In this document: positions 1 through 64,000 of the stretch, in pieces
How positions within the stretch are numbered: the first letter of the stretch is position 1
Layout of the letters: every line of letters begins with the position of its first letter
IMG/VR virus record: IMGVR_UViG_3300032213_001531
Coordinates: 1 to 64,000 of that record
DNA length: 64,000 bases
Source of the DNA: a virus
Direction: 5' to 3' (one strand)
Notes under the pieces: model-generated
The model's database searches: none
Seen by the model: only the letters and a program-made list of their open reading frames with translations
Told to the model about the DNA's origin: nothing
Program-made: the position numbers and the translations under genes

Positions 1-146
1 ACACAAAGAGATTTAGCAGATATGACCTATGGAGTAGCAAATGCTGATCTGTTAATTAACGCTGATGAGAACCCTGCTATTCATAACTATTTAGTTAAGA
101 CAGAAGAATTTTTAAACGGCCTATGGGCAGAAGGGTACTTTGACTA

Positions 147-419
147 ATGACATGGCTAGACGAACCTTGGCTTGAATGGTCTAACTCATGTTGGACTAAG
201 CATGAGTTTCTTTGTACTGAGTGTGATACTCTTATGGAGATTACTACTACTTGGAAAGATGAGTTTATTCCAATCCCCGCATGTCCGTGCCCTCACCAGG
301 CCATTGTTAAACTAAATGCACAGATACTACCAGGTTCTATCTATGCCTCATACCATAGCAATGTGACTGACATCACACCCACACCGCTTGTAAAAATCAA
401 CTCAAACCCCTATAATTAA
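147..419 (+). CDS. Hypothetical protein, Cys-rich (CxxC...CxC)
   Basis: ORF in a tightly packed + strand block; ATG directly follows the upstream stop (TAATG). Confidence 0.65.
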   Translation: MTWLDEPWLEWSNSCWTKHEFLCTECDTLMEITTTWKDEFIPIPACPCPHQAIVKLNAQILPGSIYASYHSNVTDITPTPLVKINSNPYN

Positions 420-422
420 TAT

Positions 423-599
423 ATGGACCTAAAAACACTAACCGAATACATTCGTATTCATAAGATATCTTTACAACAAACTATGGAAGAAGCACAAGAG
501 GGTATTGAGATTCCCGATGATGAGTACTTTGAATCAGACTCTTTCTATATGGGAGCAATTGATACCTGTGATCATTTATTGAGGATTATCAATGAGTGA
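423..599 (+). CDS. Small acidic hypothetical protein (58 aa, MDLKTLTEYIRIHK...), not in the ORF track
   Basis: Translated by hand; TATAAT at 411-416 lies 6 nt before the ATG (leaderless); its end overlaps the next start. Confidence 0.65.
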   Translation: MDLKTLTEYIRIHKISLQQTMEEAQEGIEIPDDEYFESDSFYMGAIDTCDHLLRIINE

Positions 600-834
600 T
601 AAGTATCCCTTTATCCCCGAATATTTAACTACACAGTTAGAAGATCTATCTATGCCTTTAATTGATTTAATGCATGGCTGGCTTAAAGTAGAAATGCTGG
701 ATTGTCAAGAAGCTATGGAAGATAACGATGATAGATTTTTGCAGGGGTATATGGAGGCCTTGACAAATGCCTACTGTATGACCTATAATTTAAGTATAGA
801 CCGTGCTAACCTTGAAAGGACCCCACATGAATAA
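592..834 (+). CDS. Hypothetical acidic protein
   Basis: ORF with GAGGA RBS; overlaps both neighbours. Confidence 0.7.
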   Translation: MSDKYPFIPEYLTTQLEDLSMPLIDLMHGWLKVEMLDCQEAMEDNDDRFLQGYMEALTNAYCMTYNLSIDRANLERTPHE

Positions 835-1168
835 TTTTATTGAAATGGACTATGACAAATGGTTTGATACTTACAAACCAATCCCTAATCATATAGACAC
901 TAATGCTTCATTTAGCGATGGAGAGTATGGCTATATGTTTGAAACATATGGCGACGAACTCAAATTCATACAGGAGGCAGATGATTACATTGTTTGGACT
1001 TATGGTGATGGTGATGATGGAGGCACCTATATCTGGGCTGGCTATAGTTTTGTTAATCGTATTGGATATTTTATTACTGAACGGCCATGGGTAGAAGGTA
1101 CAGATGTTCAAGTTGAAGTTATCCAACGGTATGAGGATGAACTTGACGAGGATGAGGAAGAGGAGTAA
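827..1168 (+). CDS. Hypothetical highly acidic protein
   Basis: ATG at 827 after AAGGA; D/E-rich C-terminus. Confidence 0.75.
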   Translation: MNNFIEMDYDKWFDTYKPIPNHIDTNASFSDGEYGYMFETYGDELKFIQEADDYIVWTYGDGDDGGTYIWAGYSFVNRIGYFITERPWVEGTDVQVEVIQRYEDELDEDEEEE

Positions 1169-1177
1169 AATAGTAAT

Positions 1178-1477
1178 ATGAAACCCGAAGATAAAGATAA
1201 ACTAAACCAATGTCTAGATATTCTAGACTCAACCGACCTTGGCCTATCACTAGTGTGGCTATGGACATGGAGCACCATTAATAACATCTTAGATGACCCT
1301 GAGTGGAAAGCAACTGTTACACAGGATGACATGTGGCTATACCTCTGCGATGCCGTTAGCAATGGAGCAGGCTTCTCATTAGAGTATGGCGCTGAGCAAC
1401 ACCAAGAAGATGTTTTAGAATGGATGGCCAACCGTGGATACATATCAGACCCAAGCGATGATGATGACCAAGACTAA
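1178..1477 (+). CDS. Hypothetical acidic protein
   Basis: ORF; TAAAAT 6 nt upstream of the ATG. Confidence 0.75.
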   Translation: MKPEDKDKLNQCLDILDSTDLGLSLVWLWTWSTINNILDDPEWKATVTQDDMWLYLCDAVSNGAGFSLEYGAEQHQEDVLEWMANRGYISDPSDDDDQD

Positions 1478-1652
1478 TAGATTAGATAAGCGTTTATCTG
1501 AGTATACCTTTGATGAACTATGCGTTGCCATATGTGAATGGTGCAGGGACCCTGAGATGAATATGTCAGAGTACATGTGCCCTAACTGCTACAAAGATGA
1601 CGAACAGATCTGCGTTGAATGTTGCGGATGTTATGATGAGGAGAATGAGTAA
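1464..1652 (+). CDS. Cys-rich (multiple CxxC) zinc-binding mini-protein
   Basis: CEWC, CPNC and CVECC motifs; start uncertain (1458/1461/1464). Confidence 0.6.
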   Translation: MTKTNRLDKRLSEYTFDELCVAICEWCRDPEMNMSEYMCPNCYKDDEQICVECCGCYDEENE

Positions 1653-2026
1653 TGGGAGCAAGAATTAACTTTGTATTTAAAGATTCAGATCCTGCTGTAG
1701 GAGAGCCTGCAGCATATGTGGTCCTGTACTCACACTGGGGCCAAACAGATTGGCAACTTGATATTGCTGCAGCACTAACACATGCTCGTGTGCGTTGGTT
1801 TGACTCCTCATATGCTACCCGCATGATGATTAGTTATCTAATGCAACACAGTATATTAGAGGAGCACGGGTTTGGCATTTATGCTATAAATAACCAAGGC
1901 TCCATGGACTTAGGGGAACAGACAGTTGTTATTGACTTCACTAACAAAACTGTTACTGATAGTCACCCTGTTGAATTTAACGCATTTATTAATGCATATG
2001 CACCACATCTATCACTAACTAACTAA
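1652..2026 (+). CDS. Hypothetical phage protein (YSHWG motif)
   Basis: ORF with GGAG RBS; TAATG coupling. Confidence 0.75.
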   Translation: MGARINFVFKDSDPAVGEPAAYVVLYSHWGQTDWQLDIAAALTHARVRWFDSSYATRMMISYLMQHSILEEHGFGIYAINNQGSMDLGEQTVVIDFTNKTVTDSHPVEFNAFINAYAPHLSLTN

Positions 2027-2036
2027 GGAGAAACAC

Positions 2037-2195
2037 ATGGCCAAGAAAGCAAAAGCAAAGACCGTCCCATACCTGGAAACATGGGATACCCGTTACGGTA
2101 AGTCTCAACGTATTGTACTTCGCAAGAATGGTAAGTTTGTTGACAATACCAGTCTTAGCGCTCTCAAGCAAGGGGAACGGGTCACCTCTCGCTAA
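2037..2195 (+). CDS. Small basic protein (52 aa, MAKKAKAKTVPYLETW...), not in the ORF track
   Basis: Strong AAGGAG RBS at 2025-2030; followed by a terminator. Confidence 0.75.
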   Translation: MAKKAKAKTVPYLETWDTRYGKSQRIVLRKNGKFVDNTSLSALKQGERVTSR

Positions 2196-2202
2196 TATAG
2201 GA

Positions 2203-2242
2203 CAAGGGGGGCAGGCGTGGGGCTTGCCCTTCTTTCCTTTTT
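2203..2242 (+). terminator. Intrinsic terminator
   Basis: GGGCAGGC/GCTTGCCC stem followed by a T-rich tract. Confidence 0.65.
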
Positions 2243-2269
2243 GCGGTACAATAGAGAGAGAGGGGAAAC

Positions 2270-2527
2270 ATGACATTTTCTATACGCAAGTCAGGCGTAG
2301 GTACAAGTGAAGAGAAGATAGCACAAAAATTAAATATCATTGTCAGTGACCTCAATCTAAACTTAGAGCAGGTAGGAAAAATGATAGCACGAGTCTTACC
2401 TACTTTAACTTTTAATAGAGTTATGGTAGTATTAGAGAGTGCCCAAGCAGAACGAGAAAAAATAATTAACGAACCAAGAATAGACCACGATTACAGGGAC
2501 TGGAGAAATCATGATTGGGAAAACTAA
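2270..2527 (+). CDS. Hypothetical protein
   Basis: ORF with GAGGGG RBS; TACAAT upstream. Confidence 0.7.
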   Translation: MTFSIRKSGVGTSEEKIAQKLNIIVSDLNLNLEQVGKMIARVLPTLTFNRVMVVLESAQAEREKIINEPRIDHDYRDWRNHDWEN

Positions 2528-2798
2528 AAAAATAGGCAAGGTACAAGTCCTAGCCTTTTTATGGGAACACAACTTAGAGATTGACAGTGCTTACTTACCA
2601 CCTGAGTTCTTTCAGCAATATGAAGATGTTCTTGAACTATGTAAAATGATTGCTGTTGATTGGGCTAAGCCTACTAAAAACTCTCAAGAAATTATTGACT
2701 ATGTTTGGAATGTGTTCTGCGAAATGCGTGACCTTGACCCTAAAGATGAATATGAAAACATTGAGGCATTTTTCAAGGTACAGGAAGTAATTGAATGA
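2511..2798 (+). CDS. Hypothetical protein, probable paralog of 2795..3088
   Basis: GGAG RBS; shares the LxxLW...PT..S...I...F pattern. Confidence 0.7.
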   Translation: MIGKTKKIGKVQVLAFLWEHNLEIDSAYLPPEFFQQYEDVLELCKMIAVDWAKPTKNSQEIIDYVWNVFCEMRDLDPKDEYENIEAFFKVQEVIE

Positions 2799-3088
2799 AC
2801 ATAGAGTTTGAGAATCAGTGCGCTATCCTTGGCCAGCTTTGGATTGATTTCAGGGATGATGAAGAGATGAGCATGTTCATGGAGTATAACGACCTTGGTT
2901 TGCCTATGGCATATCTTATTGCTAATGAATTGGTTACTCCTACACCCTTGTCTGAAAAGTATATTGAGGAAACCTTTGACCTGTTCCTTGCCGCAATGAA
3001 TATAACAGATGAAGAGTTAGAAGGCGTTGACAATCTAACAGCCTTATTAGACATTGCCTATGAGAAAAAGATAGACGATCCCGAATAA
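2795..3088 (+). CDS. Hypothetical acidic protein
   Basis: ATGA overlap with the previous gene. Confidence 0.75.
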   Translation: MNIEFENQCAILGQLWIDFRDDEEMSMFMEYNDLGLPMAYLIANELVTPTPLSEKYIEETFDLFLAAMNITDEELEGVDNLTALLDIAYEKKIDDPE

Positions 3089-3546
3089 GGATTTTCGAAA
3101 TTTATTTTTAAAAACAATCTATTACGAACTCTTAAAAAATAGCCCAGCTTTTGGAGTAACATTTTCCAAACCAAGGTATTACGAACCTCTCTAAAAAATC
3201 GCCAGGATTCTAGCATATCAAACCTTATATGTCAAATGCTCTATCAAACCTTATATCAGATAAACAATTGTTTGTCAAGGATATAGGGGTTTGTTTATAT
3301 ATAGGGGTATTACGAACTCTCTTATAAGTCCCCCGCTTTTTACGATGTCTAATTATCCTGTCAGACGCCCCAGGCCAGGGGATAAAGAACATCATCTGAT
3401 ACCCAAACACCCCTATATAAAACACTATATATAAAACAATAACTTTCTTTTATTTTATTTAATTTTATAAAACCTTTATATATTTTTATTACGAATATCA
3501 CACAAATTTCACAGAAATTGTCATACTATTTTGGTACAAAATATAC

Positions 3547-3575
3547 TTGACAAACACTAATGTTTGGTATATAAT
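3547..3575 (+). promoter_or_regulatory. Consensus sigma70/SigA promoter with no clear downstream ORF
   Basis: TTGACA-17 nt-TATAAT. Confidence 0.75.
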
Positions 3576-3757
3576 GCGCTATCCAGCTATGGGGATATAA
3601 GGTTTGACAAAGGTTTGAATATGTGGTATAAGTGTTTGATATGGGGCTATGGGGTTTGGCACATTACGACGCCCCTCTTAAAAATGTTCTATACTCCACT
3701 ATCCTCCACTTCGCTCCACTTAAACCTTGTCTAATAATATAATCAGTAACATATTTC

Positions 3758-3832
3758 TGTGGATAAACATGTGGATAACTATCAAACCACCTATCAAATA
3801 TCTGTGGATAACTCTATAAAACCTGTGGATAA
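3758..3832. promoter_or_regulatory. Four co-oriented perfect DnaA boxes
   Basis: TGTGGATAA (reverse complement of TTATCCACA) at 3758-3766, 3770-3778, 3803-3811 and 3824-3832. Confidence 0.85.
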
Positions 3833-3852
3833 CTTTTTGCACGGAACCTATA

Positions 3853-3881
3853 TTGACAAACAATCCTATCTCCGCTATAAT
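3853..3881 (+). promoter_or_regulatory. Consensus SigA promoter driving a leaderless gene
   Basis: TTGACA-17 nt-TATAAT; ATG at 3888. Confidence 0.8.
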
Positions 3882-3887
3882 TAGATT

Positions 3888-4031
3888 ATGAACATATATA
3901 AAATCTCGCTACTAGAATATGCCAGAGCATTTGATCTTGAGGTCTTTGCTGATAATGAAGAAGAAGCCAGAGCTATGGCATTAAGAGAAGAACCTGATAT
4001 GAACATTACTAAGGTTGTTTGTTTGACATGA
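3888..4031 (+). CDS. Small hypothetical protein (47 aa), not in the ORF track
   Basis: Translated by hand; leaderless start; ATGA overlap with the next gene. Confidence 0.6.
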   Translation: MNIYKISLLEYARAFDLEVFADNEEEARAMALREEPDMNITKVVCLT

Positions 4032-4147
4032 CACACGAGTGTAACTATGAATTAGACCTTGATGGTTCTATCACATGTACAGTCTGTGGGGCTATGGATG
4101 ATGATATGGACAATAGTATGTTTGAGACTCAAGTAGACTTTGAATAG
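4028..4147 (+). CDS. Small Cys/His-containing protein (39 aa)
   Basis: MTHEC...CTVC; coupled to the previous ORF. Confidence 0.55.
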   Translation: MTHECNYELDLDGSITCTVCGAMDDDMDNSMFETQVDFE

Positions 4148-4178
4148 GTATTTACTATAGGGGTAATGGGGCTTTTCT

Positions 4179-4979
4179 TTACTTACCCTGCAATTTTATG
4201 ATCATATTTATTGCCTCTATGAGTAGATGCCTATTCTCTTCAAGCATTAAAGTTCCACCCAGTCTTGGATTAGCTTCAAATAATATAGCTTTTCCATCAA
4301 ACATCTTATAATTAAAGGTAATAGGTCCGCTGTAGTTGGATATCTTGACTATTTGTTTGAATAAGGCTATGGTATCTTCATCAGGATGATATTCTTTACC
4401 CCCTGGCTCACCACCGCATTTAATGGTTGGACTGGTTATCTTTGACCATTGTAAGGATCTATGCCAAAAAACCTCTCCATCCTTACAGATCATCCATGTA
4501 GCAGGCTCAAACTCTGTAGGGATATACTTTTCAAGTATATAAGGTTGACCTTTAAACATTGATCTAGATAGGTATATGTTTAGTTTTTCTACTCCATTTA
4601 TCAAGTACACACCTTGGCCTTTTACCAAGTCAGTTCTCTTTAAGATTACAGGGAACTCAACATCTTCAACAGTGTAGTCTTTTGCATAGTTGTCTATTCC
4701 ATTTGATTTTAGAAAATCCTTAAACTGTCTTTTGTCCCTAAAAATCTTAATGGTTTCATTATCAGGCTTAAGACATTCAAATGGGCAGTTTGCTATATCG
4801 TCTTCCTGTAAAGGGATTACGATCTTATCTTCAATACAGCCAATTATATCGTTATCAAGGGTAACTAAAGCATATGGCGCTCCATCTATATTAGGCCAAA
4901 GGTTAGAGTCTTCCTTTAGAGCTTCTCTCCATTTTGTTACAGGGTTTCCATATAGAATTATAGTAGTCATGTGTTTCAT
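4179..4979 (-). CDS. ATP-grasp domain protein
   Basis: DK..FK, FPVILK...G.GV, ILEKYI and C-terminal FEANPRLGG motifs. Confidence 0.85.
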   Translation of the reverse strand: MKHMTTIILYGNPVTKWREALKEDSNLWPNIDGAPYALVTLDNDIIGCIEDKIVIPLQEDDIANCPFECLKPDNETIKIFRDKRQFKDFLKSNGIDNYAKDYTVEDVEFPVILKRTDLVKGQGVYLINGVEKLNIYLSRSMFKGQPYILEKYIPTEFEPATWMICKDGEVFWHRSLQWSKITSPTIKCGGEPGGKEYHPDEDTIALFKQIVKISNYSGPITFNYKMFDGKAILFEANPRLGGTLMLEENRHLLIEAINMIIKLQGK

Positions 4980-5087
4980 TATATAATAGGTTTTTATCCC
5001 CTGGAATATTAACCGATATTGCCCGTGTCGGGCATGGGATGGTTTAAACGCCTCTATTTTCGCCGAACTTTAAGATATAATAGAGAT

Positions 5088-5837
5088 ATGAATATACAAA
5101 GACTGCCTGGCAATATGCTATACATTGAAGATGCTTTTCCTCAGCATAAAGAATTTTTAGCAGCAATTGAAGAACAAGACTCTAAAGGTGATCTTGAAGG
5201 TATAATTCCTCAATGGAAAAAATGGTTAGATGGATCCCCGATTAGGGCTGATATTGAATTTGGTTGGGATACTGTATTTATTGAAGATGATGACTACTGG
5301 CGTGGTCAGGTAAAAAATTTAGATTGGGATCTTACACTTAATTATATGAATAATAGGTGGCCAAGAATTGAAGTAGATTACGATGATGCTCATACACAAG
5401 CCTACAAGATTATTGAAATGATTGATAAGCCTTATTTAGCATCTTTAGACATTTGGTATAAAGAGTTTAATCAGAAACCACTTAAATATGTATCTAAAAA
5501 TTATTGCATTAAAAAGTATAGAATTGGTGGAGGGTTAGCCCCCCATGTAGATAGAAATTTAGATAACCCTAGTGATCAGATGGACTGGACAGCTTTAATT
5601 TATCTTAATGATGATTACGAGGGTGGTGAATTATTTTTTCCAGATCTTGATGTAACCCTGAAACCCTCTGCTGGAAGTATATTAATATTTCCATGTGAAA
5701 ACTCTCATATGGTGCATCATATTACTGCAGGAAATAAATATTTTATATTTATGTATATTCATACTAAGTATGGTATTTCTACTGCTTTAAATGAAAAATA
5801 CACGGAGCTATACAGACAAATTGATCTGCTACAATAG
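5088..5837 (+). CDS. 2OG-Fe(II) oxygenase, prolyl-4-hydroxylase-like
   Basis: KY..G....HVD, YLNDDYEGGEL.F, H.V..I..G.KY motifs; leaderless start after TATAAT at 5076-5081. Confidence 0.88.
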   Translation: MNIQRLPGNMLYIEDAFPQHKEFLAAIEEQDSKGDLEGIIPQWKKWLDGSPIRADIEFGWDTVFIEDDDYWRGQVKNLDWDLTLNYMNNRWPRIEVDYDDAHTQAYKIIEMIDKPYLASLDIWYKEFNQKPLKYVSKNYCIKKYRIGGGLAPHVDRNLDNPSDQMDWTALIYLNDDYEGGELFFPDLDVTLKPSAGSILIFPCENSHMVHHITAGNKYFIFMYIHTKYGISTALNEKYTELYRQIDLLQ

Positions 5838-5841
5838 ATAT

Positions 5842-5973
5842 ATGCCTACACTAAAAGAAAAATGCTTCTACTGCGATAAGCCAGCAGAGTACAATGACCT
5901 TGTCAAAGTAGGCTTAGTATACTCTATGTCAAGCGTATGTAAGGGTCATTTAAGAATGGGGCTATCATCTTAA
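5842..5973 (+). CDS. Small CxxC protein
   Basis: TACAAT 6 nt upstream; CFYC...CKGH. Confidence 0.55.
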   Translation: MPTLKEKCFYCDKPAEYNDLVKVGLVYSMSSVCKGHLRMGLSS

Positions 5974-6154
5974 CTTTATTATCTATAGCTGTTACTTGGT
6001 ACATTACTAAGGTTTATTATTCTAAGTCCCCGTTTTTTAAAATAGATGAACTATCAGACTATGGGCTATCTCAATCTCAATGTGCAAAATGTTCTCAATA
6101 TATAATTATAGGTGATGAGCATATAAGAACTCCATTTTACTGTCTGGCATGTAG

Positions 6155-6418
6155 ATGAAGAAACCTGATTGGTTTATATTAGCCGATGCTGACAAACCTT
6201 TAGATCCTGTATCATCTCATATACCATTTGGTGTTATATCCTTTATACTGGTTATAGCTATTGTTGCGGTATTTTTCTTTTACCCCGCAAATTCTCCAAC
6301 ACCTGCAAAGATTAAAGCTCCAGTTGAGACTATACAAACCCCTATCCTTCCTGAGTTTACAGAAGACATAACTCCAGTATTTGAAGATGAATATGAGGAT
6401 AAAGAAGATGACGACTGA
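6155..6418 (+). CDS. Single-pass membrane protein with acidic tail
   Basis: One hydrophobic segment. Confidence 0.65.
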   Translation: MKKPDWFILADADKPLDPVSSHIPFGVISFILVIAIVAVFFFYPANSPTPAKIKAPVETIQTPILPEFTEDITPVFEDEYEDKEDDD

Positions 6419-6560
6419 TTGTAGACCAACACGATTTGTTCTTTGTTGTGTATGCAGTAAGCCTCATGCTTCTCAAGCAAGAAGAGATGGCATGTACTGT
6501 GTAGATTGTTATAAGTCTATTGTCTTGACTTCCCCGCCACAAATAGGGTAGACTTAGTAT

Positions 6561-6770
6561 ATGAACAACGTAAATTTTGATGTGCCTATTTCAATGTATA
6601 TATTTGAAAGTTGTATTTCTTGTGGTAAGTTTATAAGAACAAAAGATAAGCAAAGGCTTATCTTGTTTATGTATGACCACTATGGGCAAGATGGTATTAA
6701 GAATTGTAGTAAGAAATGGTATGGAGAATTTGTTTATACCCTATTAAATTGGAAGTATAGAAATTATTAA
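6561..6770 (+). CDS. Hypothetical protein
   Basis: TTGACT-18-TAGACT promoter; leaderless ATG. Confidence 0.6.
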   Translation: MNNVNFDVPISMYIFESCISCGKFIRTKDKQRLILFMYDHYGQDGIKNCSKKWYGEFVYTLLNWKYRNY

Positions 6771-6969
6771 AAACGAGTGTCCAAAATGTGAGATGAGCAA
6801 TAAAGATCCTTTGTATTGGGAGCTTCATCAAACTATGACAGATGGCAGAATTTGGTGTGCTTATGGTAAAAGAGTGTAGCCATACTTGGTATATGCGTGA
6901 AGATGGTATTCAATGTAATAAGTGCTTTATAATATGGTCAAAGGAGATGGACAATTGATAACTCAAGAT

Positions 6970-7518
6970 ATGTTAAGTTCTCTCATAGAACACAAGAAGG
7001 CATCCAAGATAGTTGTATTAAAAGGGTTTTGTACAGAAGTACCATCTTGGCAAGAATTTATAGACTATATAGATGAAAGTTCAAGGGTAACAGATAGCAA
7101 AATGCCAGATGAACCTAATGAATATGATTTATCTTTAGGAGCCACTATTAAAGGCAATGTAATGGTTAAACAAGCTTTTTATTTTTATTTAGTTCAGCAT
7201 AAACAAATGGGTAAAACAGAAGAAATAGCAGATGCACTTATTAATATTCTTAATGCTCCTGGCGGATTAAGTTCTTTTTATGTTAATTTTTCTTCAAATA
7301 TAAATAACATACCAAGCCATAAAGATGCCTTAGACAATTTCTATTGGCAATGTATAGGTTCAACAGAGTGGATGTGTCAAGATAAGGTTTATAGTGTGGA
7401 TCCAGGAGATCTGGTATATATTCCTGCTAACTCCTATCATGCTGTTAATTTCTCTATGCCTAGAGCTGCTATAGGGTTTAGTTGTGATCTTTCTAAATCC
7501 CCGTTTTTTAACCAATAA
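6970..7518 (+). CDS. JmjC/cupin-like oxygenase
   Basis: HKD...FYWQC.G...W...PGDLVYIP...YH.V. Confidence 0.8.
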   Translation: MLSSLIEHKKASKIVVLKGFCTEVPSWQEFIDYIDESSRVTDSKMPDEPNEYDLSLGATIKGNVMVKQAFYFYLVQHKQMGKTEEIADALINILNAPGGLSSFYVNFSSNINNIPSHKDALDNFYWQCIGSTEWMCQDKVYSVDPGDLVYIPANSYHAVNFSMPRAAIGFSCDLSKSPFFNQ

Positions 7519-7543
7519 ATTAAAAAGCAGGTATAATGTAGGT

Positions 7544-8320
7544 ATGAAACCAATTTATACTATTCCGCTTAACTCGGCTGAAGAAGCCCCTAATTTCTTA
7601 GATCAATTTAAAGGCAAGGTTGGTCTATTAGTAAACACTACAGTTGGTTGCGGTAACGCAAACCAAATGGAAGTCCTTCAAATGCTTCAAGATAAGTATG
7701 GCGGAGATGACTTTCAAGTTATTGCCATTCCTACTAACGACTACTGCGGTCCAGGAATTACTCATGGTAAGTGGTCACAGGGTATCACTTGTGGTTTAGA
7801 CTCACAGGAATATGGTAGAGATGTTTATGGAACTACTTTCCAATTTTCAGAGATGGTAGCATCAAACCCAAATATTTCTGTTAACGAACTTAATCCCCAT
7901 AACGGTGACGCTACTGTAAATGGTTTGGGTCAAGAACGAAAAGAAACTCATGACCTTTACAAGGAAGTTGCAGATCAAATGATTAAGATGGCAGCTAAAG
8001 AAAAAGATTTAGGAATTGTAAATAAAAAAGAATACTACTCATACTGGCTAAATATGGATACTGGTGGAGCTGAGCAAGGTGGAAACTTTGAAAAATATAT
8101 TATTGATAGAGATGGATATATTGCTAAGTGGTTCCAGTGCACAGTATTAAATTATGATTCAGAAAAAGGTGTTAAGGAAGCAGCAGAAAAAGAAGGAAAA
8201 AAGATTGATGTTGGTCCTGGTAGATCCCAAAAAATCTTTGAAGAAGAGTATGCTGTAATTTGCAACCTTATTGAAGAGCTAATTGCTGGTAAAAAGTCTA
8301 TTATTAATCCAAACGCATAA
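7544..8320 (+). CDS. Glutathione peroxidase-like protein (Cys type, divergent)
   Basis: FKGKV.LLVNT..GCG, IAIPTND and NFEKYIIDRDG motifs; leaderless start. Confidence 0.85.
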   Translation: MKPIYTIPLNSAEEAPNFLDQFKGKVGLLVNTTVGCGNANQMEVLQMLQDKYGGDDFQVIAIPTNDYCGPGITHGKWSQGITCGLDSQEYGRDVYGTTFQFSEMVASNPNISVNELNPHNGDATVNGLGQERKETHDLYKEVADQMIKMAAKEKDLGIVNKKEYYSYWLNMDTGGAEQGGNFEKYIIDRDGYIAKWFQCTVLNYDSEKGVKEAAEKEGKKIDVGPGRSQKIFEEEYAVICNLIEELIAGKKSIINPNA

Positions 8321-8450
8321 TTTGTATTTGACTTAAACCTTATAAACTGCTACACTTGTAGTATGAAAGAATCAAGCATACTTCGCATGGACTGGAAATC
8401 TTTAGGCTATTGGCCTGTCTATAAAGACGGCAGATTGGTATGGGAAAAAG

Positions 8451-8780
8451 ATGTTAAATCATATAACAAAACATCAAAAGACTAAGATTTTTCCATTACG
8501 ATGGATAGGTAATTTTCTTGGTGGCTATGCGGGTACTCATCTTGTTAAAGCTATTGATTTAGATGAGGCTATAGATGCTAACCTAAGTTTAAGATATAAA
8601 TACCATGTAAAAATGTGGACAATTCTCAACTGGCCTTATAAAAAATGGGGAACATATTATGTTTTAGATACATGTTTTCTAAGAGAGAGCATGGAAAAAG
8701 ATAAAGAGCTTCTTGACAGGCTTGGCTCAGATTATGATGAAGATGGTATACCTTACTGGGAACAGGATAAAGGTGTATAA
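8451..8780 (+). CDS. Hypothetical protein
   Basis: ORF in the + strand block. Confidence 0.6.
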   Translation: MLNHITKHQKTKIFPLRWIGNFLGGYAGTHLVKAIDLDEAIDANLSLRYKYHVKMWTILNWPYKKWGTYYVLDTCFLRESMEKDKELLDRLGSDYDEDGIPYWEQDKGV

Positions 8781-8909
8781 TTAAGTATGGACACTAAAAA
8801 AACAGAAAAAGAAGCAAAGATCCTTATCTTTATTTTTTTAACATGCGTACTTGTTGCAACAATTTCATCAATACTTGCATAAACCATTAAGGTATGCTAT
8901 CCTTAATAC

Positions 8910-9059
8910 ATGAAGAAATCAAATAAAAAGGTATCCCAGCATAAAGCTAAAAGAGCCTTAAAGAATAAGAAACGAATTCAAGCAAAGCCTTACAAAAGTA
9001 AGCACGAAACTCGTCTTGAAAAAATACGAGCAGAGATTATGATGGGGGTTTACCGATGA
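8910..9059 (+). CDS. Small highly basic protein (49 aa)
   Basis: Translated by hand; TATCCT 6 nt upstream; ATGA overlap. Confidence 0.55.
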   Translation: MKKSNKKVSQHKAKRALKNKKRIQAKPYKSKHETRLEKIRAEIMMGVYR

Positions 9060-9178
9060 AAAGCATTTATAAATGTGAAGAATGTGCTACTGTCATAACA
9101 ATTGAAACAGAAGTGCATGATCTTCCAGAATCTATCGTTTGTCCTTGTGATCAAATTATGCCAAGCATAGGTGCTTAA
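9056..9178 (+). CDS. Zinc-ribbon mini-protein (40 aa)
   Basis: YKCEEC...CPC; coupled on both sides. Confidence 0.55.
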   Translation: MKSIYKCEECATVITIETEVHDLPESIVCPCDQIMPSIGA

Positions 9179-9385
9179 ATGTGGTCATGGATACTGGCTG
9201 TAATAGGCGTTACAGGCATCTTCCTAGTCGGTAGAAAGACTATATGGGGATGGCTTATACTTTGTGTTAATGAGTGCCTATGGATTGCCTACGCCCTTGC
9301 TACAGACCAGTATGGCTTTATTGCAATGGCTGTAGCCTATGCTGCAGTATATATTAAATCTTTTATGCATTGGAGAAAAGGTTGA
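9179..9385 (+). CDS. PnuC-like small membrane protein (single 3-helix unit)
   Basis: G....G..L.GRK..WGW......LW..Y......YG pattern. Confidence 0.6.
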   Translation: MWSWILAVIGVTGIFLVGRKTIWGWLILCVNECLWIAYALATDQYGFIAMAVAYAAVYIKSFMHWRKG

Positions 9386-9753
9386 GCGTTATTGTAGATA
9401 TTGATGATACCCTGCTAAGAAATGGTACTCAACCAATTCAGCGTGTTATTGATTATGTAAATGCCCTGCCAGGAATAAAAATTATTGTAACTGGAAGAAA
9501 TAAATCTCAAAGATCTGAAACAGTTAGAGCCTTGCATGCTGCTGGTGTTAAGTATAGTAGGCTTATTATGAATCCTGGAAGCTATAAAGATTCGCATAAA
9601 TTTAAAGAAGAAGTTGGTGCCAAACTTGCTTCAAGAGTTACTCTTGCTATAGAAAATAATGCTGATGCTCGTGCTGCATACGCAAAGTCTGGCATTAAAA
9701 CTTTAGATCCCGCAGATATTCCAGATCAAAAAAAGTTTTGGAGTCTTTCTTAA
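9382..9753 (+). CDS. HAD-family phosphatase (polynucleotide kinase phosphatase-like)
   Basis: DIDDTL and VTGR motifs; TTG start after GGAG. Confidence 0.8.
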   Translation: MSVIVDIDDTLLRNGTQPIQRVIDYVNALPGIKIIVTGRNKSQRSETVRALHAAGVKYSRLIMNPGSYKDSHKFKEEVGAKLASRVTLAIENNADARAAYAKSGIKTLDPADIPDQKKFWSLS

Positions 9754-9924
9754 AGTGCGTAATAGTTTTGAGTTTGAAGAATTAGATGAAGATGTTATAT
9801 TAAAAGTACAAACACTTGCTCCAAGTAAATGGCTATTAGTTGATAGAGAAACTGGTCAGGTATATGTTGGAAGTAAGAATGGATATTGGGATAGGTTAGA
9901 ACCTATTATTAAAAAGGAAATTTA

Positions 9925-10338
9925 ATGAATTTTCAATCTGAATCAAAGAAGTCAGGAGATGCTTTTGAAGAACTTGTATATGAAGATCTGGTTAATAGGG
10001 GCTTTGATTATATCCAGCCAAATGTTTATATTGAAGGTGCTGGTTGCGAAGTAGATTTTATTGCTTATGATAGCAAGTATGATCTTGTTGAGTATGTAGA
10101 AGCAAAGGGTGGACTTGATGGTGAAGGTAAAAGGCCAGGGGCTAAGAGAACTGATAATGTTAAAAAAGCTATTGCTAATGGAGCATTAATACAAGCAGTA
10201 GATGTTCGTGCTTACTATGTAGTATATTTTTCATCGGAGCCTAGTGAAGGTTATTCTACTGAAATGATAAATACCGCTTTAAGAAATGACATAATTGATG
10301 AAGTAAGATATTTATTGCCAATTGAGATTGACTTTTAA
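9925..10338 (+). CDS. PD-(D/E)XK nuclease
   Basis: G..FE, EVDFIA and VEAKG motifs. Confidence 0.75.
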   Translation: MNFQSESKKSGDAFEELVYEDLVNRGFDYIQPNVYIEGAGCEVDFIAYDSKYDLVEYVEAKGGLDGEGKRPGAKRTDNVKKAIANGALIQAVDVRAYYVVYFSSEPSEGYSTEMINTALRNDIIDEVRYLLPIEIDF

Positions 10339-10362
10339 CCTTAGAAAGAGTATACTTAGTAT

Positions 10363-10569
10363 ATGATTAACATGGAAATACCAGATCCGTTTCAAGACTT
10401 TTTAGAAAAGAAATATGCAAATTATAAAGGTGCTCGTTGGGATTTCTTTGCTCGTGAGTGGTCGTTTGCATGTGGATGTTGTAAAGAGCCTTTGTTTGCA
10501 CCAACTAAAAAAATTATGACTAAGATTAGATTGTTTCATACACGCAACGAATGTTTAGGAGGTTACTAA
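10363..10569 (+). CDS. Hypothetical Cys/His protein
   Basis: TTGACT-17-TATACT promoter; leaderless. Confidence 0.65.
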   Translation: MINMEIPDPFQDFLEKKYANYKGARWDFFAREWSFACGCCKEPLFAPTKKIMTKIRLFHTRNECLGGY

Positions 10570-10915
10570 TGAAAGTTTTATTTCCAATATTTATGTTTAT
10601 ATCTGGATGGGTAGTTTGTTATATTCAAATGACATATGGAGTTGATCAAGATGGTAGTTAGAATAATTATATGTCCAGTATGTAAAATAGAAATTCAATC
10701 CCGTTCAAGAATGGCAAGCGATACACTAACAAAACATATGAAGGAGCATAAAAATGGATGAAAAAACATTTGATAATGAGTTTTCTGTAACAGATAACGA
10801 AGTACTTGATGAACAATCTAAAGAAAGAGTTGAAAGATTAACTAAAATGATTGTTGAAGATGCTAAACTGTTTGTAGGTAATTCTAAAAAGAAAAGGCAT
10901 AAGCAGTAAAAATAA

Positions 10916-10987
10916 ACCTCTGTAACTCAGTGGAAGAGTGACACCCTTCTAAGGTGTAGGTCGCAGGTTCGAGTCCTGCCAGGGGTA
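10916..10987 (+). tRNA. tRNA-Arg (anticodon TCT)
   Basis: Cloverleaf: ACCTCTG/CAGGGGT acceptor, ACACC-CTTCTAA-GGTGT, GGTTCGAGTCC. Confidence 0.92.
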
Positions 10988-10992
10988 CTCTA

Positions 10993-11066
10993 GCACCAGT
11001 AGCCAAGTTGGTTAAGGCACCGAACTCATAATTCGGCTATCATAGGTTCAAGTCCTATCTGGTGTA
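10993..11066 (+). tRNA. tRNA with CAT anticodon (elongator Met or lysidine Ile)
   Basis: GCACCAG/CTGGTGT acceptor, CCGAA-CTCATAA-TTCGG; lacks the initiator GGG/CCC stem. Confidence 0.9.
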
Positions 11067-11070
11067 CTAA

Positions 11071-11141
11071 GCGAGTGTTGCATAATGGTAGTGCACCATC
11101 CTTCCAAGTTGGTTGTGCCAGTTCGATTCTGGTCACTCGCT
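11071..11141 (+). tRNA. tRNA-Gly (anticodon TCC)
   Basis: GCGAGTG/CACTCGC acceptor, CTTCCAA loop, T discriminator. Confidence 0.9.
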
Positions 11142-11195
11142 CTACGTTAAGCTAAGCAGCTTGACTTTTAACAATGAAAGGTATATAATATAACT

Positions 11196-11384
11196 ATGAC
11201 TAAAGAAGATGCACTAACAATTATGATGAACTCAATCAACGCTGATAACAAAGAATTCTGTATTCAGTCTGGAATGTCTGAAGCAGAAGCTGATAAGAAT
11301 ATAGAGCAAAGCCAAATGAGCCTTGGTCTAATGATGTCCAATATCTATGATAAGCTAGTAGAGGCTAATGTTATAGTGGTATAA
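11196..11384 (+). CDS. Hypothetical protein
   Basis: TTGACT-17-TATAAT promoter (11161-11189); leaderless. Confidence 0.7.
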   Translation: MTKEDALTIMMNSINADNKEFCIQSGMSEAEADKNIEQSQMSLGLMMSNIYDKLVEANVIVV

Positions 11385-11391
11385 TAACTTT

Positions 11392-11559
11392 ATGGGACGT
11401 AATCATTTTTCTAAAACCTTTGCTTCACCTTACTTTCAGAGTAGCTATTATAAGAATGAGACTAGTGGTGGTAAAGCAGAACAAAAAATAGAACAATGGT
11501 TTAAAAATGTATTTAGACTAAAAAAATATAAGACTGAGAAAAAAGATTTAGATTCTTAG
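11392..11559 (+). CDS. Small basic protein (55 aa); last gene of the + block
   Basis: Translated by hand; TGGTATAAT just upstream. Confidence 0.5.
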   Translation: MGRNHFSKTFASPYFQSSYYKNETSGGKAEQKIEQWFKNVFRLKKYKTEKKDLDS

Positions 11560-11693
11560 TCTTTATTTTTTTGTGGATGCTTTGGTTCATATGGAGCAAT
11601 CTTAGCTTTGATTCTTCCATCTTTATATAGTCTAACAATCCATCCATCTTTGATCTGGGTTGAATTAAATGATTGAGATTTCTTTTTTGCCAT
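11556..11693 (-). CDS. Small basic protein (45 aa, MAKKKSQSFNSTQIKDGWIVRL...)
   Basis: TAATG coupling with the upstream gene. Confidence 0.6.
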   Translation of the reverse strand: MAKKKSQSFNSTQIKDGWIVRLYKDGRIKAKIAPYEPKHPQKNKD

Positions 11694-12853
11694 TATCTAA
11701 ATAACCTATCTGTTCTAGTTTCTCTTGTAAAATCTTTTCCAAAATCAGAAAATAGTGCCTTATCCTTTTCACGATTAACAATTCCTCTTGACCAAGAGAA
11801 TCCAGCATCTCCGCCCCATGCTAACCACATAATATAACCATTAGATGGGTTTGCTGTATTGCCCCAGTCTTTACCCTTCTTATCTACTTCATGACGTGAG
11901 AAGTATGAGTACATTCTTTTAACAGTACTAAGAGATAAAGTTTCTCCTCTTGCTAACTGCCCTGCACGAGTCCAACCAACTGCTGTTCCTGCACCAGTAG
12001 CCTTTCCATCTTCTTTAAATTTAATTGCTCTACGAGCAGCAGATCTTGCCCCTGCGGGTGGCGAGTATCCATCAGCTTTAGATACTTTAATTTCATCTTC
12101 ATAATCTTCTAAACTAATATTTGGCATGTCAATTCTAGCAATATCAGACATGAGTGCTCCAATTGAATAAGGTGTGTAATAGTATACGCCGTCGTCTTCT
12201 TCTAACATTCTTACGGCAACTGCTGGATTTTCTGGTGTAGACTCAACTGCATATGGATTTCCTGGTTGACCATAAGTTCCACCTTCAAGCATTACATGTT
12301 CAACTTGACCAATAACAGGTCCTTCAGTTGTCATGGCAATAACAAAATCACCTTCTACAATTGGATTATCCATTTTGGCTACTGGAATACAGTTAGGAAC
12401 CATGCGACCATTATCTCCTGGCTTCATACCACGCTGAGTGTATCCATCCCAACATGGTGCTTGCTTTTCTATATCTGGACAACATTCTGATTTACCCATT
12501 TGTGAATCAAACATGGCCATTTGGGTTTCTGCATCTAAACCACTACATAGAGGACAACCCGCACAAGAAATTTGTTGTTCTTCACACATATCACATTCAC
12601 AGCCTTGGTAAGTATTTGTAGGCATTATAGGATTTTCTGGCAATGGCGCTTCTGCTTTTCCAAATGCTGAGCCAGCCCAAACATCTACGCCAGGCTTATT
12701 ATGTATTCCTGATCCAGTAGGTCTTCCTTGATTAACATTCATATACTGTGGTTTTTTCATCCCAACAGATGGATTAATATGAGGTGATGGATTAGCTGGT
12801 TCTGGATCTGTTACAACAGCATTATAAGCTACATCCATTGGAGTATCTGACAT
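11693..12853 (-). CDS. Multi-module protein, possibly head-associated or internal
   Basis: CWDGY...VPNC motif, SH3/Tudor-like middle, C-terminal GT.VG..RA.QLA...RM.SYFSRH...W..WGG domain recalled from phage head-associated proteins. Confidence 0.65.
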   Translation of the reverse strand: MSDTPMDVAYNAVVTDPEPANPSPHINPSVGMKKPQYMNVNQGRPTGSGIHNKPGVDVWAGSAFGKAEAPLPENPIMPTNTYQGCECDMCEEQQISCAGCPLCSGLDAETQMAMFDSQMGKSECCPDIEKQAPCWDGYTQRGMKPGDNGRMVPNCIPVAKMDNPIVEGDFVIAMTTEGPVIGQVEHVMLEGGTYGQPGNPYAVESTPENPAVAVRMLEEDDGVYYYTPYSIGALMSDIARIDMPNISLEDYEDEIKVSKADGYSPPAGARSAARRAIKFKEDGKATGAGTAVGWTRAGQLARGETLSLSTVKRMYSYFSRHEVDKKGKDWGNTANPSNGYIMWLAWGGDAGFSWSRGIVNREKDKALFSDFGKDFTRETRTDRLFR

Positions 12854-13302
12854 TAGTCTTGCTCAACCTCTTTAAGAGATGCAGACAACATCCAATGCCA
12901 TCTTTGATGCATATCCATGCGCTCTGCAAAGAAGTTTGCAAGGGCATGCTGTCTACTTGCTGTAGCCATCTCAACTGCATCCATAAGCTTTGATAAAACC
13001 ATATCGTTTGCCATTAAAAGATCTGCTGCCATCATCATTGGATCAGAAGTAACTTCTGGCTCTCCAACTTCATTTAGTTCAATAAAGCGAGATAGTTTGA
13101 ATGGAGCATAAGCATCTAACTTACGAAGCCATTCTGCATAAGCATCTGTTGCTGACTCATAGTCTGCATAGATATCTCCAAAGAATGAGTGGAATTGAGG
13201 GAAATCGTCACCTTCTACATTCCAATGATATCCATGAGACTTTAGCTTAAGGGTAATATTATCTGCAAGCAGCACTTTTAATAGGTTAATTAGTTCAATC
13301 AC
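12853..13302 (-). CDS. dps: Dps/ferritin-like DNA-protection protein
   Basis: HWNVEG..F...H..F, D..AE..R.L and H....WML motifs. Confidence 0.92.
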   Translation of the reverse strand: MIELINLLKVLLADNITLKLKSHGYHWNVEGDDFPQFHSFFGDIYADYESATDAYAEWLRKLDAYAPFKLSRFIELNEVGEPEVTSDPMMMAADLLMANDMVLSKLMDAVEMATASRQHALANFFAERMDMHQRWHWMLSASLKEVEQD

Positions 13303-13324
13303 CTTATTATTATAGCATAAGAAA

Positions 13325-13443
13325 TGAGCAGTTTATAGACGACTGCTCAGGTCTATTAGCCACGAAGATTCAACTCCTGCCAACTCTCCCGTCAGGGGGA
13401 GCATCCGTTGCCAAAACTTTCTTAAGGTCTTATTAGCGGAATG
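13325..13443 (-). ncRNA. Putative structured small RNA ending in an H-type pseudoknot
   Basis: Own TATAAT at 13450-13455; three hairpins, then TAGAC/GTCTA plus TGAGCAGT/ACTGCTCA. Confidence 0.55.
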
Positions 13444-13458
13444 TTAACCATTATACTA

Positions 13459-14505
13459 CTATTTTGAACTTATTTCTGCTACCCTTGCCTTTGAAAACTT
13501 AAGCATAGCGCTTCTGATTGGAGAGTATCCAAGGTCTTCAGCCTTCTTGCCACAAGTATCAAGCATAAAGTTAAAGAACTTTTTTACTGAATCATTCTTA
13601 GAGTTCTTTTCTTTATATGCTATTCCATATGTAAAAGTAGATATGTTATAAGATAGTTTATTAGGATTTTTATAGTTTATTTTAACTGCCCCGCTTTTAT
13701 CTGGAATAAAGTCTCCAAGGAATACTGATGCTGCTGAAACAGTTGGCTGCATAAATCTACCAGCCTCATTTTCAACTGAAATTGTTTTAAGATCTCTTGC
13801 ATATGATATTTCATTGTATCCAATAGACCCATTTGTTGTTCCCTGAACCATTGCAACTCCATTAGAGCCAGAAGCAGAGTTCATATAGACACCCTTGCTT
13901 ATGTCTCCAGGAAATGCATTGGCAAAGTTTTTGTTTCCTGGCTTTGTCCAGATTGTTGGAGCAACAGCATTAAGGTATGACGTAAAAACTTCTGATGTTC
14001 CAGAGCCATCAATGCGATATACAACTCTGATCTTTGTTGCTGGTATCTTAGGTAGTCTTGTTCCTATTAAGTTTTCTTTTAATATTTGTGGATCATTCCA
14101 CATAGTTATTTGTCCCGCAAAAACTTTAGCAAGTGTATCTTTGCTCATCTTAATTGTTATTTTATAGCCATCAAGTTTATAAATAATACCTACTGGGCCT
14201 GCAACCAAAGGAACATAAACAAATTCTTTTTGTGGTTTAATTTCTGATGCTGAGTACGGAACATCTGACATAGCAAAGTCCATTACTCCATTTGTAAGCA
14301 TATTTTTCCCAGCACCAGAACCAATGGCATTATAGCCAACAGAGTCTGCTCCTGATTTAGTAAATTCGATTCTACATCTGTCTATAAAATTAGCAGCAAA
14401 TGAGGATCCAGCACCTTGAAGGTTATCAGCATGTGAAGTAGTAATAAAAAAAGCATTGGATATTATTGCCAATGCTATGGGTAAAACAATGAATTTAGAT
14501 TTCAT
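13459..14505 (-). CDS. pstS: Phosphate ABC transporter substrate-binding protein
   Basis: Signal peptide; GAGSSF, Y...GSGAG, DFAMSD and R.DGSGTS motifs. Confidence 0.93.
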   Translation of the reverse strand: MKSKFIVLPIALAIISNAFFITTSHADNLQGAGSSFAANFIDRCRIEFTKSGADSVGYNAIGSGAGKNMLTNGVMDFAMSDVPYSASEIKPQKEFVYVPLVAGPVGIIYKLDGYKITIKMSKDTLAKVFAGQITMWNDPQILKENLIGTRLPKIPATKIRVVYRIDGSGTSEVFTSYLNAVAPTIWTKPGNKNFANAFPGDISKGVYMNSASGSNGVAMVQGTTNGSIGYNEISYARDLKTISVENEAGRFMQPTVSAASVFLGDFIPDKSGAVKINYKNPNKLSYNISTFTYGIAYKEKNSKNDSVKKFFNFMLDTCGKKAEDLGYSPIRSAMLKFSKARVAEISSK

Positions 14506-14544
14506 AATTATATTGTATCGTGTTCAAGTCTATATTCTTAGTAA

Positions 14545-14577
14545 AATTGGTTAACGCAATCATAACTTTGAGTGAAT
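14545..14577 (-). promoter_or_regulatory. Candidate PHO box (11-nt direct repeats) upstream of pstS
   Basis: ATTCACTCAAA / GTTATGATTGC / GTTAACCAATT; resembles actinobacterial GTTCACC units; -10 TACAAT at 14512-14517. Confidence 0.45.
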
Positions 14578-14579
14578 AA

Positions 14580-14655
14580 TGAGCCTTTTAAACACATGCT
14601 CAGGTGTATCTTGTGTGCTTCCTACACTTTCCCAAATGTCCACCGACACACAAGA
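14580..14655 (-). other. Structured 3' UTR of the Hsp20 gene: long hairpin plus H-type pseudoknot
   Basis: TCTTGTGTG/CACACAAGA stem; ACAC-CTGAGCAT-GTGT-TTAAAA-GGCTCA. Confidence 0.55.
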
Positions 14656-14658
14656 ATG

Positions 14659-15072
14659 TTAGTTGATAGTAATAGTTTTAGGCTTCTTATCTTCAGGAAC
14701 AATACGATCTACGTTAATATGTAGCATACCATCCTTCATTTCAGCCCCAGTTACTTCCATATACTCTCCAAGAGCAAATGATCGTACAAACTTACGACCA
14801 GCAATGCCTTTGTGAACTACTTCAGCATCTGTTACTTCTAAAATCTCTCCCTTAATAATAAGAGTTCTATTGTCTACTGAAACATCAATGTCTTCCCTGG
14901 AAAATCCAGCAATAGCTAACGAAATCCTGTATGTATCTTCATCTAATCTAAGAAGATCATAAGGTGGATATGAGTGTGAATTTGTTTTATGTGCATTATT
15001 AAGACGGCCTAACTCTCTGTTAAAGCCAATAAAAAAAGGATCATTAAATAGATCCAGGGTTGTTGTTACCAT
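14659..15072 (-). CDS. Small heat-shock protein (Hsp20/IbpA-like)
   Basis: YPPYD, LAIAGFS, H.GIA.R.F.RSF.L and DGML motifs. Confidence 0.93.
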   Translation of the reverse strand: MVTTTLDLFNDPFFIGFNRELGRLNNAHKTNSHSYPPYDLLRLDEDTYRISLAIAGFSREDIDVSVDNRTLIIKGEILEVTDAEVVHKGIAGRKFVRSFALGEYMEVTGAEMKDGMLHINVDRIVPEDKKPKTITIN

Positions 15073-15121
15073 GTTATTCCCCTTTCAAGCGAATAAATTA
15101 ATGTACCCCCGTAGGCAGTAC
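15070..15121 (-). promoter_or_regulatory. ROSE-like RNA thermometer in the Hsp20 5' UTR
   Basis: TTATTCGCTT-GAA-AGGGGAATAA hairpin pairs UCGCU with the SD; upstream GTAC..GTAC hairpin; TTGACT-17-TATAAT promoter. Confidence 0.6.
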
Positions 15122-15140
15122 AATAATATTATAGCATAGA

Positions 15141-15171
15141 AAAACAGGCCAGTCAAATGCCCTGACCTGTC
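15141..15171 (-). terminator. Intrinsic terminator after the holin gene
   Basis: ACAGGTCAG/CTGGCCTGT stem followed by a T tract. Confidence 0.65.
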
Positions 15172-15182
15172 AATCTAATTAA

Positions 15183-15449
15183 TTACTTCTTAGCTGCTGG
15201 CTTCTTCGCTGCAGCCTTTTTAACCACCTTGGCAGTCTTTAGTACAGAATCTACTTCTGCTACTGCAGGAAGGCGCCCAAAGGCCTTGTCATTAGGGTTG
15301 ATTGCTCTCAATGCAACGGGCGCAACTGCTGCCAGTAGTGAGTATGCAAGCGTCTTAGGATCCGTAACCCCAGACATGTATAGGGCAAGTCCTGCACCAA
15401 GTACAGATCTTCCGTATGATGCTAGTAGTGCTTTAATTTGTTCATTCAT
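15183..15449 (-). CDS. Holin-like membrane protein
   Basis: SY.RS.L, two hydrophobic segments, LRA.NP.D..FG, basic tail; AGGAGG RBS. Confidence 0.65.
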   Translation of the reverse strand: MNEQIKALLASYGRSVLGAGLALYMSGVTDPKTLAYSLLAAVAPVALRAINPNDKAFGRLPAVAEVDSVLKTAKVVKKAAAKKPAAKK

Positions 15450-15459
15450 TTTATTCCTC

Positions 15460-15618
15460 CTAGGATATGAATTTGGTTAGTACTGTAAAGCCAATCCATA
15501 AACCAATAATTCCTGCGACTCCCGCAAAAACTGGTGGTGCTGGTACTGGCAATTTGAATGCAGCAAATACTACGCCACATCCAAAACCTGTTAGTATTGA
15601 TAGAATAATATCTTTCAT
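15460..15618 (-). CDS. XapX/DUF1427-like small membrane protein (52 aa), not in the ORF track
   Basis: G...G.VF...KLPVPAPP..AG..GI.G. Confidence 0.75.
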   Translation of the reverse strand: MKDIILSILTGFGCGVVFAAFKLPVPAPPVFAGVAGIIGLWIGFTVLTKFIS

Positions 15619-15779
15619 TGATATTCCTTTTCTGATAACTCTTTATAATGGTTTAAACATACATCAACAATCTTGGTAGATGCCCCGTATATCTTTTCTG
15701 CCTCAAGATCACAACCCAATACATGGCAAGAATAAAAAGCATCGTATGCCAAATCTTCGTATGACTTGAATCTTATCAT
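15615..15779 (-). CDS. Small Cys/His protein (54 aa)
   Basis: Translated by hand; ATGA overlaps at both ends. Confidence 0.55.
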   Translation of the reverse strand: MIRFKSYEDLAYDAFYSCHVLGCDLEAEKIYGASTKIVDVCLNHYKELSEKEYQ

Positions 15780-16195
15780 GTATCTAGTTTACCATAGTCC
15801 TCTGGCAAAATAGACTTGATGCCTTTATACCCCTCAATTATGCATAATCTTTGCTCTTCAAGCAGGATTGGTGGTGAGTATTTTTCTAAATATTCAACAA
15901 TTGGACCAACATTATTGATAAAATTATCAACCTTCTCTTGGGTTGCCTCAATATAACTAAATGCCCAGTCACGAGATTGAGAAACAAATGTTAAAAAATC
16001 GTCATTTTGTTCTAATTTTAAATTTTCTTTTTCAATTAAAGCTAAGTTTAATTGCTCAGCAACAATATTTCGTTCAAGGTAGGCTTGCAGTGCATCATAG
16101 ACTAAAGACATATTCTTTGCTCTTAGTCTAACTACGCTTGACATTAAATAAATTATAGTGCTTACGATTAAAACATAAATTATAAAATCAAACAT
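15776..16195 (-). CDS. Membrane-anchored coiled-coil protein
   Basis: N-terminal TM segment; SRDWAF.YIE motif. Confidence 0.7.
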   Translation of the reverse strand: MFDFIIYVLIVSTIIYLMSSVVRLRAKNMSLVYDALQAYLERNIVAEQLNLALIEKENLKLEQNDDFLTFVSQSRDWAFSYIEATQEKVDNFINNVGPIVEYLEKYSPPILLEEQRLCIIEGYKGIKSILPEDYGKLDT

Positions 16196-16431
16196 TATTC
16201 CTCTTTCCCTCCCTCACGAACTAACAATACTATTGCACCATTCATCTCTAATGCTTTTTTAACTCTAATCATATATTCAACAGCAATTCTTTTATCTTCT
16301 CCATTTAAAGAAAAGAAATCTTTTTCACTTGCCTTAACAGTAATAAAGTTATCATGATCAACTAAAGTGACTTTAAAGTTTTTGGGAGGTTGAATAGATC
16401 TAAAAGCTCTTTTCATATCATCAGTGTACAT
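16195..16431 (-). CDS. Hypothetical protein
   Basis: Coupled ORF. Confidence 0.7.
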   Translation of the reverse strand: MYTDDMKRAFRSIQPPKNFKVTLVDHDNFITVKASEKDFFSLNGEDKRIAVEYMIRVKKALEMNGAIVLLVREGGKEE

Positions 16432-16433
16432 CG

Positions 16434-16715
16434 TTACCCCATTGTTAGTGACTGCCAGATACCTGCCCAGTCTTTTTTAGTCTTATGGCTATTAAATTCT
16501 TTAGATATGTTTCCATTTTCTATATAAATTCCGCCCCAAACTCCCCACTCTTTTTGAGAAACTCCAACAGCAAAGCATTGCTTTTTTACTGGACAAGAAG
16601 AACAAAGGTTATCAATAGCTAAGCGTAGATCAACCTCTTCTTCATATTTGTCAAAGAATAAGTTTGTGTCATACTCAAAACAAGCAGCATCTTCTTTCCA
16701 TTTATGCTTATTCAT
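16434..16715 (-). CDS. whiB: WhiB-family transcription factor
   Basis: W...A.C, FF, C..CPV...C and GVWGG motifs. Confidence 0.92.
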   Translation of the reverse strand: MNKHKWKEDAACFEYDTNLFFDKYEEEVDLRLAIDNLCSSCPVKKQCFAVGVSQKEWGVWGGIYIENGNISKEFNSHKTKKDWAGIWQSLTMG

Positions 16716-16926
16716 TATTTCTAACAAACTTATCGGGGATATTCCAACCAGACTCTGTTACTGGAAACTTTTTTTGCAAATACCATTTGCCTTTTACGAG
16801 TACACCATCTTTAGATGTTCTTCCAGATTCTGACATGTAGCGATTAATCACTGTCCATCCATCCCATATTAGAGATTTGTTGGATGCAACGATTGACTCC
16901 ATCTTTTCTAATGACTTGATATTCAT
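16708..16926 (-). CDS. Hypothetical protein
   Basis: AAGGA RBS; WDGW motif. Confidence 0.7.
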   Translation of the reverse strand: MNIKSLEKMESIVASNKSLIWDGWTVINRYMSESGRTSKDGVLVKGKWYLQKKFPVTESGWNIPDKFVRNNE

Positions 16927-16935
16927 TTTATTCCT

Positions 16936-17286
16936 TTAGTGACGATATATACCAACATCAATATTTTTGAGTTGGGCTGCTTCTGCCAGCTTTGACACTG
17001 GATCTTTGGGATTGCTTAAAAAAGCAAAGTGATTAATTGAATCAAAGTTTTCTTCAATCCAACTTGGTGCTACATTGTGAAACTTAATTCTTTTACCTCT
17101 TGCCTTTAATCCTCTTTCAGATAAATTTGAAAACTCTGAAACCATTGCATTAATTTTAGATGGCCCAGCAGAATAAATATAAAAATAAGGATCTTCGGCA
17201 GGTAGACCAGACATAGCTACTGCCATTGCCCTTAAGAATACGTTATAGTCGTCAAAACTAACCGTTCCTTGAACCGCAATATTCAT
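16936..17286 (-). CDS. Hypothetical protein, SLOG/YspA-like N-terminus
   Basis: MNIAVQGT..F.DY pattern. Confidence 0.55.
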   Translation of the reverse strand: MNIAVQGTVSFDDYNVFLRAMAVAMSGLPAEDPYFYIYSAGPSKINAMVSEFSNLSERGLKARGKRIKFHNVAPSWIEENFDSINHFAFLSNPKDPVSKLAEAAQLKNIDVGIYRH

Positions 17287-17287
17287 T

Positions 17288-17683
17288 TTACTTCCCATCT
17301 CTTAGTCTATCAACTATAAATAACATCTTATCTAATTGTATCTTATCCATACTCATTATGTCAAGTACCTTGGTGCTATCTATATCTATCTTATCATTAT
17401 CCAAAGAAGCCGAATAGAATAAATTATCTTTAATCCAATAAGCTGTATTGTCAAGAATGATAACCTTTACATTGGTTTTTTCTTCGTGTTTTGAAGATTG
17501 CCTATCTGGTTTCTTAATCATAAACTTCATAGGCGGAAGCAATGGTTTAATTATTTCATGTATATGGCTTTGACTATATCTAAATGTAGGCGCTTTACTC
17601 TTAGAAATTTCTTTGCTAAAAAATATTTTGGCAGAAAAATATAATACTATAAAAGTAGACAAAGATCCAACCAAATATTCCAT
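17288..17683 (-). CDS. Membrane-anchored hypothetical protein
   Basis: N-terminal hydrophobic segment. Confidence 0.7.
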   Translation of the reverse strand: MEYLVGSLSTFIVLYFSAKIFFSKEISKSKAPTFRYSQSHIHEIIKPLLPPMKFMIKKPDRQSSKHEEKTNVKVIILDNTAYWIKDNLFYSASLDNDKIDIDSTKVLDIMSMDKIQLDKMLFIVDRLRDGK

Positions 17684-17699
17684 ATACACCTCTGATTAA

Positions 17700-18032
17700 T
17701 TATACCATCAAGAGTCTTATGATTTCTTTTAATGTATATTGATGGTTTTTATCTAACTTTTTTATTTCTTCCTCGTCAAAAGCTTTTGGCAGCAACTTTA
17801 TTAAAGGATTTTTCTCTGTTACATCCATAGAAATAAAACCATATTGCCATAAAGCCATTGCTTCTGTTGAAAGATATGTAGACATTTCATTATGTAGTTC
17901 TGGATTAATGTCAACTAGTTTTTCTGTAAAATTATACAGAGCTTCGCCCGTTTCCATGTCTATTCCAGCAATTTCTAATGCACCACTAAGAATTAAGTTA
18001 TTGATTATCTCATCTTCACTATCTTGCATCAT
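17700..18032 (-). CDS. Hypothetical protein, paralog of 31652..31903
   Basis: LIL..ALEI.G.D..TGE..Y..TE.L...NPEL. Confidence 0.7.
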   Translation of the reverse strand: MMQDSEDEIINNLILSGALEIAGIDMETGEALYNFTEKLVDINPELHNEMSTYLSTEAMALWQYGFISMDVTEKNPLIKLLPKAFDEEEIKKLDKNHQYTLKEIIRLLMV

Positions 18033-19104
18033 TCTCTCCTTTTTTAAATCCCATTATTTTTTTAGCTTCAGATAAAGATTTTTCATCTGGCGCTCCCCAA
18101 TAGCCTAAATAGTCTCCATTAATTATTTTTTTATAATTATCTGTTGATTGAGAAATACAATGCTGCATGTATTTCCCACTTGATGAACTTGGAGGCCTAA
18201 AGCTTCTCCAATTCCATTCTGGATCTAAAAGTTTTACTACTCTATCATTAGAATTATTAGGGCTTTCATATTTACTTAATGATAAAAACAATGGGTCTTG
18301 CATTGAAAAAATTCTATAACCTCTAGACAGAAGTCTTAAACTTTGATTAATTTGATCACCGTGAAAATGATCTGCTGGATCATGCATAACCTCTCTGATA
18401 ACAGAATATTTAAAGAAAACTATTGATGCATGTATACAATTTATTTCAGGATATTTTTCTTCACCAAATGACTGAGCGCCATAAGTAATTGGAAGACCAA
18501 CATTTATTTCATCAAAATTTGTTCCTTGCCATCCATCAAATACAACTTGTGGTTTTGTATTTTTATAATCATCAAACTCGTGATAATTATTATTATATAC
18601 ATCTATTTTATGTATGTTTTTTTCTTTAAAGATTTCATCGTATGACAAAATTGAATCTCTATCGTTAATATCATAGTAGAGATTTCCTCTTGGGATAGCG
18701 CTTAGTACTACTTTGTCTGTTTTTACAATTTTCTTTACGTTATTAAAATTTTCTATTAATTTCAAGTCCCAGTCTTTTGTAAAAACTGTATGAGAGTCTA
18801 TCTGTAAAACATAGTCATGTTCTCTATTTGTTAAAAGAGAGGCGTTCATTCTTCCAAAACCCGTACCCATTGGAGCAGGTGTAACAATCTCAGCATAAAA
18901 AATATTAGAGTTATTTGTAAAAAAATCATTATCTAAAAGAGATTTGTCTCTTTCTAAGATATTATTAAACACTCCAAAGAATATTCTTTCTTGATGATTG
19001 GCTTGTGACATTGCGCTTTTAATTGTATGTTCAATTAAATACTCATTACATGCTGCTATTGTAACAAAAATGGTTTGATCTATAGGCTCTTTATTGATCT
19101 CCAT
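18019..19104 (-). CDS. GT-A glycosyltransferase, Gnt1/Skp1-hydroxyproline GlcNAc-transferase-like
   Basis: TIFV.IAA, A...ERIFFGV, G....R and Y.LQIDSH..F..DWD motifs. Confidence 0.78.
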   Translation of the reverse strand: MEINKEPIDQTIFVTIAACNEYLIEHTIKSAMSQANHQERIFFGVFNNILERDKSLLDNDFFTNNSNIFYAEIVTPAPMGTGFGRMNASLLTNREHDYVLQIDSHTVFTKDWDLKLIENFNNVKKIVKTDKVVLSAIPRGNLYYDINDRDSILSYDEIFKEKNIHKIDVYNNNYHEFDDYKNTKPQVVFDGWQGTNFDEINVGLPITYGAQSFGEEKYPEINCIHASIVFFKYSVIREVMHDPADHFHGDQINQSLRLLSRGYRIFSMQDPLFLSLSKYESPNNSNDRVVKLLDPEWNWRSFRPPSSSSGKYMQHCISQSTDNYKKIINGDYLGYWGAPDEKSLSEAKKIMGFKKGENDAR

Positions 19105-19354
19105 AGCTAATTAGCTCCTCTAATTGAACCTTTGTTTTGGCTCCAGTAGTTCTATGAACCTCTGTATTGTCTTTCATTACAACAAATGTTGGTACAGATT
19201 TTATATTAAAGTCGCTTGCCATTTCCATCTCAATGTCAACATCAATGATATAAAACCTTGTTTCAGACTGATCTTGATTTAGTTCCTCTACAAGTGGTCT
19301 TGTCCTCTTACAAGGATTACACCATTCTGCTGTAAAATATAATACAGTATTCAA
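19091..19354 (-). CDS. Thioredoxin
   Basis: FTAEWCNPCK; SVPT. Confidence 0.9.
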   Translation of the reverse strand: MNTVLYFTAEWCNPCKRTRPLVEELNQDQSETRFYIIDVDIEMEMASDFNIKSVPTFVVMKDNTEVHRTTGAKTKVQLEELISYGDQ

Positions 19355-19762
19355 TTACTTACCAGACTTTTTTCTTGCTTTAGCAAGTGCCTCAAAATCT
19401 TTTACCTTTGTGTCTCCAAGGTAACCCCAAGCATATCCATCATTAATCATCATGTCATTAAGGGATACTGTGTCTCCATTGATATATACCCAGCCCAAAA
19501 TGCGACCATACTTCTCAGATGAATCCATCTTTTCAGTCTTGATTACAACAGATTTGGCATCCTTTAGAGCTTTCTTTAGATACTCTTTAGCTTCAAGACC
19601 AAGAGCTTTTTCTTTTAGATCCTTTGTGCGAGATTCGGGTGTATCAATACCAGCTAATCTAACACGAGATGCAAATAGAATATCAAACCCTAAATCAATA
19701 AGAACATCGATGGTATCTCCATCTACTACGCCTTCTACTTTTCTTACATAATACTCATACAT
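19355..19762 (-). CDS. Thermonuclease (SNase-like)
   Basis: VVDGDTI, RVRLAGIDTPE and KYGRILG motifs. Confidence 0.9.
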   Translation of the reverse strand: MYEYYVRKVEGVVDGDTIDVLIDLGFDILFASRVRLAGIDTPESRTKDLKEKALGLEAKEYLKKALKDAKSVVIKTEKMDSSEKYGRILGWVYINGDTVSLNDMMINDGYAWGYLGDTKVKDFEALAKARKKSGK

Positions 19763-20016
19763 TAGTAGTCCTTGCCTTTCGCTTTGTCTTCAACAAGTTT
19801 TTCTCGTTCATCTATAATAGTAATAGCAAAACTCATCATCTTCTTGTATCCTTTTCGATCATTCATAATTTTGTTATAGTGGTGCCCACAAAATAATAAT
19901 TCTCCAGTTAAGCCTGAAATTTTAGTTAGTGCTTCTGCTCCACATGAATCACAGCGGTCTAATGGTGATAGTACCCATTCAATTTTTTCGTCTAAGGCTT
20001 CTAACATCGTATTCAT
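19762..20016 (-). CDS. Zn-binding hypothetical protein
   Basis: DRCD.CGA...L.FCGHH. Confidence 0.7.
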   Translation of the reverse strand: MNTMLEALDEKIEWVLSPLDRCDSCGAEALTKISGLTGELLFCGHHYNKIMNDRKGYKKMMSFAITIIDEREKLVEDKAKGKDY

Positions 20017-20022
20017 AGTATA

Positions 20023-20211
20023 CTACTTCTTTCTGTTATCAGTGGAATAAAATCCACTACCGTTGAAAACTGCTCCTACATTAGAGTATACACGTTCCAG
20101 TGGTAGATTGCAAGTTTCACAACCATAACCTGGATCGTCTTCTTTAATTGAACGAACTTTTAAAACTATATCTTCGCAAGATCCAGTACATTTATATTCA
20201 TACGCTGGCAT
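20023..20211 (-). CDS. FmdB-like zinc-ribbon protein
   Basis: MP.YEYKC...C..C...F.GSGFYSTD. Confidence 0.85.
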   Translation of the reverse strand: MPAYEYKCTGSCEDIVLKVRSIKEDDPGYGCETCNLPLERVYSNVGAVFNGSGFYSTDNRKK

Positions 20212-20429
20212 TAGTCTATCTTTTTTCCAAACTTAGCCCAAACTCTTTCATGTAGAAAATATCCAACCATTTCACATCCTGTATATATGATTGCAAATGT
20301 GCCAGCATATTCCCAATGAGCTTCACCAGTAATAGCTTTTTCAAAGAAATAAACCAATGTTCCAACAAATCCAATGTGGACTACTGGCCAAGTAATTGAC
20401 TTATAAAAACTTCTCTTGCTTGATTCCAT
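20211..20429 (-). CDS. DUF2061-like membrane protein
   Basis: RS..KSITW...YFLHERVW. Confidence 0.75.
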   Translation of the reverse strand: MESSKRSFYKSITWPVVHIGFVGTLVYFFEKAITGEAHWEYAGTFAIIYTGCEMVGYFLHERVWAKFGKKID

Positions 20430-20431
20430 GA

Positions 20432-21241
20432 TTACCCCTTAAGTGCTTTGAAAGTTTTAGGACCAATTACACCATCTGCTGCGCCAAGTTGTGGATTCTT
20501 TTTTTGCCACGCAATTACAGCCTTTTTAGTTCCTTCACCAAACTCGCCATCAGCTGTGATTCCAAGAGCAGTTTGAACAATCTTGACATCTGAACCCTTA
20601 GATCCAATCTTTAGGGCTTTAAAGGCTGCTGGAGCCTTCTTGACAGCCTTCTTTGCTGCTGGTGCTGAAGTTGGAGCAGCAGGGGTATCTGTTGATGTAA
20701 CTTTAGATAGTAAAGGTGCATTTTCTTCTCCAGCATATACTGGACGACCCCAACCGACAACTGCGTTGACTAACTTTTTCTTGTTATTTTTTACATAGCC
20801 ACGAGTCTTCTCAACACACATTCCGCCATTGCGCTGATCTCCCTTTGCAGTTCCTGAAGTGTTTCCTTCAATAACTTGAATAGTACCATCGCCATTGTTC
20901 TTGATACAAAGACCAACATGTGAAATACGATTTACCCCATCATCTGGGAAGTCAAAGTAAATCCAATCTCCTGGAGTTGGATCATCGTTGCGAGCATCTG
21001 CCCAACGATTATTCTTCTTAAACCAATCTGATGCTGCAACAGTTGCTGCACTCTTTGGATACTTTTTAGCATCAAGTCCTGAAGTATACGCACACCAAGA
21101 AACAAATGACTGGCACCATGGAAGGAAGTTTGCACCTGTCCACTTACCGTACTTTGTTTCATTATCTTTTGGACCTTCAATAGTCCCAATTTCCGCTTTA
21201 GCAACCTCAATGATTGCTTCTAATGATCCTTTTGCTGCCAT
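20432..21241 (-). CDS. Endolysin (CHAP domain + peptidoglycan-binding domain)
   Basis: PWC..FVSW, HVG, IEGNT; Ala/Lys linker; ADG.FG..T..AV..WQ...DG.IGP.T. Confidence 0.9.
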   Translation of the reverse strand: MAAKGSLEAIIEVAKAEIGTIEGPKDNETKYGKWTGANFLPWCQSFVSWCAYTSGLDAKKYPKSAATVAASDWFKKNNRWADARNDDPTPGDWIYFDFPDDGVNRISHVGLCIKNNGDGTIQVIEGNTSGTAKGDQRNGGMCVEKTRGYVKNNKKKLVNAVVGWGRPVYAGEENAPLLSKVTSTDTPAAPTSAPAAKKAVKKAPAAFKALKIGSKGSDVKIVQTALGITADGEFGEGTKKAVIAWQKKNPQLGAADGVIGPKTFKALKG

Positions 21242-21290
21242 GTTAAATCTCCTTTGTATAGTCTTTAAGACTTAATCTATTATATCAGAA

Positions 21291-21563
21291 TCAGGCTTGG
21301 CCTGTCAACCTTATGTGCGTTCTCATCCTATGACAATTAGCACATACTACTTCACATTTTGCAATCTCTTTTTTGATTGCTGCCCAAGAAAATCCATCAT
21401 GAATCATTCTTGAAATATTATATTTTTTATCTCTAAGGTGATCAAAATCTAAGACTATATGATTTGTAATACCACAATCAACACACCCAGACAGTTCTTT
21501 AATCTCCATCAGTCTTTTTTTAAACTGTTGTTTATTATAAACTACCAACTCTTTGTCAGTCAT
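21291..21563 (-). CDS. HNH endonuclease-like protein
   Basis: C.DCG, LDFDH, CANCH. Confidence 0.8.
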   Translation of the reverse strand: MTDKELVVYNKQQFKKRLMEIKELSGCVDCGITNHIVLDFDHLRDKKYNISRMIHDGFSWAAIKKEIAKCEVVCANCHRMRTHIRLTGQA

Positions 21564-21591
21564 TAAAATTATTATACCGCTAAATGTTAAA

Positions 21592-21672
21592 GCCCTATAC
21601 AGGTAATTCAGGCACGAAGGCCAGGTCGTATAAATGGGTAACTAAATCCATCTCTAAGGTCCTGTATAGGGT
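21592..21672 (-). ncRNA. Putative ~80-nt small RNA, three-way junction
   Basis: 11-bp closing stem CCCTATACAGG/CCTGTATAGGG; extended -10 TGATATGAT immediately upstream; two inner hairpins. Confidence 0.55.
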
Positions 21673-21701
21673 ATTTTAATCATATCACTTTATTTAATTT
21701 G

Positions 21702-21774
21702 CTGCCTCACCTGGCCTCGATCCAGGGACATCCGAATTAACAGTTCGGCGCTCTACCAACTGAGCTATGAGGCA
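21702..21774 (-). tRNA. tRNA-Asn (anticodon GTT)
   Basis: TGCCTCA/TGAGGCA acceptor, CCGAA-CTGTTAA-TTCGG, G discriminator; atypical T-loop ATCGAGG. Confidence 0.88.
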
Positions 21775-21780
21775 AATCCT

Positions 21781-22548
21781 TTATGAGTAGATTTCAACTA
21801 ATCCATTAGACAAGTTGCTAAGGCTTACCCAACGTGCTGCAACTGCTGAAGTAGCAGATGAAGTGGTTAGGGGAATAAGACCAAAAACATTAGATACAAA
21901 GTTTGATCCATTAGTTTTTTGAAGATCTACAGAAAAATCAGTGTTTAAATCAAACACATTTCCAGGACTTGTAACTGAATTTGTATCAGTAATACATGCT
22001 GGATAATCTACATTTTTCTTAGGAGCATTTCCAGTTGAAATAAATACTGGAATACCCTTAGACTTAAGTACAGAAATCAAATTTCTAATTTCTTTATCTG
22101 CTAAATCTACTGTATATGGTGCTGAGGCACTTGGCATACAGGGTTTAGATGGATGGTTAAAAAATCTTGAAAATGATACAGCAGCAATTTGAGAAGAATT
22201 GGTATTTACCCAACGCAAAGCATCAATAAAAGTTGCTGGAGTTACATCTGATTGTGGGCTTGGTGAAGATCTTAAAGCAATAATCTTTAAGCTTGTATTT
22301 TGCTTTTTAGCAACTTCAACCATGGCATTTCCGTGATTTAAATTATCTGATAAAGAGCTTGGAAACTTTTTGACAACGTCTGTACAAGGTGCTTTGGTTG
22401 CAACTACTACACATAAAACATTTGAAGATGCTACTCTTGAATCAAAGTATGAGTCAATAATAACTAAAGACTTAGTTTCTGTTGCTTGTGATTGAATTGG
22501 TGTTACGATTGAAAACAATAATACAAATGCTGCTAATACTTTTTTCAT
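21781..22548 (-). CDS. Secreted subtilisin-like (S8) protease, divergent
   Basis: Signal peptide; IIDS, NHG..M, STGN, YPAC and TTSSAT motifs. Confidence 0.72.
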   Translation of the reverse strand: MKKVLAAFVLLFSIVTPIQSQATETKSLVIIDSYFDSRVASSNVLCVVVATKAPCTDVVKKFPSSLSDNLNHGNAMVEVAKKQNTSLKIIALRSSPSPQSDVTPATFIDALRWVNTNSSQIAAVSFSRFFNHPSKPCMPSASAPYTVDLADKEIRNLISVLKSKGIPVFISTGNAPKKNVDYPACITDTNSVTSPGNVFDLNTDFSVDLQKTNGSNFVSNVFGLIPLTTSSATSAVAARWVSLSNLSNGLVEIYS

Positions 22549-22549
22549 T

Positions 22550-22732
22550 TTAATCCTTTATCCTAATTACTACTTGACATGGGTCGCCACCTTGGTCCCA
22601 CTCTTCTATTTCTTCTTCACTCATGTATGGATCGCCATCATGAGTATTACAGAACGGTTCTGTTATCCATCCCCGCTCAATTCCATTAGTTAGCCAGATG
22701 TTAAATTCATCATAGTCTTGATCAATAGTCAT
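22550..22732 (-). CDS. Hypothetical protein
   Basis: W...G...GWI....C.THDG...G.DPC; leaderless. Confidence 0.7.
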   Translation of the reverse strand: MTIDQDYDEFNIWLTNGIERGWITEPFCNTHDGDPYMSEEEIEEWDQGGDPCQVVIRIKD

Positions 22733-22747
22733 ACTTTAAGTATAGTC

Positions 22748-23272
22748 CTAAACACTGACAATGTCAACTGGACCAGCACAAGATGGTGAAAACTTAATTG
22801 CTGCTCCAACTGCTAATTGTAAACGTCTGCGTGGGTCTCTAGATTTTTCAGTTGCGTGAAGAGCACCGTAAGCATACTCAGCACCAGAACCCATTGCTAA
22901 ATAATCTAAATCATATTTTGATAAAGACATATCTGCGGAGCTGTGTTCATAAATTTGTCCTTTAATTGCAATAATTAAACCAAAGTCTGAATCTTTTCCT
23001 GTGTCAACCCACCAGTCTGTATAAAACTTTTTGAGTTGTTTGATAAACTTGGTTTGCATAAACTTATCTGTGTCACGAATATCTGGTATGTCTGGATTAA
23101 AATTATAACGAAGTCTTTCGCCATCCATAGAACCTGCATAGCCAATTAAATATGGACCAAGCTTCCAAACTTTTGGTGCAGTAAGTGATAGAATCGTTCC
23201 ATCATCTGAAGCACCACGATCACCAGCTAAATAAATTTTATTTTCATGTCTTACTACAGCGATACAAGTCAT
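22748..23272 (-). CDS. Ntn-hydrolase, proteasome beta/HslV-like protease
   Basis: MTCI N-terminal Thr, AGD, AMGSG..YA.GAL; TTGACA-17-TATACT promoter at 23305-23333. Confidence 0.8.
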   Translation of the reverse strand: MTCIAVVRHENKIYLAGDRGASDDGTILSLTAPKVWKLGPYLIGYAGSMDGERLRYNFNPDIPDIRDTDKFMQTKFIKQLKKFYTDWWVDTGKDSDFGLIIAIKGQIYEHSSADMSLSKYDLDYLAMGSGAEYAYGALHATEKSRDPRRRLQLAVGAAIKFSPSCAGPVDIVSV

Positions 23273-23349
23273 GGCTAAAGCCCTCTCCAGATAGGTTATA
23301 TTTAAGTATACCATCCCTGGAAAGGGCTGTCAAACATGCTTAATTATGA

Positions 23350-23637
23350 CTAATTAGCCTTTTTGTCTACTGATTTAAAAGCATCATTAATCTCTGCTAA
23401 TGTTAGCTTTCCATCGTCCAAAAAAGCTCTTGCCAGTCTTTCAATAACTGTGGCTACGCCTAATAGTCCTGCTAAGAATACAGCCTGCATAGTATCAATT
23501 CCTACTACTGCTCCTGCTCCTAAGACTGATAGTCCTGATGCTGCGAATACCGCTAAAATTCTCATAAGAATATTTGTTATTGCTTTTTGTGGGTGCTCTT
23601 TTTTAGGGGCTTCTACTACTATTTTTTTAGTTGCCAT
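23350..23637 (-). CDS. Two-TM membrane protein with EF-hand-like tail (possibly holin-like)
   Basis: Hydrophobic segments; DDGKLTLAEI. Confidence 0.65.
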   Translation of the reverse strand: MATKKIVVEAPKKEHPQKAITNILMRILAVFAASGLSVLGAGAVVGIDTMQAVFLAGLLGVATVIERLARAFLDDGKLTLAEINDAFKSVDKKAN

Positions 23638-23849
23638 TATTTATCTCCTTTTCCTGCAAAGTATCCACCAATAATTCCTATTAGTCCTACTAATGCATTT
23701 TGTACTAATGCTATTGCATCTGAGTTTGTTCCAAATTTTTCACCTGATGTTGCCTGCTGCATTAACATTGAAGAGTATTCTCCAATTACGACAAGGCCAA
23801 TAAAACCTAATATTCCTAGGGTAATTACCCACATTAATTTATCTTTCAT
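23637..23849 (-). CDS. Two-TM membrane protein
   Basis: Hydrophobic segments; GxxGxxGG. Confidence 0.65.
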   Translation of the reverse strand: MKDKLMWVITLGILGFIGLVVIGEYSSMLMQQATSGEKFGTNSDAIALVQNALVGLIGIIGGYFAGKGDK

Positions 23850-24016
23850 TCGTCATCATCTCTATTTCTAATTGGATAGGTAATTGCCCATGCAATCAAT
23901 GTACCTATAATTGCATAACCCACTATCGTCTTTGCCGAACCATCAAGGACAACCCAGGCAATAAACATACCTAGAAGTGTCCAAAGCTGATCTATCATAT
24001 CTTTTATTACTCTCAT
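23846..24016 (-). CDS. Two-TM membrane protein (56 aa, ...DQLWTLLGMFIAW...), not in the ORF track
   Basis: Translated by hand; TGATG and ATGA coupling. Confidence 0.7.
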   Translation of the reverse strand: MRVIKDMIDQLWTLLGMFIAWVVLDGSAKTIVGYAIIGTLIAWAITYPIRNRDDDE

Positions 24017-26727
24017 CATGGTCTTCTCCTTACTCCCTTGGAATTGCCAGAGGCTCCTCCTCCACCTGATCCCCCACCAGAATTACCTCCTGATGATGAT
24101 CCTCCAGTGGATGTTGCAGCGCCAACAGCATTCATTGCTGCTCCTGCTGCCACTACTGTTGCAACAACCATGTTGGTTGCTTCTTCTCTTTCTCCTGGAG
24201 TCATATCTGCTCCAATACTTCCAAGTGCTGCTAATGCTGCTCCTGGGTCTGTAAATGCTGCTTCTAATAATGCACCTGCATCAGTAACTAACTCAACATT
24301 TGCAGCAACTTCAGCAGTAATAACAAGTGCCTCTCCGCTTTCAGATGTACGAACTTCAACTGGAGTTTCTTTTGGAAGGTCTTTATATTCAATTCCAGCA
24401 TCCTGAATTTGTGCTGCTGTTACATTTTCTCCAGATGAAACTGCTGCTGCGATAACAACTGTTGCAATTAAATCTTTTTGCTCAACAGTTAATGGGGCAT
24501 CTGATTGTTTAATTGCTTCTACAATACTTTTAACTTCTGCTTGTGTAACCTTACCATCAGAATTAATATTATCTAAAACCTTTTTAGTATCTTCTGCTGT
24601 AATCTTTCCGTCAGTCAAAGCCTTTTGCTCAGCAATCTTTCTATCTTCTTCTGCTTTTAATCTTGCAGCCTCAGCCTCTTTAGCCTTTTGCTCTGCTAAT
24701 ATTCTTGCATCTTCTGCTGCCTTATCTTTAGCAATTTGTGCAAGTCTATCTGCTTCAGCCTTAGCCTTTGCTTCTTCTTGTGCCTTTTTTATTGCCTCAA
24801 GTCGTGCATCTTCTTCTGCCTTTGCTTTGGCTTCAGCCTCTGCCTTTAATCTGTCTGCTTCTGCTTTGGCTGCAGCCTCTGCTGCTAGTCTATCTTTTTC
24901 TGCCTGAATTCTTGCTTCTTCTTCTGCTTTCTTTCTTTGCTCTTCAGCAATTCTGGCATCCTCTTCTGCTTTAGCCTTGGCTATTTCTGCAGCAATTCTT
25001 TCTTCTTCTGCTTTCTTTTCAGCAGCCTCTGCTGCTAAACGATCAGCCTCTGCTTTTGCTTCTGCCTCTGCTTTAATTCTTGCTGCTTCAACCTCTGCTG
25101 CAATGCGATCTGCTTCTTGCTTGGCCTCTATCTCTGCCTTAATTCTTGCAGCCTCAATTTCAGAGGCTATACGAGCAGCCTCAACCTGCGCTGCTATTCT
25201 TTCTGCTTCAATTCTTTCTGCTTCTGCTAGTCTTGCTACTTCTGCTAGTCTTGCTACTTCTGCTAACCTAGCAACCTCTGCTAACCTAGCAATTTCTGCA
25301 AGCCTAGCAACCTCTGTAAGTCGTGCTTCTTCAGCAAGCCTAGCAACTTCAGCCAATCTTGCAACCTCTGCTAATCTTGCTAATTCTGCAGTAACGGCTG
25401 CTATTCTTTCTGCTTCAAGCCTAGCAACCTCTGCTAACCTAGCAACCTCTGCTAGTCTTGCTACTTCTGCTAACCTAGCAATTTCTGCAAGCCTAGCAAC
25501 CTCTGCTAACCTAGCAATCTCTGTAAGTCTTGCTACTTCTGCTAACCTTGCTACTTCAGCAAGTCTTGCTACCTCAGCAAGTCTAGCGACCTCAGCAGTT
25601 GCTGCTGCAATTCTTGCCTCTTCTTGCTGTGCTGCTAACAACGCTGCTGCTTCTGCTTCAAGCCTAGCAACCTCTGCTAATCTAGCAACTTCCGCCAACC
25701 TAGCTACCTCTGCAAGTCTTGCTACCTCAGCCAATCTTGCTACCTCAGCCAATCTTGCTACCTCTGCAAGCCTTGCTTCTTCTGCTAATCGTGCAACTTC
25801 TGCGGTAGCCGCTGCGATTGCAGCTTCAGCAGCTGCCTGCTCTGCTGCAATTTCTTCTGCAGTCTTTCCAATTTTTAATGTAACAACATTTGAGTTTTCA
25901 GAGTATAGGGCTAATGTATCATTGTCTGATCTAATATGAAATGACCATACAGTCCCGCTTGGTCTTAGTGACTCAAGCAATGAGTGATCAATTGTTATTG
26001 TTGTATTAAGTGAATTCGGCCCACCAACATTTCCAGTTGCAATTCCCCATCCGTTACAGCCAGAACAATTAAAACTTATTGCATATCTTTCTGGTTGAGT
26101 ATTACCAGTATCTGGAGCATCCCAATCTAAAACCGTTGTAGTTGCACCATCTACTACTGTTAAATTTCTTGGTGGCCCTATTGTTTTAACTACTGGGGCT
26201 GCTTGTGAAGTAAAGGCTGATGCTGGAATGATCTGCATTGATCCAGATTGATCCCAGTTTAAAAATACGTTTGCTCCACCACCATTTTCATAGTACATTA
26301 ATTCTATTGTTTTAGGGACTCCTGCTGTAAAAGATACTGGGGCACTTGTAGTTCCTCCCCCACCCTTGTCTCTCCAGTCATCTGCCACTAAGACTCCATC
26401 AATATATAGCCTTGTACCATCGTCTGCTGTTGCTAAAAATGATATGTTTTGAGTAGAATCGCTTCTAACTGAACCAGTAAACCGTACGATAACATCCTCT
26501 GAAGGGCCACCTAATACACTACCAGAACCCCACTGGAAGTCAATGTTAGGTACATTTGTAGTTACTACTGGAGAGGCTCCCTGGGGTATATAAGGGGCAT
26601 TGTTCTGTCCTAGTACATTGTAAACCTGGGCAGTTAAGCCTTCTGCAGCATGGGCTTTATCAATACCTACAATTAGGGGAAATAATGCTAGGGATAACAC
26701 AAGAAATATGCGTAAAAACTTTTTCAT
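24016..26727 (-). CDS. Secreted/surface protein: PA14 + FN3 + long helical repeat stalk + C-terminal anchor-like region
   Basis: Signal peptide; IDF.WG.G...ADDG.RLYIDG...YYENGGGA (PA14); PP.NL....W..P (FN3); AEVARL repeats. Confidence 0.85.
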   Translation of the reverse strand: MKKFLRIFLVLSLALFPLIVGIDKAHAAEGLTAQVYNVLGQNNAPYIPQGASPVVTTNVPNIDFQWGSGSVLGGPSEDVIVRFTGSVRSDSTQNISFLATADDGTRLYIDGVLVADDWRDKGGGGTTSAPVSFTAGVPKTIELMYYENGGGANVFLNWDQSGSMQIIPASAFTSQAAPVVKTIGPPRNLTVVDGATTTVLDWDAPDTGNTQPERYAISFNCSGCNGWGIATGNVGGPNSLNTTITIDHSLLESLRPSGTVWSFHIRSDNDTLALYSENSNVVTLKIGKTAEEIAAEQAAAEAAIAAATAEVARLAEEARLAEVARLAEVARLAEVARLAEVARLAEVARLAEVARLEAEAAALLAAQQEEARIAAATAEVARLAEVARLAEVARLAEVARLTEIARLAEVARLAEIARLAEVARLAEVARLAEVARLEAERIAAVTAELARLAEVARLAEVARLAEEARLTEVARLAEIARLAEVARLAEVARLAEVARLAEAERIEAERIAAQVEAARIASEIEAARIKAEIEAKQEADRIAAEVEAARIKAEAEAKAEADRLAAEAAEKKAEEERIAAEIAKAKAEEDARIAEEQRKKAEEEARIQAEKDRLAAEAAAKAEADRLKAEAEAKAKAEEDARLEAIKKAQEEAKAKAEADRLAQIAKDKAAEDARILAEQKAKEAEAARLKAEEDRKIAEQKALTDGKITAEDTKKVLDNINSDGKVTQAEVKSIVEAIKQSDAPLTVEQKDLIATVVIAAAVSSGENVTAAQIQDAGIEYKDLPKETPVEVRTSESGEALVITAEVAANVELVTDAGALLEAAFTDPGAALAALGSIGADMTPGEREEATNMVVATVVAAGAAMNAVGAATSTGGSSSGGNSGGGSGGGGASGNSKGVRRRP
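25219..25800 (-). repeat. Degenerate 18-nt tandem repeats encoding AEVARL
   Basis: Many GCAGARGTTGCTAGRCTT/TTA-like units in three blocks. Confidence 0.9.
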
Positions 26728-26813
26728 ATCTTTATCCCCCTAACACAATGTCTAATAGGGTTATTATATCATTTTATTATAAAAAAGAAGGGTTAACACT
26801 CAAAAGTGTATGT

Positions 26814-27404
26814 TTATTTTATTTCTTTGCTATTTAGATTATCTATTAAAAGTCCTGCTCTAGGACCTTCGCACCAAACCTCATGCGAGTTTTCAAGAGG
26901 AAGATATAGCATATCTCCTGAATTTAACGTATATGTAATTCCTTCGTCTATCTTCCAAAATGATGTACCAACTATCTGCCAATAAAAAATATCATGTGGG
27001 TCATGATGATCTGAAACAAGTCTATCAGATAATGACATTCTTATTCCTTGAGGGTGCCAATCGCTATCGCAATCATGCTGTTGTTTTTTATAATAAGCAC
27101 ATTTTCTATTATCTTTAGAATTATTTAATTTATATAGTAGATCTGCTACTCCTGCAAATTCATCAAACAGGTTGCTATTTTGTGGTGCCAGCCAAAATTT
27201 ATTCTGTATTTGTATGTTGCCTATGTTATCTAATGCGTCAGGGTTATTAACCCTTTTGACTCTTTCAGCTAAGTCAGGGTTTGACATCGTCGATTCTTTA
27301 TATATATATTTGATCATATCTTCCCATGTAATTTCTGGGATTTGATATTTTTCAAACACTAATCCGTGTTTATTTTTTTTTGCTTCTTTAATTAAATCTA
27401 ACAT
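26814..27404 (-). CDS. JmjC/cupin-like oxygenase, paralog of 6970..7518
   Basis: HHD..DIFYWQ..G...W...GD.LYLP....HEV. Confidence 0.8.
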   Translation of the reverse strand: MLDLIKEAKKNKHGLVFEKYQIPEITWEDMIKYIYKESTMSNPDLAERVKRVNNPDALDNIGNIQIQNKFWLAPQNSNLFDEFAGVADLLYKLNNSKDNRKCAYYKKQQHDCDSDWHPQGIRMSLSDRLVSDHHDPHDIFYWQIVGTSFWKIDEGITYTLNSGDMLYLPLENSHEVWCEGPRAGLLIDNLNSKEIK

Positions 27405-27426
27405 ATTTACATTATATCATCACATA

Positions 27427-27460
27427 AAAGAAGAGGGGCTGGCATATAGCCAACCCCTCA
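27427..27460 (-). terminator. Intrinsic terminator
   Basis: GAGGGGTTGGC/GCCAGCCCCTC stem followed by TTCTTTT. Confidence 0.8.
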
Positions 27461-27475
27461 ACTTATTAAGTTAAA

Positions 27476-28849
27476 TTACTTCTTTAGTGCAATCTTGCTC
27501 TTTGGATGAGCCTTATTCCACTTTGTAGCAAGAGCGTTATACTCTGCCTTATACTTTGCTGCTGCTGTTGCAGTCGCAACATCGGTTGCTGCCTTTGCTG
27601 CTGCAGAATCAATTGCAGCCTTAGCAAGAGCATCGGAAAGAGCCTTATCTGAAGCAACCTTAGCAGTAACGGCATCTGCCTTTAGCTTAACAATATCTGC
27701 ATCCTTAGAAGCAAGTGCTGTATCTGAAGATAGTTTTGCTGATGCTGCTGCATCTGCAAGAGCCTTATCTGAAGCAACCTTAGCGTCTGCAAGTGCCTTG
27801 TCTGAAGCAACCTTAGCGTCTGCAAGTGCCTTGTCTGAGGCAGCCTTAGCATCTGCAAGTGCCTTAACAGATGAAGCCTTTGAATCAGCAAGAGCTTTAT
27901 CTGCTTCAGCCTTTGCTACTGCGGTTGCAGCATCTGCTGATGCCTTTGCATCCGAAAGAGCCTTTGCAGCAACTGCAGCATCTGCTGCTCGTGCTGCGTT
28001 TGATGAAGCAAGCGCTGCTTGTGTTGATGCAAGATCTGACTTCAGTCCTGCAATAATTCCTGAAAGATCAGAAACTGTGAACTTAGCAATAACAGACTTT
28101 ACTGGTGCAGCAAGGCCAGTTACGGCTGTTACTGTTGAAAGACCTGTAGCAACTACAGTAACTTCTCCAGCAACTCCTGTTGCTAGTGCTGCTGTTACAG
28201 TTCCAAGAACTGCTCCAGTAGATGTGTTTGTTGCTGTTGCTGTAGTTAGTGACTTAGTAACAGAACCATCAGCAAATGTTGAGCCAATTAAAGTTACTGT
28301 TGCTGTATCTGAAACTGAGTTTCCAAATACATCTGTTGTTGTTAGGGCAATTGTTGGAACTGTGCCAACTGCTGTTGCAGATGGAACTGTTAGTCCTAGG
28401 TTGTATGCTGCTCCAGCAGTACCAGAGATGTAAACAATTGTTGAATATGAACCATTTGTAATGGTTACAGAGCCAACTGCTGTTGTAGTTGTATAAGCAT
28501 AAACCGTTACTGCTGATCCAGTAGAAGCAATTGTTAGTGTTGAAACACCTGATGCAACTGTCTTTGGTGCATCTGTTGTGTTAAGTGCTGATACCAACTT
28601 TACAGTTGATGAAGCAGTAAAGGTTACGTTTGTACCTGTGTCTGCTGTTGCTGCAAGAGCAATGGTGTTTCCAGAAGTAATAACATTACTTGATGGAACT
28701 GCTACCGTTGCAGGTGCTGCAGAAGTTGTTGCGTTAGCTACTGTGGCAACCGTAACGGCTAGTGGTGCTGCCGAAGATGGTGCTACAGAAAGTCCAACGA
28801 TTGCTAGGGCTGCAGCAGTAGCAATTGAGATTTTCTTAAATGAATTCAT
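27476..28849 (-). CDS. Secreted Ala/Thr-rich Ig-like protein with coiled-coil tail (S-layer/surface-protein-like)
   Basis: MNSFKKI signal peptide; TDVFGN Ig-like motif; 33-nt SDKALADAKVA repeats. Confidence 0.75.
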   Translation of the reverse strand: MNSFKKISIATAAALAIVGLSVAPSSAAPLAVTVATVANATTSAAPATVAVPSSNVITSGNTIALAATADTGTNVTFTASSTVKLVSALNTTDAPKTVASGVSTLTIASTGSAVTVYAYTTTTAVGSVTITNGSYSTIVYISGTAGAAYNLGLTVPSATAVGTVPTIALTTTDVFGNSVSDTATVTLIGSTFADGSVTKSLTTATATNTSTGAVLGTVTAALATGVAGEVTVVATGLSTVTAVTGLAAPVKSVIAKFTVSDLSGIIAGLKSDLASTQAALASSNAARAADAAVAAKALSDAKASADAATAVAKAEADKALADSKASSVKALADAKAASDKALADAKVASDKALADAKVASDKALADAAASAKLSSDTALASKDADIVKLKADAVTAKVASDKALSDALAKAAIDSAAAKAATDVATATAAAKYKAEYNALATKWNKAHPKSKIALKK

Positions 28850-28861
28850 TGTATTCCTTTT

Positions 28862-30637
28862 CTATAGTAAGTTGAATCTATCCAAATAGTCTTTTACATC
28901 ATTTGGCATAGGTTTATATTCTATCACATTGGCAAAGGGGTTGTCAACTTTTGGTCTATCCCTGAACGTGTGTATCTCTATTTCTTGATCTAAATCCTTT
29001 GGAGTATGAGAGATAGCCCCAAAGATTGCTCCACAAACGGCATCTGCTAAGTCCTTAGAAGATTTTCGTGGGTGGTCAACTCTGTTATTTTTCATAATTT
29101 TTAGCTCAGTTAATTCTTCAAATAAAAGTTCAATTGATGGCATAGCAAGTCTTTCCTCATAAATAAGCATAGCCATATCTTCATAGTGCTTTTTAGCAAC
29201 AGAAACAGTCTCAGTTCTTATGCCAACCTGCTTTAGCTCATTTTGAATATCAAATGATTGCCAACGGTCAAAAGAAACCATGCCAATATCAAAACCTTGT
29301 CTTCTCAAATTCTGAATCCATAATTTTACTTCAGATAAATTAACAGGGCCTTCAACCTTTGGTTCCCAATATACTACAGCATCTACTACAACTACTGGTG
29401 CTACTTGTTGATAATCTTTAATTACCTGAATATTTACCCACTTGTCAACATGTGCAATTGCAATAGCACACTTATCGTGCTTTTGTGCTAAGTCAGCATG
29501 GACATAATATTTTTTAGTTGGATCTGGCTTAAAGGTTTCATCAAATCTTTTATATGAATCAATAGGGTTTCTAATTGTCATACAGGATCTAACTTTTTCT
29601 ACCTGCTTAAAAAATGAATCACTAGAGTATGTTGGAACACAAGCAAAACGTTGCATAGCGTCACCAAGGTCTGTCATAAACGCAATCTTAAAATCATCAA
29701 TCTTTCTTGTTGGGTTTACTTCCCATGTTGGTCTTTTTAATGCAAAGACTCCTGGATATTTGTATGAAATAATTTGATCCTCATCCCATTCAATTTCCAA
29801 ATAATTACCAACCATATCTTCTGGAAGTTCATCATTAATAATAAACTTATGAGTTTTATGAATAGCTTCTTTTTCTAAAATTACAGCATCATATCTTTGT
29901 GAAATAAAGTCTCCTGGATAGCGGGGAAACGATAGTAACGCAACCTTTCCAAGGTCAGGGAAACGAGAGTCTACAGAGGCACGGAAAGCCTTATATATAT
30001 TATCTGCAGTCTTACCTTGATCATTTCCAGTTCCTACTTCATTAGCAAAGCCAGAGATCTCATCAAGTACAGCAAGAATAAGGTTTAAACCTTCGTGTGA
30101 TTCTCTTTCTGAGTGACCAGAATAAACAGTAATAGCATGATCAAACTCAATGCTTTCTGCTTTTGGATTATACTTACCTTGAAACCAAGGAGACTTCTCA
30201 ATCTTTGTTTTAAAACCTTTAAAGAAAACGTTCTTAGCCTGCTGAGCATTAATAGCAACGTTAATGATATCAATAGCATCTCCAGAAGGCTTGCCAAAGT
30301 ATCTTGCTGGTTCTTTTAGACACAATAGTTTATATACTATATAGGCACACGCTACGGTTGACGTAAAGTCTTTACCAGATCCCTTGCCAAGTTGCAGAAT
30401 TACTTCGTTCTTTGTATATTTTTTATAATATCTTGCACCTTCTTCAGCACCCATCAAATCAATTAGATCTTCTTTTCTATAGATTTGACTCATAGCTTCA
30501 ATAATGTCATACTGTGTTTGGGATAACGGAGGCTGGCCTAAATAATCTTCACCCTCAACAAATGTTTTAGCATTTACTGGAGTCTCAGCAAAGTTATTAT
30601 TCTTTAAGGCCTCAAGAAAATCACCAAAGTCAGCCAT
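28862..30637 (-). CDS. terL: Terminase large subunit
   Basis: GKGSGKD Walker A, LDEI Walker B, HADLA, DRWQS and KDLADA nuclease motifs. Confidence 0.92.
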   Translation of the reverse strand: MADFGDFLEALKNNNFAETPVNAKTFVEGEDYLGQPPLSQTQYDIIEAMSQIYRKEDLIDLMGAEEGARYYKKYTKNEVILQLGKGSGKDFTSTVACAYIVYKLLCLKEPARYFGKPSGDAIDIINVAINAQQAKNVFFKGFKTKIEKSPWFQGKYNPKAESIEFDHAITVYSGHSERESHEGLNLILAVLDEISGFANEVGTGNDQGKTADNIYKAFRASVDSRFPDLGKVALLSFPRYPGDFISQRYDAVILEKEAIHKTHKFIINDELPEDMVGNYLEIEWDEDQIISYKYPGVFALKRPTWEVNPTRKIDDFKIAFMTDLGDAMQRFACVPTYSSDSFFKQVEKVRSCMTIRNPIDSYKRFDETFKPDPTKKYYVHADLAQKHDKCAIAIAHVDKWVNIQVIKDYQQVAPVVVVDAVVYWEPKVEGPVNLSEVKLWIQNLRRQGFDIGMVSFDRWQSFDIQNELKQVGIRTETVSVAKKHYEDMAMLIYEERLAMPSIELLFEELTELKIMKNNRVDHPRKSSKDLADAVCGAIFGAISHTPKDLDQEIEIHTFRDRPKVDNPFANVIEYKPMPNDVKDYLDRFNLL

Positions 30638-31163
30638 CGTGGACTACCGTAATAACTTCATCTTTTTTAGCAATAGAAGATAGCCTCTTCATAATTTCAT
30701 CACGAATCTCTGGATGTTCTGAAGCAATGTCTTTAAGTATTGACATTAAAACCATCTGCCTATTTTCAATCTCAACCATTTCTTCTGCAAGCTCTTTGTT
30801 TTCAAGTAGTCCAGCTTTTTGTAGCATATCAATACGCTTAGACTCAATGTCCATAACTAACTTAATTCCTGCAGTTTTTGCACTAAGGTTATTAGTCATA
30901 GATGCTTCATCGATTACCTCGTAAGATTTTGAGATTAACTTTCCATAGTGTGCATCGGCAGCAGCAAGTGCTTCTTTAGCACGGGCACGGATAGCATCAT
31001 TTGCCGATGCCATAACCTTCCACTCATTAATAAGTTGAACTACACGAGTGCGTGGGATTGCAAGATCTTTAGATATTTTAGTTGGATCATTACCTTTTAG
31101 GTATTCTTCAACTACATCATTGACTTGATCAAGATGTTTAACTAAATCATCTTCAGTTGACAT
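30630..31163 (-). CDS. Probable terminase small subunit
   Basis: N-terminal HTH and helical body; directly upstream of terL. Confidence 0.65.
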   Translation of the reverse strand: MSTEDDLVKHLDQVNDVVEEYLKGNDPTKISKDLAIPRTRVVQLINEWKVMASANDAIRARAKEALAAADAHYGKLISKSYEVIDEASMTNNLSAKTAGIKLVMDIESKRIDMLQKAGLLENKELAEEMVEIENRQMVLMSILKDIASEHPEIRDEIMKRLSSIAKKDEVITVVHDG

Positions 31164-31395
31164 ATTTGCCTTCTAATCTATTGATTTCATCTTTAATATA
31201 AAAGATTGCCTTTTCTAAATCTTGAATAGTTTTGGACTCATCTTTAATTCCTGCTCTCCAAAGATATTTAAAAGCATTTCCAATATTAAAATTGCGGTGC
31301 CTTGTTATTTCAATACACTCAACCCCAGATGGGTCTGTCGTATAGTGTTGAGGATGATTTACTTGATCAACCGTAATCGTTAAATTTTCACTCAT
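31153..31395 (-). CDS. DUF3310-family protein (T7 gp1.7-like nucleotide kinase family)
   Basis: VNHP.HY, ECI, GNA.KY.WRAG.K and DL.KA..Y motifs. Confidence 0.85.
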   Translation of the reverse strand: MSENLTITVDQVNHPQHYTTDPSGVECIEITRHRNFNIGNAFKYLWRAGIKDESKTIQDLEKAIFYIKDEINRLEGKYVN

Positions 31396-31510
31396 CATCA
31401 TCCTCCCAGTCAAAAGCATCTGGCATATCCTTAACAACTGATGCTGCGTAGGTTAAACCAACAGAACAGGCTATAACCAATCCAATAAAAACTTTTTGTG
31501 CTTTATTCAT
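31388..31510 (-). CDS. Small membrane peptide (40 aa)
   Basis: Translated by hand; TM segment plus acidic tail. Confidence 0.55.
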   Translation of the reverse strand: MNKAQKVFIGLVIACSVGLTYAASVVKDMPDAFDWEDDDE

Positions 31511-31659
31511 CGCTTTGACTTCCTCAATCCAAACTTAGCAAGGTAAACATAAATTGTTTCAACACTTGTTCCACACTCTATAGCAATCTCTTCAGGAGTT
31601 TTTTTATCAATGATGTAGCGTTTACGCAACCATATATTACTTGTATATAGCTTAGCCAT
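31507..31659 (-). CDS. Small HTH DNA-binding protein (50 aa)
   Basis: WLRKRY...TPEEIA.ECG.S.ETIY.YL.KFGL. Confidence 0.75.
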   Translation of the reverse strand: MAKLYTSNIWLRKRYIIDKKTPEEIAIECGTSVETIYVYLAKFGLRKSKR

Positions 31660-31903
31660 TTAAAAATCTCCCATCAATTTTCCACTTCATAGTTATAGGA
31701 CCCTGCTTAACCATTTCAAACATGTGATAGTTAAAGTCTTGTCTTAACTCCTCATAAAGCTCTGGATTAACAAACTCTAAGTTCTCTGTAATAGAGTATA
31801 TCGTTTCTCCAGTACTATTGTCAAATCCATCTATCTCAAGAGCATTCTGAAGAATTAAATGCTCAATTAGGGCTGCAGCCTTGAGTTGGTTAGGTGTTTG
31901 CAT
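31652..31903 (-). CDS. Hypothetical protein, paralog of 17700..18032
   Basis: Shared motif. Confidence 0.65.
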   Translation of the reverse strand: MQTPNQLKAAALIEHLILQNALEIDGFDNSTGETIYSITENLEFVNPELYEELRQDFNYHMFEMVKQGPITMKWKIDGRFLNG

Positions 31904-32540
31904 TTTTACCTTTTTCAAAAATGTCATAGTCGTAGGCGTTAGAGTCTTCTAACATCCACTTGTCATAGCTTTCAACATCCCATTTATTTTTATTTACAAG
32001 TCTATGGATTAACAATTGTTCTTTGGTAACAAATGATGGCTCGTATAGTTTAACTCTATTATTAGGCTGAATAGCAAAGTTTCCGTCATCTCTTTGAATC
32101 ACATGCCCACACTTATGTTGCCCTGGATTTTCTGAATAGCCATCATCTAAGATATTTGACTCTGGGTTATGCCAATCAAGTGTAAATAGATACTTTCCAG
32201 CCACTGTTTCTTTTTCTCTATTAAGGTAAGACATTCTCATATTAGTTAAATTTTGAAACTTAGTTACAGCAATGTGTGGAGAAAAAGAATTCCATAAAAC
32301 AAGATTATAGATTGGCTCTTCTGGTACTCCTGGCTTTGTGCAGAAAGCATTTATTGGCATTCTCCACCACATGCCACCATCTTCCATTAAGAAGTGAAAC
32401 ATTGGGCTTCTACCCTTTACGCTTGCAACTCCAAATATGACACATGGGAAATATTTATCGTGACTGTCTTCTTGATCTCTTAAAAAGTTTCCACGAACAT
32501 AGCACTCTATTGGTGGAATGTTTGCATTTAACTCTGGCAT
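31890..32540 (-). CDS. Conserved hypothetical phage protein
   Basis: LNANIPP, Y.FT.DW, HKC.H and QPNNR motifs. Confidence 0.8.
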   Translation of the reverse strand: MPELNANIPPIECYVRGNFLRDQEDSHDKYFPCVIFGVASVKGRSPMFHFLMEDGGMWWRMPINAFCTKPGVPEEPIYNLVLWNSFSPHIAVTKFQNLTNMRMSYLNREKETVAGKYLFTLDWHNPESNILDDGYSENPGQHKCGHVIQRDDGNFAIQPNNRVKLYEPSFVTKEQLLIHRLVNKNKWDVESYDKWMLEDSNAYDYDIFEKGKNANT

Positions 32541-33130
32541 TATTGATCAGCTCCTATTGCTTTGCCCCAATTTTTTACTGCCCAATGCCCAATACCACAA
32601 GCATCGGCTACGTCATTATCAGTAATAGATTTATCATAGATAGTATTAATCATTGTAATAGTTCTTTCTTTTCTAAGATTTCTTTCATATGTTTTGTACC
32701 AAGAAACAGACTTTCCTGGATTAGCAGATCTAATTAAAGCCTGCTCTTCTTTTGACATTTTCTTGTTTCCTAAATAATTTTGCCAAGTGATTGGAGAAAC
32801 TTTTCCAATAATACGAATCCCAGATTGTCCTGCAGCACCAAGTAAGGCACCTTGAACTAATGCCAGATCCGCAGCAGTCTTAGGGCTATTCATAAAAACA
32901 GTATGCTCAATAACAATAGCATCTACATTTACAATATGATCAAACAGTCCGATTGACTTTCTGCCAGCATCAATAACTTTTTCATAGATATCTTTGCCTT
33001 GAAAATTAATTTTTCCAAACTCTCTAAGATATCCTCCATGAAAAGTAGCATAAGCAAGGCTATTAGTACTTGCGTCAATAGCACAGACACGCTCTGGTGC
33101 TTTTGAACCTATAGCTTCTGCTAATTTCAT
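32540..33130 (-). CDS. RuvC-like Holliday junction resolvase
   Basis: AIDAST, IVIE and D.DVADA.GIG motifs. Confidence 0.8.
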   Translation of the reverse strand: MKLAEAIGSKAPERVCAIDASTNSLAYATFHGGYLREFGKINFQGKDIYEKVIDAGRKSIGLFDHIVNVDAIVIEHTVFMNSPKTAADLALVQGALLGAAGQSGIRIIGKVSPITWQNYLGNKKMSKEEQALIRSANPGKSVSWYKTYERNLRKERTITMINTIYDKSITDNDVADACGIGHWAVKNWGKAIGADQ

Positions 33131-33402
33131 CTTAACTGATCCTTAATATCTTTTAATGCTTTTAATACATCCTTGGGATTTACATTACATTTAATGCACA
33201 ACTGCTCATCATTATAAATAGACAAAGGCTCTTTACAGCTTTTGCATCTTCTGTCTTTACCTATTCGTGTTTGTCGTCGCTCAAGTACATATCGTGCTGC
33301 TATTTTTTCTTTTGTAGATTCAGTTCTACATTCCACAGAACAATATATCTGGTACTTTATTTGTGTGTTAAAGGTTTTATCACACCATTGACAATGCTTC
33401 AT
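33127..33402 (-). CDS. Zinc-finger protein
   Basis: C..C, YCS..C, C..C, C..C. Confidence 0.75.
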   Translation of the reverse strand: MKHCQWCDKTFNTQIKYQIYCSVECRTESTKEKIAARYVLERRQTRIGKDRRCKSCKEPLSIYNDEQLCIKCNVNPKDVLKALKDIKDQLR

Positions 33403-34180
33403 CTATAGGCTCCAAGGACTTTAGTTTAAAGTCTCCTTTACCAGCCTCTGCACATGCCTTTTTAATTGGACATGATTTGCAGATCTTTGAATTGGATCGG
33501 TAATTCTTTTCAGGTAGGGTTCTATCGACCCAAGCCTTACGAACTGATCTCATCCATTCAAACGTCTGGTCTACCCACCGACGATAATAATCATTTACTT
33601 CTACAGGAAGAATAAGCAACTCGTGGTTATTTTTATTTTCATAAATAAGAACTGCCTTTGCCTTCTTGAGAATCTTCATATAAATAAGAAGCTGAACTAA
33701 GTGTCCAGTCTTTGGCTTCATGTGAGCTTTGCGGTACTCAAAGCCCTCGTTCATCATAGTTTTAATTTCACCAAGGAGTTCTTCTCCCTGCCAATTTATA
33801 ATAACATCGCCATAGCCAAAAATTGGCGGGTCATTATTTACAATTTTAAATTCTGAATCAACAAGAAAGTCTGGAACGTTGCCCATTGCTTCTTGGATTC
33901 TTTCGTGAGACTTAGTTCCTGCAGTCATGTTGGCTGCACTATATGGTGTTGCATCATCTTCAAACATTTGTCCGTCAAAAGCTAAGTACCAATATCTTGG
34001 GCACTCACCATGGCCATAGGCAATTGTTGATGGAGCAAAAGTCTTTTTCTGTGTTTGCTTGTCAATACGATTTACAGTATAACCAGACTGAATCTTTTCA
34101 GTAATTCCCGCAACATCGATAGGATGAGTTGGTGGCTTGTCTTGCTTAACCATAACCTGCTGTAATAAACTTTTTGTCAT
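33380..34180 (-). CDS. Solo Cas4-like / RecB-family exonuclease with Fe-S cysteines
   Basis: CPR, GT..H, G..D, EIKT, QL..Y and C..CP....C motifs. Confidence 0.85.
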   Translation of the reverse strand: MTKSLLQQVMVKQDKPPTHPIDVAGITEKIQSGYTVNRIDKQTQKKTFAPSTIAYGHGECPRYWYLAFDGQMFEDDATPYSAANMTAGTKSHERIQEAMGNVPDFLVDSEFKIVNNDPPIFGYGDVIINWQGEELLGEIKTMMNEGFEYRKAHMKPKTGHLVQLLIYMKILKKAKAVLIYENKNNHELLILPVEVNDYYRRWVDQTFEWMRSVRKAWVDRTLPEKNYRSNSKICKSCPIKKACAEAGKGDFKLKSLEPIDEALSMV

Positions 34181-34217
34181 TTTTTATGCTCGTTTCTATT
34201 AGTATAAGTATAGCAGA

Positions 34218-34523
34218 TTATCGTGTTATGTATTTTAAAGCGGAGACTAAATTATTAATTGCTTCTGCTGCAGTATAATATAAATTCTTTTTGCCTCGGT
34301 CTGACTTATCTACATTAGCCATCCATGTTGCTTTCAACGCCATCTTTGCTGCGATAGCTTGAAGCCTTACAATTTCTATATGAGCAACATTGATTGGAAT
34401 GTCTGGCTTTATAATTAATTTAGCAATCATTGTTAAAGCTGTTGTTAATTCTTCATCTTCCATATAGTCAGCAATTTCTACCAAACCATTTACCATGTCT
34501 ATTGTTGTTACTTGTTGTTCCAT
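34218..34523 (-). CDS. Hypothetical protein
   Basis: Coupled ORF in the recombination block. Confidence 0.75.
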   Translation of the reverse strand: MEQQVTTIDMVNGLVEIADYMEDEELTTALTMIAKLIIKPDIPINVAHIEIVRLQAIAAKMALKATWMANVDKSDRGKKNLYYTAAEAINNLVSALKYITR

Positions 34524-34804
34524 TATTCCTCCACTAGATCTTCTAATATGCTCATCTCAATTATAGCAAGTCTGACTTTAGAGTTACCCTCGCCTATTAC
34601 GACTACAATAGCTGGGTCTTTTCCATTCTTCATGGCATCAGTTGTGGCCTTAGCCCAAACATCTTTATTCAAGGTAAAGGACTTGCCCACTTCTTTAAAA
34701 TCTACAACAAAGTTTTTCCAAGAAGCATCTCCCTTTTGTGTATTACGACCAGAGTTCTTATGCTGTTTAGCACCTATTCTCTTGGACTCACTTTTCTCCG
34801 TCAA
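34523..34804 (-). CDS. PD-(D/E)XK Holliday junction resolvase-like protein
   Basis: SGR...KGD and VDFKE motifs; probable TTG start. Confidence 0.7.
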   Translation of the reverse strand: MTEKSESKRIGAKQHKNSGRNTQKGDASWKNFVVDFKEVGKSFTLNKDVWAKATTDAMKNGKDPAIVVVIGEGNSKVRLAIIEMSILEDLVEE

Positions 34805-34964
34805 AGTCGCTCTTCTTTCTTTTACCAAGGTTAACCTTACTCAAATGTTTTTCTTTACACATCCAAGTTATTTCTTTTGTAATTGGATATAATCTTAATG
34901 TTGCAACCTCTGCCTTGCAAGTATGACAAAGAAATTTGCCATTATAAACTGTATAGTTAGGCAT
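34788..34964 (-). CDS. Small Zn-binding protein (58 aa), not in the ORF track
   Basis: CHTC...WMC...H; overlaps the recA stop. Confidence 0.65.
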   Translation of the reverse strand: MPNYTVYNGKFLCHTCKAEVATLRLYPITKEITWMCKEKHLSKVNLGKRKKSDFDGEK

Positions 34965-35967
34965 TTAACTTATCCTTGATTGATTGTTGCAAATCAAGAT
35001 CCTCTCTTACACGATTAACAAACGCTTCTTTTCCTTGTACTTTTGATCCGTCAGGAAGAATGTACCAAGCACCTGTGCGCTCTACAATTCCATTTAATTC
35101 TGCCGTACTAACCAAATCACCAATGGTATCAAGACCAATATCATTGCCTCTAAAATAAAAATCATACTCACCATTCTGAAACCCTGGAGAGGTTTTAGAG
35201 AATTGCAATTCCCATCTAATAGTTCTACCAATTTTTTCTTCAATTAGTTTATCTCCTACTTTAATCTTTCCCTTAATTGCTTGATTGTCTGACTCTGAAG
35301 AAAAGAGCTTAATAATACATGAGGAATAAAACTTAGTAGCCTGACCACCAGAAGGCTGCTGGCTAGTATACATAGCGTTGATATTGTTACGAGACTGAGA
35401 AATAAGAACAAGCAAAGTTGGCTTAACCTTATTGTTTGCGTAATTAAGCATTTTCCATGCGTTACTAAAGTCACGAGATTCAGCTCCAATCTGTTTAGTA
35501 TTTTCCAAAGCTTTCATTTCATCAGTATCTTTTTCAAAGTAAATTGCAGGAAGCATTGACGTAATAGAATCTACTACGATTAAGTCAACACCAGCATTCA
35601 TTAATGCCACACCTACATCTACCATATCACTGATAGTTCTTGCTTGTGAATAAATAAGTTTTTCTGGGTCTACACCTAATGACCTTGCCCAATCTTCTGA
35701 GTATGACATTTCTGAATCAATCCAAGCACACAGCTTTCCTTCTGCTTGTGCTAAAGCGATCATTTGAAGGCACATAGAGGACTTTGCAGAGGACTTTGAC
35801 CCCCAGATAAGAACTTGTCTACCATAAGGAAGTCCGCCACCCAGAGCACGATTTAAGCCATAACTGGGGGTTGGTTGATATTCATAGTTAACCCCAACAC
35901 CTGTTCCAAGTTTCTTTCTTAGTTTTGGATCAAGTTGTGCCATTGCTTCTTCTATTGTTACTGTCAT
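34957..35967 (-). CDS. recA: RecA-like recombinase
   Basis: ALGGGLP.GR, WIDSE, VVDS, SQ.R, GG.A..FYSS and G.WY motifs; variant Walker A GSKSSAKS. Confidence 0.9.
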   Translation of the reverse strand: MTVTIEEAMAQLDPKLRKKLGTGVGVNYEYQPTPSYGLNRALGGGLPYGRQVLIWGSKSSAKSSMCLQMIALAQAEGKLCAWIDSEMSYSEDWARSLGVDPEKLIYSQARTISDMVDVGVALMNAGVDLIVVDSITSMLPAIYFEKDTDEMKALENTKQIGAESRDFSNAWKMLNYANNKVKPTLLVLISQSRNNINAMYTSQQPSGGQATKFYSSCIIKLFSSESDNQAIKGKIKVGDKLIEEKIGRTIRWELQFSKTSPGFQNGEYDFYFRGNDIGLDTIGDLVSTAELNGIVERTGAWYILPDGSKVQGKEAFVNRVREDLDLQQSIKDKLNA

Positions 35968-36302
35968 TAGAATCTTACTCCATGTTTCTCTGGTCTAGTT
36001 TTATTAAAATCTACTTTTTCTCTTAATGCTTGATCAAGCGAAAGCTTGGTATACCCTGCGTCAACAACTCCAGCATATAGGTCAAGTGTACGAATTAAGA
36101 TATCGGCAAACTCTTTTGTAATTTCTTCTTCACCTTTATCTTTGCGAATTGCTTCCATTACTTCTGTTACCTCAGAAACAATCATCATGAGTTGCTTTGC
36201 AATAAAGATATCATCAACATCTTCTGGCTCAGGCCAAAATCCTTTTTCAACTGCAGCTTTATGCAAATTAATTGCTAGGTTGTCAAACACATTGTCATAC
36301 AT
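35967..36302 (-). CDS. MazG-like NTP pyrophosphohydrolase
   Basis: SEV.E..EA...E.AD..IR..D. Confidence 0.85.
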   Translation of the reverse strand: MYDNVFDNLAINLHKAAVEKGFWPEPEDVDDIFIAKQLMMIVSEVTEVMEAIRKDKGEEEITKEFADILIRTLDLYAGVVDAGYTKLSLDQALREKVDFNKTRPEKHGVRF

Positions 36303-39300
36303 TTATATCCTCCAAGATAACTGTTCCATCCTTAGTCTTACCAAAACTAAACTTATATACATTGCCCTCTTCAAGTTTCATGTAAGCTTTTGCAAATGTT
36401 GTAGGAAAAACAGTTACAGAGTGTAAATCTCTTGAAGAGTCTGCAAGTGTAAGCGAAGCCATTTTCTTTCCCGTTTTTGTAATCCTTGGTTTAAAAGATA
36501 CCACAAACATATCATCATCTTTATATGGAAGCATCTTGTAGTTTAAAAACTTTACAAGAGCACTGTCAGAACCTTTTATTTGGTCGACAGGGATAGCAGA
36601 AAGAATCCTATTATCATTAGCCAAAATGAGATACGATATGCCAGCTTCAATAGTGGTGTTTTCATCATCAAATATTCCTACGCTTCCTGTTTTATCTAAT
36701 AGTTCTACTCTTGACCAACCCTTTGATCTCTTAATACTTTTAATCATTCCCATCAAAATAAACGAACCCTTTTCTTCATAATCTTCAGTCTGCGTAATCC
36801 AAGCATGATAATGAGATGGCACTGAAATATTAAACTCTGGTAAGTTTAAATATTCATAAAGATTTTCTTTTATCTCGTTTTCATTTCTTGGTTGATCATT
36901 AAACGTTGCAGCACCAATAACTCGTAACGCTTGCAATGCTCTAGAATTAACTCCATTTCCTTTCGTAAACGTAAATTCTTCCAGTTGAGCATACGAATTA
37001 AAAGGCCTTGCGGAGATATACTTTTCGGCGATTTTATCAGATATAAATTTAATCCCCGACAAACCAAAACGAATACCCTTTCCTTCAATTTTAAAATCAA
37101 TATCCGAATCATTAATGTGAGGCAGCTTAATGCTAATCCCCATTCTTTTTGCTTCAATAAGGTATTCAGTGCGAGCATCTTTGTCCTTTTCATTCTTTAG
37201 TAGTGAGTACATAAACTCTAATGGATAATGATATTTTAACCACGCCGTCCAATACGAGAGCGTAGAGTAAGCAACCGCATGAGACTTGTTGAACGAGTAT
37301 CCCGCATGCGCTTCAAAGTCATGCCATAGATCACGAGCCGTATTGGGACTAACATAGGCAGAAGCACCATTGACAAACTTGTCCTTGAATACGTCAAACT
37401 CTTTAGCATCTTTTTTCTTTCCAATGATCTTTCTAACTTTATCTGCTTCCGACATGGACATACCGCCAAGCGATACGCATGCTTGCATAACTTGTTCCTG
37501 GTAAAGAATACAACCATAGGTTTCCTCCGTAAATTCTTTTAGTACTTGATGAGTATACCCAATATTTTGACGACCATGTTTGCGTTCAATATAGTCTTTT
37601 CCAATTGTATTCATTGCGCCTGGACGAACTAAAGCATTTGAAGCTGCTAGTTCTGCTAGATTCTTTACACCCATCTTAACAAGAAGATTTGTATAGGGTG
37701 CTGCTTCACACTGAAATACTCCTTTTGTATACCCGTCAGAAAGCATTTGATAAACATTAGCATCATCCATAGGAATATCTAATGGAGTAATCGTTTTACC
37801 ATCACGTTCTTTAATAATTTGAATAGCATCTTGAAGCACAGACAAAGTCTTTAATCCAAGTGCATCAATCTTAATTAAACCAATTCTCTCAGCTTCTTCC
37901 ATGTCAACCGCAACAACAGGAATGCGCTCATCACTACCAGTAGAAGACCTTGTCTCCATTGGTGCGAACCTAAAAATAGGATCTTTACTAGTGACAACGC
38001 CAGCAGCGTGAATGCCAGTACCTCTAATACGACCACGAAGTTGTTCCCCATATATTTCTACCTCTGGATATTTCTCACGGAATTCCCGTGTTGTTTTTGA
38101 AGTGCAGTATTCATCCCACGTATCTACCATCTTTAAAACTTTATTAACATCTGTTAATGGAATGTTTAATACTCGTGCAACATCTCGTACTACACCCTTA
38201 TCTTTAAATGAAAGAAATGTAGCGATAGAAGCAACATGCTTATACTGTCTAACAAGATAGTCTTTTACTTCTTCACGACGGTTGTCTTGAATATCAGTAT
38301 CAATATCTGGAAAGTCATTACGGTCTGGATTAATAAAACGGAAGAATAAAAGTCCGTGCTTAATTGGATCAATATCTGTAATGCCTAGTGTATAGCAAAG
38401 CAATGAACCTGCTGCAGAACCACGACCAGGCCCCACCATAATGCCTTCCTTTTTTGCCCAAGCAATCATACTACGAACAACCAAAAAGTAAGGTCCAAAC
38501 TTTTTATCTTTAATAATTTTTAGTTCTTCATCTAAACGATCTAAATATTCTTGGTTATCTTGTAATCCACGTTCTGCTAAACCTTCTAACGCAAGTGTCT
38601 TTAGTTCTTTGTCTGGGTTTTTATATTGTACTGGAAGAAGATCCATACCTTCTTGAATTCCATAGTCCCCAACTTTTTCAGCAATAGAAAGTGTATTAGC
38701 ATAAATATCTGGTCTGTCAATACCTTGAGCTTCCATGGCAGACTTCATTTCTTCATAAGAAAGGAGATGAATATCAAACTTGTTAAAAGTAATTTGACGA
38801 TCATGTCCGTATAGATAATCAAGTCTTTCCATCATATCTGTATGCTTTTTAGATTTTTCAAATGTATGTTCTTTGTCAATCTTTACATGTGTATTAAGCA
38901 ATAGCTTAAACTCTTGAATTTCTTTTTGATCTGTAGAACTATGATGGCAGTCTGGAGTTACGACTACTTGAACACCAAACTCATCAGCTAATGCAATTAG
39001 TTGTTTGTTAATTTCAGACTCATTGTGTGGCATTACTTCAATATAGTAATCTTCTTTAAACACACGCTTAAACCATTTAATATAATCTTTTGCTATTGCA
39101 AATTCATTATTTTCAAGTGCCTTTACAAGGACACTACTTGGGCATGCAGAGGTAACAATAATTCCTTCAGAGTACTTTTCAAGAACTTCAAAGTCAAACC
39201 TTGGCTTCTTAAAATATCCTTCTGTCCATGCAATCTCATTAATTTTATTTAAATTCTCTAAACCAATTTGGTTCTTAGCGAGAAGGACTATATGGTTGTA

Positions 39301-39567
39301 GACTAGATCAAGTTCGCCGTCTCTTTCCGACTTATCTCTTGTATCAAATCTATCAGCACACATATAGCCTTCTACACCAAGTATAGGCTTAATACCCTTC
39401 GCTTTTGCAATACGATGCAGTTCCCTATGCCCAGATAAAGTACCATGATCAGTGATGGCAATTGCTGTCATCCCTAAATCAACTGCACGGTCAACATATT
39501 CTTCTGGAGTAGCGATCCCGTCAAACAACGAGTAATGGGTATGTACGTGTAAGCCTACGTAAGACAT
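36295..39567 (-). CDS. dnaE: DNA polymerase III alpha subunit
   Basis: PHP LHVH..YS..DG/TDHG, GRGSAAGS, PDID.D, HAAG and YSFNKSH motifs. Confidence 0.96.
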   Translation of the reverse strand: MSYVGLHVHTHYSLFDGIATPEEYVDRAVDLGMTAIAITDHGTLSGHRELHRIAKAKGIKPILGVEGYMCADRFDTRDKSERDGELDLVYNHIVLLAKNQIGLENLNKINEIAWTEGYFKKPRFDFEVLEKYSEGIIVTSACPSSVLVKALENNEFAIAKDYIKWFKRVFKEDYYIEVMPHNESEINKQLIALADEFGVQVVVTPDCHHSSTDQKEIQEFKLLLNTHVKIDKEHTFEKSKKHTDMMERLDYLYGHDRQITFNKFDIHLLSYEEMKSAMEAQGIDRPDIYANTLSIAEKVGDYGIQEGMDLLPVQYKNPDKELKTLALEGLAERGLQDNQEYLDRLDEELKIIKDKKFGPYFLVVRSMIAWAKKEGIMVGPGRGSAAGSLLCYTLGITDIDPIKHGLLFFRFINPDRNDFPDIDTDIQDNRREEVKDYLVRQYKHVASIATFLSFKDKGVVRDVARVLNIPLTDVNKVLKMVDTWDEYCTSKTTREFREKYPEVEIYGEQLRGRIRGTGIHAAGVVTSKDPIFRFAPMETRSSTGSDERIPVVAVDMEEAERIGLIKIDALGLKTLSVLQDAIQIIKERDGKTITPLDIPMDDANVYQMLSDGYTKGVFQCEAAPYTNLLVKMGVKNLAELAASNALVRPGAMNTIGKDYIERKHGRQNIGYTHQVLKEFTEETYGCILYQEQVMQACVSLGGMSMSEADKVRKIIGKKKDAKEFDVFKDKFVNGASAYVSPNTARDLWHDFEAHAGYSFNKSHAVAYSTLSYWTAWLKYHYPLEFMYSLLKNEKDKDARTEYLIEAKRMGISIKLPHINDSDIDFKIEGKGIRFGLSGIKFISDKIAEKYISARPFNSYAQLEEFTFTKGNGVNSRALQALRVIGAATFNDQPRNENEIKENLYEYLNLPEFNISVPSHYHAWITQTEDYEEKGSFILMGMIKSIKRSKGWSRVELLDKTGSVGIFDDENTTIEAGISYLILANDNRILSAIPVDQIKGSDSALVKFLNYKMLPYKDDDMFVVSFKPRITKTGKKMASLTLADSSRDLHSVTVFPTTFAKAYMKLEEGNVYKFSFGKTKDGTVILEDINV

Positions 39568-39570
39568 CAA

Positions 39571-40224
39571 TTACCAGTCAATATTTGTGCTGGTAACAGA
39601 TGGAGTGTCAAACCCAAAGTAGAATGCTTCTTGCTCTGGATATGGAACTTCACGAACAACCTTTTCTAGGTTGAAGAACTCATGGTTTTCCCAATTAAAT
39701 GGCTCTGAGTCTGGCTTTGATGGAAGTAGTGTGTAATTGGTTTCAGTTCCCTGACCATTACGCTTTAGCTTCCACTCAAGATTGGAAACGCTACCTGTGT
39801 CAAGTGCGTATTCACGAATGTTGTTGAATGCCGATTGCTTTGAAATACCCTGTGACCAAACAGCAACGTATGGATCTTCTGTACCATCATTAATTAGTAC
39901 ATTGCAATAAAAACGAAGTCGTGCTCTCCAGCCTGACTTTGGTTCTTTGCGAGCCATCTCACAACCAAAGCAACGACCTTCTGCTTCTTGTGTACATGCT
40001 GCCTTGCGCTTATAATCTTTTGGATTTGTATGTTCTGCAACTACTACAGATAAGCCACGTGCTTCTGCATAGTGTGCTGAGTCCTGATCCAGTTCTTCAA
40101 CAAAACGAACCTTTGCAGATTGTCCGTCAGCTAACTTGACCCAACGAACTTTTTGTCCTGTACCTTCATATTTTGGCTTTTCGAGTAGGGCGTTGATATC
40201 TTTTAATCCCTTAATTACACTCAT
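39571..40224 (-). CDS. Probable single-stranded DNA-binding protein (gp32-like)
   Basis: K.RF, H...C...C..C, R.G.G.ET.Y; located in the replisome block; strong promoter and RBS. Confidence 0.65.
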   Translation of the reverse strand: MSVIKGLKDINALLEKPKYEGTGQKVRWVKLADGQSAKVRFVEELDQDSAHYAEARGLSVVVAEHTNPKDYKRKAACTQEAEGRCFGCEMARKEPKSGWRARLRFYCNVLINDGTEDPYVAVWSQGISKQSAFNNIREYALDTGSVSNLEWKLKRNGQGTETNYTLLPSKPDSEPFNWENHEFFNLEKVVREVPYPEQEAFYFGFDTPSVTSTNIDW

Positions 40225-40250
40225 ATGTTTCTCCTTTTATGTTGTTTATA

Positions 40251-41195
40251 TTAGTTTAGCATAGACTGTATGGTTTTGTCAAACGAAGACTCTAAAGTCT
40301 TTATTTCATCATCTGCCATATCGCCAATGTCTTTATATTGTTTATCTAGTTTAATAACGGAAACACGAGATCCAAGTTTTTCAATTATCTTATCTTTCAT
40401 GTTTCCTCCCGCCTCATCATTATCAGCAATAACAATAATGTTATTAAAGTATTTTTGAAGCAATTCTATTTGTATGTTGGATACATTAGATCCAAGTGTT
40501 GCAACTGCTGGAAATCCAACTTGATCAAGTCTTATGGCATCAAATGATGATTCAACTACATAAACTTTATCTGCTGTTTTTATTCTATGTAAATTAAATA
40601 ATGTTTTTGCTTTAGGCAATCCTGGAGTATTCTTAAAGTCTTTTCCTTCAACAGATCTTCCAACAAAACCAACTGGCATTCCATCTGGACTATGAACTGG
40701 AACTGTTACCATATCTTGTTTGTCTGAGTAACCTAAAGAAAATTTTGACCAAGACCCAAGTTCAATTTTACGATACTTAAAATAATCTTTTGCTCTATCT
40801 GACACCAATAGATTGTTGTAAAGTCTTTTTAATATTAACTCATCAAATGGAACAAACTCTGGCTTAGCATAAAGCTGTCTATTAATTTCTTGCTCTAAGT
40901 CCATCTGAGTTTCTTTATTCTTAATAAACCTAATAGACTCAAAGTATGTTCTACCAGTAGTATGCATTACTAATTCAATAAGGTCTGCAATTTTGTGACA
41001 TGAAAAACAAAAGAAGGTTCCGTTATTTTTATCTACTTCTCCTGCAGGAGTCCGATTGTTATTATGAAATGGACAGAAAAGAATATAGTCTGAGTCAACC
41101 TCTGACTCAATGTCTAGACCTGAGCCTGTGATGACTCTTTTGATTTGTTCTTTTGTATATGTATTGCCTTGGTTCCGTCTATTCCTGATATCCAT
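40251..41195 (-). CDS. dnaG: DNA primase
   Basis: CPFH...CFSC zinc finger; TOPRIM VES.FD and DND.AG motifs. Confidence 0.9.
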   Translation of the reverse strand: MDIRNRRNQGNTYTKEQIKRVITGSGLDIESEVDSDYILFCPFHNNNRTPAGEVDKNNGTFFCFSCHKIADLIELVMHTTGRTYFESIRFIKNKETQMDLEQEINRQLYAKPEFVPFDELILKRLYNNLLVSDRAKDYFKYRKIELGSWSKFSLGYSDKQDMVTVPVHSPDGMPVGFVGRSVEGKDFKNTPGLPKAKTLFNLHRIKTADKVYVVESSFDAIRLDQVGFPAVATLGSNVSNIQIELLQKYFNNIIVIADNDEAGGNMKDKIIEKLGSRVSVIKLDKQYKDIGDMADDEIKTLESSFDKTIQSMLN

Positions 41196-41440
41196 TCGCT
41201 TTGTCTCTTCCCTACGTATATTCCGTGTACTGTTAGTGCAAAATAAAAACTGTTCTTCTTCTCATTATAGTCTATCGTAAAATCTGGCTCAATGTCAAAC
41301 CTTGGGACATATCCACTCATTCTCATTTCTGAGACAACAAGTCTAATATATTCAATCTTAAGTCTGCCAATAGACGATTCATCGTGGATTAATCCATCCA
41401 GATAAAACTTCTTAATAGGTTTATGGTGATAGTTTGCCAT
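41114..41440 (-). CDS. Hypothetical protein
   Basis: Leaderless start (TATAAT-6-ATG); MR..GYVP motif. Confidence 0.7.
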   Translation of the reverse strand: MANYHHKPIKKFYLDGLIHDESSIGRLKIEYIRLVVSEMRMSGYVPRFDIEPDFTIDYNEKKNSFYFALTVHGIYVGKRQSEWISGIDGTKAIHIQKNKSKESSQAQV

Positions 41441-41461
41441 ATCCTATTATAACTGCCAATC

Positions 41462-42685
41462 TTAGTTTTTATCTTCAAAATCCTTATATCTGTAGTATCC
41501 CTTGTCAAAATCAACTTGAACAAGGAAGTCTCCCATAAAACCATTACGGTTTTTTCTAAAAGCACACTCGATGATATCGCTGTTAGTTGCACGACCTAAA
41601 GCAATAACCCAGTCAGCATCGTAGGCAATCTGTCTTGACCAAGCAGTCTGTCCCAATGTAGGAACTCCACTAAGATCATTAACATCATCTGGTGTTGCAG
41701 ATGAGATAGCAATAATAGGAACCTCTTCGCCAATAGCCATTAGCTTTAGTTCTCGTGATAGGTTTTTCATTCGTACCGTTTCATTATCTGACTTCTGATT
41801 AGGAGCCATTAGTTGAAGGTAGTCAACAATAACAAAGTCTGGTTTGTATTGATCAATCTTTCCACGAAGAACTGAAGGATTTATTTCTCCACCTTGATCA
41901 TTAGAAATAATATGGAACTCTGGCTTGCCTTGTAAATGTTTGGCATGCCACATCTTTAACATGTCCATTTCAACTTCACCGTTGCTAAGTTTTCTATGAG
42001 ACCAAAGACCCTCACCCATAATTGTAAATACACGGTTACGGACTTCTGTTTCAGACATCTCAAGTGATATTACAAGGGGTGTCTTACCCTGTTTCCAAGC
42101 CTGTACAGCAAAGTATAGAGCCATCCATGACTTTCCTATACCTGGGTATGCTAAGAAGACTCCTAGCTGCCCTGGCATAATTCCAGAAGGAAGGTAGTTA
42201 TCAAATCCTGGCAAGTTAGTCTTAATCCCAACGTGGCCTGCTGCTTGTTGAGCTTTCAAGTTTTCAAAGTATGCAACTGCTGACTCAAGATCAGTTACAT
42301 CAATATCACGAATTGCTGATGTGTTTTTCTTTAACTCAGATGTTTTAGTAATTAGTTGGTCAAGTGCTTCACCACCATTACCTGTTTGAATTTCTGAGGC
42401 TGCTGTGCGAATGATATCTTTTAGGCTATCAGTTAGATACTCTGACTGCAATTCTTCAAGGTGATGCTTAGTAGCACCAATGCCAGAGATAGGTTGAAAA
42501 TCTCTAAACTTTTCTACAACTAACTCTACTGGTGGAACAGAACTGTTATGCTCAAAATAATTTCTAATGAAATTCCAAACATCATTATGGGTTCTAAGCA
42601 GGTTATCAACATTTGCCTGTAAGAGAACGTGCACCTGCTTATCGCTTAAAACTGCAGAGATTAGTTTTGCTTCTGTATTATTCAC
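41462..42685 (-). CDS. dnaB: Replicative DNA helicase
   Basis: PGIGKS, SLEMS, VDYLQLM, SRELK, YDAD and KNRNG motifs. Confidence 0.93.
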   Translation of the reverse strand: MNNTEAKLISAVLSDKQVHVLLQANVDNLLRTHNDVWNFIRNYFEHNSSVPPVELVVEKFRDFQPISGIGATKHHLEELQSEYLTDSLKDIIRTAASEIQTGNGGEALDQLITKTSELKKNTSAIRDIDVTDLESAVAYFENLKAQQAAGHVGIKTNLPGFDNYLPSGIMPGQLGVFLAYPGIGKSWMALYFAVQAWKQGKTPLVISLEMSETEVRNRVFTIMGEGLWSHRKLSNGEVEMDMLKMWHAKHLQGKPEFHIISNDQGGEINPSVLRGKIDQYKPDFVIVDYLQLMAPNQKSDNETVRMKNLSRELKLMAIGEEVPIIAISSATPDDVNDLSGVPTLGQTAWSRQIAYDADWVIALGRATNSDIIECAFRKNRNGFMGDFLVQVDFDKGYYRYKDFEDKN

Positions 42686-42986
42686 TTAGCCACTCCCTTG
42701 CCATTCGTCTGCGCTCTGCTCTCTCTTTGTCATCTCGACCTTTATCTTTTTGTGCCTGTAAAATTTTTTCTGCGTTGTACGCAAAATAATTCCATGAAGG
42801 ATTTTCTGCAACCTTAAAATAGTACTCAAGTATATCGTAGCACCCAGAAACTCCGTATGACTCTACAAGAGCATCTGCTGCCCATTGCTCTACGTTTAAG
42901 TTTAGTGATGGCTTTTGCTCATACCTTGCAGTATGGTATTTACTGTAGCGTGAAAGCAAAGCCATTCGGTCTTTGCGCTCTGCCAC
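42678..42986 (-). CDS. Hypothetical protein (helicase-loader position)
   Basis: Overlaps the dnaB start. Confidence 0.7.
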   Translation of the reverse strand: MAERKDRMALLSRYSKYHTARYEQKPSLNLNVEQWAADALVESYGVSGCYDILEYYFKVAENPSWNYFAYNAEKILQAQKDKGRDDKERAERRRMAREWLSE

Positions 42987-43192
42987 TATTCGTTAATTTC
43001 AGCTTTTGCTTCGTTAATTTTTTCAGCAAGCTTGTCTTCAACAAATTTATAGACACGCTCAAAAGCTTGATCTGGCGTTTCTCCGTTACGTCTTGAATCA
43101 ATAATGCCAAGATCAAGTCTTAGTGATTGAAAATTTCCAAGGTTAAGCGTATATCCTAATGTAACAGATACTTTTGTGTCTTCGTTTTCCAT
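42986..43192 (-). CDS. Hypothetical protein
   Basis: T.NLGNF.S.R.D motif. Confidence 0.75.
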   Translation of the reverse strand: MENEDTKVSVTLGYTLNLGNFQSLRLDLGIIDSRRNGETPDQAFERVYKFVEDKLAEKINEAKAEINE

Positions 43193-43205
43193 TTTATACC
43201 CTTCG

Positions 43206-43748
43206 TTAAATAGACTCATTCCAAATTGGAATAAACCTTCCATCATCAGTTCTCGTATATGTAAGTATACCTTCTCCCATACGCCTTGTCAACTCTTGCT
43301 TGGTGGGAGTAATATCATTTGTTATTAAATTATCTTTTCTTGGTCTTCCAATATGGTTCATTGCAAGTATATCACGTATCTCTTTTACTTGCGATTCTGA
43401 GTAATATGATCTGACTTGCCATCCTCTTGCCCCGCCTTTTTGTGAGCCAGTTGGAAAGGGAATCAATCCTTTTTTCATTAATCTTGGCATATATTTTTTA
43501 TGACGATTAACTAAATCAGCAGTCTCCCCAACGGTGTATGCCTTCTCTCTTTTCTTTTTAAACTCACTAATTAAACAACTTTCAATCTGATCTTTTGTAA
43601 TATTATAAACAGACATAATACCATTAGACTTATTAAAGTGATGTACTCTTACTAAATCCCCATTTAAAAACCAAACTTTTTTATTGCCAGGGATTATAGG
43701 GAGGAGATTGTAGCCTTCGCTCTCTGTTGTTCCTTTTTTAGTAGCCAT
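43206..43748 (-). CDS. MerR-like HTH DNA-binding protein
   Basis: YTVGE.A.LVNR...G.IP.P...R.YYSE..V. Confidence 0.7.
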   Translation of the reverse strand: MATKKGTTESEGYNLLPIIPGNKKVWFLNGDLVRVHHFNKSNGIMSVYNITKDQIESCLISEFKKKREKAYTVGETADLVNRHKKYMPRLMKKGLIPFPTGSQKGGARGWQVRSYYSESQVKEIRDILAMNHIGRPRKDNLITNDITPTKQELTRRMGEGILTYTRTDDGRFIPIWNESI

Positions 43749-43885
43749 AAACCCTCTGATGTTTTTTCTGGAGGCGTAAAGAATACTCTGTTACCACAAA
43801 GCAGGCAATAGGTTTCAAGGTGTGTTGGAGTGCTGTAAATTCTATCAACTAGCATCCTGCCTTTGCATTTTTTGCATTTTAACAT
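43694..43885 (-). CDS. Zinc-ribbon protein
   Basis: C.KC.G.M...C..CG. Confidence 0.65.
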   Translation of the reverse strand: MLKCKKCKGRMLVDRIYSTPTHLETYCLLCGNRVFFTPPEKTSEGLWLLKKEQQRAKATISSL

Positions 43886-44328
43886 TAATTAGTAATGCCA
43901 ATGATAATAAGGTTTACTCCAACAATAACATTACCAGTAGAGTCAAATTTTACAATACCATCAACTTTTGAGGTAGAAGCTGGATAGAGAATAACAGAAG
44001 TATCTTTTCCAGCTACTGTATTTCCTTTATTAACCACCGTAGCAGTTACAATTGGTGGATACTTAAATTCTGCTTGTGAAAATCCATAAGTAAATGGAAT
44101 ACCTTCTCCGCCCGTTACTGTTCCAGGCTTAATCTCTACATACCCGCCAATAAAACGTGAATTTTTCCCCATTGCTGTTTGAGTGCCAGACTGAGAAGTA
44201 TCTATTGTTACATACTTAGACTGATTTGGACTAACTAAACTTTGAAGATCATTTACAGCACTTGCCATTTCAGAAATATAGGAAACATCCAGAGGTTGGC
44301 CAGCTTGAGGGATTTGTATTTTTGCCAT
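43885..44328 (-). CDS. Minor tail / fibre-associated protein
   Basis: F..PP.V.AT...V..I.IG pattern; at the end of the tail operon. Confidence 0.6.
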   Translation of the reverse strand: MAKIQIPQAGQPLDVSYISEMASAVNDLQSLVSPNQSKYVTIDTSQSGTQTAMGKNSRFIGGYVEIKPGTVTGGEGIPFTYGFSQAEFKYPPIVTATVVNKGNTVAGKDTSVILYPASTSKVDGIVKFDSTGNVIVGVNLIIIGITN

Positions 44329-44338
44329 AGTAATTCTA

Positions 44339-44761
44339 TTATACCAGAGACTGGCTTCCTGAATTATAGATTTTTAGCGCATCGTTTACAGTTCGATTGA
44401 TTCCCTCTACTTGAATTTGAACCTCAACTGAAACTGTTCCTGTTTTTAAAAATGAATAGGAGTTAACAGATGAAGTTGCTCTCCAGGTAAGTGGTTGCCC
44501 ATCAAATCCAACAAAAATATCGTAAGCTGTTGTGTTGGTTGGTGTTGCCCAAACTACGGTTACAGCATTTTCAAGTACCTGCACAGCTCCTGCTATTTGT
44601 GTAATCTCAGTTGCAGGAATAGCATAAGTTGGTGACCAATGAGATGTTCGGTTTTTATCTTCTGAAATTATCCTATACCTTAGAATATACTCATTAGAGT
44701 TTCCTACTTTTCCTAAATCTTTTTTATATATTGTTGTTTTTTTAATTCCTAAGTCAGCCAT
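44339..44761 (-). CDS. Minor tail protein (FN3-like)
   Basis: LRYR.ISED.NR.S.WSP; beta-rich; position. Confidence 0.6.
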   Translation of the reverse strand: MADLGIKKTTIYKKDLGKVGNSNEYILRYRIISEDKNRTSHWSPTYAIPATEITQIAGAVQVLENAVTVVWATPTNTTAYDIFVGFDGQPLTWRATSSVNSYSFLKTGTVSVEVQIQVEGINRTVNDALKIYNSGSQSLV

Positions 44762-45972
44762 TATAAAACATCAACTCCAAACCTAAATTCAATATAATTT
44801 TTTGTATTTGATAGTTTTGTTATTGTTTCAGCGCTTTCTGTTTTAACAACTGTGTATCCAGTTAATCCATAAACAGAATTTGACGAACTTACATTTTCTA
44901 GGCGTAGTGCATCAAGTGCTACATAGTAATCTGAAGAGCCAACAAGAACTGGCGCTGAAATATTTTCAACTACTGTAACATAAACTTTTACAACGTTTAC
45001 AGAAGTCCAAGTAAAAGAAGTACTTTTTTCTAATTGTTGTAATTGTTTACTTGAAACAAAATATCTGTTTGTTGAAAAATCATAATCTGCATCAGATAAA
45101 ACTGTTGAGAATTTAGCCCAAACACCAGTATCGGAAATATCTGTTGAAGCAAATTCAAATAAAACTCTAACCTGATCTGGAGTTCCATTTCCGCTAACGT
45201 TAATTAAAGAAAATGCAAGGCGTAATTCATCTAGTGCTGAGTTTTGATCAAAATTTAAACTAACTCCAGTTAAGTGAATATGATTAGAGTCTACTGATGG
45301 ATTTAAATTTCCATCAACATCTAGCTCAAGCTTTGCAGTATCACCACGCATCATAATCATATTATTTAAAAATCTAGAATTCTCATATCTTTCAGATCTG
45401 TTTGCAGTACTAAAAATTCTGTTATCGGAATTAGTTTGAAAAACTGGGGTTTCAGTTAACACACCATCAATAGAATATTCTCCAGTAATAATGTTGTCAT
45501 TATTTGAATCTAATGGTTGTGGAATAAAAGGAATTTCTATTGCAAGTGCTGGACTTACAGTATGATATTCCCATAGCTCTGTATCTCTAAATGAATTAAT
45601 AACTTTACTATCTCTTGCTCCAGCTGCTGGATTTGATCCTGCAGAATAAATCCCAATTTCTGAAATATCATATCTTTCTTCTGTTGGAAGCTCTGCTGTT
45701 AATACAATCTTAGAAACTTGTACAATTTGACCTTCTACCAAAACATCTTCTACGGCATAGCCACGAGAAGAAATTGGAACACGAAACATTTCAAAATCTA
45801 AAGATTCTTTATTTTGCATAGCTGCTACTTCTTCAGCATTGGCTGGATCGTTAAAATCGTAGGTGCTATCTAATGGTTTTGGGCCACAGCCAACAGCAAT
45901 ATAAGAAGCATAGGCGGGAGCCTGCCCAACCAAATACTTTGCTAAAATGCCTTTGCCTTTATTAGTTATCAT
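44761..45972 (-). CDS. Minor tail / baseplate protein
   Basis: MITNKG...YIAVG.G...ISEIGI.S pattern; position. Confidence 0.7.
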   Translation of the reverse strand: MITNKGKGILAKYLVGQAPAYASYIAVGCGPKPLDSTYDFNDPANAEEVAAMQNKESLDFEMFRVPISSRGYAVEDVLVEGQIVQVSKIVLTAELPTEERYDISEIGIYSAGSNPAAGARDSKVINSFRDTELWEYHTVSPALAIEIPFIPQPLDSNNDNIITGEYSIDGVLTETPVFQTNSDNRIFSTANRSERYENSRFLNNMIMMRGDTAKLELDVDGNLNPSVDSNHIHLTGVSLNFDQNSALDELRLAFSLINVSGNGTPDQVRVLFEFASTDISDTGVWAKFSTVLSDADYDFSTNRYFVSSKQLQQLEKSTSFTWTSVNVVKVYVTVVENISAPVLVGSSDYYVALDALRLENVSSSNSVYGLTGYTVVKTESAETITKLSNTKNYIEFRFGVDVL

Positions 45973-45974
45973 AA

Positions 45975-46502
45975 TTACACCGCCTCATATATTGTATCAC
46001 TTAATACTATTCCAGAACTTAAAATTTGAACTTCAACCTGCTCATCTTGTTGCAAGTTTATGACATTAATAATTATATTGCCAGTTTCAGGTTCAAGATA
46101 AACAATTTTGCAGTTAGGAACCTGCTCTATGTTTGGGGCTGTTCCAATTAGTGTATAGCCAGTTCCACAATCTGGAACCTTGTTCTCAAAAGATATTGGA
46201 AAGTTTTTAAAATAGGCTAAATCCGCATCCTGCAACGCAAGGATGTTTTGAGGATTATACTGAAAGTTAATAGCAGCTAAATTTTTAATTGCTTGATATA
46301 CAACATCTTGCCCATTGACTAAGTCGTGTCTGGCAATATTAATCATCTCTTGCCCACCTATGTCTTCAAAGGTAAGGTAGAATTGTATTTCTTGTGGTGG
46401 TAGAGAATCTTCTAGAATAATTAACTCTGGGATTGCCACCTTTACCGCCACAGAAGGCTTAGAAGGGGTATTAGACGCTAGATTAGCCGTTGCTTCAGTC
46501 AT
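45975..46502 (-). CDS. Minor tail protein
   Basis: Position; TAATG coupling. Confidence 0.6.
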   Translation of the reverse strand: MTEATANLASNTPSKPSVAVKVAIPELIILEDSLPPQEIQFYLTFEDIGGQEMINIARHDLVNGQDVVYQAIKNLAAINFQYNPQNILALQDADLAYFKNFPISFENKVPDCGTGYTLIGTAPNIEQVPNCKIVYLEPETGNIIINVINLQQDEQVEVQILSSGIVLSDTIYEAV

Positions 46503-49500
46503 TATGCCACCTCACTTAAAAACACTGTCATATCAGGACCATCTGGGCTTTTGCTGTATTGAATATTGTATACTACGTATCGCTTAGATATGTCTCCTAG
46601 TTTATTTATAGATTTTTCATTATAGTCTATATTAACAATATCTCCTAATTGTAATGTTGGGTTAGCAAAAAGCTTTATACCTACAGACTTTCTAGGCTTC
46701 ATAATTTTTGAAATAATCCACTTCATTAATGAATTTGCAGAATCTTGTGTTTGAATGTATTCTGCCTCAAGAGAAAAATCTTTTTTCCCATATGTCATCC
46801 TACTCATTTTGATATCTTCATAGTCTTTTGTTAGCTTTAAGGGTGATGAGACAACACTGTCTCCATTAAACTCAAGGCCAGAAAAGCTACTATTCTTAGA
46901 AAAATACTGATCAACAGTCAAGGTATTTTTTGTTTCTTGTGTGAATGTAACTCCCTGAATCTTTAGATAGTTTCCAGAAGTTTCATCTAAAAATAATATA
47001 GAGTCCGTTGTATTAAAGATTAAAAACTCTGCACCGTATGCCCCTGCTCTAAAACCAGAAACAGTATATCCCCTAAGTCTATTAAAGGTTGGAGATAATT
47101 TAGCAAAAAGTGCTGGGAACGCTTTATCATATTTAATATTAAAAGATGCAACCTCTCTCATAATTGTTCCAAACTCATCAAAGAATATATTATAGCGTAA
47201 AGGGTCTGAAGAACTGATGCCAGACAAATAGCTATTTTGAACTATTCCACTAATCGCATATTTTCTAAATGATTCACTTGCATTAATCTCTTTATTTGCA
47301 AATGCAGAGCTTACTGGGGTGTCTAAAGCAAAGCCAGAATTTTGGCTATAGTTTTGTGTTAGCGCATAAACATGCTCAAACATGACTCTTGAAGATCCAC
47401 GAACAAACATTGCCATATTATTATACTCTGGCAAAGGGTCATTATCAACTATTCTGGCTACAATATTTTCATTAATAAACAGATAGAAAACTTTCTTAGA
47501 TCCTAAATTTTCATACTCAACAGATAGATCATAGACAGTTGTTGGGGAGTCCCCAATAAGTCTACCTTGACCAGTAAACAAGCCGTCATCTACGGTAACA
47601 CCAAGGAGTCCTTGCCATAGTGTTTCTGGAATAGCTTCGCCAGTTACTGAATCCTTTTTAATTTTATAAAAGATAACATCATTAAGATTTGCATCTAAGT
47701 TTTTACTACGACTGTTTGTACCAAGTGCAATCAACTCAAAGTAGTATCCATTGTTTGTTGTTGGATTTAGCAATACTCCAAGCCCACCAGATCCACCAGA
47801 AATGTTGATTGGTTCATTAGGCGTTGTTCCATCAACAGTATAATTGATTGTACTTCCAACGGCAGTCTGAACAACATTAGTATCATTTTCAATTCTTCCA
47901 ACAATTCTCATTCTTGTTCCAAAGTGTTTAAATTTATTGTCTAATGGCCTATGAACATATGAAATAAAATCTAAAGGTTTTTCTGTTGTATTAAAAGATG
48001 GGCCATTCATCACTAATGCAGAAGACTGAACTGTTCCTCTTATCGGAGTAGTCTTCTTATTATTTTCTGATTCTGCAGTTTTAAATGAAGAAGCATAATT
48101 TTTTATTATTCCATTTCTTGTTGTTTTAACTGCTAAAGCATTGTTAACTCCTGCTGCGCCTATTCCTGTAGTTGGTAATTTTTGTAACTCTAAGTCTGCA
48201 TTAACCAAAGCCGTTTGTGGAGGTAGAGTTATTTTAAATTTAGTTTCGTCAACAATTTCTGTAACTTTATTAACTACAGATAAGTCTAAAAGCCCAGTAG
48301 ACAAAGCTGAAGTAAGGTTTACCCTTTGCCCCACCTTAACTAATGTTGTGCTACTTGCAGTAATAACATTTCCAACTGAGGTAACTCCAGTAAGGGTAAC
48401 AACATCCTGATTTCCAAATAAATATTCAGAACGCATTGTGCAGCCCTTAACATTTTTATTATCTGACCAGTATGGATTTAATCCTGCAGTATGTGCTGTT
48501 GCAAAAGTTCCAAACTGTCTTCTTCCATGTTTAGCCACTGGACCATTTTTTAGTTTTGTTACACCATTTACTTCTTCATAATTTGGTTCAGAATAGATTC
48601 TCAACCTGCCAGTTTTATACATTTTTCCATTAAATGGTAGTTGTGAAAAATATCTTTGATACTCTTCAGTGTTTTGAACCCAAACATTTCCAAGACTGTT
48701 TAGTGATACGCTAATGGTATAAAGGTCTTGTCCATTTGCTGTCACTGTTTCAAGTAGTCGTTCTGCTCCAGGTATGTTATATTCAACAGCATCGTACTTA
48801 ATGATTTCTCCGTTAGCGTATAGGTATCCATTATTTCTTGACAATAAGCTAATGCCCTCGCCTAAATCAATTATATTATTTACAACCTGATTGTTTACAA
48901 CATAGGGGATAGAGTTAGCAAGATCAGAGTTTAGTGGAATTGCCGATAACGCATAAGATGATTGAGTTCCTGCTGTCTCATTTTGAGCCTGAGTATTTTC
49001 GCTTGCTCCAACCTCCCACAAAAGTGCTGGCTTGTATCTCCAAGTTTTTGCATTATCTTCACCCTGACTAGTTTGATCTATAGAAGACAAAGTTCTTTGA
49101 ATATATCTAGAAGTATAATTAATTAAACCATCATTATAAACATTGCTGTCTTGTGAAGATATTTCAATAATGTTAGCAATCTTATCTTTATTAGTTTTAT
49201 TTTTTATTGCACCATCCTTAACCTGATCTGAAGACCCATAAAGAGTCATACTTGTTTCTCTTTGTGTTGCGGTTGGCATCATGTACTCTTTACTCATTAA
49301 AATAAAATTATTGTATTCATCAAAAAACATTGCGGTTTGTGTAGAGATAGCCAATTGCTGCAAGACTTCTGCAACACTGATGTCTGGTTGTACAAAGAAA
49401 TAAGGGATTATAGACTCTGATTCTCCAGAAATTCTTTTAAAGGTATAGTTTGAAACACCTATAGCATCCATTAAAATAGAAACTGCTGAAGAAAAAGATA

Positions 49501-51082
49501 TATCTTTAAGTAAAAGTTCTGGGGCTTTAATTGATTCTAAATAAAAATATAAATCTCTAAGCTCTAGACTAACTGTTTTGCTGGAGTTGTTGCTAACTAA
49601 AAAGCCATCAGAGTATAAAGTTTTTAGTGGTACGAAGTAGTCCCACCCATTAACCTCTTCAATAACTTCATAGAATTTAACCTGAATATACCTTGAGTTA
49701 TATTTACTAATAATGCTTGTAGAATTGTTTTCATTAAAAGCATCATCATAATCAAAGAATTCAACTGAGCCATTAGACGCCAAGAGTTGTCCAACTGGCA
49801 AACCACTAGACCCTAAATCTGAAGCAATCTTGTTTACCGAGTAGTTCAAAGTTTTTTCTGTAAGGTCCACAGATAGTCTAGGAGATAACTCAATTAGATC
49901 AAAGGTTGATTGATTTGTATTCATTGATTCAACTACAACTCTTAAACCTTTAACATACTCAAACTCTCTGTATCTTGTTAGGCTGTCTGTTGGATTTAAA
50001 AATGATAGTGGGCTTGTTACGTCAGTTACAAAATTTGTTAGTCTTGTAACAGTCTCTTCGTGAATTTGCCAAGCATATTCTGGAGTAAACGTATCATATC
50101 TTAAGTTAGGTTGATTCCAAATATAAAATGTTCCAATGTCTGTTTCATTTGCTGTAATTAAATAAGCATAACCATTAACAGACTTTGCAGGTAAAAGATT
50201 AGCAGAAGAATACTTTTCAGCAAATACAAAAATATCTTTATATTGATTTGGAACCTTAAGTCCATACTCAATTTCTAAATATCCATCTGATTTAATGATT
50301 GGAGATCCATCTGATCTTAAATCTTGTGGCTTAAAAGATATAGCATCTACCCAGCTATTGTTTTTTAAATACTGAATTTTCCATTTTTTTGGAGTGGTTT
50401 TATTTACATCTCCGTAGTATGGGTCAGCAAATGAGCTACCTCTGTTTGTAAATGGGCCAAGATTTATGTCTCCAACATTTGTTTGCATTTTTACAACAAT
50501 TCTGTTTGTCGGAACAGCATCCTTATAAACTATAAAAGGAACACTGTCTGAAATTTTATACTCGTTATTGTGTAAACTAGAAACGCCATAAGAGTAACCA
50601 TTTTCAGTTCTATAAGAAGTCCAGTATTTAAATGCATCTGTTTTATCTGGCATGTAATATCTTGGGCGTTGAGCCATAAATATATTTGGATTATGTATAA
50701 AAAATTTACCAGGGAAGAAAGATGATTTATTTATTCCAGATCTTGGTCTAAATGGTTTAAAGCAATCCTCTAATGAATATAAAAATTTATTTTTTTCTTT
50801 TGTTTGGACTAGGGTAAACGGAGTTTCTGTCTCGTCAACTCCTCCATCAATCAAGATATCTGCATCGGTTGCTCCAGTATAAAAATTTCCAGAATCTCCT
50901 GCATCAAATGTGTTTGGCAACGTTGAATAAGTTGTTCCAGTTTCTGCAGGTCTATATCTGTAATTACCAATAAGGCTAATGTTACTAGCAATATTCATAT
51001 TCCACTCACCAATAATCGATGATCTGCTTTTAATAACAGATGATGTTTCTAGGTGGTTTTTTAATTCATCACTCTTAAACAT
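46502..51082 (-). CDS. Large minor tail (hub/central fibre) protein
   Basis: LQQLA......FFDE and P.LQLGDIV hub-like motifs; second gene after the TMP. Confidence 0.75.
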   Translation of the reverse strand: MFKSDELKNHLETSSVIKSRSSIIGEWNMNIASNISLIGNYRYRPAETGTTYSTLPNTFDAGDSGNFYTGATDADILIDGGVDETETPFTLVQTKEKNKFLYSLEDCFKPFRPRSGINKSSFFPGKFFIHNPNIFMAQRPRYYMPDKTDAFKYWTSYRTENGYSYGVSSLHNNEYKISDSVPFIVYKDAVPTNRIVVKMQTNVGDINLGPFTNRGSSFADPYYGDVNKTTPKKWKIQYLKNNSWVDAISFKPQDLRSDGSPIIKSDGYLEIEYGLKVPNQYKDIFVFAEKYSSANLLPAKSVNGYAYLITANETDIGTFYIWNQPNLRYDTFTPEYAWQIHEETVTRLTNFVTDVTSPLSFLNPTDSLTRYREFEYVKGLRVVVESMNTNQSTFDLIELSPRLSVDLTEKTLNYSVNKIASDLGSSGLPVGQLLASNGSVEFFDYDDAFNENNSTSIISKYNSRYIQVKFYEVIEEVNGWDYFVPLKTLYSDGFLVSNNSSKTVSLELRDLYFYLESIKAPELLLKDISFSSAVSILMDAIGVSNYTFKRISGESESIIPYFFVQPDISVAEVLQQLAISTQTAMFFDEYNNFILMSKEYMMPTATQRETSMTLYGSSDQVKDGAIKNKTNKDKIANIIEISSQDSNVYNDGLINYTSRYIQRTLSSIDQTSQGEDNAKTWRYKPALLWEVGASENTQAQNETAGTQSSYALSAIPLNSDLANSIPYVVNNQVVNNIIDLGEGISLLSRNNGYLYANGEIIKYDAVEYNIPGAERLLETVTANGQDLYTISVSLNSLGNVWVQNTEEYQRYFSQLPFNGKMYKTGRLRIYSEPNYEEVNGVTKLKNGPVAKHGRRQFGTFATAHTAGLNPYWSDNKNVKGCTMRSEYLFGNQDVVTLTGVTSVGNVITASSTTLVKVGQRVNLTSALSTGLLDLSVVNKVTEIVDETKFKITLPPQTALVNADLELQKLPTTGIGAAGVNNALAVKTTRNGIIKNYASSFKTAESENNKKTTPIRGTVQSSALVMNGPSFNTTEKPLDFISYVHRPLDNKFKHFGTRMRIVGRIENDTNVVQTAVGSTINYTVDGTTPNEPINISGGSGGLGVLLNPTTNNGYYFELIALGTNSRSKNLDANLNDVIFYKIKKDSVTGEAIPETLWQGLLGVTVDDGLFTGQGRLIGDSPTTVYDLSVEYENLGSKKVFYLFINENIVARIVDNDPLPEYNNMAMFVRGSSRVMFEHVYALTQNYSQNSGFALDTPVSSAFANKEINASESFRKYAISGIVQNSYLSGISSSDPLRYNIFFDEFGTIMREVASFNIKYDKAFPALFAKLSPTFNRLRGYTVSGFRAGAYGAEFLIFNTTDSILFLDETSGNYLKIQGVTFTQETKNTLTVDQYFSKNSSFSGLEFNGDSVVSSPLKLTKDYEDIKMSRMTYGKKDFSLEAEYIQTQDSANSLMKWIISKIMKPRKSVGIKLFANPTLQLGDIVNIDYNEKSINKLGDISKRYVVYNIQYSKSPDGPDMTVFLSEVA

Positions 51083-51777
51083 TACACTTCTTCCAATGTA
51101 CAAGAAACATTCCAGAAGTCATAGTTACTTCCACCACGCTTAACGACAGTATAACTAAAATCTGAAATAAACATTTCTATTAATTCATTATATTGTCCAA
51201 GGTGTGCGTAAGCTAAATTGTCTTTACCAAAATTAGAATACTTATCATAAGCAAGGTATACCCAAAAAGAACCTTTATGGCTATCATACCAATCTACAAG
51301 ATCTACTCCCCCTGCTCCACCATCAGTGGTGTATTCTTGATTTTGTATTGTAACATTTGGAAGTTGTGAGAATGACGCATCTGTTCCTGGCTCTCTTAAA
51401 CCTTCATCAATTAAAGATGTTTTTCCAGATGAGTTAAATGATGGATTTAAACCATGAGATCTAGATGGAAGCATGTTCCAAGATGTACCAATAGTTAGTT
51501 TGTCAGCAATATGATATGAGCGCATACGACCATTAATCATTCTTTCACGCTTTTCAATTCTGTTGTTATTAAAATTAATCTCTCCTCTATTATCATCAGA
51601 TAATATTAAGAATTGATCTAGCAAAGATTGATCTGATATACCAGTAGTATCAGCTTTTACTTCATAGCCGTTGGGAACATAAAGACCATTAGTAAGGGTT
51701 CCTGAGTTATTAGCCCAAAGCATTGCTTGTGGTCTAGCATACTTTCTTCTACCATTGATATATGTTTCTGTTGCCAT
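51082..51777 (-). CDS. Distal tail (Dit-like) protein
   Basis: Directly after the TMP; RM.NG.MR and W..S..LEEV. Confidence 0.7.
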   Translation of the reverse strand: MATETYINGRRKYARPQAMLWANNSGTLTNGLYVPNGYEVKADTTGISDQSLLDQFLILSDDNRGEINFNNNRIEKRERMINGRMRSYHIADKLTIGTSWNMLPSRSHGLNPSFNSSGKTSLIDEGLREPGTDASFSQLPNVTIQNQEYTTDGGAGGVDLVDWYDSHKGSFWVYLAYDKYSNFGKDNLAYAHLGQYNELIEMFISDFSYTVVKRGGSNYDFWNVSCTLEEV

Positions 51778-54700
51778 TAAAATCTACTCCCTCGAATTTT
51801 TTGTGAATCTATCTGTTTAATTTGAGCCATAACTGATCTAGCAATTTCATCAGGATTCGCATCTGACTTAACGTTTACGCTAATACTATAATTATACACT
51901 GCGTCGCCTACTGAATCTCCATTATTGATTGCTTTCATCTTGTCCGCACCATGAGTGTTAACAGCATACTTACTCATTACAAATTCTCCTGGAGTAAGCA
52001 TTGCTGGTACTGTATCTGTTCCCATAGCATAACCGCCTGAAGCAAAGAACTGAGGAATTAATCCACCTGAAGATTTAGCAGCAAAACCAGTACTAAAGTT
52101 AAACGGAGTAGGCTGGCCATCTTTATAATTAATTCCGTCTTTGTTACCAGTAAAAGGCTCCCAGCTATCAGTTTTTCTTCTATAGATAAGCGCTCCAACT
52201 CCTGTGTCTGTATAAACATCACCATTCTTATAATCATTTCCCCATACTGTATAGCTAGTCTGATTTGGTGATCCAATTAGTGGTTCAGAAAATGTTAACA
52301 TTGTTGCTGGATCATTTGCATTAGATGTTGTACTTGATGTTGTTGAAGAAGATGAAGATGTTGTTGAAGAAGATGAAGATGTTGTTGAAGAAGATGAAGA
52401 TGTTGTTGAAGAAGATGTTGTTGAAGAAGGGGAGGCTGTTGAAGTATTTCCAGATGTTGAATTTTTAGAGGCTATGGCTTTAGCTAATAAAGCATTTGCT
52501 TTTGCTAACCTATCAGAGTTCTTGGCTAAGAGTGCTGCATTTTGTTCTATCAAAGCATTTAAATTTTCTGCAATAGAATTTGATATTGACATGCCTGATT
52601 CAATAAGCTTTAAATTATTTTCTGCTTTAGTAATTGCATCTTGAGCAGTTTGCAATTCTGCAAGCCTTCCCTTATTCATATAATCACCAAAACGATCTGA
52701 CATGTCAGCATAAACTTGTTTTGCGTTATTGACAGCTGCAACTCCTTCATCATAACCTACAGGCTTAGTGTTTGCATTATTATTTAAAGCTGCATCTGCT
52801 GCTGCAAGAGCTGCGTCTAAAGCTGCTGTTGCCTGAGCGTCTATTGCATCTGCTGCATCTTGTGCTGCTTGTGCCATTGCTACTGCTGCTGCAGCTGCTG
52901 CGATGGCAGCGTTAGCTGCATCTTCCGCAATTTTAAGTGCTGCGTTAGCTGCTGCTGTATCTGCGTCTGCTGCTGCTTGTGCTTCTGCAAGAGCTTTTTC
53001 GGCTGCAGCTTTTTCTGCTGCAGTTACTGCCTCTGCTTTAATCTTGAGTGCTGCTGCAACAAGGGCGTCTGCCTCTGCCTTAGATTTTTCTGCTGCAGCT
53101 TTGGCATCAGCAATAATTTTGTCAGCAGCGGCTTTTGCATCCGCAGTAATTTTATCTGATGCAGCTTTAGCATCTGCTTCTGATTTAGCTACATTTGCTG
53201 TGCTTCCAGAATTAGTAACAATGGTTTGTGCAGTAGTCATTATCTTGGAGTCTTTTGCAGGTGTTGCTGCATAGGCACCAATTTTTGTCATAATTGATTC
53301 CCATTGTGCATTGATTGCTGTTGATGCTGCTAATAATGCAGCAAAGGCAGTATCTAAATCTTTTTTAGATAGATCATATGCTTTTACCTTAGCTTCAATT
53401 GCAGCCCAAGCATCTTTATTTTTTCCAAGGACAGTAGTTTCTTCAACTAATTTATCAAGTCTTGCTTGAATAGTTTCATTCTCGGTGTTTAAGGCAGCAA
53501 TCATTCTTTCTCTATCTACAACACTATCTTTAGTAATTTTAGCAATTTCATTTTCATAAGTCCGAATCTGCTTTAAGTTATTTTCTCTTAGCTGTTCTAA
53601 CTCATATATAGTTTTAGTTTTAGATTTAATACTATCTTGAATTGCTATTTTTCTAGGATCTGTTTCTAAAGCGTAAATGTCTTGAGAAATTTGATACTGC
53701 TTTTCTTTAATTTGATCTTGAGTAAGGCCCTGAGTTGCTACAAGCCTATCTAGTTCATTTTTTCTGGCTAGTTCAAAAGATTTTTGTGCTGCATTAGAGT
53801 ATAAATCTGCGCTTGCTTTTCGCATATCCTGCATTGCTTTTCCTGCTGCAGAAATATCTCCGCTAGTTAAAGCATCTGCTAAGCTAATCTGTTTTTCTTG
53901 TTGTGATAAAATTGCATCATTAATCTCTTTAACTGTTGTTAGGGATTCTGCTTGCTGATCGTAACGTTTATTAATTTCTTCTGCAGCATGATTAATAAGA
54001 TCTAAATCATGAGATAAGGCACTAGATTGATCTTGCAATGCTTGAATAGGCTCATTAAACTGAACATCAATTTGATGCTGTAGATCATTAATCTCTTTCT
54101 GATAATCATCAATCTTTTGACTAATATTAAGAGAAACTGCTGCTTGAATATCATTAATCTTATACTGAAGTTGCTCTATCTGTGCTTCATATGGGCGGAG
54201 TTGGCTTTGTAATTCTTTAATCTTTGTCTCATTAGCAGAAAGTTGTGCTACATCTTTAGTGCTTCTAGAATCTACACCAGTCTTAATTAGATCTTCCTGT
54301 ACCGCAAACATTTGGTTAACCATATCAAGACCAGAAGAAGCAACTTGAGCATAGTCTCCCTTGTTAAAGTTGATTTGAATATCAATTAGTTTCTTAGCTT
54401 CGATGTCTTTCAAGAACTCAGAAATTGCTCCTGTTGAACCTTCAATAGCTGCTATGTCAATTTTGCCATCTTTAATGTTTTGGGTGAACTGTTTTAGCAT
54501 TGCAGGGTTTCCAAGTACTGCGTCAATTTGCTCTACAGAATACCCCATAGACTTCATTGCACCTACTACTTCTGGAGTTTTTGCAAATACATCAAACTCT
54601 GCATTCTTTGTAAGGGTGTCAGTTATAACCTGCATCTTTTCCATTGCACTATTGGCTTCAGCAATATCTTTAATAAACTTCTTCATTTCATCTGAACCTG

Positions 54701-57700
54701 CAGCACCAAGGGTTCCAGCAGCAATAGCTGAAGCAAGAGATTGATCTTCAATTACTTTAAGTGCATCGGTAACAGACATTCCTGCACCTCTTAAAATCTC
54801 AAATGCTTCTCTTTGTTTTTTAATGTTGTCTATACTTTGGGCTGCACCAAATTGAGCCATACCAACAACTACTGAATTAAAGGCTTCGGACAACCCTAGT
54901 AAGTCTTCAGTTATTCCAATGACGTTTCCTTTATCGTCTAGCTTGAATGGTTTTTGTTTATCCTTTTTACTTGGGTTTACATCTGAGTTTTTAAAAGCTT
55001 CAAACTCTTCTGCTGACATTCCAGATATTGCATCCATGAGTCCTGAAGATACTCCACCCTCTAGCATTATTTGCTGTAGGCCCTTAAACTTTGCAAACAT
55101 TCTGCTAAGACCGCCTTCAGCACCTTTACTATTTTCAAAAATAGCCATGATAGATTTTAATGGGGTAAGAGCATTAAAAGCTGAATCTCTAAATAGTTTT
55201 AGCTTCATTCCTAAATCCTCTAGAAAAGAATATGCTCCCTTTAATGTATCTGCAGCTTCTTGTGCAGCTAGCTTTTTTAGATCAGCAGTCTTTGGACCAT
55301 AGATAGAATCCAGTCTTTCTTTTAGTAACTTATCCAAAGTGCTTTTAGCAATACCTGGGTTTGCTTTACTTAACTGATCTATTTGTGCTTGTATGAGAGC
55401 TGCTGAGTTTGCTAATGGAAGAGGAATATCTTTCCAAAGTCCTTTTTTCTTAAACGCATTAATTAATTCTGCATTCAACTCTTGTTGGATGTTATCTGAT
55501 ATCAACAACTGATTTAAAGTAACTGATGCTTCTAGCTGTAGTGTTGGATCATAACTACTTAATAGATCCCAATTTTTTACTGCAGCATCAAGTGCTTCAT
55601 TTGGGCTTTTCCCTTTTAACTTTAATTCAGCTTGATACGCAATTAGCGCTGGTTTAGTAAGCTTTCCTCCTGGGAAATGTTTTCTAAGGGCATCAATTTC
55701 TTTTCCAAGTTTTTTGAGTACGGGAATGTCATCTGGATCTGATTCTATATTTAAATCTATTCTAAACTCTGGAGGGAATTGAATAAAGTCTTCTAACATT
55801 GAGTAGAATTCTCTAGCTTGTTGAGGGCCTTCTTTGCCATTAAAAGTACCAGCAACATTGACTACAGTATTAATGTTTTCTTGATCTGATAAATTTTGAA
55901 GAATCCAGCCAAGAGAATCCATCTCTTTAGCTCCTTGGCCTCCTAACATTAATTTCCAAGTTGTTTCAACATTTTTTCCAGTTGCTATAAAGTTCTCAAT
56001 TAAAGCTTTTGCAGATCCAGCAGAAATGTCACCAGCTACGACTGATGCTTGAACCATAACTCCAATTTTTGTTACATCTTGAGTTGTTTTTGCTTTTAAT
56101 CCTTGAATAATCCTTACTTGATTCTGCATTTCAGCAATATATTCTGCTTGCGCTGCAGTAAATTCACCACTATTACTATCGTAGGAATCTCTTCTTGCTT
56201 GAATTTCTGCTACTCTTTTTTCTGACTCTGCTAGTTGTTTCTTTAATTCTTTTCTTTCTTCTGAAGAAATTCCAGCTTCTTTTGGAATCAGTTTTGAATC
56301 TGGATTTAGCAATGCACTAAGTTCTGTTGCTGCAAGCTTTTCTGGACCTACGGCATCTTTATATTTATCATCAAAGGCTGTCTTGTATGCTTCTGCATAT
56401 TTAACCTTTGCATCTTTGCCACTAATGTTGTCCAAGAATCCAGTAGCTCGATCTACAACGTCTACCCCTTGATTTCTTAACTCTTGTTGATCTTGAAGGT
56501 TTTGATCATTAAGATCTTTAATCTTCTTTTCAATTTCAAGTCTTTTTTCTGCAGTCTTAACGGCCTCTTTTTCTTTAGTAAGTTTTTCAATTTGAGCATC
56601 AGTTTGCATTTGTAGTAGATCCATAGATTGTTGAACTTGTGCTAGTGACTGAATTGAATTACCTGCTACTGCTCCAGCAACTGCTCCTACAGCTTTCTTC
56701 TCTCTACCTTGTTGATACTTTCTAAGAGCTAGATCTGCAGCAAGTGTTGTTGCTAATATAATTGCTCCAGGAAGTACTCCTGCGCCAGTTGCAGAAGCAC
56801 CTGTTCCTAATGCTGCTGCTCCTCTTATAACTCCTGCGCCAAATCTTGCCTTTCCTAAAGTTCCTGCTATTTGTGACTCTTTTGCAAAAGTTGCTGCAGC
56901 AGGTAGCGATCTAGCCCCAGCTATAACCCCTGTTTTATCAAGTTGACTAGCAATACGGGCGCCAAGAAGAGCGCCACCGACTGTGCTTCCTGCAAGCTCA
57001 AACCCCTCACGTTTATTGATTCCAGTCCTTAGTCCAACAGCCCCTGCTCCAGGCACATTCTGCATGAGGTTAGCAAACCATCCGCCCATTTCTTTTTCAA
57101 CAACATCACTAAAAATATTCTGCATTTGAGTAGTAAGTTGTTTTTGATTTTTTAATATCTTTAATTGAACCCCAATAGGGTTATCTTTTAGATTTTTTCC
57201 ATCGGGGCCGATGATTTCTCTTAAAATTCCTCTAGCTTCAATCTCTAAAGATTGATCTCCCATATCTCTTGCAAGATTTACAATGATTGATTCTGCCTGA
57301 TCTGCAGACAATACTCCTTGGCTTACTGCTGAAGCAAGTTTTGTTCCTAGTTGTTTAGCTGCACCTCTACCGTTTGATTTTGCGTAAGTGTTAAACTCAG
57401 CAATAAATTGTTTTCCAAATTCGCTACCTGAAAAATCTTTACCAAATGTTTGATCAATTGGAGTTATCTCAAGTCTATTTGCTTCTCTCTTCTTGTCCAT
57501 AATTTGTGTTGCAGACATTGTTCCAAGGATAGATCCAAAACCTTCCAAAGACTCAATGGTATTTCCAATAGATTGTCCTTGTTTAACTCCATCAGCAATA
57601 GATTTTCTAATTGCCATGCTCTGCATTTTAAATGAAACGCCTAATGCTACTACTGTGGCAATCAATTTCTTTAGCGGTGAATTAAGAAGTGGCAATATCA

Positions 57701-60700
57701 TTGGAAGCATAGATGCTCCCATAATTGCTGTCATGTGATTAGAAGCAAATTTTCCTGCTGTTGAATCAGGTGATCCTTGTGCAATTCCTTGAGCAAGCAT
57801 AGGAATCATCATGGCTGCCATTCCTACACCCATCATTGTTTGAGATGATTTCATTCTTTGATCTTGTCTTGCATTAATTCTTTGTTCTTTATTTAATGCA
57901 TTACCATCTTGATCGTGGGTTGCAACTTTTCCATACCCTGTCCAATAACCACCATGTGGCTTAGGACCGCTAGGTCCACCAGGACCAGCAGGGCCACCCA
58001 TAGATGACAGGCGAGCATCAATCTTTCTAACTCTATCCATTGCTTTTGCGCTTGCTGATTGAACCCTAGCATTATTTGCAACTGCCTTAGTTCCAGTTAC
58101 TACCGCCGTTCCAAACTTGCTAACTTGAGCTGTAGCTTTTCCAAGTACATCTGCTCCCTTTGAAGGTGGTGGTGTATTTGCTACTGGAGTTGCTCCCCAA
58201 CCATCACCCTTATCAACCATGGTGTATCCAGGAAGAGGTCTTGGAACTCCACCCTTACCGCCTCTACCACTACCATGTTCAGGAATTGTTCCATTAATCA
58301 TTCCTGAAACTAATGAAGAATATTTGGCTGCAGCCTTGGCTGGAATGACTGCTTCTCCAGGAGATAGCATTGCTGGTTGAATATCTCCCGCACCCTTTGG
58401 CCCTGGAACTGAAAAAATTCCTTTTGCTAATGCAAGAGTATCCGCTGGCATATAGTCTGAGTCTTTAAATTTCTGATTCTTGTAATATCCATCATGAATT
58501 CTTTTCCTTAATAAATGTTCAGTAATTATATCTGTAGTTGTCCAAGTGTCTGCTTTATTTTTTGCACCCCAACCTTTATATTGATGTCTTTTACTTTCTA
58601 ATTTACTAAGTGCTATCAATGCTTCTTTTTCAGTTGTTACGTGAATTGCGCCCATCCTTTTTGAAAGTGCATTCATTCCAGAGTTTATAACTGTCTGATC
58701 TCTCACAACATTGTCTGCTGGCCAAAACTCTAAATCTCTATTTTTACCAGTAGCTTTTATATGGCTTGCTGCGATTCCACCTTCGCCAGATCTGACTCTC
58801 TCTATTGCAGTTTGAAAGTCTGGTGCTTTTAATACAGCAAGTGCATCTGCTTCTGAAATTTTTCCAGTATTAACAAGATTCTTCTTTACAGAAGCAAGCT
58901 CTTCTGCATAATAATTTAATAGCTTTTGTGCTGGTTTATTTTTACTAGGGTCAGCAAGAACTTTTTGCCATCTACTATTTACCTCTGGTGGAGTGGCTCT
59001 AGTTCTTGATCCTGACCAAGGATTTACATTTGCAAACAAACCTTTACCAGAAGCTGTTCCTATGTCTAATGGTTTACCGCTTTCTTTATACTTTAAAATT
59101 CTTGCTTCTAAAGCTTTTACTTTTTGTGCATAAATTGTTTTATCTGGATATGCTGCTTCAAACTCTTTCCATCTTCCTTCAAACTTAGCAGCCTCTGATG
59201 CTTTTACGGTCATAGATTGACCACCTATTTGAATTTGTGACATTCCAGACCCAAGGCTACTAATCTTAAATGAGGTGCCAGGAGGTAATGGGGTGAGTGG
59301 TAATCTTGTTCTAGATTCTAGACTAGCAACTGTTGCTGCTTCTTTTGCCCCTGAAACTTTTACTGCTGAAGCTGCGCCGTACATGCCCAGTCTTCCAGCC
59401 ATGTATCCTGGAACTACTCCACCCTTAGCGAAACCATTTCCTTGTGCCCATTTAGAAAAACCTTCCATAAAGTCTTTATCAGATAAGGATGAGGCGTGTC
59501 CCTTTTGTCTTGCTCTTAATGTAATTTCATCTTCTATTTTTTTTATTGCTGCAGGAGTTAATGCTTTCTTTGGATTAGCAATTACTGATGAATGAATCCC
59601 GTGAAGTTCTCTCCAGTTCGCACCCCTAGAATCCTCTAAGCGTCTAACCATGTCTTGATAAATACCCTGCTCTTCTTTATTTAACTTAAATCCTGCTATT
59701 GTTGCTTTAAGTCTTGGAAGAGTTTCATCGATCTCTCGTATCATTCTTGTATGGTATTCTTCTGCAGTCATTCCCTTTGGAATATTAGATGTTGCTTCAG
59801 CAAAGAATCTTTTTGCATTTGATCCCTTTACGCCAAGTAAATTTATACGAACCTGATCTTCAACGGATGGCATGCCTTTTGAATATGTTCTAAAACCAGA
59901 TGCTGTATCAAAGACTCCAGCATTTCCAGCATCAACCATATTTCTACCAGACACATTTGCCATTTGGAGATCTTTGTCTCCTCTTACTCCAGAAGCTAAA
60001 AGTTGTGCAAAGTATTCATCTTCACTAAACTTGCCCGTTGGTTTTGCAAACTCAGGGTTGTAAGGGGCTTCAGATACAATAATTTTTCTTTTCTTTTGTG
60101 GATCCGTTGGATCAATCATTGTACGAATTGTGTGCTCTGGTGCTTTTAGTGGAAAGGCTTTGTTTGTAATAGTAGCCATTCTTTCCTCTGCTAAAGCAGC
60201 AGTCTCATCAACATATGGCTTAACAAATACCTTAGTTCCATCTGGCTTTTGATACAATCCGCCAATTCCTTTAACAGGAAATGAGTGCCCTGTGGTTGCT
60301 TCAAGTTGAACGCCAAAATCTGTTGGATCCATGTTAGCAAATCGACTTGCTTCAGTTCCTTTTCCAATTGACTCCATTGATAGTCTTGCTTTACGTTGTA
60401 TATTAACTGCTTTAATGCTTTTTGGCATACCCAAAAATAGTGGCATTCTTCCAAGTATATGACCTGGCAAAGTTCCGTCAATCATCTGTCCAATAAATGG
60501 TGCATACTTCTTAGCCATGTCAGCAGGAATAACGGCTTCTCCAGGGGTTAGAAGGGCTGGGGTAGTATCTTTATTACCTGTTCCAGGAACACTTGTCACA
60601 CCCTTGGCAAAACGTCTTGGAGGGGTAACTCTGCCCCTGCTTGGCATAAACATTCCAGGGTTTGTACTAGCAAAACTAGACATTGCAACTTTTGCTTCTC

Positions 60701-62618
60701 TGTAAGCATTAGTTAAGGCAACAAGGCTTGCTGACTCAAGGACATATGCGGAAGACAAAGATTTATGGGCTGTTGCAAGACTATTTGATACAGCAATATT
60801 TTCTAGCTCTTCATTGCTGAGGTACTGTGTTCCAAGGGCTGCATCTTTTGATCCATAAGCTAAACCTTGAAAACCTTTACGAATAAGATTAAACATCTTC
60901 ATTAAGTTAGCTAAACCGTTAGCAACAAGACCAACGGTCATAAGTAGAATTGGACCAATACCAGCAACTGCTGCTACAATAATTGCTACTGCTTTTTTAA
61001 TTCCTTCAGGAGCATTGTTAAATTTATCAAACAGCTTAACAAAGAAATTAATAACTGGAGTCAATACCTTTGCAAACAATTCACCAATTGGAGCAATAGA
61101 TGCTTTAAGTTTTTCAATTGCTGCTTGCATTTTATACATAGGAGATGATTCCTGTGTTTTTAATTCTCTCTCAGATAACAGCGCCAACTCTTCTGCAGAT
61201 GCAGATGCCAATTTTAAAACTCTGCTTGCTTGGTTTCCTTCTTTTGTTACGTTATTTAAAAGTGCTGAGATTCTTGAAAACTGATACTTGCCAAAAACTT
61301 TTTCAATTGTTTGTGCTCTTTGTAGGTCTGTTAGTGGTTGTAATGCTTGAGCAAAAGAAACAACAGTATTTTTTAAGTTACCCTGATTGCTTTCAATAAT
61401 TCCCTTAAGGTTAATGCCTAGCTTTGAAGTTGCTTCAGTTGCTGCTTTTGATGGATTAATTAAAGATGCAAGACCAGACTTAAGTGCGTTAGCTCCTTGC
61501 TCTGCACTAATACCACCTTCTTTCATTGCTGTAAGGAAGAATGCTAAATCTTTTACATCTCCGCCAAGCTGTTTAATAACTGGAGCAACTCTTGGAATGG
61601 CATTAGATAAATCTTCAAGGCTTAAAACAGTTTGGTTTTCAACAGAGTTAAGAAAGTCCATTGTTTTAGATAGTTCGCCACTACCAATAGCAAAAGCATT
61701 TTGTAATGCAATTGTTGTTTCTAAAGCTTTGTCTTGTGCAACTCCACCAAGGACTGCTAATTTGTTTGCTTGTCTTACTACCGTATCAAGTTGCTGCCCT
61801 GAGTTACCTGCTGCTGCTGCATCTGCAGCCATCTTGATTGTTTCAGAAACTTTAAGTCCATACTTTGTATACTCTTTAGCAATATCTTTCATGTTTTTAA
61901 GGGCTTTGTCAGTATCATCTTGTGTTGTAAAGATGTCTCCATAAACCTTTTTAAATCTAATTGCTTGAGTTTCAATTTCTTTAAATGCTTTTATTGCTGA
62001 TCCTGCGAACATAGCTAAAGGAATTGTAAAACCAACCATAAGCTGGCGACCAGCCCACTGTGTATTCTTACCAAAGTTTAGAAGTTTTGTAGCACCATCG
62101 TCAAGCAGCTTATTCATTATCTGTTGACGTTGAATAGTCATTGACATTCTTGTTAATGCGTCGTTATAATTAAGTGCTTTTGGTGTAATTCGCATTGAGC
62201 GGATTGCACCCTGTGCGTCTTTACCTAGTTGGACATACTGGCTTTGAAGAGCCTTAACTCTTTTTTCAGCAAGGTTGCTAATTGTTTGAAATTCTCTAGC
62301 GTAATTCTTTCCAAATGTTTTAGTGGAAGCCATGCCATATCGATAGTATTCACGAAGTGATAGCTTGCCAGCTTCCAGACGTTTTGAAAACTGATCTGTA
62401 GAAGTTGCCATCTTGCCCATTGAGGCATTAAACATGCCTGTGGCATTAATGTTATGTAAAAGTGATTTTGAAAAATCGGCTTGAGCTAGTGATGCAGCTT
62501 TTGTGCCGACGATCATGGAACGGTTAAGTGCAGATATCTGCTTGTCTAGCCCACGTAGTGCGGACATAGCTTGTGTTGTATCAATATTAATTAAAATATT
62601 GCTGTTTACATCTGTCAT
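51777..62618 (-). CDS. Tape measure protein with inserted enzymatic domains
   Basis: TP901-like TMP core (AAAAG, ENQT, G.....GANAL), coiled coils; follows the tail chaperones. Confidence 0.92.
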   Translation of the reverse strand: MTDVNSNILINIDTTQAMSALRGLDKQISALNRSMIVGTKAASLAQADFSKSLLHNINATGMFNASMGKMATSTDQFSKRLEAGKLSLREYYRYGMASTKTFGKNYAREFQTISNLAEKRVKALQSQYVQLGKDAQGAIRSMRITPKALNYNDALTRMSMTIQRQQIMNKLLDDGATKLLNFGKNTQWAGRQLMVGFTIPLAMFAGSAIKAFKEIETQAIRFKKVYGDIFTTQDDTDKALKNMKDIAKEYTKYGLKVSETIKMAADAAAAGNSGQQLDTVVRQANKLAVLGGVAQDKALETTIALQNAFAIGSGELSKTMDFLNSVENQTVLSLEDLSNAIPRVAPVIKQLGGDVKDLAFFLTAMKEGGISAEQGANALKSGLASLINPSKAATEATSKLGINLKGIIESNQGNLKNTVVSFAQALQPLTDLQRAQTIEKVFGKYQFSRISALLNNVTKEGNQASRVLKLASASAEELALLSERELKTQESSPMYKMQAAIEKLKASIAPIGELFAKVLTPVINFFVKLFDKFNNAPEGIKKAVAIIVAAVAGIGPILLMTVGLVANGLANLMKMFNLIRKGFQGLAYGSKDAALGTQYLSNEELENIAVSNSLATAHKSLSSAYVLESASLVALTNAYREAKVAMSSFASTNPGMFMPSRGRVTPPRRFAKGVTSVPGTGNKDTTPALLTPGEAVIPADMAKKYAPFIGQMIDGTLPGHILGRMPLFLGMPKSIKAVNIQRKARLSMESIGKGTEASRFANMDPTDFGVQLEATTGHSFPVKGIGGLYQKPDGTKVFVKPYVDETAALAEERMATITNKAFPLKAPEHTIRTMIDPTDPQKKRKIIVSEAPYNPEFAKPTGKFSEDEYFAQLLASGVRGDKDLQMANVSGRNMVDAGNAGVFDTASGFRTYSKGMPSVEDQVRINLLGVKGSNAKRFFAEATSNIPKGMTAEEYHTRMIREIDETLPRLKATIAGFKLNKEEQGIYQDMVRRLEDSRGANWRELHGIHSSVIANPKKALTPAAIKKIEDEITLRARQKGHASSLSDKDFMEGFSKWAQGNGFAKGGVVPGYMAGRLGMYGAASAVKVSGAKEAATVASLESRTRLPLTPLPPGTSFKISSLGSGMSQIQIGGQSMTVKASEAAKFEGRWKEFEAAYPDKTIYAQKVKALEARILKYKESGKPLDIGTASGKGLFANVNPWSGSRTRATPPEVNSRWQKVLADPSKNKPAQKLLNYYAEELASVKKNLVNTGKISEADALAVLKAPDFQTAIERVRSGEGGIAASHIKATGKNRDLEFWPADNVVRDQTVINSGMNALSKRMGAIHVTTEKEALIALSKLESKRHQYKGWGAKNKADTWTTTDIITEHLLRKRIHDGYYKNQKFKDSDYMPADTLALAKGIFSVPGPKGAGDIQPAMLSPGEAVIPAKAAAKYSSLVSGMINGTIPEHGSGRGGKGGVPRPLPGYTMVDKGDGWGATPVANTPPPSKGADVLGKATAQVSKFGTAVVTGTKAVANNARVQSASAKAMDRVRKIDARLSSMGGPAGPGGPSGPKPHGGYWTGYGKVATHDQDGNALNKEQRINARQDQRMKSSQTMMGVGMAAMMIPMLAQGIAQGSPDSTAGKFASNHMTAIMGASMLPMILPLLNSPLKKLIATVVALGVSFKMQSMAIRKSIADGVKQGQSIGNTIESLEGFGSILGTMSATQIMDKKREANRLEITPIDQTFGKDFSGSEFGKQFIAEFNTYAKSNGRGAAKQLGTKLASAVSQGVLSADQAESIIVNLARDMGDQSLEIEARGILREIIGPDGKNLKDNPIGVQLKILKNQKQLTTQMQNIFSDVVEKEMGGWFANLMQNVPGAGAVGLRTGINKREGFELAGSTVGGALLGARIASQLDKTGVIAGARSLPAAATFAKESQIAGTLGKARFGAGVIRGAAALGTGASATGAGVLPGAIILATTLAADLALRKYQQGREKKAVGAVAGAVAGNSIQSLAQVQQSMDLLQMQTDAQIEKLTKEKEAVKTAEKRLEIEKKIKDLNDQNLQDQQELRNQGVDVVDRATGFLDNISGKDAKVKYAEAYKTAFDDKYKDAVGPEKLAATELSALLNPDSKLIPKEAGISSEERKELKKQLAESEKRVAEIQARRDSYDSNSGEFTAAQAEYIAEMQNQVRIIQGLKAKTTQDVTKIGVMVQASVVAGDISAGSAKALIENFIATGKNVETTWKLMLGGQGAKEMDSLGWILQNLSDQENINTVVNVAGTFNGKEGPQQAREFYSMLEDFIQFPPEFRIDLNIESDPDDIPVLKKLGKEIDALRKHFPGGKLTKPALIAYQAELKLKGKSPNEALDAAVKNWDLLSSYDPTLQLEASVTLNQLLISDNIQQELNAELINAFKKKGLWKDIPLPLANSAALIQAQIDQLSKANPGIAKSTLDKLLKERLDSIYGPKTADLKKLAAQEAADTLKGAYSFLEDLGMKLKLFRDSAFNALTPLKSIMAIFENSKGAEGGLSRMFAKFKGLQQIMLEGGVSSGLMDAISGMSAEEFEAFKNSDVNPSKKDKQKPFKLDDKGNVIGITEDLLGLSEAFNSVVVGMAQFGAAQSIDNIKKQREAFEILRGAGMSVTDALKVIEDQSLASAIAAGTLGAAGSDEMKKFIKDIAEANSAMEKMQVITDTLTKNAEFDVFAKTPEVVGAMKSMGYSVEQIDAVLGNPAMLKQFTQNIKDGKIDIAAIEGSTGAISEFLKDIEAKKLIDIQINFNKGDYAQVASSGLDMVNQMFAVQEDLIKTGVDSRSTKDVAQLSANETKIKELQSQLRPYEAQIEQLQYKINDIQAAVSLNISQKIDDYQKEINDLQHQIDVQFNEPIQALQDQSSALSHDLDLINHAAEEINKRYDQQAESLTTVKEINDAILSQQEKQISLADALTSGDISAAGKAMQDMRKASADLYSNAAQKSFELARKNELDRLVATQGLTQDQIKEKQYQISQDIYALETDPRKIAIQDSIKSKTKTIYELEQLRENNLKQIRTYENEIAKITKDSVVDRERMIAALNTENETIQARLDKLVEETTVLGKNKDAWAAIEAKVKAYDLSKKDLDTAFAALLAASTAINAQWESIMTKIGAYAATPAKDSKIMTTAQTIVTNSGSTANVAKSEADAKAASDKITADAKAAADKIIADAKAAAEKSKAEADALVAAALKIKAEAVTAAEKAAAEKALAEAQAAADADTAAANAALKIAEDAANAAIAAAAAAVAMAQAAQDAADAIDAQATAALDAALAAADAALNNNANTKPVGYDEGVAAVNNAKQVYADMSDRFGDYMNKGRLAELQTAQDAITKAENNLKLIESGMSISNSIAENLNALIEQNAALLAKNSDRLAKANALLAKAIASKNSTSGNTSTASPSSTTSSSTTSSSSSTTSSSSSTTSSSSSTTSSTTSNANDPATMLTFSEPLIGSPNQTSYTVWGNDYKNGDVYTDTGVGALIYRRKTDSWEPFTGNKDGINYKDGQPTPFNFSTGFAAKSSGGLIPQFFASGGYAMGTDTVPAMLTPGEFVMSKYAVNTHGADKMKAINNGDSVGDAVYNYSISVNVKSDANPDEIARSVMAQIKQIDSQKIRGSRF
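52336..52428 (-). repeat. 21-nt and 15-nt tandem repeats encoding a Ser/Thr linker in the TMP
   Basis: GATGTTGTTGAAGAAGATGAA x3 and GATGTTGTTGAAGAA x2 (+ strand). Confidence 0.9.
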
Positions 62619-62648
62619 TTAACCGCCATGACCCCCTATTTTATTTTT

Positions 62649-62975
62649 TTATTCTTGTGAAGCAAGTGCAAGTAATGCTGAATCATTTAGATTGATACCT
62701 GATGCTGCTTCAATGATCTTGTATACTGTTGGCAGATCAACTAAATCTTCCAAATCAGCAACAGAGTAGTCTGCGTCTGCTTTATATTGTTTCATTGCAA
62801 TGTGGACACATTCAATTAGGATGTCCATTGATTTTTCGTTATCTGTTGCTACTGCTGTTAGTCCTTCAAAAGATTTCATAAACGGTCTAAGTAAAGAAAT
62901 CTTAAGTGGCTGTGCGTCAATTTTTGTTCCGTCGATAAAGACGATCTCATTCTTTTCAATTGGCTTAGTTGCCAT
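62649..62975 (-). CDS. Tail assembly chaperone, short (G-like) form
   Basis: Between major tail and TMP genes; AGGAGG RBS; own TGGTATAAT. Confidence 0.75.
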   Translation of the reverse strand: MATKPIEKNEIVFIDGTKIDAQPLKISLLRPFMKSFEGLTAVATDNEKSMDILIECVHIAMKQYKADADYSVADLEDLVDLPTVYKIIEAASGINLNDSALLALASQE

Positions 62976-63026
62976 GTATAACCTCCTGTGGTTGTAAATC
63001 AATTATACCATAGGCAGGCTTATTTT

Positions 63027-63713
63027 TTAGTCTATTTTTTCGTAAGACAATCCCATACCAATACCAAAACCAGCCTTTTGTGCATTTACTCCTTGCAATG
63101 CTAAAACGTCTTTTGAGTTAGCTGCTGTGCCACCGCTGTAAACTCTAGCTTTTAGCTCTTCCCAGGCATTTCCAGTACTCTTATTACTTGCCTTATCTAG
63201 GTCAACACCTTGCATTGCTGCTAAAAATTTCTGTTCATCGTATCTTGATTCTCTTTTACTTTCAAGAGTTGCTATTAGTTCTGGCATTGATAAAGACTCT
63301 TCTAATTGATTGTAGTCTTTCCAGATGCCCAGCAAAAATAACTCAGACTCTAGCTTTGCTAAATCTAATGTTTCCCAAGAAGATCCACTTTCTACTGCTT
63401 GCTCTTTAACGCTTTGCTCTGAATCTTTATCTACTTTAATACCTGCTGCAATATCTATTAGTTTATATATTGTAGGAAGGTCAAAGTTATCTTCTAGATC
63501 CTCTACCGTCTTTATTTCTGGCATATATTGTTGCATGGCAATTCTGGCACACTCTACTAGATTTTCAATAGTGTCTTGATCCCCTTGAGATTTTCTAACA
63601 ATTTCAAAAGCAACCATAAATTGTCTTAAATATTTTATTTTTAATGGAGTGATATAAAGTGGCGTTCCATCAACTAAATAAAGGACTTCACTATTGTATA
63701 TTCTCGTAGCCAT
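63027..63713 (-). CDS. Tail assembly chaperone, long (GT-like) form
   Basis: N-half homologous to 62649..62975; C-half L.....W....LE..LS..EL resembles a T domain. Confidence 0.75.
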   Translation of the reverse strand: MATRIYNSEVLYLVDGTPLYITPLKIKYLRQFMVAFEIVRKSQGDQDTIENLVECARIAMQQYMPEIKTVEDLEDNFDLPTIYKLIDIAAGIKVDKDSEQSVKEQAVESGSSWETLDLAKLESELFLLGIWKDYNQLEESLSMPELIATLESKRESRYDEQKFLAAMQGVDLDKASNKSTGNAWEELKARVYSGGTAANSKDVLALQGVNAQKAGFGIGMGLSYEKID

Positions 63714-63727
63714 TAATATAGTATACC

Positions 63728-63765
63728 AAAAACAAAATTGCCCCGCATCCTAAGATGAAGGGCAA
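63728..63765 (-). terminator. Intrinsic terminator after the major tail gene
   Basis: TTGCCC..CATC-TTAG-GATG..GGGCAA followed by TTTTGTTTTT. Confidence 0.75.
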
Positions 63766-63785
63766 CTCTGTATTATTAAGTTGTA

Positions 63786-64000
63786 TTATGATGCTGCTGG
63801 GATAGTGCGATCTACGATCTTGCCGTATGATGCATTATCATTTGGAAGTAGACGGAATGAAACCTCAAACATTGTTGCTTCATCACGCTTTGCTGATACT
63901 GAAACATTCTCAATTGAGAGTGCACGGTATGCAACATAGATTCTTTCCAAGCTTGAGCCAATTGCACAGTCACCTGTACCTGGACCTACTGCAACCAAAC
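63786..64000 (-). CDS. Major tail (tube) protein, 3' end only
   Basis: Position upstream of the chaperones; R......R..S......KR.....F.V.FRLLP; runs off the window. Confidence 0.75.
   Translation of the reverse strand, partial: LVAVGPGTGDCAIGSSLERIYVAYRALSIENVSVSAKRDEATMFEVSFRLLPNDNASYGKIVDRTIPAAS

Follow-up and report, generated by a model that had tools for sequence, protein, structure and literature searches.

A kinase-like domain and an exchangeable partner cassette, bounded by a repeated motif, inside a giant phage tape measure protein

The tape measure protein (TMP) of an uncultured phage with a genome of ~105 kb contains a domain (domain A) with a predicted kinase-like fold and a complete predicted active site, followed by a second, exchangeable domain (domain B). 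The protein is encoded within the window, by which we mean the whole stretch of 64,000 nucleotides that was analysed (positions 1 to 64,000 of IMG/VR record IMGVR_UViG_3300032213_001531). Three copies of a ~50-aa 'PAxLxPGE' motif are present in the TMP, together with one collapsed remnant between the two inserted domains (Table 1). The kinase domain is previously undescribed; literature searches for a kinase in a TMP turned up nothing relevant. The best explanation, which we hold with slightly better than even confidence, is that the TMP, carrying a kinase and an exchangeable cassette bounded by the motif, is expelled and acts in the host. The tail ruler, then, probably also delivers enzymes into the host cell.

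Table 1. Features of the TMP gene, in coordinates of the window
Feature	Position	Strand	Basis
TMP gene (P0001), 3613 aa	51777..62618	minus	single ORF; PF10145 E=1.5e-27; 11 PHROG TMP families
PhageMin_Tail (TP901-type TMP core), aa 248-443	61290..61877	minus	Pfam PF10145, 97 bits
Strongly hydrophobic segment, aa 539-572, putative membrane hairpin, N-terminal of cassettes	60903..61004	minus	hydropathy
Motif copy M1, aa 670-723	60450..60611	minus	profile E=1.4e-22
Domain A, aa 724-1062, atypical protein-kinase-like	59433..60449	minus	AF2 pLDDT 85.6, pTM 0.78
Well-modelled core of domain A, aa 733-1013	59580-60422	minus	AF2
Predicted catalytic residues K800; E811; D883; N888; D896	60219-60221; 60186-60188; 59970-59972; 59955-59957; 59931-59933	minus	codons verified
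Collapsed motif Mp, aa 1063-1075; left edge of exchangeable cassette	59394..59432	minus	end of high identity to P0006 and L008
Domain B, aa 1076-1396, fast-evolving cassette	58431..59393	minus	B-family alignment, AF2 pLDDT 50.5
Motif copy M2, aa 1397-1451; right edge of exchangeable cassette	58266..58430	minus	profile E=3.8e-25
Gly/Pro-rich linker, aa 1452-1600	57819..58265	minus	composition and hydropathy
Motif copy M3, aa 3524-3571 (approx.), near C-terminus	51906..52049	minus	profile E=7e-18
C-terminal tail, aa 3572-3613	51780..51905	minus	position only

The tape measure protein

Identification of the 3613-aa protein as a TMP, already made in an earlier note drawn from the sequence alone, is confirmed by its PF10145 core (97.2 bits against a curated Pfam cut-off of 33.2) and by eleven matches to PHROG TMP families, the best with E=2.5e-91. 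Over the whole protein, Pfam returned only PF10145 and one sub-threshold V-SNARE match. The gene occupies a position expected within a tail module: the downstream ORF (1533 aa, 46502-51103) matches the minor tail protein family phrog_10359, and the upstream ORF (228 aa) matches two PHROGs with no assigned function. The distal tail protein is placed at 51082-51777. No tail sheath family was found in the 105-kb genome, and the tail is apparently non-contractile. A search of 185,579 species genomes for prophages and hosts gave a single match, an 85-kb MAG contig labelled Bifidobacterium, which is probably a binned phage contig.

The putative membrane hairpin reaches a Kyte-Doolittle peak of 2.55 (19-aa window). 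On the other side of the cassettes, the Gly/Pro-rich linker grades into segments of moderate hydrophobicity, at aa 1590-1670 (57609-57851) and aa 1943-1965 (56724-56792). By analogy with Douge, JBD30 and T5, whose TMP C-termini have been resolved, the C-terminal tail may be the part of the TMP that lies in the baseplate hub lumen.

Motif copies within the protein

The duplication of a ~55-aa motif had been noticed earlier, and within-protein comparison bears it out: M1 and M2 are 56% identical over 55 aa (E=5e-16). A third copy near the C-terminus, which had been described as shorter, is indeed present but is a full copy by profile (E=7e-18 over aa ~3524-3571). It includes GTDTVPAMLTPGEFV at aa 3533-3547 (51978-52022), matches M1 by BLAST with E=3e-4, and is homologous to the C-proximal motif found in TMPs of cultured phages. 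A partial motif had also been said to split the inter-motif region into two domains, and this element is recognisable as the collapsed motif Mp at aa 1063-1075. In its sequence, FAKGGVVPGYMAG, the starting residues FAKGG are fused straight to the motif tail VPGYMAGR, and the PAxLxPGE core is absent. When the entire 105-kb genome was searched with a motif profile, exactly three copies were found, all of them inside the TMP.

At the DNA level, M1 and M2 share a mean column identity of only ~63% and no long identical run, and for this reason the duplication appears to be old and maintained at the protein level. On the same figures, a recent duplication, or homologous recombination between M1 and M2 within the genome, was rejected.

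Domain A: fold and predicted active site

That one of the inserted domains might be a kinase was a guess in the earlier note, and the guess proves real at the level of fold and active site. The assignment follows from the VIA-align matches of the confident AF2 model (pLDDT 85.6) and from the active-site pattern. Kinase-fold proteins made up all 50 of the top wide VIA-align matches and 50 of 50 in a second look. The best was CotH (Z 11.8 over 215 aa, rmsd 3.8), with CtkA at 10.1, MavQ and PI4KIIa at 9.5, LepB at 9.1 and HipA at 8.9; HipT and PI4K are also among the structural neighbours. In the model, the secondary-structure elements follow the order b1-b2, b3 Lys, aC Glu, b4-b5, aE, D-x4-N loop, D-x-G, and K800, E811, D883, N888 and D896 lie on the elements expected of a kinase, in canonical order. 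The Lys, Glu, Asn and DFG-like Asp (D896) are invariant in 227 of 227 distinct copies of domain A, and the catalytic Asp (D883) is kept in 226, while identity of the other 226 copies to this one ranges from 28 to 88%. Foldseek against the PDB gave weak PKA-type matches (E~3e-3). The shared fold would suit phosphorylation of proteins, lipids or small molecules alike.

No family in Pfam (E<=10) or NCBIfam (E<=1), with Pkinase, PI3_PI4_kinase, HipA_C and CotH included, matched domain A, and a sequence search of the PDB gave no kinase match. Because of these negative searches, domain A is set apart as a separate family inside the protein-kinase-like superfamily. The atypical kinases HipA/HipT, H. 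pylori CtkA, Legionella LepB/MavQ and CotH belong to the same fold neighbourhood (Z 8-12 over 184-216 residues) and have the equivalent Lys, Glu, D-x4-N and D-x-G set, but their sequence identity to domain A is 6-15%. Domain A also has structural neighbours in BFVD, among them phage proteins whose annotations read ADP-ribosyltransferase (two, of 1220 and 1340 aa), PI3/4-kinase domain protein (614 aa) and HK97-type portal protein (1201 aa).

The lipid kinases MavQ, PI4KIIa, LepB, PI4KIIIb and Vps34 rank level with the protein kinases in these comparisons, as would suit a role for the cassettes in genome entry at the envelope. Domain A would then be a kinase of lipids or envelope glycans (cf. 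PI4K, MavQ, LepB, WaaP), remodelling inner-membrane lipids around a TMP channel, accompanied by partner cassettes that bind components of the envelope or modify them. Hydrophobic segments do lie on both sides of the cassette array, relatives have LysM or OmpA domains, and the previously known enzymes embedded in TMPs all act on the envelope (T5 pb2, the NlpC/P60 match of Douge, the M23 of Trina). However, the protein kinases HipA, HipT and CtkA score equally, and thus the fold does not discriminate. Given the ATP requirement, the active site would still have to face the cytoplasm, and no lipid-binding element was identified. We regard an envelope role as improbable, both for the kinase and for its partners.

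Distribution of the kinase family

A HMMER profile scan of 1.84 billion (1.84e9) representative proteins returned 170 matches to domain A, 167 of them below 1e-10 and nearly all in proteins of 2000-4500 aa. At 50% identity the family comprises 170 clusters; its carriers in metagenomes include more than 1000 giant TMPs, as against only six short proteins (186-594 aa), all fragments. It is confined almost only to giant TMPs and is never free-standing. A tblastn search with domains A and B found no match in 50,697 cultured phage records. This is a large kinase family that neither Pfam nor NCBIfam detects and that cultured phages lack.

The restriction to TMPs bears on whether the kinase might act in the producer cell instead. 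The TMP would in that case be a polyprotein expressed late. Towards the end of infection its kinase, either still in cis or cut out at the motifs, would phosphorylate tail or assembly proteins or host factors, and the finished tail would contain the cassettes in inert form or, if they are trimmed off, not at all. If a free late protein could do this job, such a restriction would be difficult to account for. The obvious cis substrate, a Ser/Thr-rich tract at aa 3392-3470, was rejected in that role since it is present in only 2 of the 228 relatives, and polymorphic partner cassettes with sharp exchange edges (described below) resemble the products of conflict-driven diversification. On the other hand, the top structural match, CotH (Z 11.8), is itself an assembly kinase that phosphorylates spore-coat proteins, and the TMPs of lambda and T5 undergo proteolytic processing during tail morphogenesis. 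ATP is plentiful in the producer cell, and the steric problem of folded domains within the tube would disappear. Overall, action in the producer cell seems unlikely.

Domain B and the variation of partner cassettes

Within the 228 kinase-bearing TMPs, 28 architectures and ~30 clusters of partner cassettes were found, with up to four internal motifs per array; the four largest clusters are mutually unrelated by hhalign. Members of the B family follow domain A in this TMP and precede it in P0013-P0054. The earlier idea of a polymorphic payload thus applies to the partner cassettes but not to the kinase, which among the cassettes is the one that is conserved (28-88% identity). As had been anticipated for relatives, the segments between the motifs differ while the motifs are retained.

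The edges of this variation are sharp. Identity to the relative P0006 is 94% over aa 1-1075, 24% over aa 1076-1396 and 83% over aa 1397-3140; the transitions coincide exactly with Mp and with the beginning of M2, where identity is back to 96%. Comparison with a second relative, L008, places the left breakpoint at the same position at the DNA level. Because identity falls at the collapsed motif and recovers at the next motif, the motifs appear to mark the boundaries of module exchange, in keeping with their proposed function as exchange points. Such polymorphic cassettes with sharp edges look like the outcome of conflict-driven diversification rather than like assembly functions.

Pfam searches of 14 diverse relatives gave no match in the partner cassettes except for one OmpA; neither an ADP-ribosyltransferase nor a nuclease, both of which had been suggested as payloads, was recognised in any of them. 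In P0109, an OmpA domain lies directly behind a motif, and the C-terminal parts of relatives contain peptidoglycan-binding domains of LysM or OmpA-like type.

Domain B of this TMP had no match in Pfam, the PDB or NCBIfam, and no usable match in the ESM Atlas. The AF2 prediction (MSA of 12 sequences) is mostly helical and of low confidence, with a pLDDT of only 50.5. The earlier description of the inter-motif region as globular thus fits domain A, with its confident kinase-like model, better than domain B. In an alignment of 38 distinct sequences, E1240, S1285, H1286, N1312, H1326, R1373 and Y1379 of domain B are invariant. Set beside the bba-metal fold and H...N...H pattern of a His-Me finger (HNH-like) nuclease, the invariant S1285, H1286, N1312 and H1326 fall where the poor AF2 model (pLDDT 50.5) predicts helices. 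From its conserved polar residues, domain B also looks enzymatic. The invariance of catalytic residues in domain A and of polar residues in domain B, across diverged copies, indicates selection on their predicted active sites.

This conservation, with catalytic residues invariant in 226-227 of 227 diverged copies of domain A and polar residues invariant in the B family, argues against regarding the domains as tolerated passengers or pseudo-enzymes that merely add length or bulk to the ruler, with motifs as purely structural repeats. Breakpoints exactly at the motifs, and motifs that are conserved as protein despite divergence of the DNA, would also be unexpected. TMPs do evolve through internal duplication and tolerate insertions; moreover, domain B yielded no confident model (pLDDT 50.5) and the partner cassettes contain no recognisable enzymatic family. 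Even so, a passenger role is very improbable.

A model for delivery

According to the favoured explanation, in which the TMP carries enzymes into the host, the protein would be composed of ruler, channel-forming parts and an array of enzyme cassettes inserted behind the first hydrophobic hairpin. The array would comprise a conserved atypical kinase of the HipA/CtkA/PI3-4K/CotH neighbourhood and an exchangeable, apparently enzymatic second domain, each cassette being delimited by a ~50-aa 'G-x-D-x-x-P-A-x-L-x-P-G-E' module. While the TMP is built into the tail, its cassettes would be non-native or extended. A tube lumen of ~4 nm has no room for three folded 38-kDa kinase domains abreast, and so storage in an unfolded or staggered form is assumed. 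Upon infection, the TMP would precede the DNA out of the tail and insert its hydrophobic segments into the host membrane or membranes. The cassette region, situated between hydrophobic segments, would leave last, beside the end of the DNA. The cassettes would then reach the cytoplasmic side and refold, and the kinase would phosphorylate a host target with host ATP, in the service of takeover or counter-defence ahead of any phage gene expression. The motif modules would act as autonomous domain boundaries, at which recombination could insert, permute or swap cassettes and leave the ruler undisturbed; possibly they serve also as processing or anchoring sites. Of these elements, we infer incorporation of the cassettes into the virion, their translocation, cleavage at the motifs and the substrate of the kinase.

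The position of the cassettes, in the N-terminal third of the protein and far from the end that exits first, speaks against delivery. The C-terminal LysM and OmpA-like domains of relatives show that the TMP works, at least in part, in the periplasm, a compartment with no ATP. No peptidase for processing at the motifs was found.

A more tentative and rather doubtful extension of this model is that the giant TMPs of a large uncultured clade are effector polyproteins, in which the self-contained PAxLxPGE module serves as boundary, processing site and anchor, and from which the kinase and a rapidly exchanged set of ~30 enzyme families are released into the host ahead of the DNA. If true, phages would have in these proteins their equivalent of polymorphic toxin systems, along with a new source of takeover or anti-defence enzymes, and embedded enzymes in TMPs at large, for instance in Douge, would be organised by this module.

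Comparison with known systems

TMPs are known as carriers of cell-wall hydrolases, and Piuri and Hatfull reportedly described a hydrolase motif in the TMP of mycobacteriophage TM4 in 2006. In the muralytic C-terminal domain of T5 pb2, in Douge gp16 and in the M23 of Trina, an enzyme is likewise part of the TMP and is expelled with it; in Douge, the insert also lies between two copies of the same motif. However, these hydrolases act on periplasmic peptidoglycan and need no ATP, whereas the conserved insert here is a kinase accompanied by polymorphic partner domains. An apparently active kinase in the ruler would widen tail delivery to cytoplasmic, ATP-dependent effectors that act before transcription.

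The polyvalent proteins of phages and conjugative elements (Iyer et al. 2017, PMC5512222) are multi-domain proteins that are predicted to be delivered together with DNA. They unite several effector domains, among which is a distinct family of kinases. It was proposed that they vary in the manner of cassettes and are processed into separate activities; their kinases have no C-lobe, and a Zn-peptidase (MPTase) is pervasive and was proposed to separate the activities (PMC5512222). That study does not mention tape measure proteins (0 times). Here, by contrast, the carrier is a TMP, Pfam finds no MPTase or other peptidase in it, and the delimiter is the PAxLxPGE module. Another phage kinase, T7 gp0.7, phosphorylates host proteins early in infection (PMC5512222); the analogy is functional only, since gp0.7 is expressed from the injected genome and is not part of the virion or TMP.

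HipA-type toxins are free-standing, with HipB or HipS encoded adjacent, whereas domain A is internal to a 3613-aa TMP and has no HipB-type partner here. Polymorphic toxin systems likewise combine a conserved carrier with exchangeable enzymatic cassettes and sharp recombination edges. In the TMP, unlike in those systems, the cassettes are internal rather than C-terminal, one of them (the kinase) is conserved, and neither immunity genes nor silent copies of cassettes were seen, the genome having only three motif copies. The partner cassettes make up a set of ~30 domain families that lack annotation and bear signatures of conflict-driven exchange.

The motif in other tape measure proteins

The motif had been taken for a device of this particular system, and this view has to be given up: with a 46-aa copy from Douge as query, at least 848 cultured phage records were matched, at 944 places. 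The matches listed are all to TMP or tail genes, some of them annotated otherwise, and cultured-phage TMPs usually hold one copy, near the C-terminus. The motif is a widespread TMP element and appears to be a general delimiter of embedded domains, and the PAxLxPGE module offers a simple sequence handle for spotting cargo in any TMP.

Mycobacteriophage Douge gp16 has two motif matches with profile A3 (whole-protein E=1.4e-17), and these flank its NlpC/P60 hydrolase match. In Trina, M23 lies downstream of the motif. In JBD30 gp46, profile A3 matches aa 1022-1052 (E=0.006), in a region (aa 1022-1066) that adjoins a proposed cleavage site and is predicted to form a 'hook' by which the TMP would be anchored in the baseplate. 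Cleavage of T5 pb2 after R1127 separates a tethered part from an enzymatic part, which is released. This cleavage and the JBD30 hook proposal are precedents for the delivery model, though indirect ones. No profile match to the motif was found in pb2 even with filters off, and the resolved pb2* segment has no detectable similarity to it. By eye, the T5 sequence after R1127 (AEGG...GEHGTEVVTP) bears only a loose resemblance to the motif.

The tape measure protein and its motifs

The source IMG/VR record is 104,993 bp long, with an estimated completeness of 97%. Among its genes are those for a DnaB-like helicase, a DNA polymerase, a UvsX-like recombinase, the large terminase, and tail proteins; a search of the genome detected no sheath family. 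One very large ORF matches PF10145 (aa 248-443, 97 bits) and 11 PHROG tape measure families, whose coverage is the N-terminal ~650-790 aa, and by sequence it is a tape measure protein (TMP; P0001). A 228-aa ORF upstream of it (region 62649-63713) has halves that match phrog_10504 and phrog_10474, both PHROGs of unassigned function. Elsewhere, window positions 24001-26000 are a compositional outlier (GC 0.444 vs ~0.36 elsewhere, AT skew -0.30); the sole PHROG match of the 903-aa ORF located there (24016-26727) is weak, to a family without assigned function.

Features of the TMP gene (the ORF in window positions, the motif copies in TMP residues)
Feature	Position	Strand	Description
TMP ORF	51777-62618	-	single ORF, 3613 aa
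M1	aa 670-723	-	repeat, 56% identical to M2
M2	aa 1397-1451	-	repeat, 56% identical to M1

The TMP contains copies of a ~50-aa 'PAxLxPGE' module, whose positions in the earlier note, including that of FAKGGVVPGYMAG, were exact. M1 and M2 align over 55 aa (56% identity, E=5e-16), and M3, the C-terminal copy, is detected by BLAST at E=3e-4 and by profile at E=7e-18. The supposed partial motif, FAKGGVVPGYMAG, is indeed present at aa 1063-1075, but is more precisely a collapsed copy, in which the first motif residues are fused to the conserved tail PG[HYF]xxGR and the core is absent. A profile search of the genome found no further copies. At the DNA level the mean column identity of M1 and M2 is just ~63%, indicating that the duplication is old and has been maintained by protein-level selection.

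Just upstream of the C-terminal module lies a nearly pure Ser/Thr tract of ~50 aa (window 52209-52445, aa 3392-3470). This tract is found in just 2 of 228 relatives; the related TMP P0004 has a LysM domain at the equivalent position, just ahead of its C-terminal motif. Within the helical ruler part, a stretch with 47% Ala (window ~52700-53170, aa ~3150-3300) contains repeated AADKI/AAEKA-like units.

Domain A has a kinase-like fold

Domain A (aa 724-1062) was modelled with AlphaFold from a 47-sequence alignment of related viral contigs (pLDDT 85.6, pTM 0.78). In an exhaustive comparison with 48,161 PDB representatives, the best 50 structural matches are kinase-fold proteins only, led by CotH (Z 11.8, 215 aa, rmsd 3.8) and including MavQ and PI4KIIa (9.5), CtkA (9.1), Fam20C and HipA (8.9), as well as PI4KIIIb, ATM, Vps34, actin-fragmin kinase, Rio, and Bud32. 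Foldseek's own E-values against the PDB are weak (~3e-3 to PKA); re-scoring its candidates gave Z values of 10.1 for CtkA, 9.1 for LepB, 8.7 for HipT, and 8.2 for HipA. Matches in BFVD, also weak, are to phage proteins that carry PI3/4-kinase or ADP-ribosyltransferase annotations and to one annotated as a portal protein. No sequence match to domain A was found in Pfam, NCBIfam, or the PDB. As modelled, then, domain A is a kinase-like domain and, within the kinase-like superfamily, a family of its own.

The active-site elements occur in canonical order: a Gly-rich β1-β2, VFVK800P on β3, E811 on the next helix, and, after an αE-like helix, R-G-D-K-D883-L-x-x-x-N888 followed by D896-x-G. Among 227 distinct copies, which are 28-88% identical to that of P0001, K800, E811, N888, and D896 show no variation, and D883 is present in 226. 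Beside this conservation, the idea that the inserted domains are passengers or pseudo-enzymes seems highly improbable. The modelled fold is compatible with a protein, lipid, or other substrate and does not discriminate among them; a lipid or envelope kinase that aids DNA entry would fit it, and is judged distinctly unlikely.

Distribution of the kinase family

A word-indexed search found domain A in >1000 proteins of 2-6 kaa, mostly named TP901-family TMPs. Among proteins of 186-594 aa it appeared in just six, all fragments from short contigs. A HMMER scan of 1.84 billion representatives yielded 170 matches (167 below 1e-10), nearly all in proteins of 2000-4500 aa with the domain starting mostly at ~residue 700 to 1370, and no tail of cellular relatives. 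Domain A is absent from the cultured phages of INPHARED, and across 185,579 species genomes it occurs in one contig only, CAZCDW010000001.1 (85 kb), from a MAG labelled Bifidobacterium; rather than a prophage, this contig is probably phage DNA that was binned with the MAG. Its near confinement to giant TMPs and its absence from INPHARED indicate that the domain is specific to the TMPs of a clade of uncultured phages.

Motif copies as boundaries of polymorphic cassettes

P0001 and the related TMP P0006 are 94% identical over aa 1-1075, 24% over aa 1076-1396, and 83% over aa 1397-3140. The left transition falls exactly after ...FAKGG[V/I]VPGYMAGR, and the right exactly at KG[I/L]FSVPGPKGAGD, the start of M2. 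In a DNA comparison with another relative (L008), identity of 80-97% gives way to ~50-65% at this left boundary too. Such breakpoints are the sequence signature of cassette replacement between otherwise near-identical TMPs, and they support the earlier suggestion that the motifs are exchange points, at least as conserved junctions.

The replaced segment, domain B (aa 1076-1396), received no annotation from sequence searches and yielded a poor model (pLDDT 50.5). Its family is fast-evolving. It is ~31% identical to the copies in P0005-P0007, and the P0005 copy shares ~34% identity with the first cassette in P0013-P0054. Seven residues (E1240, S1285, H1286, N1312, H1326, R1373, and Y1379) are the same in all of 38 distinct members, which suggests that domain B is an enzyme; a His-Me nuclease would be one candidate. 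The B family follows the kinase in P0001 and precedes it in many relatives.

A census of 228 kinase-bearing TMPs, each of at least 2000 aa, revealed 28 architectures (e.g. M-x-M-A-M, M-M-x-A, M-A-M, and M-A-x-M, where M is a motif copy, A the kinase, and x another cassette), with at least one internal motif in 209. BLAST sorts the 160 non-kinase cassettes into ~30 clusters, and in profile-profile comparison the four largest are mutually unrelated. In 14 diverse relatives, the partner cassettes match no Pfam family save for one OmpA domain. In P0109 (aa 2763-2856) and P0114, an OmpA-like peptidoglycan-binding domain lies directly behind a far-downstream motif copy; another ~1000 aa follow, in which a C-terminal motif was not detected.

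Possible function and relation to known systems

The cassette array is preceded by a strongly hydrophobic hairpin (aa 539-572) and followed by more hydrophobic stretches (aa ~1590-1670 and 1943-1965). A kinase requires ATP. Most economically, the expelled TMP would insert into the host membrane with the array facing the cytoplasm, where it would refold and act ahead of phage gene expression. Delivery faces difficulties, chiefly that the tube lumen hardly accommodates three folded domains and that the cassettes sit in the N-terminal part of the TMP. The kinase may instead work in the producer cell, which we consider rather unlikely. In the delivery reading, the motif modules would be autonomous boundaries, and possibly anchoring or processing sites as well.

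Peptidoglycan hydrolases embedded in TMPs are established, and the TMP as an enzyme carrier is already known. New here are a different class of embedded enzyme, the organisation of polymorphic cassettes into an array, and a motif that delimits them and, to our knowledge, has not previously been described in that role. The literature searched yielded no report of a TMP-embedded kinase. Polyvalent proteins combine multiple effectors, have their own kinase family, and are predicted to be phage-injected (PMC5512222), but that paper nowhere mentions tape measure proteins.

The motif in other tape measure proteins

A profile built from 23 motif copies matches two entries with solved structures, mycobacteriophage Douge gp16 and JBD30 gp46. 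Douge gp16 has two internal copies (aa 967-1012 and 1415-1461) flanking a segment with an NlpC/P60 match (aa 1295-1331); its cryo-EM model spans aa 1658-1699 only. The match in JBD30 gp46 (aa 1022-1052) lies within a predicted hook (aa 1022-1066). Drawing on T5, the JBD30 authors speculate that, once residue 1066 has been cleaved, this hook keeps the TMP anchored in the baseplate. Cleavage of T5 pb2 after R1127 releases a C-terminal muralytic fragment, while the final 42-43 residues of pb2*, for which the model begins at T1085, bind in a crevice of the open hub. The motif profile detects no similarity in T5 pb2. Right after the cleavage site, aa 1128-1150 read AEGG...PGVSYQMGEHGTEVVTP, by eye loosely like the motif start and PGE core, a likeness that may be chance.

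With a 46-aa Douge copy as query, 944 matching places were found in 848 cultured phage records; those listed are all in TMP or tail genes, a few annotated otherwise. M3 and its surroundings match the TMPs of Clavibacter phage CN1A, ~70 aa before the C-terminus, and Rhodococcus phage Trina, where a Peptidase_M23 follows, among other TMPs. Judged by these matches, the motif is an element of TMPs in general, and a motif adjoining an embedded globular domain is a recurring arrangement. Further matches to the C-terminal motif region lie in proteins of the T4-like cyanophages S-SCSM1, Bellamy, S-SM2, and P-TIM68, in most of these records near 7.5-7.9 kb of the genome and annotated as lysozyme, endolysin, transmembrane protein, or hypothetical; the motif therefore extends beyond siphophage TMPs.

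What the first reader, a model, noticed from the sequence alone, without database searches (positions are those of the whole stretch)
59585..60300. HipA/PI3K-like kinase domain inside the tape measure
Seen, in the expected order: Gly-rich loop KGIGGLY, beta3 Lys in VFVK, alphaC Glu in ALAEE, catalytic-loop-like RGDKDLQMAN (compare D-R/L-H-x-x-N) and metal-binding VDAG (compare IDFG/IDHG), followed by a helical lobe. Known: this order defines the PI3/PI4-kinase-HipA-CtkA fold, and phage kinases such as T7 gp0.7 rewire host translation and defence. Inference: a virion-delivered kinase for host takeover or anti-defence. The His-to-Gln change in the catalytic loop may alter its activity.
Basis: partly seen in the sequence, partly recalled or inferred. 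Interest (0 to 1): 0.82.

Follow-up and report, generated by a model that had tools for sequence, protein, structure and literature searches.

The report
Kinase-fold cassette inside phage tape measure
The 3,613-residue tail "ruler" protein of this uncultured lake phage carries an optional 350-residue module that is predicted to fold like an atypical protein or lipid kinase and keeps every catalytic residue, so the virion may bring a ready-made kinase to its host together with the DNA; neither activity nor delivery has been tested.

Summary
Observation confirmed. All five motifs lie in order on the minus strand, in one 3,613-aa ORF (51777-62618) that is a TP901-type tape measure protein (TMP).

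The domain (aa 726-1085) matches no Pfam, PHROG or PDB sequence, and no cultured phage genome. It has 165 representative relatives, nearly all giant TMPs, and occurs on 377 viral contigs. Across 130 sequences K800, E811, N888 and D896 are invariant; D883 is kept in 129.

It is therefore a new sequence family of the kinase-like superfamily, and not a member of HipA, PI3/4K or CotH by sequence. The "His-to-Gln" position is simply variable.

The module is accessory and mobile. Of the 120 closest TMPs, 38 lack it through a clean indel, and kinase similarity is discordant with TMP-backbone similarity. A lake relative keeps the kinase but has a different neighbouring domain.

Delivery into the host remains inference. 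The precedent is the Thermus phage P23-45 TMP-fused RNA polymerase.

This scan has reported the same family on many other genomes.

The parts
51777..62618 (-). Tail tape measure protein gene, 3,613 aa (P0001)
   Evidence: A single open frame. Pfam PF10145 matches at aa 248-443 (E 1.5e-27). PHROG 10030 'tail length tape measure protein' matches at E 2.5e-91. Full-length relatives of 2,700-4,400 aa exist. A tail-chaperone-like pair lies upstream and minor tail proteins lie downstream.
60579..62618 (-). Conserved N-terminal TMP backbone (aa 1-680), including the hydrophobic segment at aa 539-575
   Evidence: Shared by about 220 of 250 compared giant TMPs. The closest 120 homologues are at least 64% identical over this part. 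Hydropathy peak of 2.55 at aa 539-570.
60453..60605 (-). PGE module 1 (aa 672-722; FAKG..VPG..PALLTPGEAVIP..), directly before the kinase
   Evidence: The three copies in this protein align with each other. The motif recurs at aa 687, 1415 and 3538.
59364..60443 (-). Kinase-fold module as modelled (aa 726-1085). It includes an N-terminal helix (aa 735-756) and low-confidence C-terminal helices.
   Evidence: AlphaFold2 model m2b1b1361950f, mean pLDDT 82.7, pTM 0.75. 165 representative homologues. 377 viral contigs.
59574..60338 (-). Kinase core (aa 761-1015) that superposes on solved kinases
60252..60290 (-). Extended nucleotide-binding loop between beta1 and beta2 (aa 777-789, G-H-S-F-P-V-K-G-I-G-G-L-Y)
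   Evidence: G777 and G787 are kept in 130/130, S779 in 129/130 and Y789 in 126/130. The loop lies between strands 45-49 and 62-65 of the model.
60219..60221 (-). Lys800, the beta3 lysine
   Evidence: Kept in 130/130. It sits at the end of model strand 71-76.
60186..60188 (-). Glu811, the alphaC glutamate
   Evidence: Kept in 130/130. It lies inside model helix 80-96.
59955..59984 (-). Catalytic loop R879-G-D881-K-D883-L-Q-M-A-N888 (D883-x4-N888)
   Evidence: R879 124, D881 124, K882 116, D883 129, L884 128 and N888 130 of 130. Positions 885-887 are variable. The loop follows model helix 141-154, with pLDDT above 90.
59925..59933 (-). D896-A-G898, the metal-binding (DFG-equivalent) aspartate
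   Evidence: D896 is kept in 130/130 and G898 in 126/130. It lies directly after the beta-hairpin at model residues 164-169.
58383..59363 (-). Variable neighbouring cargo domain ('domain 2', aa 1086-1412), fold not recognised
58278..58430 (-). PGE module 2 (aa 1397-1447), closing the cargo region
   Evidence: Alignment of the three modules. 76% identical to the module after the kinase in P0279.
51909..52052 (-). PGE module 3 (aa 3523-3570) in the C-terminal TMP end
   Evidence: The C-terminal 110 aa are shared with 80-90 relatives.

Best explanation
Residues 726-1085 of the tape measure protein form a complete bilobal kinase-fold domain. It belongs to a previously unnamed sequence family within the protein-kinase-like superfamily.

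Predicted catalytic mechanism (inferred from the fold and the invariant residues):
- ATP sits under the long Gly/Ser-rich loop (G777...G787).
- ATP is held by the K800-E811 pair.
- Mg2+ is bound by N888 and D896.
- D883 acts as the catalytic base that moves the gamma-phosphate to a hydroxyl group.

Status of the module (shown): it is not part of the ruler itself. It is an optional cassette that sits among PGE-motif modules in the N-terminal third of the TMP. Related phages gain it, lose it, or place it differently.

Most likely function (inferred): the module is built into the virion as part of the TMP and leaves the tail with it at infection. It then acts at the inner face of the host membrane or in the cytoplasm as the DNA enters, before any phage gene is expressed. 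There it phosphorylates a host component, more likely a protein than a lipid, and so favours infection. The host is probably a freshwater actinobacterium.

My odds: kinase fold with an intact active site, about 0.9; delivered and acting in the newly infected cell, about 0.5. The confidence given for this entry is for the whole statement, including delivery.

For: Active site: K800, E811, N888 and D896 are kept in 130/130 sequences and D883 in 129/130, across 30-86% identity. Each sits on the expected element of the model.

TMP identity.

Accessory, mobile cargo:
- 38 of the 120 closest TMP backbones lack the domain.
- P0279 compared with P0305 shows a clean indel of kinase plus one PGE module. 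The order of kinase and neighbouring cassette is inverted between P0001 and P0279.
- TMPs only 37-41% identical in the backbone carry kinases 55-62% identical. Backbones 60-70% identical carry kinases 41-57% identical.
- A lake contig keeps the kinase at about 96% nucleotide identity but has a different neighbouring domain.

Position: the kinase lies at a median 0.34 of TMP length. Wall-binding or wall-cutting domains of relatives (CHAP, LysM, OmpA) lie far C-terminal, at aa 2720-2920.

Precedent for a cytoplasm-acting enzyme in the N-terminal part of a giant TMP: the P23-45 gp96 virion RNA polymerase (PMC10770324).

Host hint: a WhiB gene in the same phage.
Against: - No biochemical evidence of ATP binding or phosphotransfer exists.
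- It is not known whether the domain stays in the mature virion. TMPs are often processed, and the flanking PGE modules could be cleavage or docking sites.
- A folded domain of about 35 kDa in three copies fits poorly in a siphovirus tail lumen, so it would have to travel unfolded or partly folded.
- If the ejected TMP stays outside the cytoplasmic membrane there is no ATP.
- CotH and Fam20C, which are among the best matches, act on assembly substrates rather than on an enemy cell.
- No target, no immunity or inhibitor gene and no cultured host are known.
Confidence: 0.5

Rival explanations
1. The domain is a delivered lipid or envelope-precursor kinase rather than a protein kinase. It would phosphorylate a membrane lipid at the site where the TMP inserts, and so help channel formation or DNA entry. 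Phosphatidylinositol, which actinobacteria make, is one candidate; a polyprenol or cell-wall precursor is another.
Confidence: 0.15
2. The kinase works in the producer cell, not in the next host. It would phosphorylate the TMP itself, other tail proteins or host factors late in infection, much as CotH phosphorylates spore-coat proteins during assembly. It may then be trimmed off or ride along passively.
For: The best structural match, CotH, is an assembly-stage kinase (its role is from my own knowledge). ATP is certainly available in the producer cytoplasm. TMPs are commonly processed, and the module is flanked by repeated PGE modules that could be processing sites.
Against: The domain is dispensable for close relatives with the same backbone and tail genes, so it is not needed for tail assembly as such. 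The one obvious candidate cis substrate, the Ser/Thr tract at aa 3398-3432, occurs in fewer than 1% of kinase-bearing TMPs. A free-standing late gene would do this job equally well, yet almost all of the 165 representatives are embedded in giant TMPs.
Confidence: 0.12
3. The domain has the kinase fold but does not transfer phosphate to a substrate. It could carry out another nucleotide-dependent reaction (AMPylation or another transfer, as in some kinase-fold enzymes). It could act only as an ATP-binding or ATP-hydrolysing switch for TMP ejection. Or it could be a structural spacer.
For: Kinase-fold enzymes with other chemistries exist (own knowledge). The catalytic loop is unusual, with a second conserved Asp (D881, 124/130) and no His. 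There is no sequence link to any characterised kinase family.
Against: The full canonical set (Lys, Glu, D-x4-N and Asp-x-Gly) is kept with the canonical spacing and on the canonical elements in 129-130 of 130 sequences. This is the pattern of active phosphotransferases, not of pseudokinases. A spacer would not keep these residues.
Confidence: 0.1
4. The motifs are a chance resemblance inside an ordinary structural part of the tape measure.
For: Each motif is short. The ordered loose pattern still turns up in 0.65% of shuffled copies of this very long protein. There is no Pfam, PHROG or PDB sequence hit.
Against: The putative catalytic residues are invariant across 130 diverged sequences. The model is confident, and the 50 best structural neighbours are all kinase-fold proteins.
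Confidence: 0.03

Closest known systems
CotH, atypical protein kinase of the Bacillus spore coat (PDB 5jda; Pfam PF08757)
   Different: Only 6% identity in the structural alignment. PF08757 finds nothing in this phage record and Pfam finds nothing in the domain. CotH is a free-standing bacterial protein, not a module of a virion protein.
PI4-kinase type II alpha, Legionella MavQ and H. pylori CtkA (atypical lipid and protein kinases; PDB 4hnd/4pla, 7m7a, 3akj)
   Different: No sequence membership: PF00454 appears only as one sub-threshold hit in 45 relatives. The catalytic loop lacks the DRH histidine. The delivery vehicle here would be a phage tail.
HipA/HipT toxin kinases (PDB 4pu3, 5k98, 7ab3; Pfam HipA_C)
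   Different: hhalign against E. coli HipA gives probability 0.35%. There is no HipA N-terminal domain and no HipB-type partner. The His of D-R-H-x-K-N is absent.
Thermus phage P23-45 gp96, a 5,002-aa tape measure protein whose N-terminal part is a virion RNA polymerase (Chaban et al. 2024, PMC10770324)
   Same: A giant TMP with an NTP-using enzyme in its N-terminal part. According to the paper, the enzyme is present in virions, and the authors propose that it acts at the TMP pore as the DNA enters. This is the closest analogue for how the kinase would work.
   Different: The enzyme class is different (two-barrel RNA polymerase versus kinase fold). The RNA polymerase is needed to express pre-early genes, whereas the kinase is dispensable in sibling phages. 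There is no homology.
Kinase domains of phage and plasmid 'polyvalent proteins' (Iyer, Burroughs and Aravind 2017, PMC5512222) and the T7 gp0.7 kinase
   Same: These are phage-borne protein kinases proposed (polyvalent proteins) or shown (T7) to modify host proteins early in infection. Polyvalent proteins are multidomain cargo thought to enter with the DNA. Weak structural hits to kinase-like parts of large phage proteins, some fused to ADP-ribosyltransferase or portal domains, were also seen in BFVD (E 3e-4 to 3e-3).
   Different: The polyvalent-protein kinases are Ser/Thr/Tyr-type and defined by loss of the whole C-terminal subdomain. Here the helical C-lobe is present. That paper does not mention tape measure proteins (0 occurrences). 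T7 gp0.7 is expressed after entry and is not carried in the virion (own knowledge).
Enzymatic motifs in ordinary tape measure proteins (peptidoglycan hydrolase motif of mycobacteriophage TM4, Piuri and Hatfull 2006; CHAP and LysM in relatives here) and TMP-like effectors of contractile injection systems (Nagakubo et al. 2026, PMC13277306)
   Same: The TMP serves as a carrier of exchangeable functional domains that act on the target cell.
   Different: The TMP-embedded enzymatic motifs named here are wall-acting and need no ATP. 'Kinase' does not occur in PMC13277306.

Membership tests
Protein-kinase-like (PKL) superfamily | Bilobal fold: N-lobe beta-sheet with an alphaC helix, and a helical C-lobe | tested here: met
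   [not shown]
Protein-kinase-like (PKL) superfamily | beta3 Lys paired with alphaC Glu | tested here: met
   K800 and E811 are kept in 130/130 sequences. They lie on model strand 71-76 and helix 80-96. The salt bridge itself could not be measured because no coordinates are available.
Protein-kinase-like (PKL) superfamily | Catalytic loop D-x4-N after the alphaE-equivalent helix, and a metal-binding Asp after the following beta-hairpin | tested here: met
   D883 129/130, N888 130/130 and D896 130/130. The loop is at model residues 155-163, the hairpin at 164-169 and the Asp at 171.
Protein-kinase-like (PKL) superfamily | ATP binding and phosphotransfer | not testable with these tools
   This needs biochemistry.
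HipA family (Pfam HipA_C / HipA_2) | Significant sequence match to the family profile or to HipA | tested here: not met
   No Pfam family for the domain. hhalign of alignment A2 against E. coli K-12 HipA gives probability 0.35%. The only lead is a sub-threshold language-model score of 0.84.
HipA family (Pfam HipA_C / HipA_2) | D-R-H-x-K-N catalytic loop, HipA N-terminal domain and a HipB-type antitoxin partner | tested here: not met
   The loop is D-L-x-x-x-N, with a variable residue at the His position. The domain is embedded in a TMP between PGE modules.
PI3/PI4-kinase catalytic domain (Pfam PF00454) | Profile match at or above the Pfam threshold | tested here: not met
   No families for the window's domain. 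One of 45 relatives matches at E 0.0082, below significance.
PI3/PI4-kinase catalytic domain (Pfam PF00454) | Structural similarity of the catalytic core | tested here: met
   [not shown]
CotH kinase (Pfam PF08757) | Profile match | tested here: not met
   PF08757 has no match in the whole 104,993-bp record, while the search does find it in control genomes. Pfam scans find no hit.
CotH kinase (Pfam PF08757) | Structural similarity | tested here: met
   [not shown]
Polyvalent-protein kinases (Iyer et al. 2017) | Ser/Thr/Tyr-type kinase that has lost the entire C-terminal subdomain | tested here: not met
   The definition comes from PMC5512222. Here a helical C-lobe (model residues 194-290) is present and aligns to solved kinases.
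Tail tape measure protein, TP901 family (Pfam PF10145) | Profile match, great length, hydrophobic segments, and position between the tail chaperone genes and the distal tail genes | tested here: met
   PF10145 E 1.5e-27. PHROG 10030 E 2.5e-91. Neighbouring genes. Hydrophobic segments.
TMP-fused virion enzymes (P23-45 gp96 type) | Enzyme domain in one polypeptide with the TMP, in its N-terminal part | tested here: met
   The kinase is at aa 726-1085 of 3,613. Its median relative position in 310 relatives is 0.34.
TMP-fused virion enzymes (P23-45 gp96 type) | Enzyme present in virions and active in the newly infected cell | not testable with these tools
   The phage is uncultured. Contigs of an RNA library cover the region, but this does not show transcription, let alone delivery.

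The most novel reading that the evidence does not exclude
These giant tape measure proteins carry a kinase-fold family that occurs, as far as the searches here show, almost only inside TMPs. The enzyme would be injected with the tail's ruler protein and would phosphorylate a host protein or membrane lipid at the moment of DNA entry, before any phage gene is expressed. That would be the first kinase effector delivered through a siphovirus tail. It would also be part of a swappable cargo region that turns the TMP into a polymorphic effector carrier in freshwater actinophages.
Probability: 0.4. Interest if true: 0.8.

Novelty: new variant of a known kind. Interest (0 to 1): 0.66.

Why it matters
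Tape measure proteins are usually treated as rulers and channel formers. The embedded enzymes known so far are wall hydrolases and, in one Thermus phage, an RNA polymerase.

A conserved kinase module that appears catalytically intact, found in hundreds of uncultured lake phages, would add protein or lipid phosphorylation to what a virion can do to its host in the first seconds of infection.

It would also define a new family of the kinase-like superfamily with no profile in Pfam or PHROGs.

Sibling phages with and without the module offer a natural experiment for finding its target, which might be a host defence, a cell-envelope process or a signalling pathway of actinobacteria.

The module boundaries seen here (PGE modules, clean indels, swapped neighbouring domain) also suggest how TMP cargo is exchanged.

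Tried and rejected
- Sequence searches of the domain found nothing: Pfam and PHROGs, PDB sequences by phmmer and by a 45-sequence profile, and tblastn against 50,697 GenBank phage genomes.
- hhalign of the family alignment against the single E. coli HipA sequence found nothing. This is a weak test, because only one sequence stood on the HipA side.
- I considered that the Ser/Thr tract at aa 3398-3432 is a CotG-like cis substrate. I rejected this because such tracts occur in 0.6% of 310 kinase-bearing TMPs and in none of 40 kinase-less ones.
- The genome-contig scan gave one hit, on an 85-kb contig of a MAG labelled Bifidobacterium. I do not take this as host evidence, because the contig is probably a binned phage.
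Most of the other hits under 500 aa begin or end inside the domain and look like fragments.
- Contigs of an RNA library (X18) cover the kinase region at 90-99% identity. This cannot show transcription.
- The parts without cover in runs X2, X3 and X18 are not evidence of absence.
- Control genomes of the genome search yield no loci, so no CotH sequence could be fetched for a profile comparison.
Full report
WHAT IS THERE. The window is the first 64 kb of a 104,993-bp IMG/VR virus record estimated 97% complete. The finding lies on the minus strand inside one 3,613-codon open frame, 51777-62618.

- Pfam PF10145 matches at aa 248-443 (E 1.5e-27).
- PHROG 10030 'tail length tape measure protein' matches at aa 58-794 (E 2.5e-91).
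- Two paralogous chaperone-like genes lie upstream, and a 231-aa ORF and a 1,533-aa minor tail protein lie downstream.

A loose ordered pattern for the set is found once in the real protein and in 13 of 2,000 shuffles. So the motifs alone are suggestive, not decisive.

THE DOMAIN IS A CONSERVED FAMILY. I took aa 726-1085 (window 59364-60443, minus strand) as the module. It has no hit in Pfam, PHROGs or PDB sequences, either as a single sequence or as a profile. It has none in 50,697 GenBank phage genomes by tblastn.

An exhaustive phmmer search of 1.84 billion representatives found 165 relatives, 140 of them below E 1e-30. Nearly all are proteins of 2,000-4,400 residues, with the domain at varying offsets. 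The 90%-identity database holds 672 such giant proteins; where a source names them, the name is nearly always 'TP901 family phage tail tape measure protein'. In IMG/VR, 377 contigs encode the domain.

In an alignment of 130 domains (30-86% identical):
- G777, G787, K800, E811, Q872, N888 and D896 are invariant.
- D883 and S779 are kept in 129 sequences.
- R879 and D881 are kept in 124, and K882 in 116.

THE FOLD. AlphaFold2 with a 45-sequence alignment gave mean pLDDT 82.7 and pTM 0.75. Model residue i corresponds to aa 725+i. The order of elements is that of a protein-kinase-like (PKL) domain:
- beta1 (model residues 45-49);
- a 12-residue Gly/Ser-rich loop;
- beta2 (62-65);
- beta3 (71-76), ending in K800;
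- alphaC (80-96), carrying E811;
- beta4 and beta5;
- a long helix (141-154), followed by the loop G880-N888;
- a beta-hairpin (164-169);
- D896 at residue 171;
- a helical lobe (194-290).

Sub-threshold leads point the same way:
- PF00454 in 1 of 45 relatives.
- LepB_N, PI3_PI4_kinase and HipA_2 clusters at scores of 0.84-0.85.
- Kinase-like parts of large phage proteins, some fused to ADP-ribosyltransferase or portal domains, in BFVD at E 3e-4 to 3e-3.

I conclude, at about 0.9, that this is a PKL-fold domain with a complete catalytic set. It is a new family by sequence. It is not a member of HipA, PI3/PI4K or CotH.

IT IS OPTIONAL, MOBILE CARGO.
- Presence or absence: among the 120 TMPs closest in the N-terminal backbone (at least 64% identical over aa 1-690), 82 carry the domain and 38 do not. 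The 38 are about 300 residues shorter.
- Clean indel: P0279 (with kinase) and P0305 (without) align continuously, except that P0279 has an extra stretch of about 285 residues, the kinase plus one 'PGE' module.
- PGE modules: this roughly 50-residue module (FAKG..VPG..PAxL[ST]PGE..VIP) occurs three times in the window's protein, at aa 672-722, 1397-1447 and 3523-3570.
- Order differs: here it is PGE1 - kinase - domain 2 - PGE2. In P0279 it is PGE - a domain-2-like cassette - PGE - kinase - PGE.
- Discordant similarity: TMPs only 37-41% identical in the backbone carry kinases 55-62% identical. Backbones 60-70% identical carry kinases 41-57% identical. The sample is the union of two searches, so the correlation figure is biased, but the discordant pairs exist.
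- Variable neighbour: domain 2 is shared over its whole length by only 6-8 of 250 relatives.
- Swap in a near-identical relative: a contig from an independent freshwater metagenome keeps the kinase at about 96% nucleotide identity (64 differences in 1,717 bases). It has 912 unrelated bases in place of 58421-59385, which is domain 2 (tables 5 and 8).
- Position: in 310 relatives the kinase lies at a median 0.34 of TMP length (5th-95th percentile 0.17-0.51), and none has two copies. Wall-acting domains of relatives (CHAP, LysM, OmpA) lie at aa 2720-2920.

HOW IT MOST LIKELY WORKS. Shown: the fold, the conserved catalytic residues, TMP membership and accessory status.

The rest is inferred. The C-terminal end of a TMP sits at the tail tip and leaves first. 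The N-terminal part follows, next to the DNA (established knowledge of siphovirus tails).

An N-terminal enzyme of a giant TMP that is present in virions and transcribes pre-early genes is documented for Thermus phage P23-45. Its authors propose that the enzyme sits at the TMP pore while the DNA passes (PMC10770324). By analogy, the kinase would reach the inner face of the membrane or the cytoplasm, where ATP is available, and phosphorylate a host component before phage genes are expressed.

The hydrophobic segments at aa 539-575 and 1595-1670 bracket the cargo region. That would be compatible with a loop exposed on one side of the membrane. The substrate class is open, because protein kinases and lipid kinases are equally near in structure.

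The host is probably an actinobacterium. The phage has a WhiB gene at 16527-16700 (E 5e-13, above the Pfam cut-off; among the 14 control genomes only Corynebacterium has the family). Near-identical DNA is held by lake-water metagenomes of many studies.

The rivals are an assembly-stage kinase in the producer cell, a lipid or precursor kinase, and a non-phosphotransfer use of the fold. They are listed with their tests. Chance resemblance is effectively excluded.

WHAT IS KNOWN.
- Phage kinases are known: T7 gp0.7, and the kinase domains of 'polyvalent proteins', which lack the C-lobe. That paper never mentions tape measure proteins (PMC5512222).
- TMP-borne enzymes and swappable TMP-like effectors are known: peptidoglycan hydrolase motifs, the P23-45 RNA polymerase, and effectors of contractile injection systems (PMC13277306).
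- Full-text searches combining 'tape measure' with kinase terms found no description of a kinase inside a TMP.

I therefore class it as a new variant of a known kind: a TMP-carried enzyme whose enzyme belongs to a new PKL family.

EARLIER NOTES OF THIS SCAN. The same family has been reported by this scan on many other genomes, with similar verdicts. I treated those notes only as leads. The P23-45 paper I read myself. The actinobacterial host I tested through WhiB. The HNH idea for domain 2 I tested and did not confirm.

LIMITS.
- There is no biochemistry and no cultured phage or host.
- Retention of the domain in mature virions is unknown.

Noticed in passing
window 58421-59385 (-), aa about 1078-1399: A contig from an independent freshwater metagenome (run X2, 8,159 nt) matches the kinase and the PGE2 side at about 94-96% nucleotide identity. 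It has 912 unrelated bases in place of these 963. So the domain next to the kinase is a swapped cassette in near-identical phages.
   Followed up: partly
[not shown]
   Followed up: partly
window 60453-60605, 58278-58430 and 51909-52052 (-): There are three copies of a roughly 50-residue 'PGE' module (FAKG..VPG..PAxL[ST]PGE.VIP). Two flank the cargo region, and the third lies in the normal C-terminal end of the TMP. In relatives the kinase indel includes one such module. The modules may be recombination, docking or processing sites.
   Followed up: partly
window 16527-16700 (-): A WhiB-family gene (PF02467, E 5e-13, above the cut-off) lies in a 107-aa open frame. It suggests an actinobacterial host for this phage of about 36% G+C.
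   Followed up: partly
window 52323-52427 (-), aa 3398-3432; also aa about 3100-3300: A 35-residue pure Ser/Thr tract and a long Ala-rich stretch (up to 49% Ala) lie near the C-terminus of the TMP. The Ser/Thr tract is not a trait of the family: it occurs in fewer than 1% of relatives.
   Followed up: yes
window 62649-63002 and 63027-63713 (-): The two genes directly upstream of the TMP are paralogues; both match PHROG 10504. The longer one has a C-terminal extension that matches PHROG 10474. They look like a tail-chaperone pair encoded as two genes.
   Followed up: no
relatives P0257, P0265, P0217, P0225, P0154: Some kinase-bearing TMPs also carry CHAP plus LysM, OmpA-like or LysM domains at about aa 2720-2920, far C-terminal of the kinase. 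Wall-acting cargo and kinase cargo therefore occupy different parts of the ruler.
   Followed up: partly
BFVD hits to model m2b1b1361950f: There are weak structural matches (E 3e-4 to 3e-3) to kinase-like parts of large phage proteins. These are annotated as ADP-ribosyltransferase (Mycobacterium phage Onyinye, 1,340 aa), HK97 portal (1,201 aa) and 'PI3K/PI4K catalytic domain' proteins of uncultured and haloarchaeal tailed viruses. Atypical kinase modules may be a wider theme in virion polyproteins.
   Followed up: no
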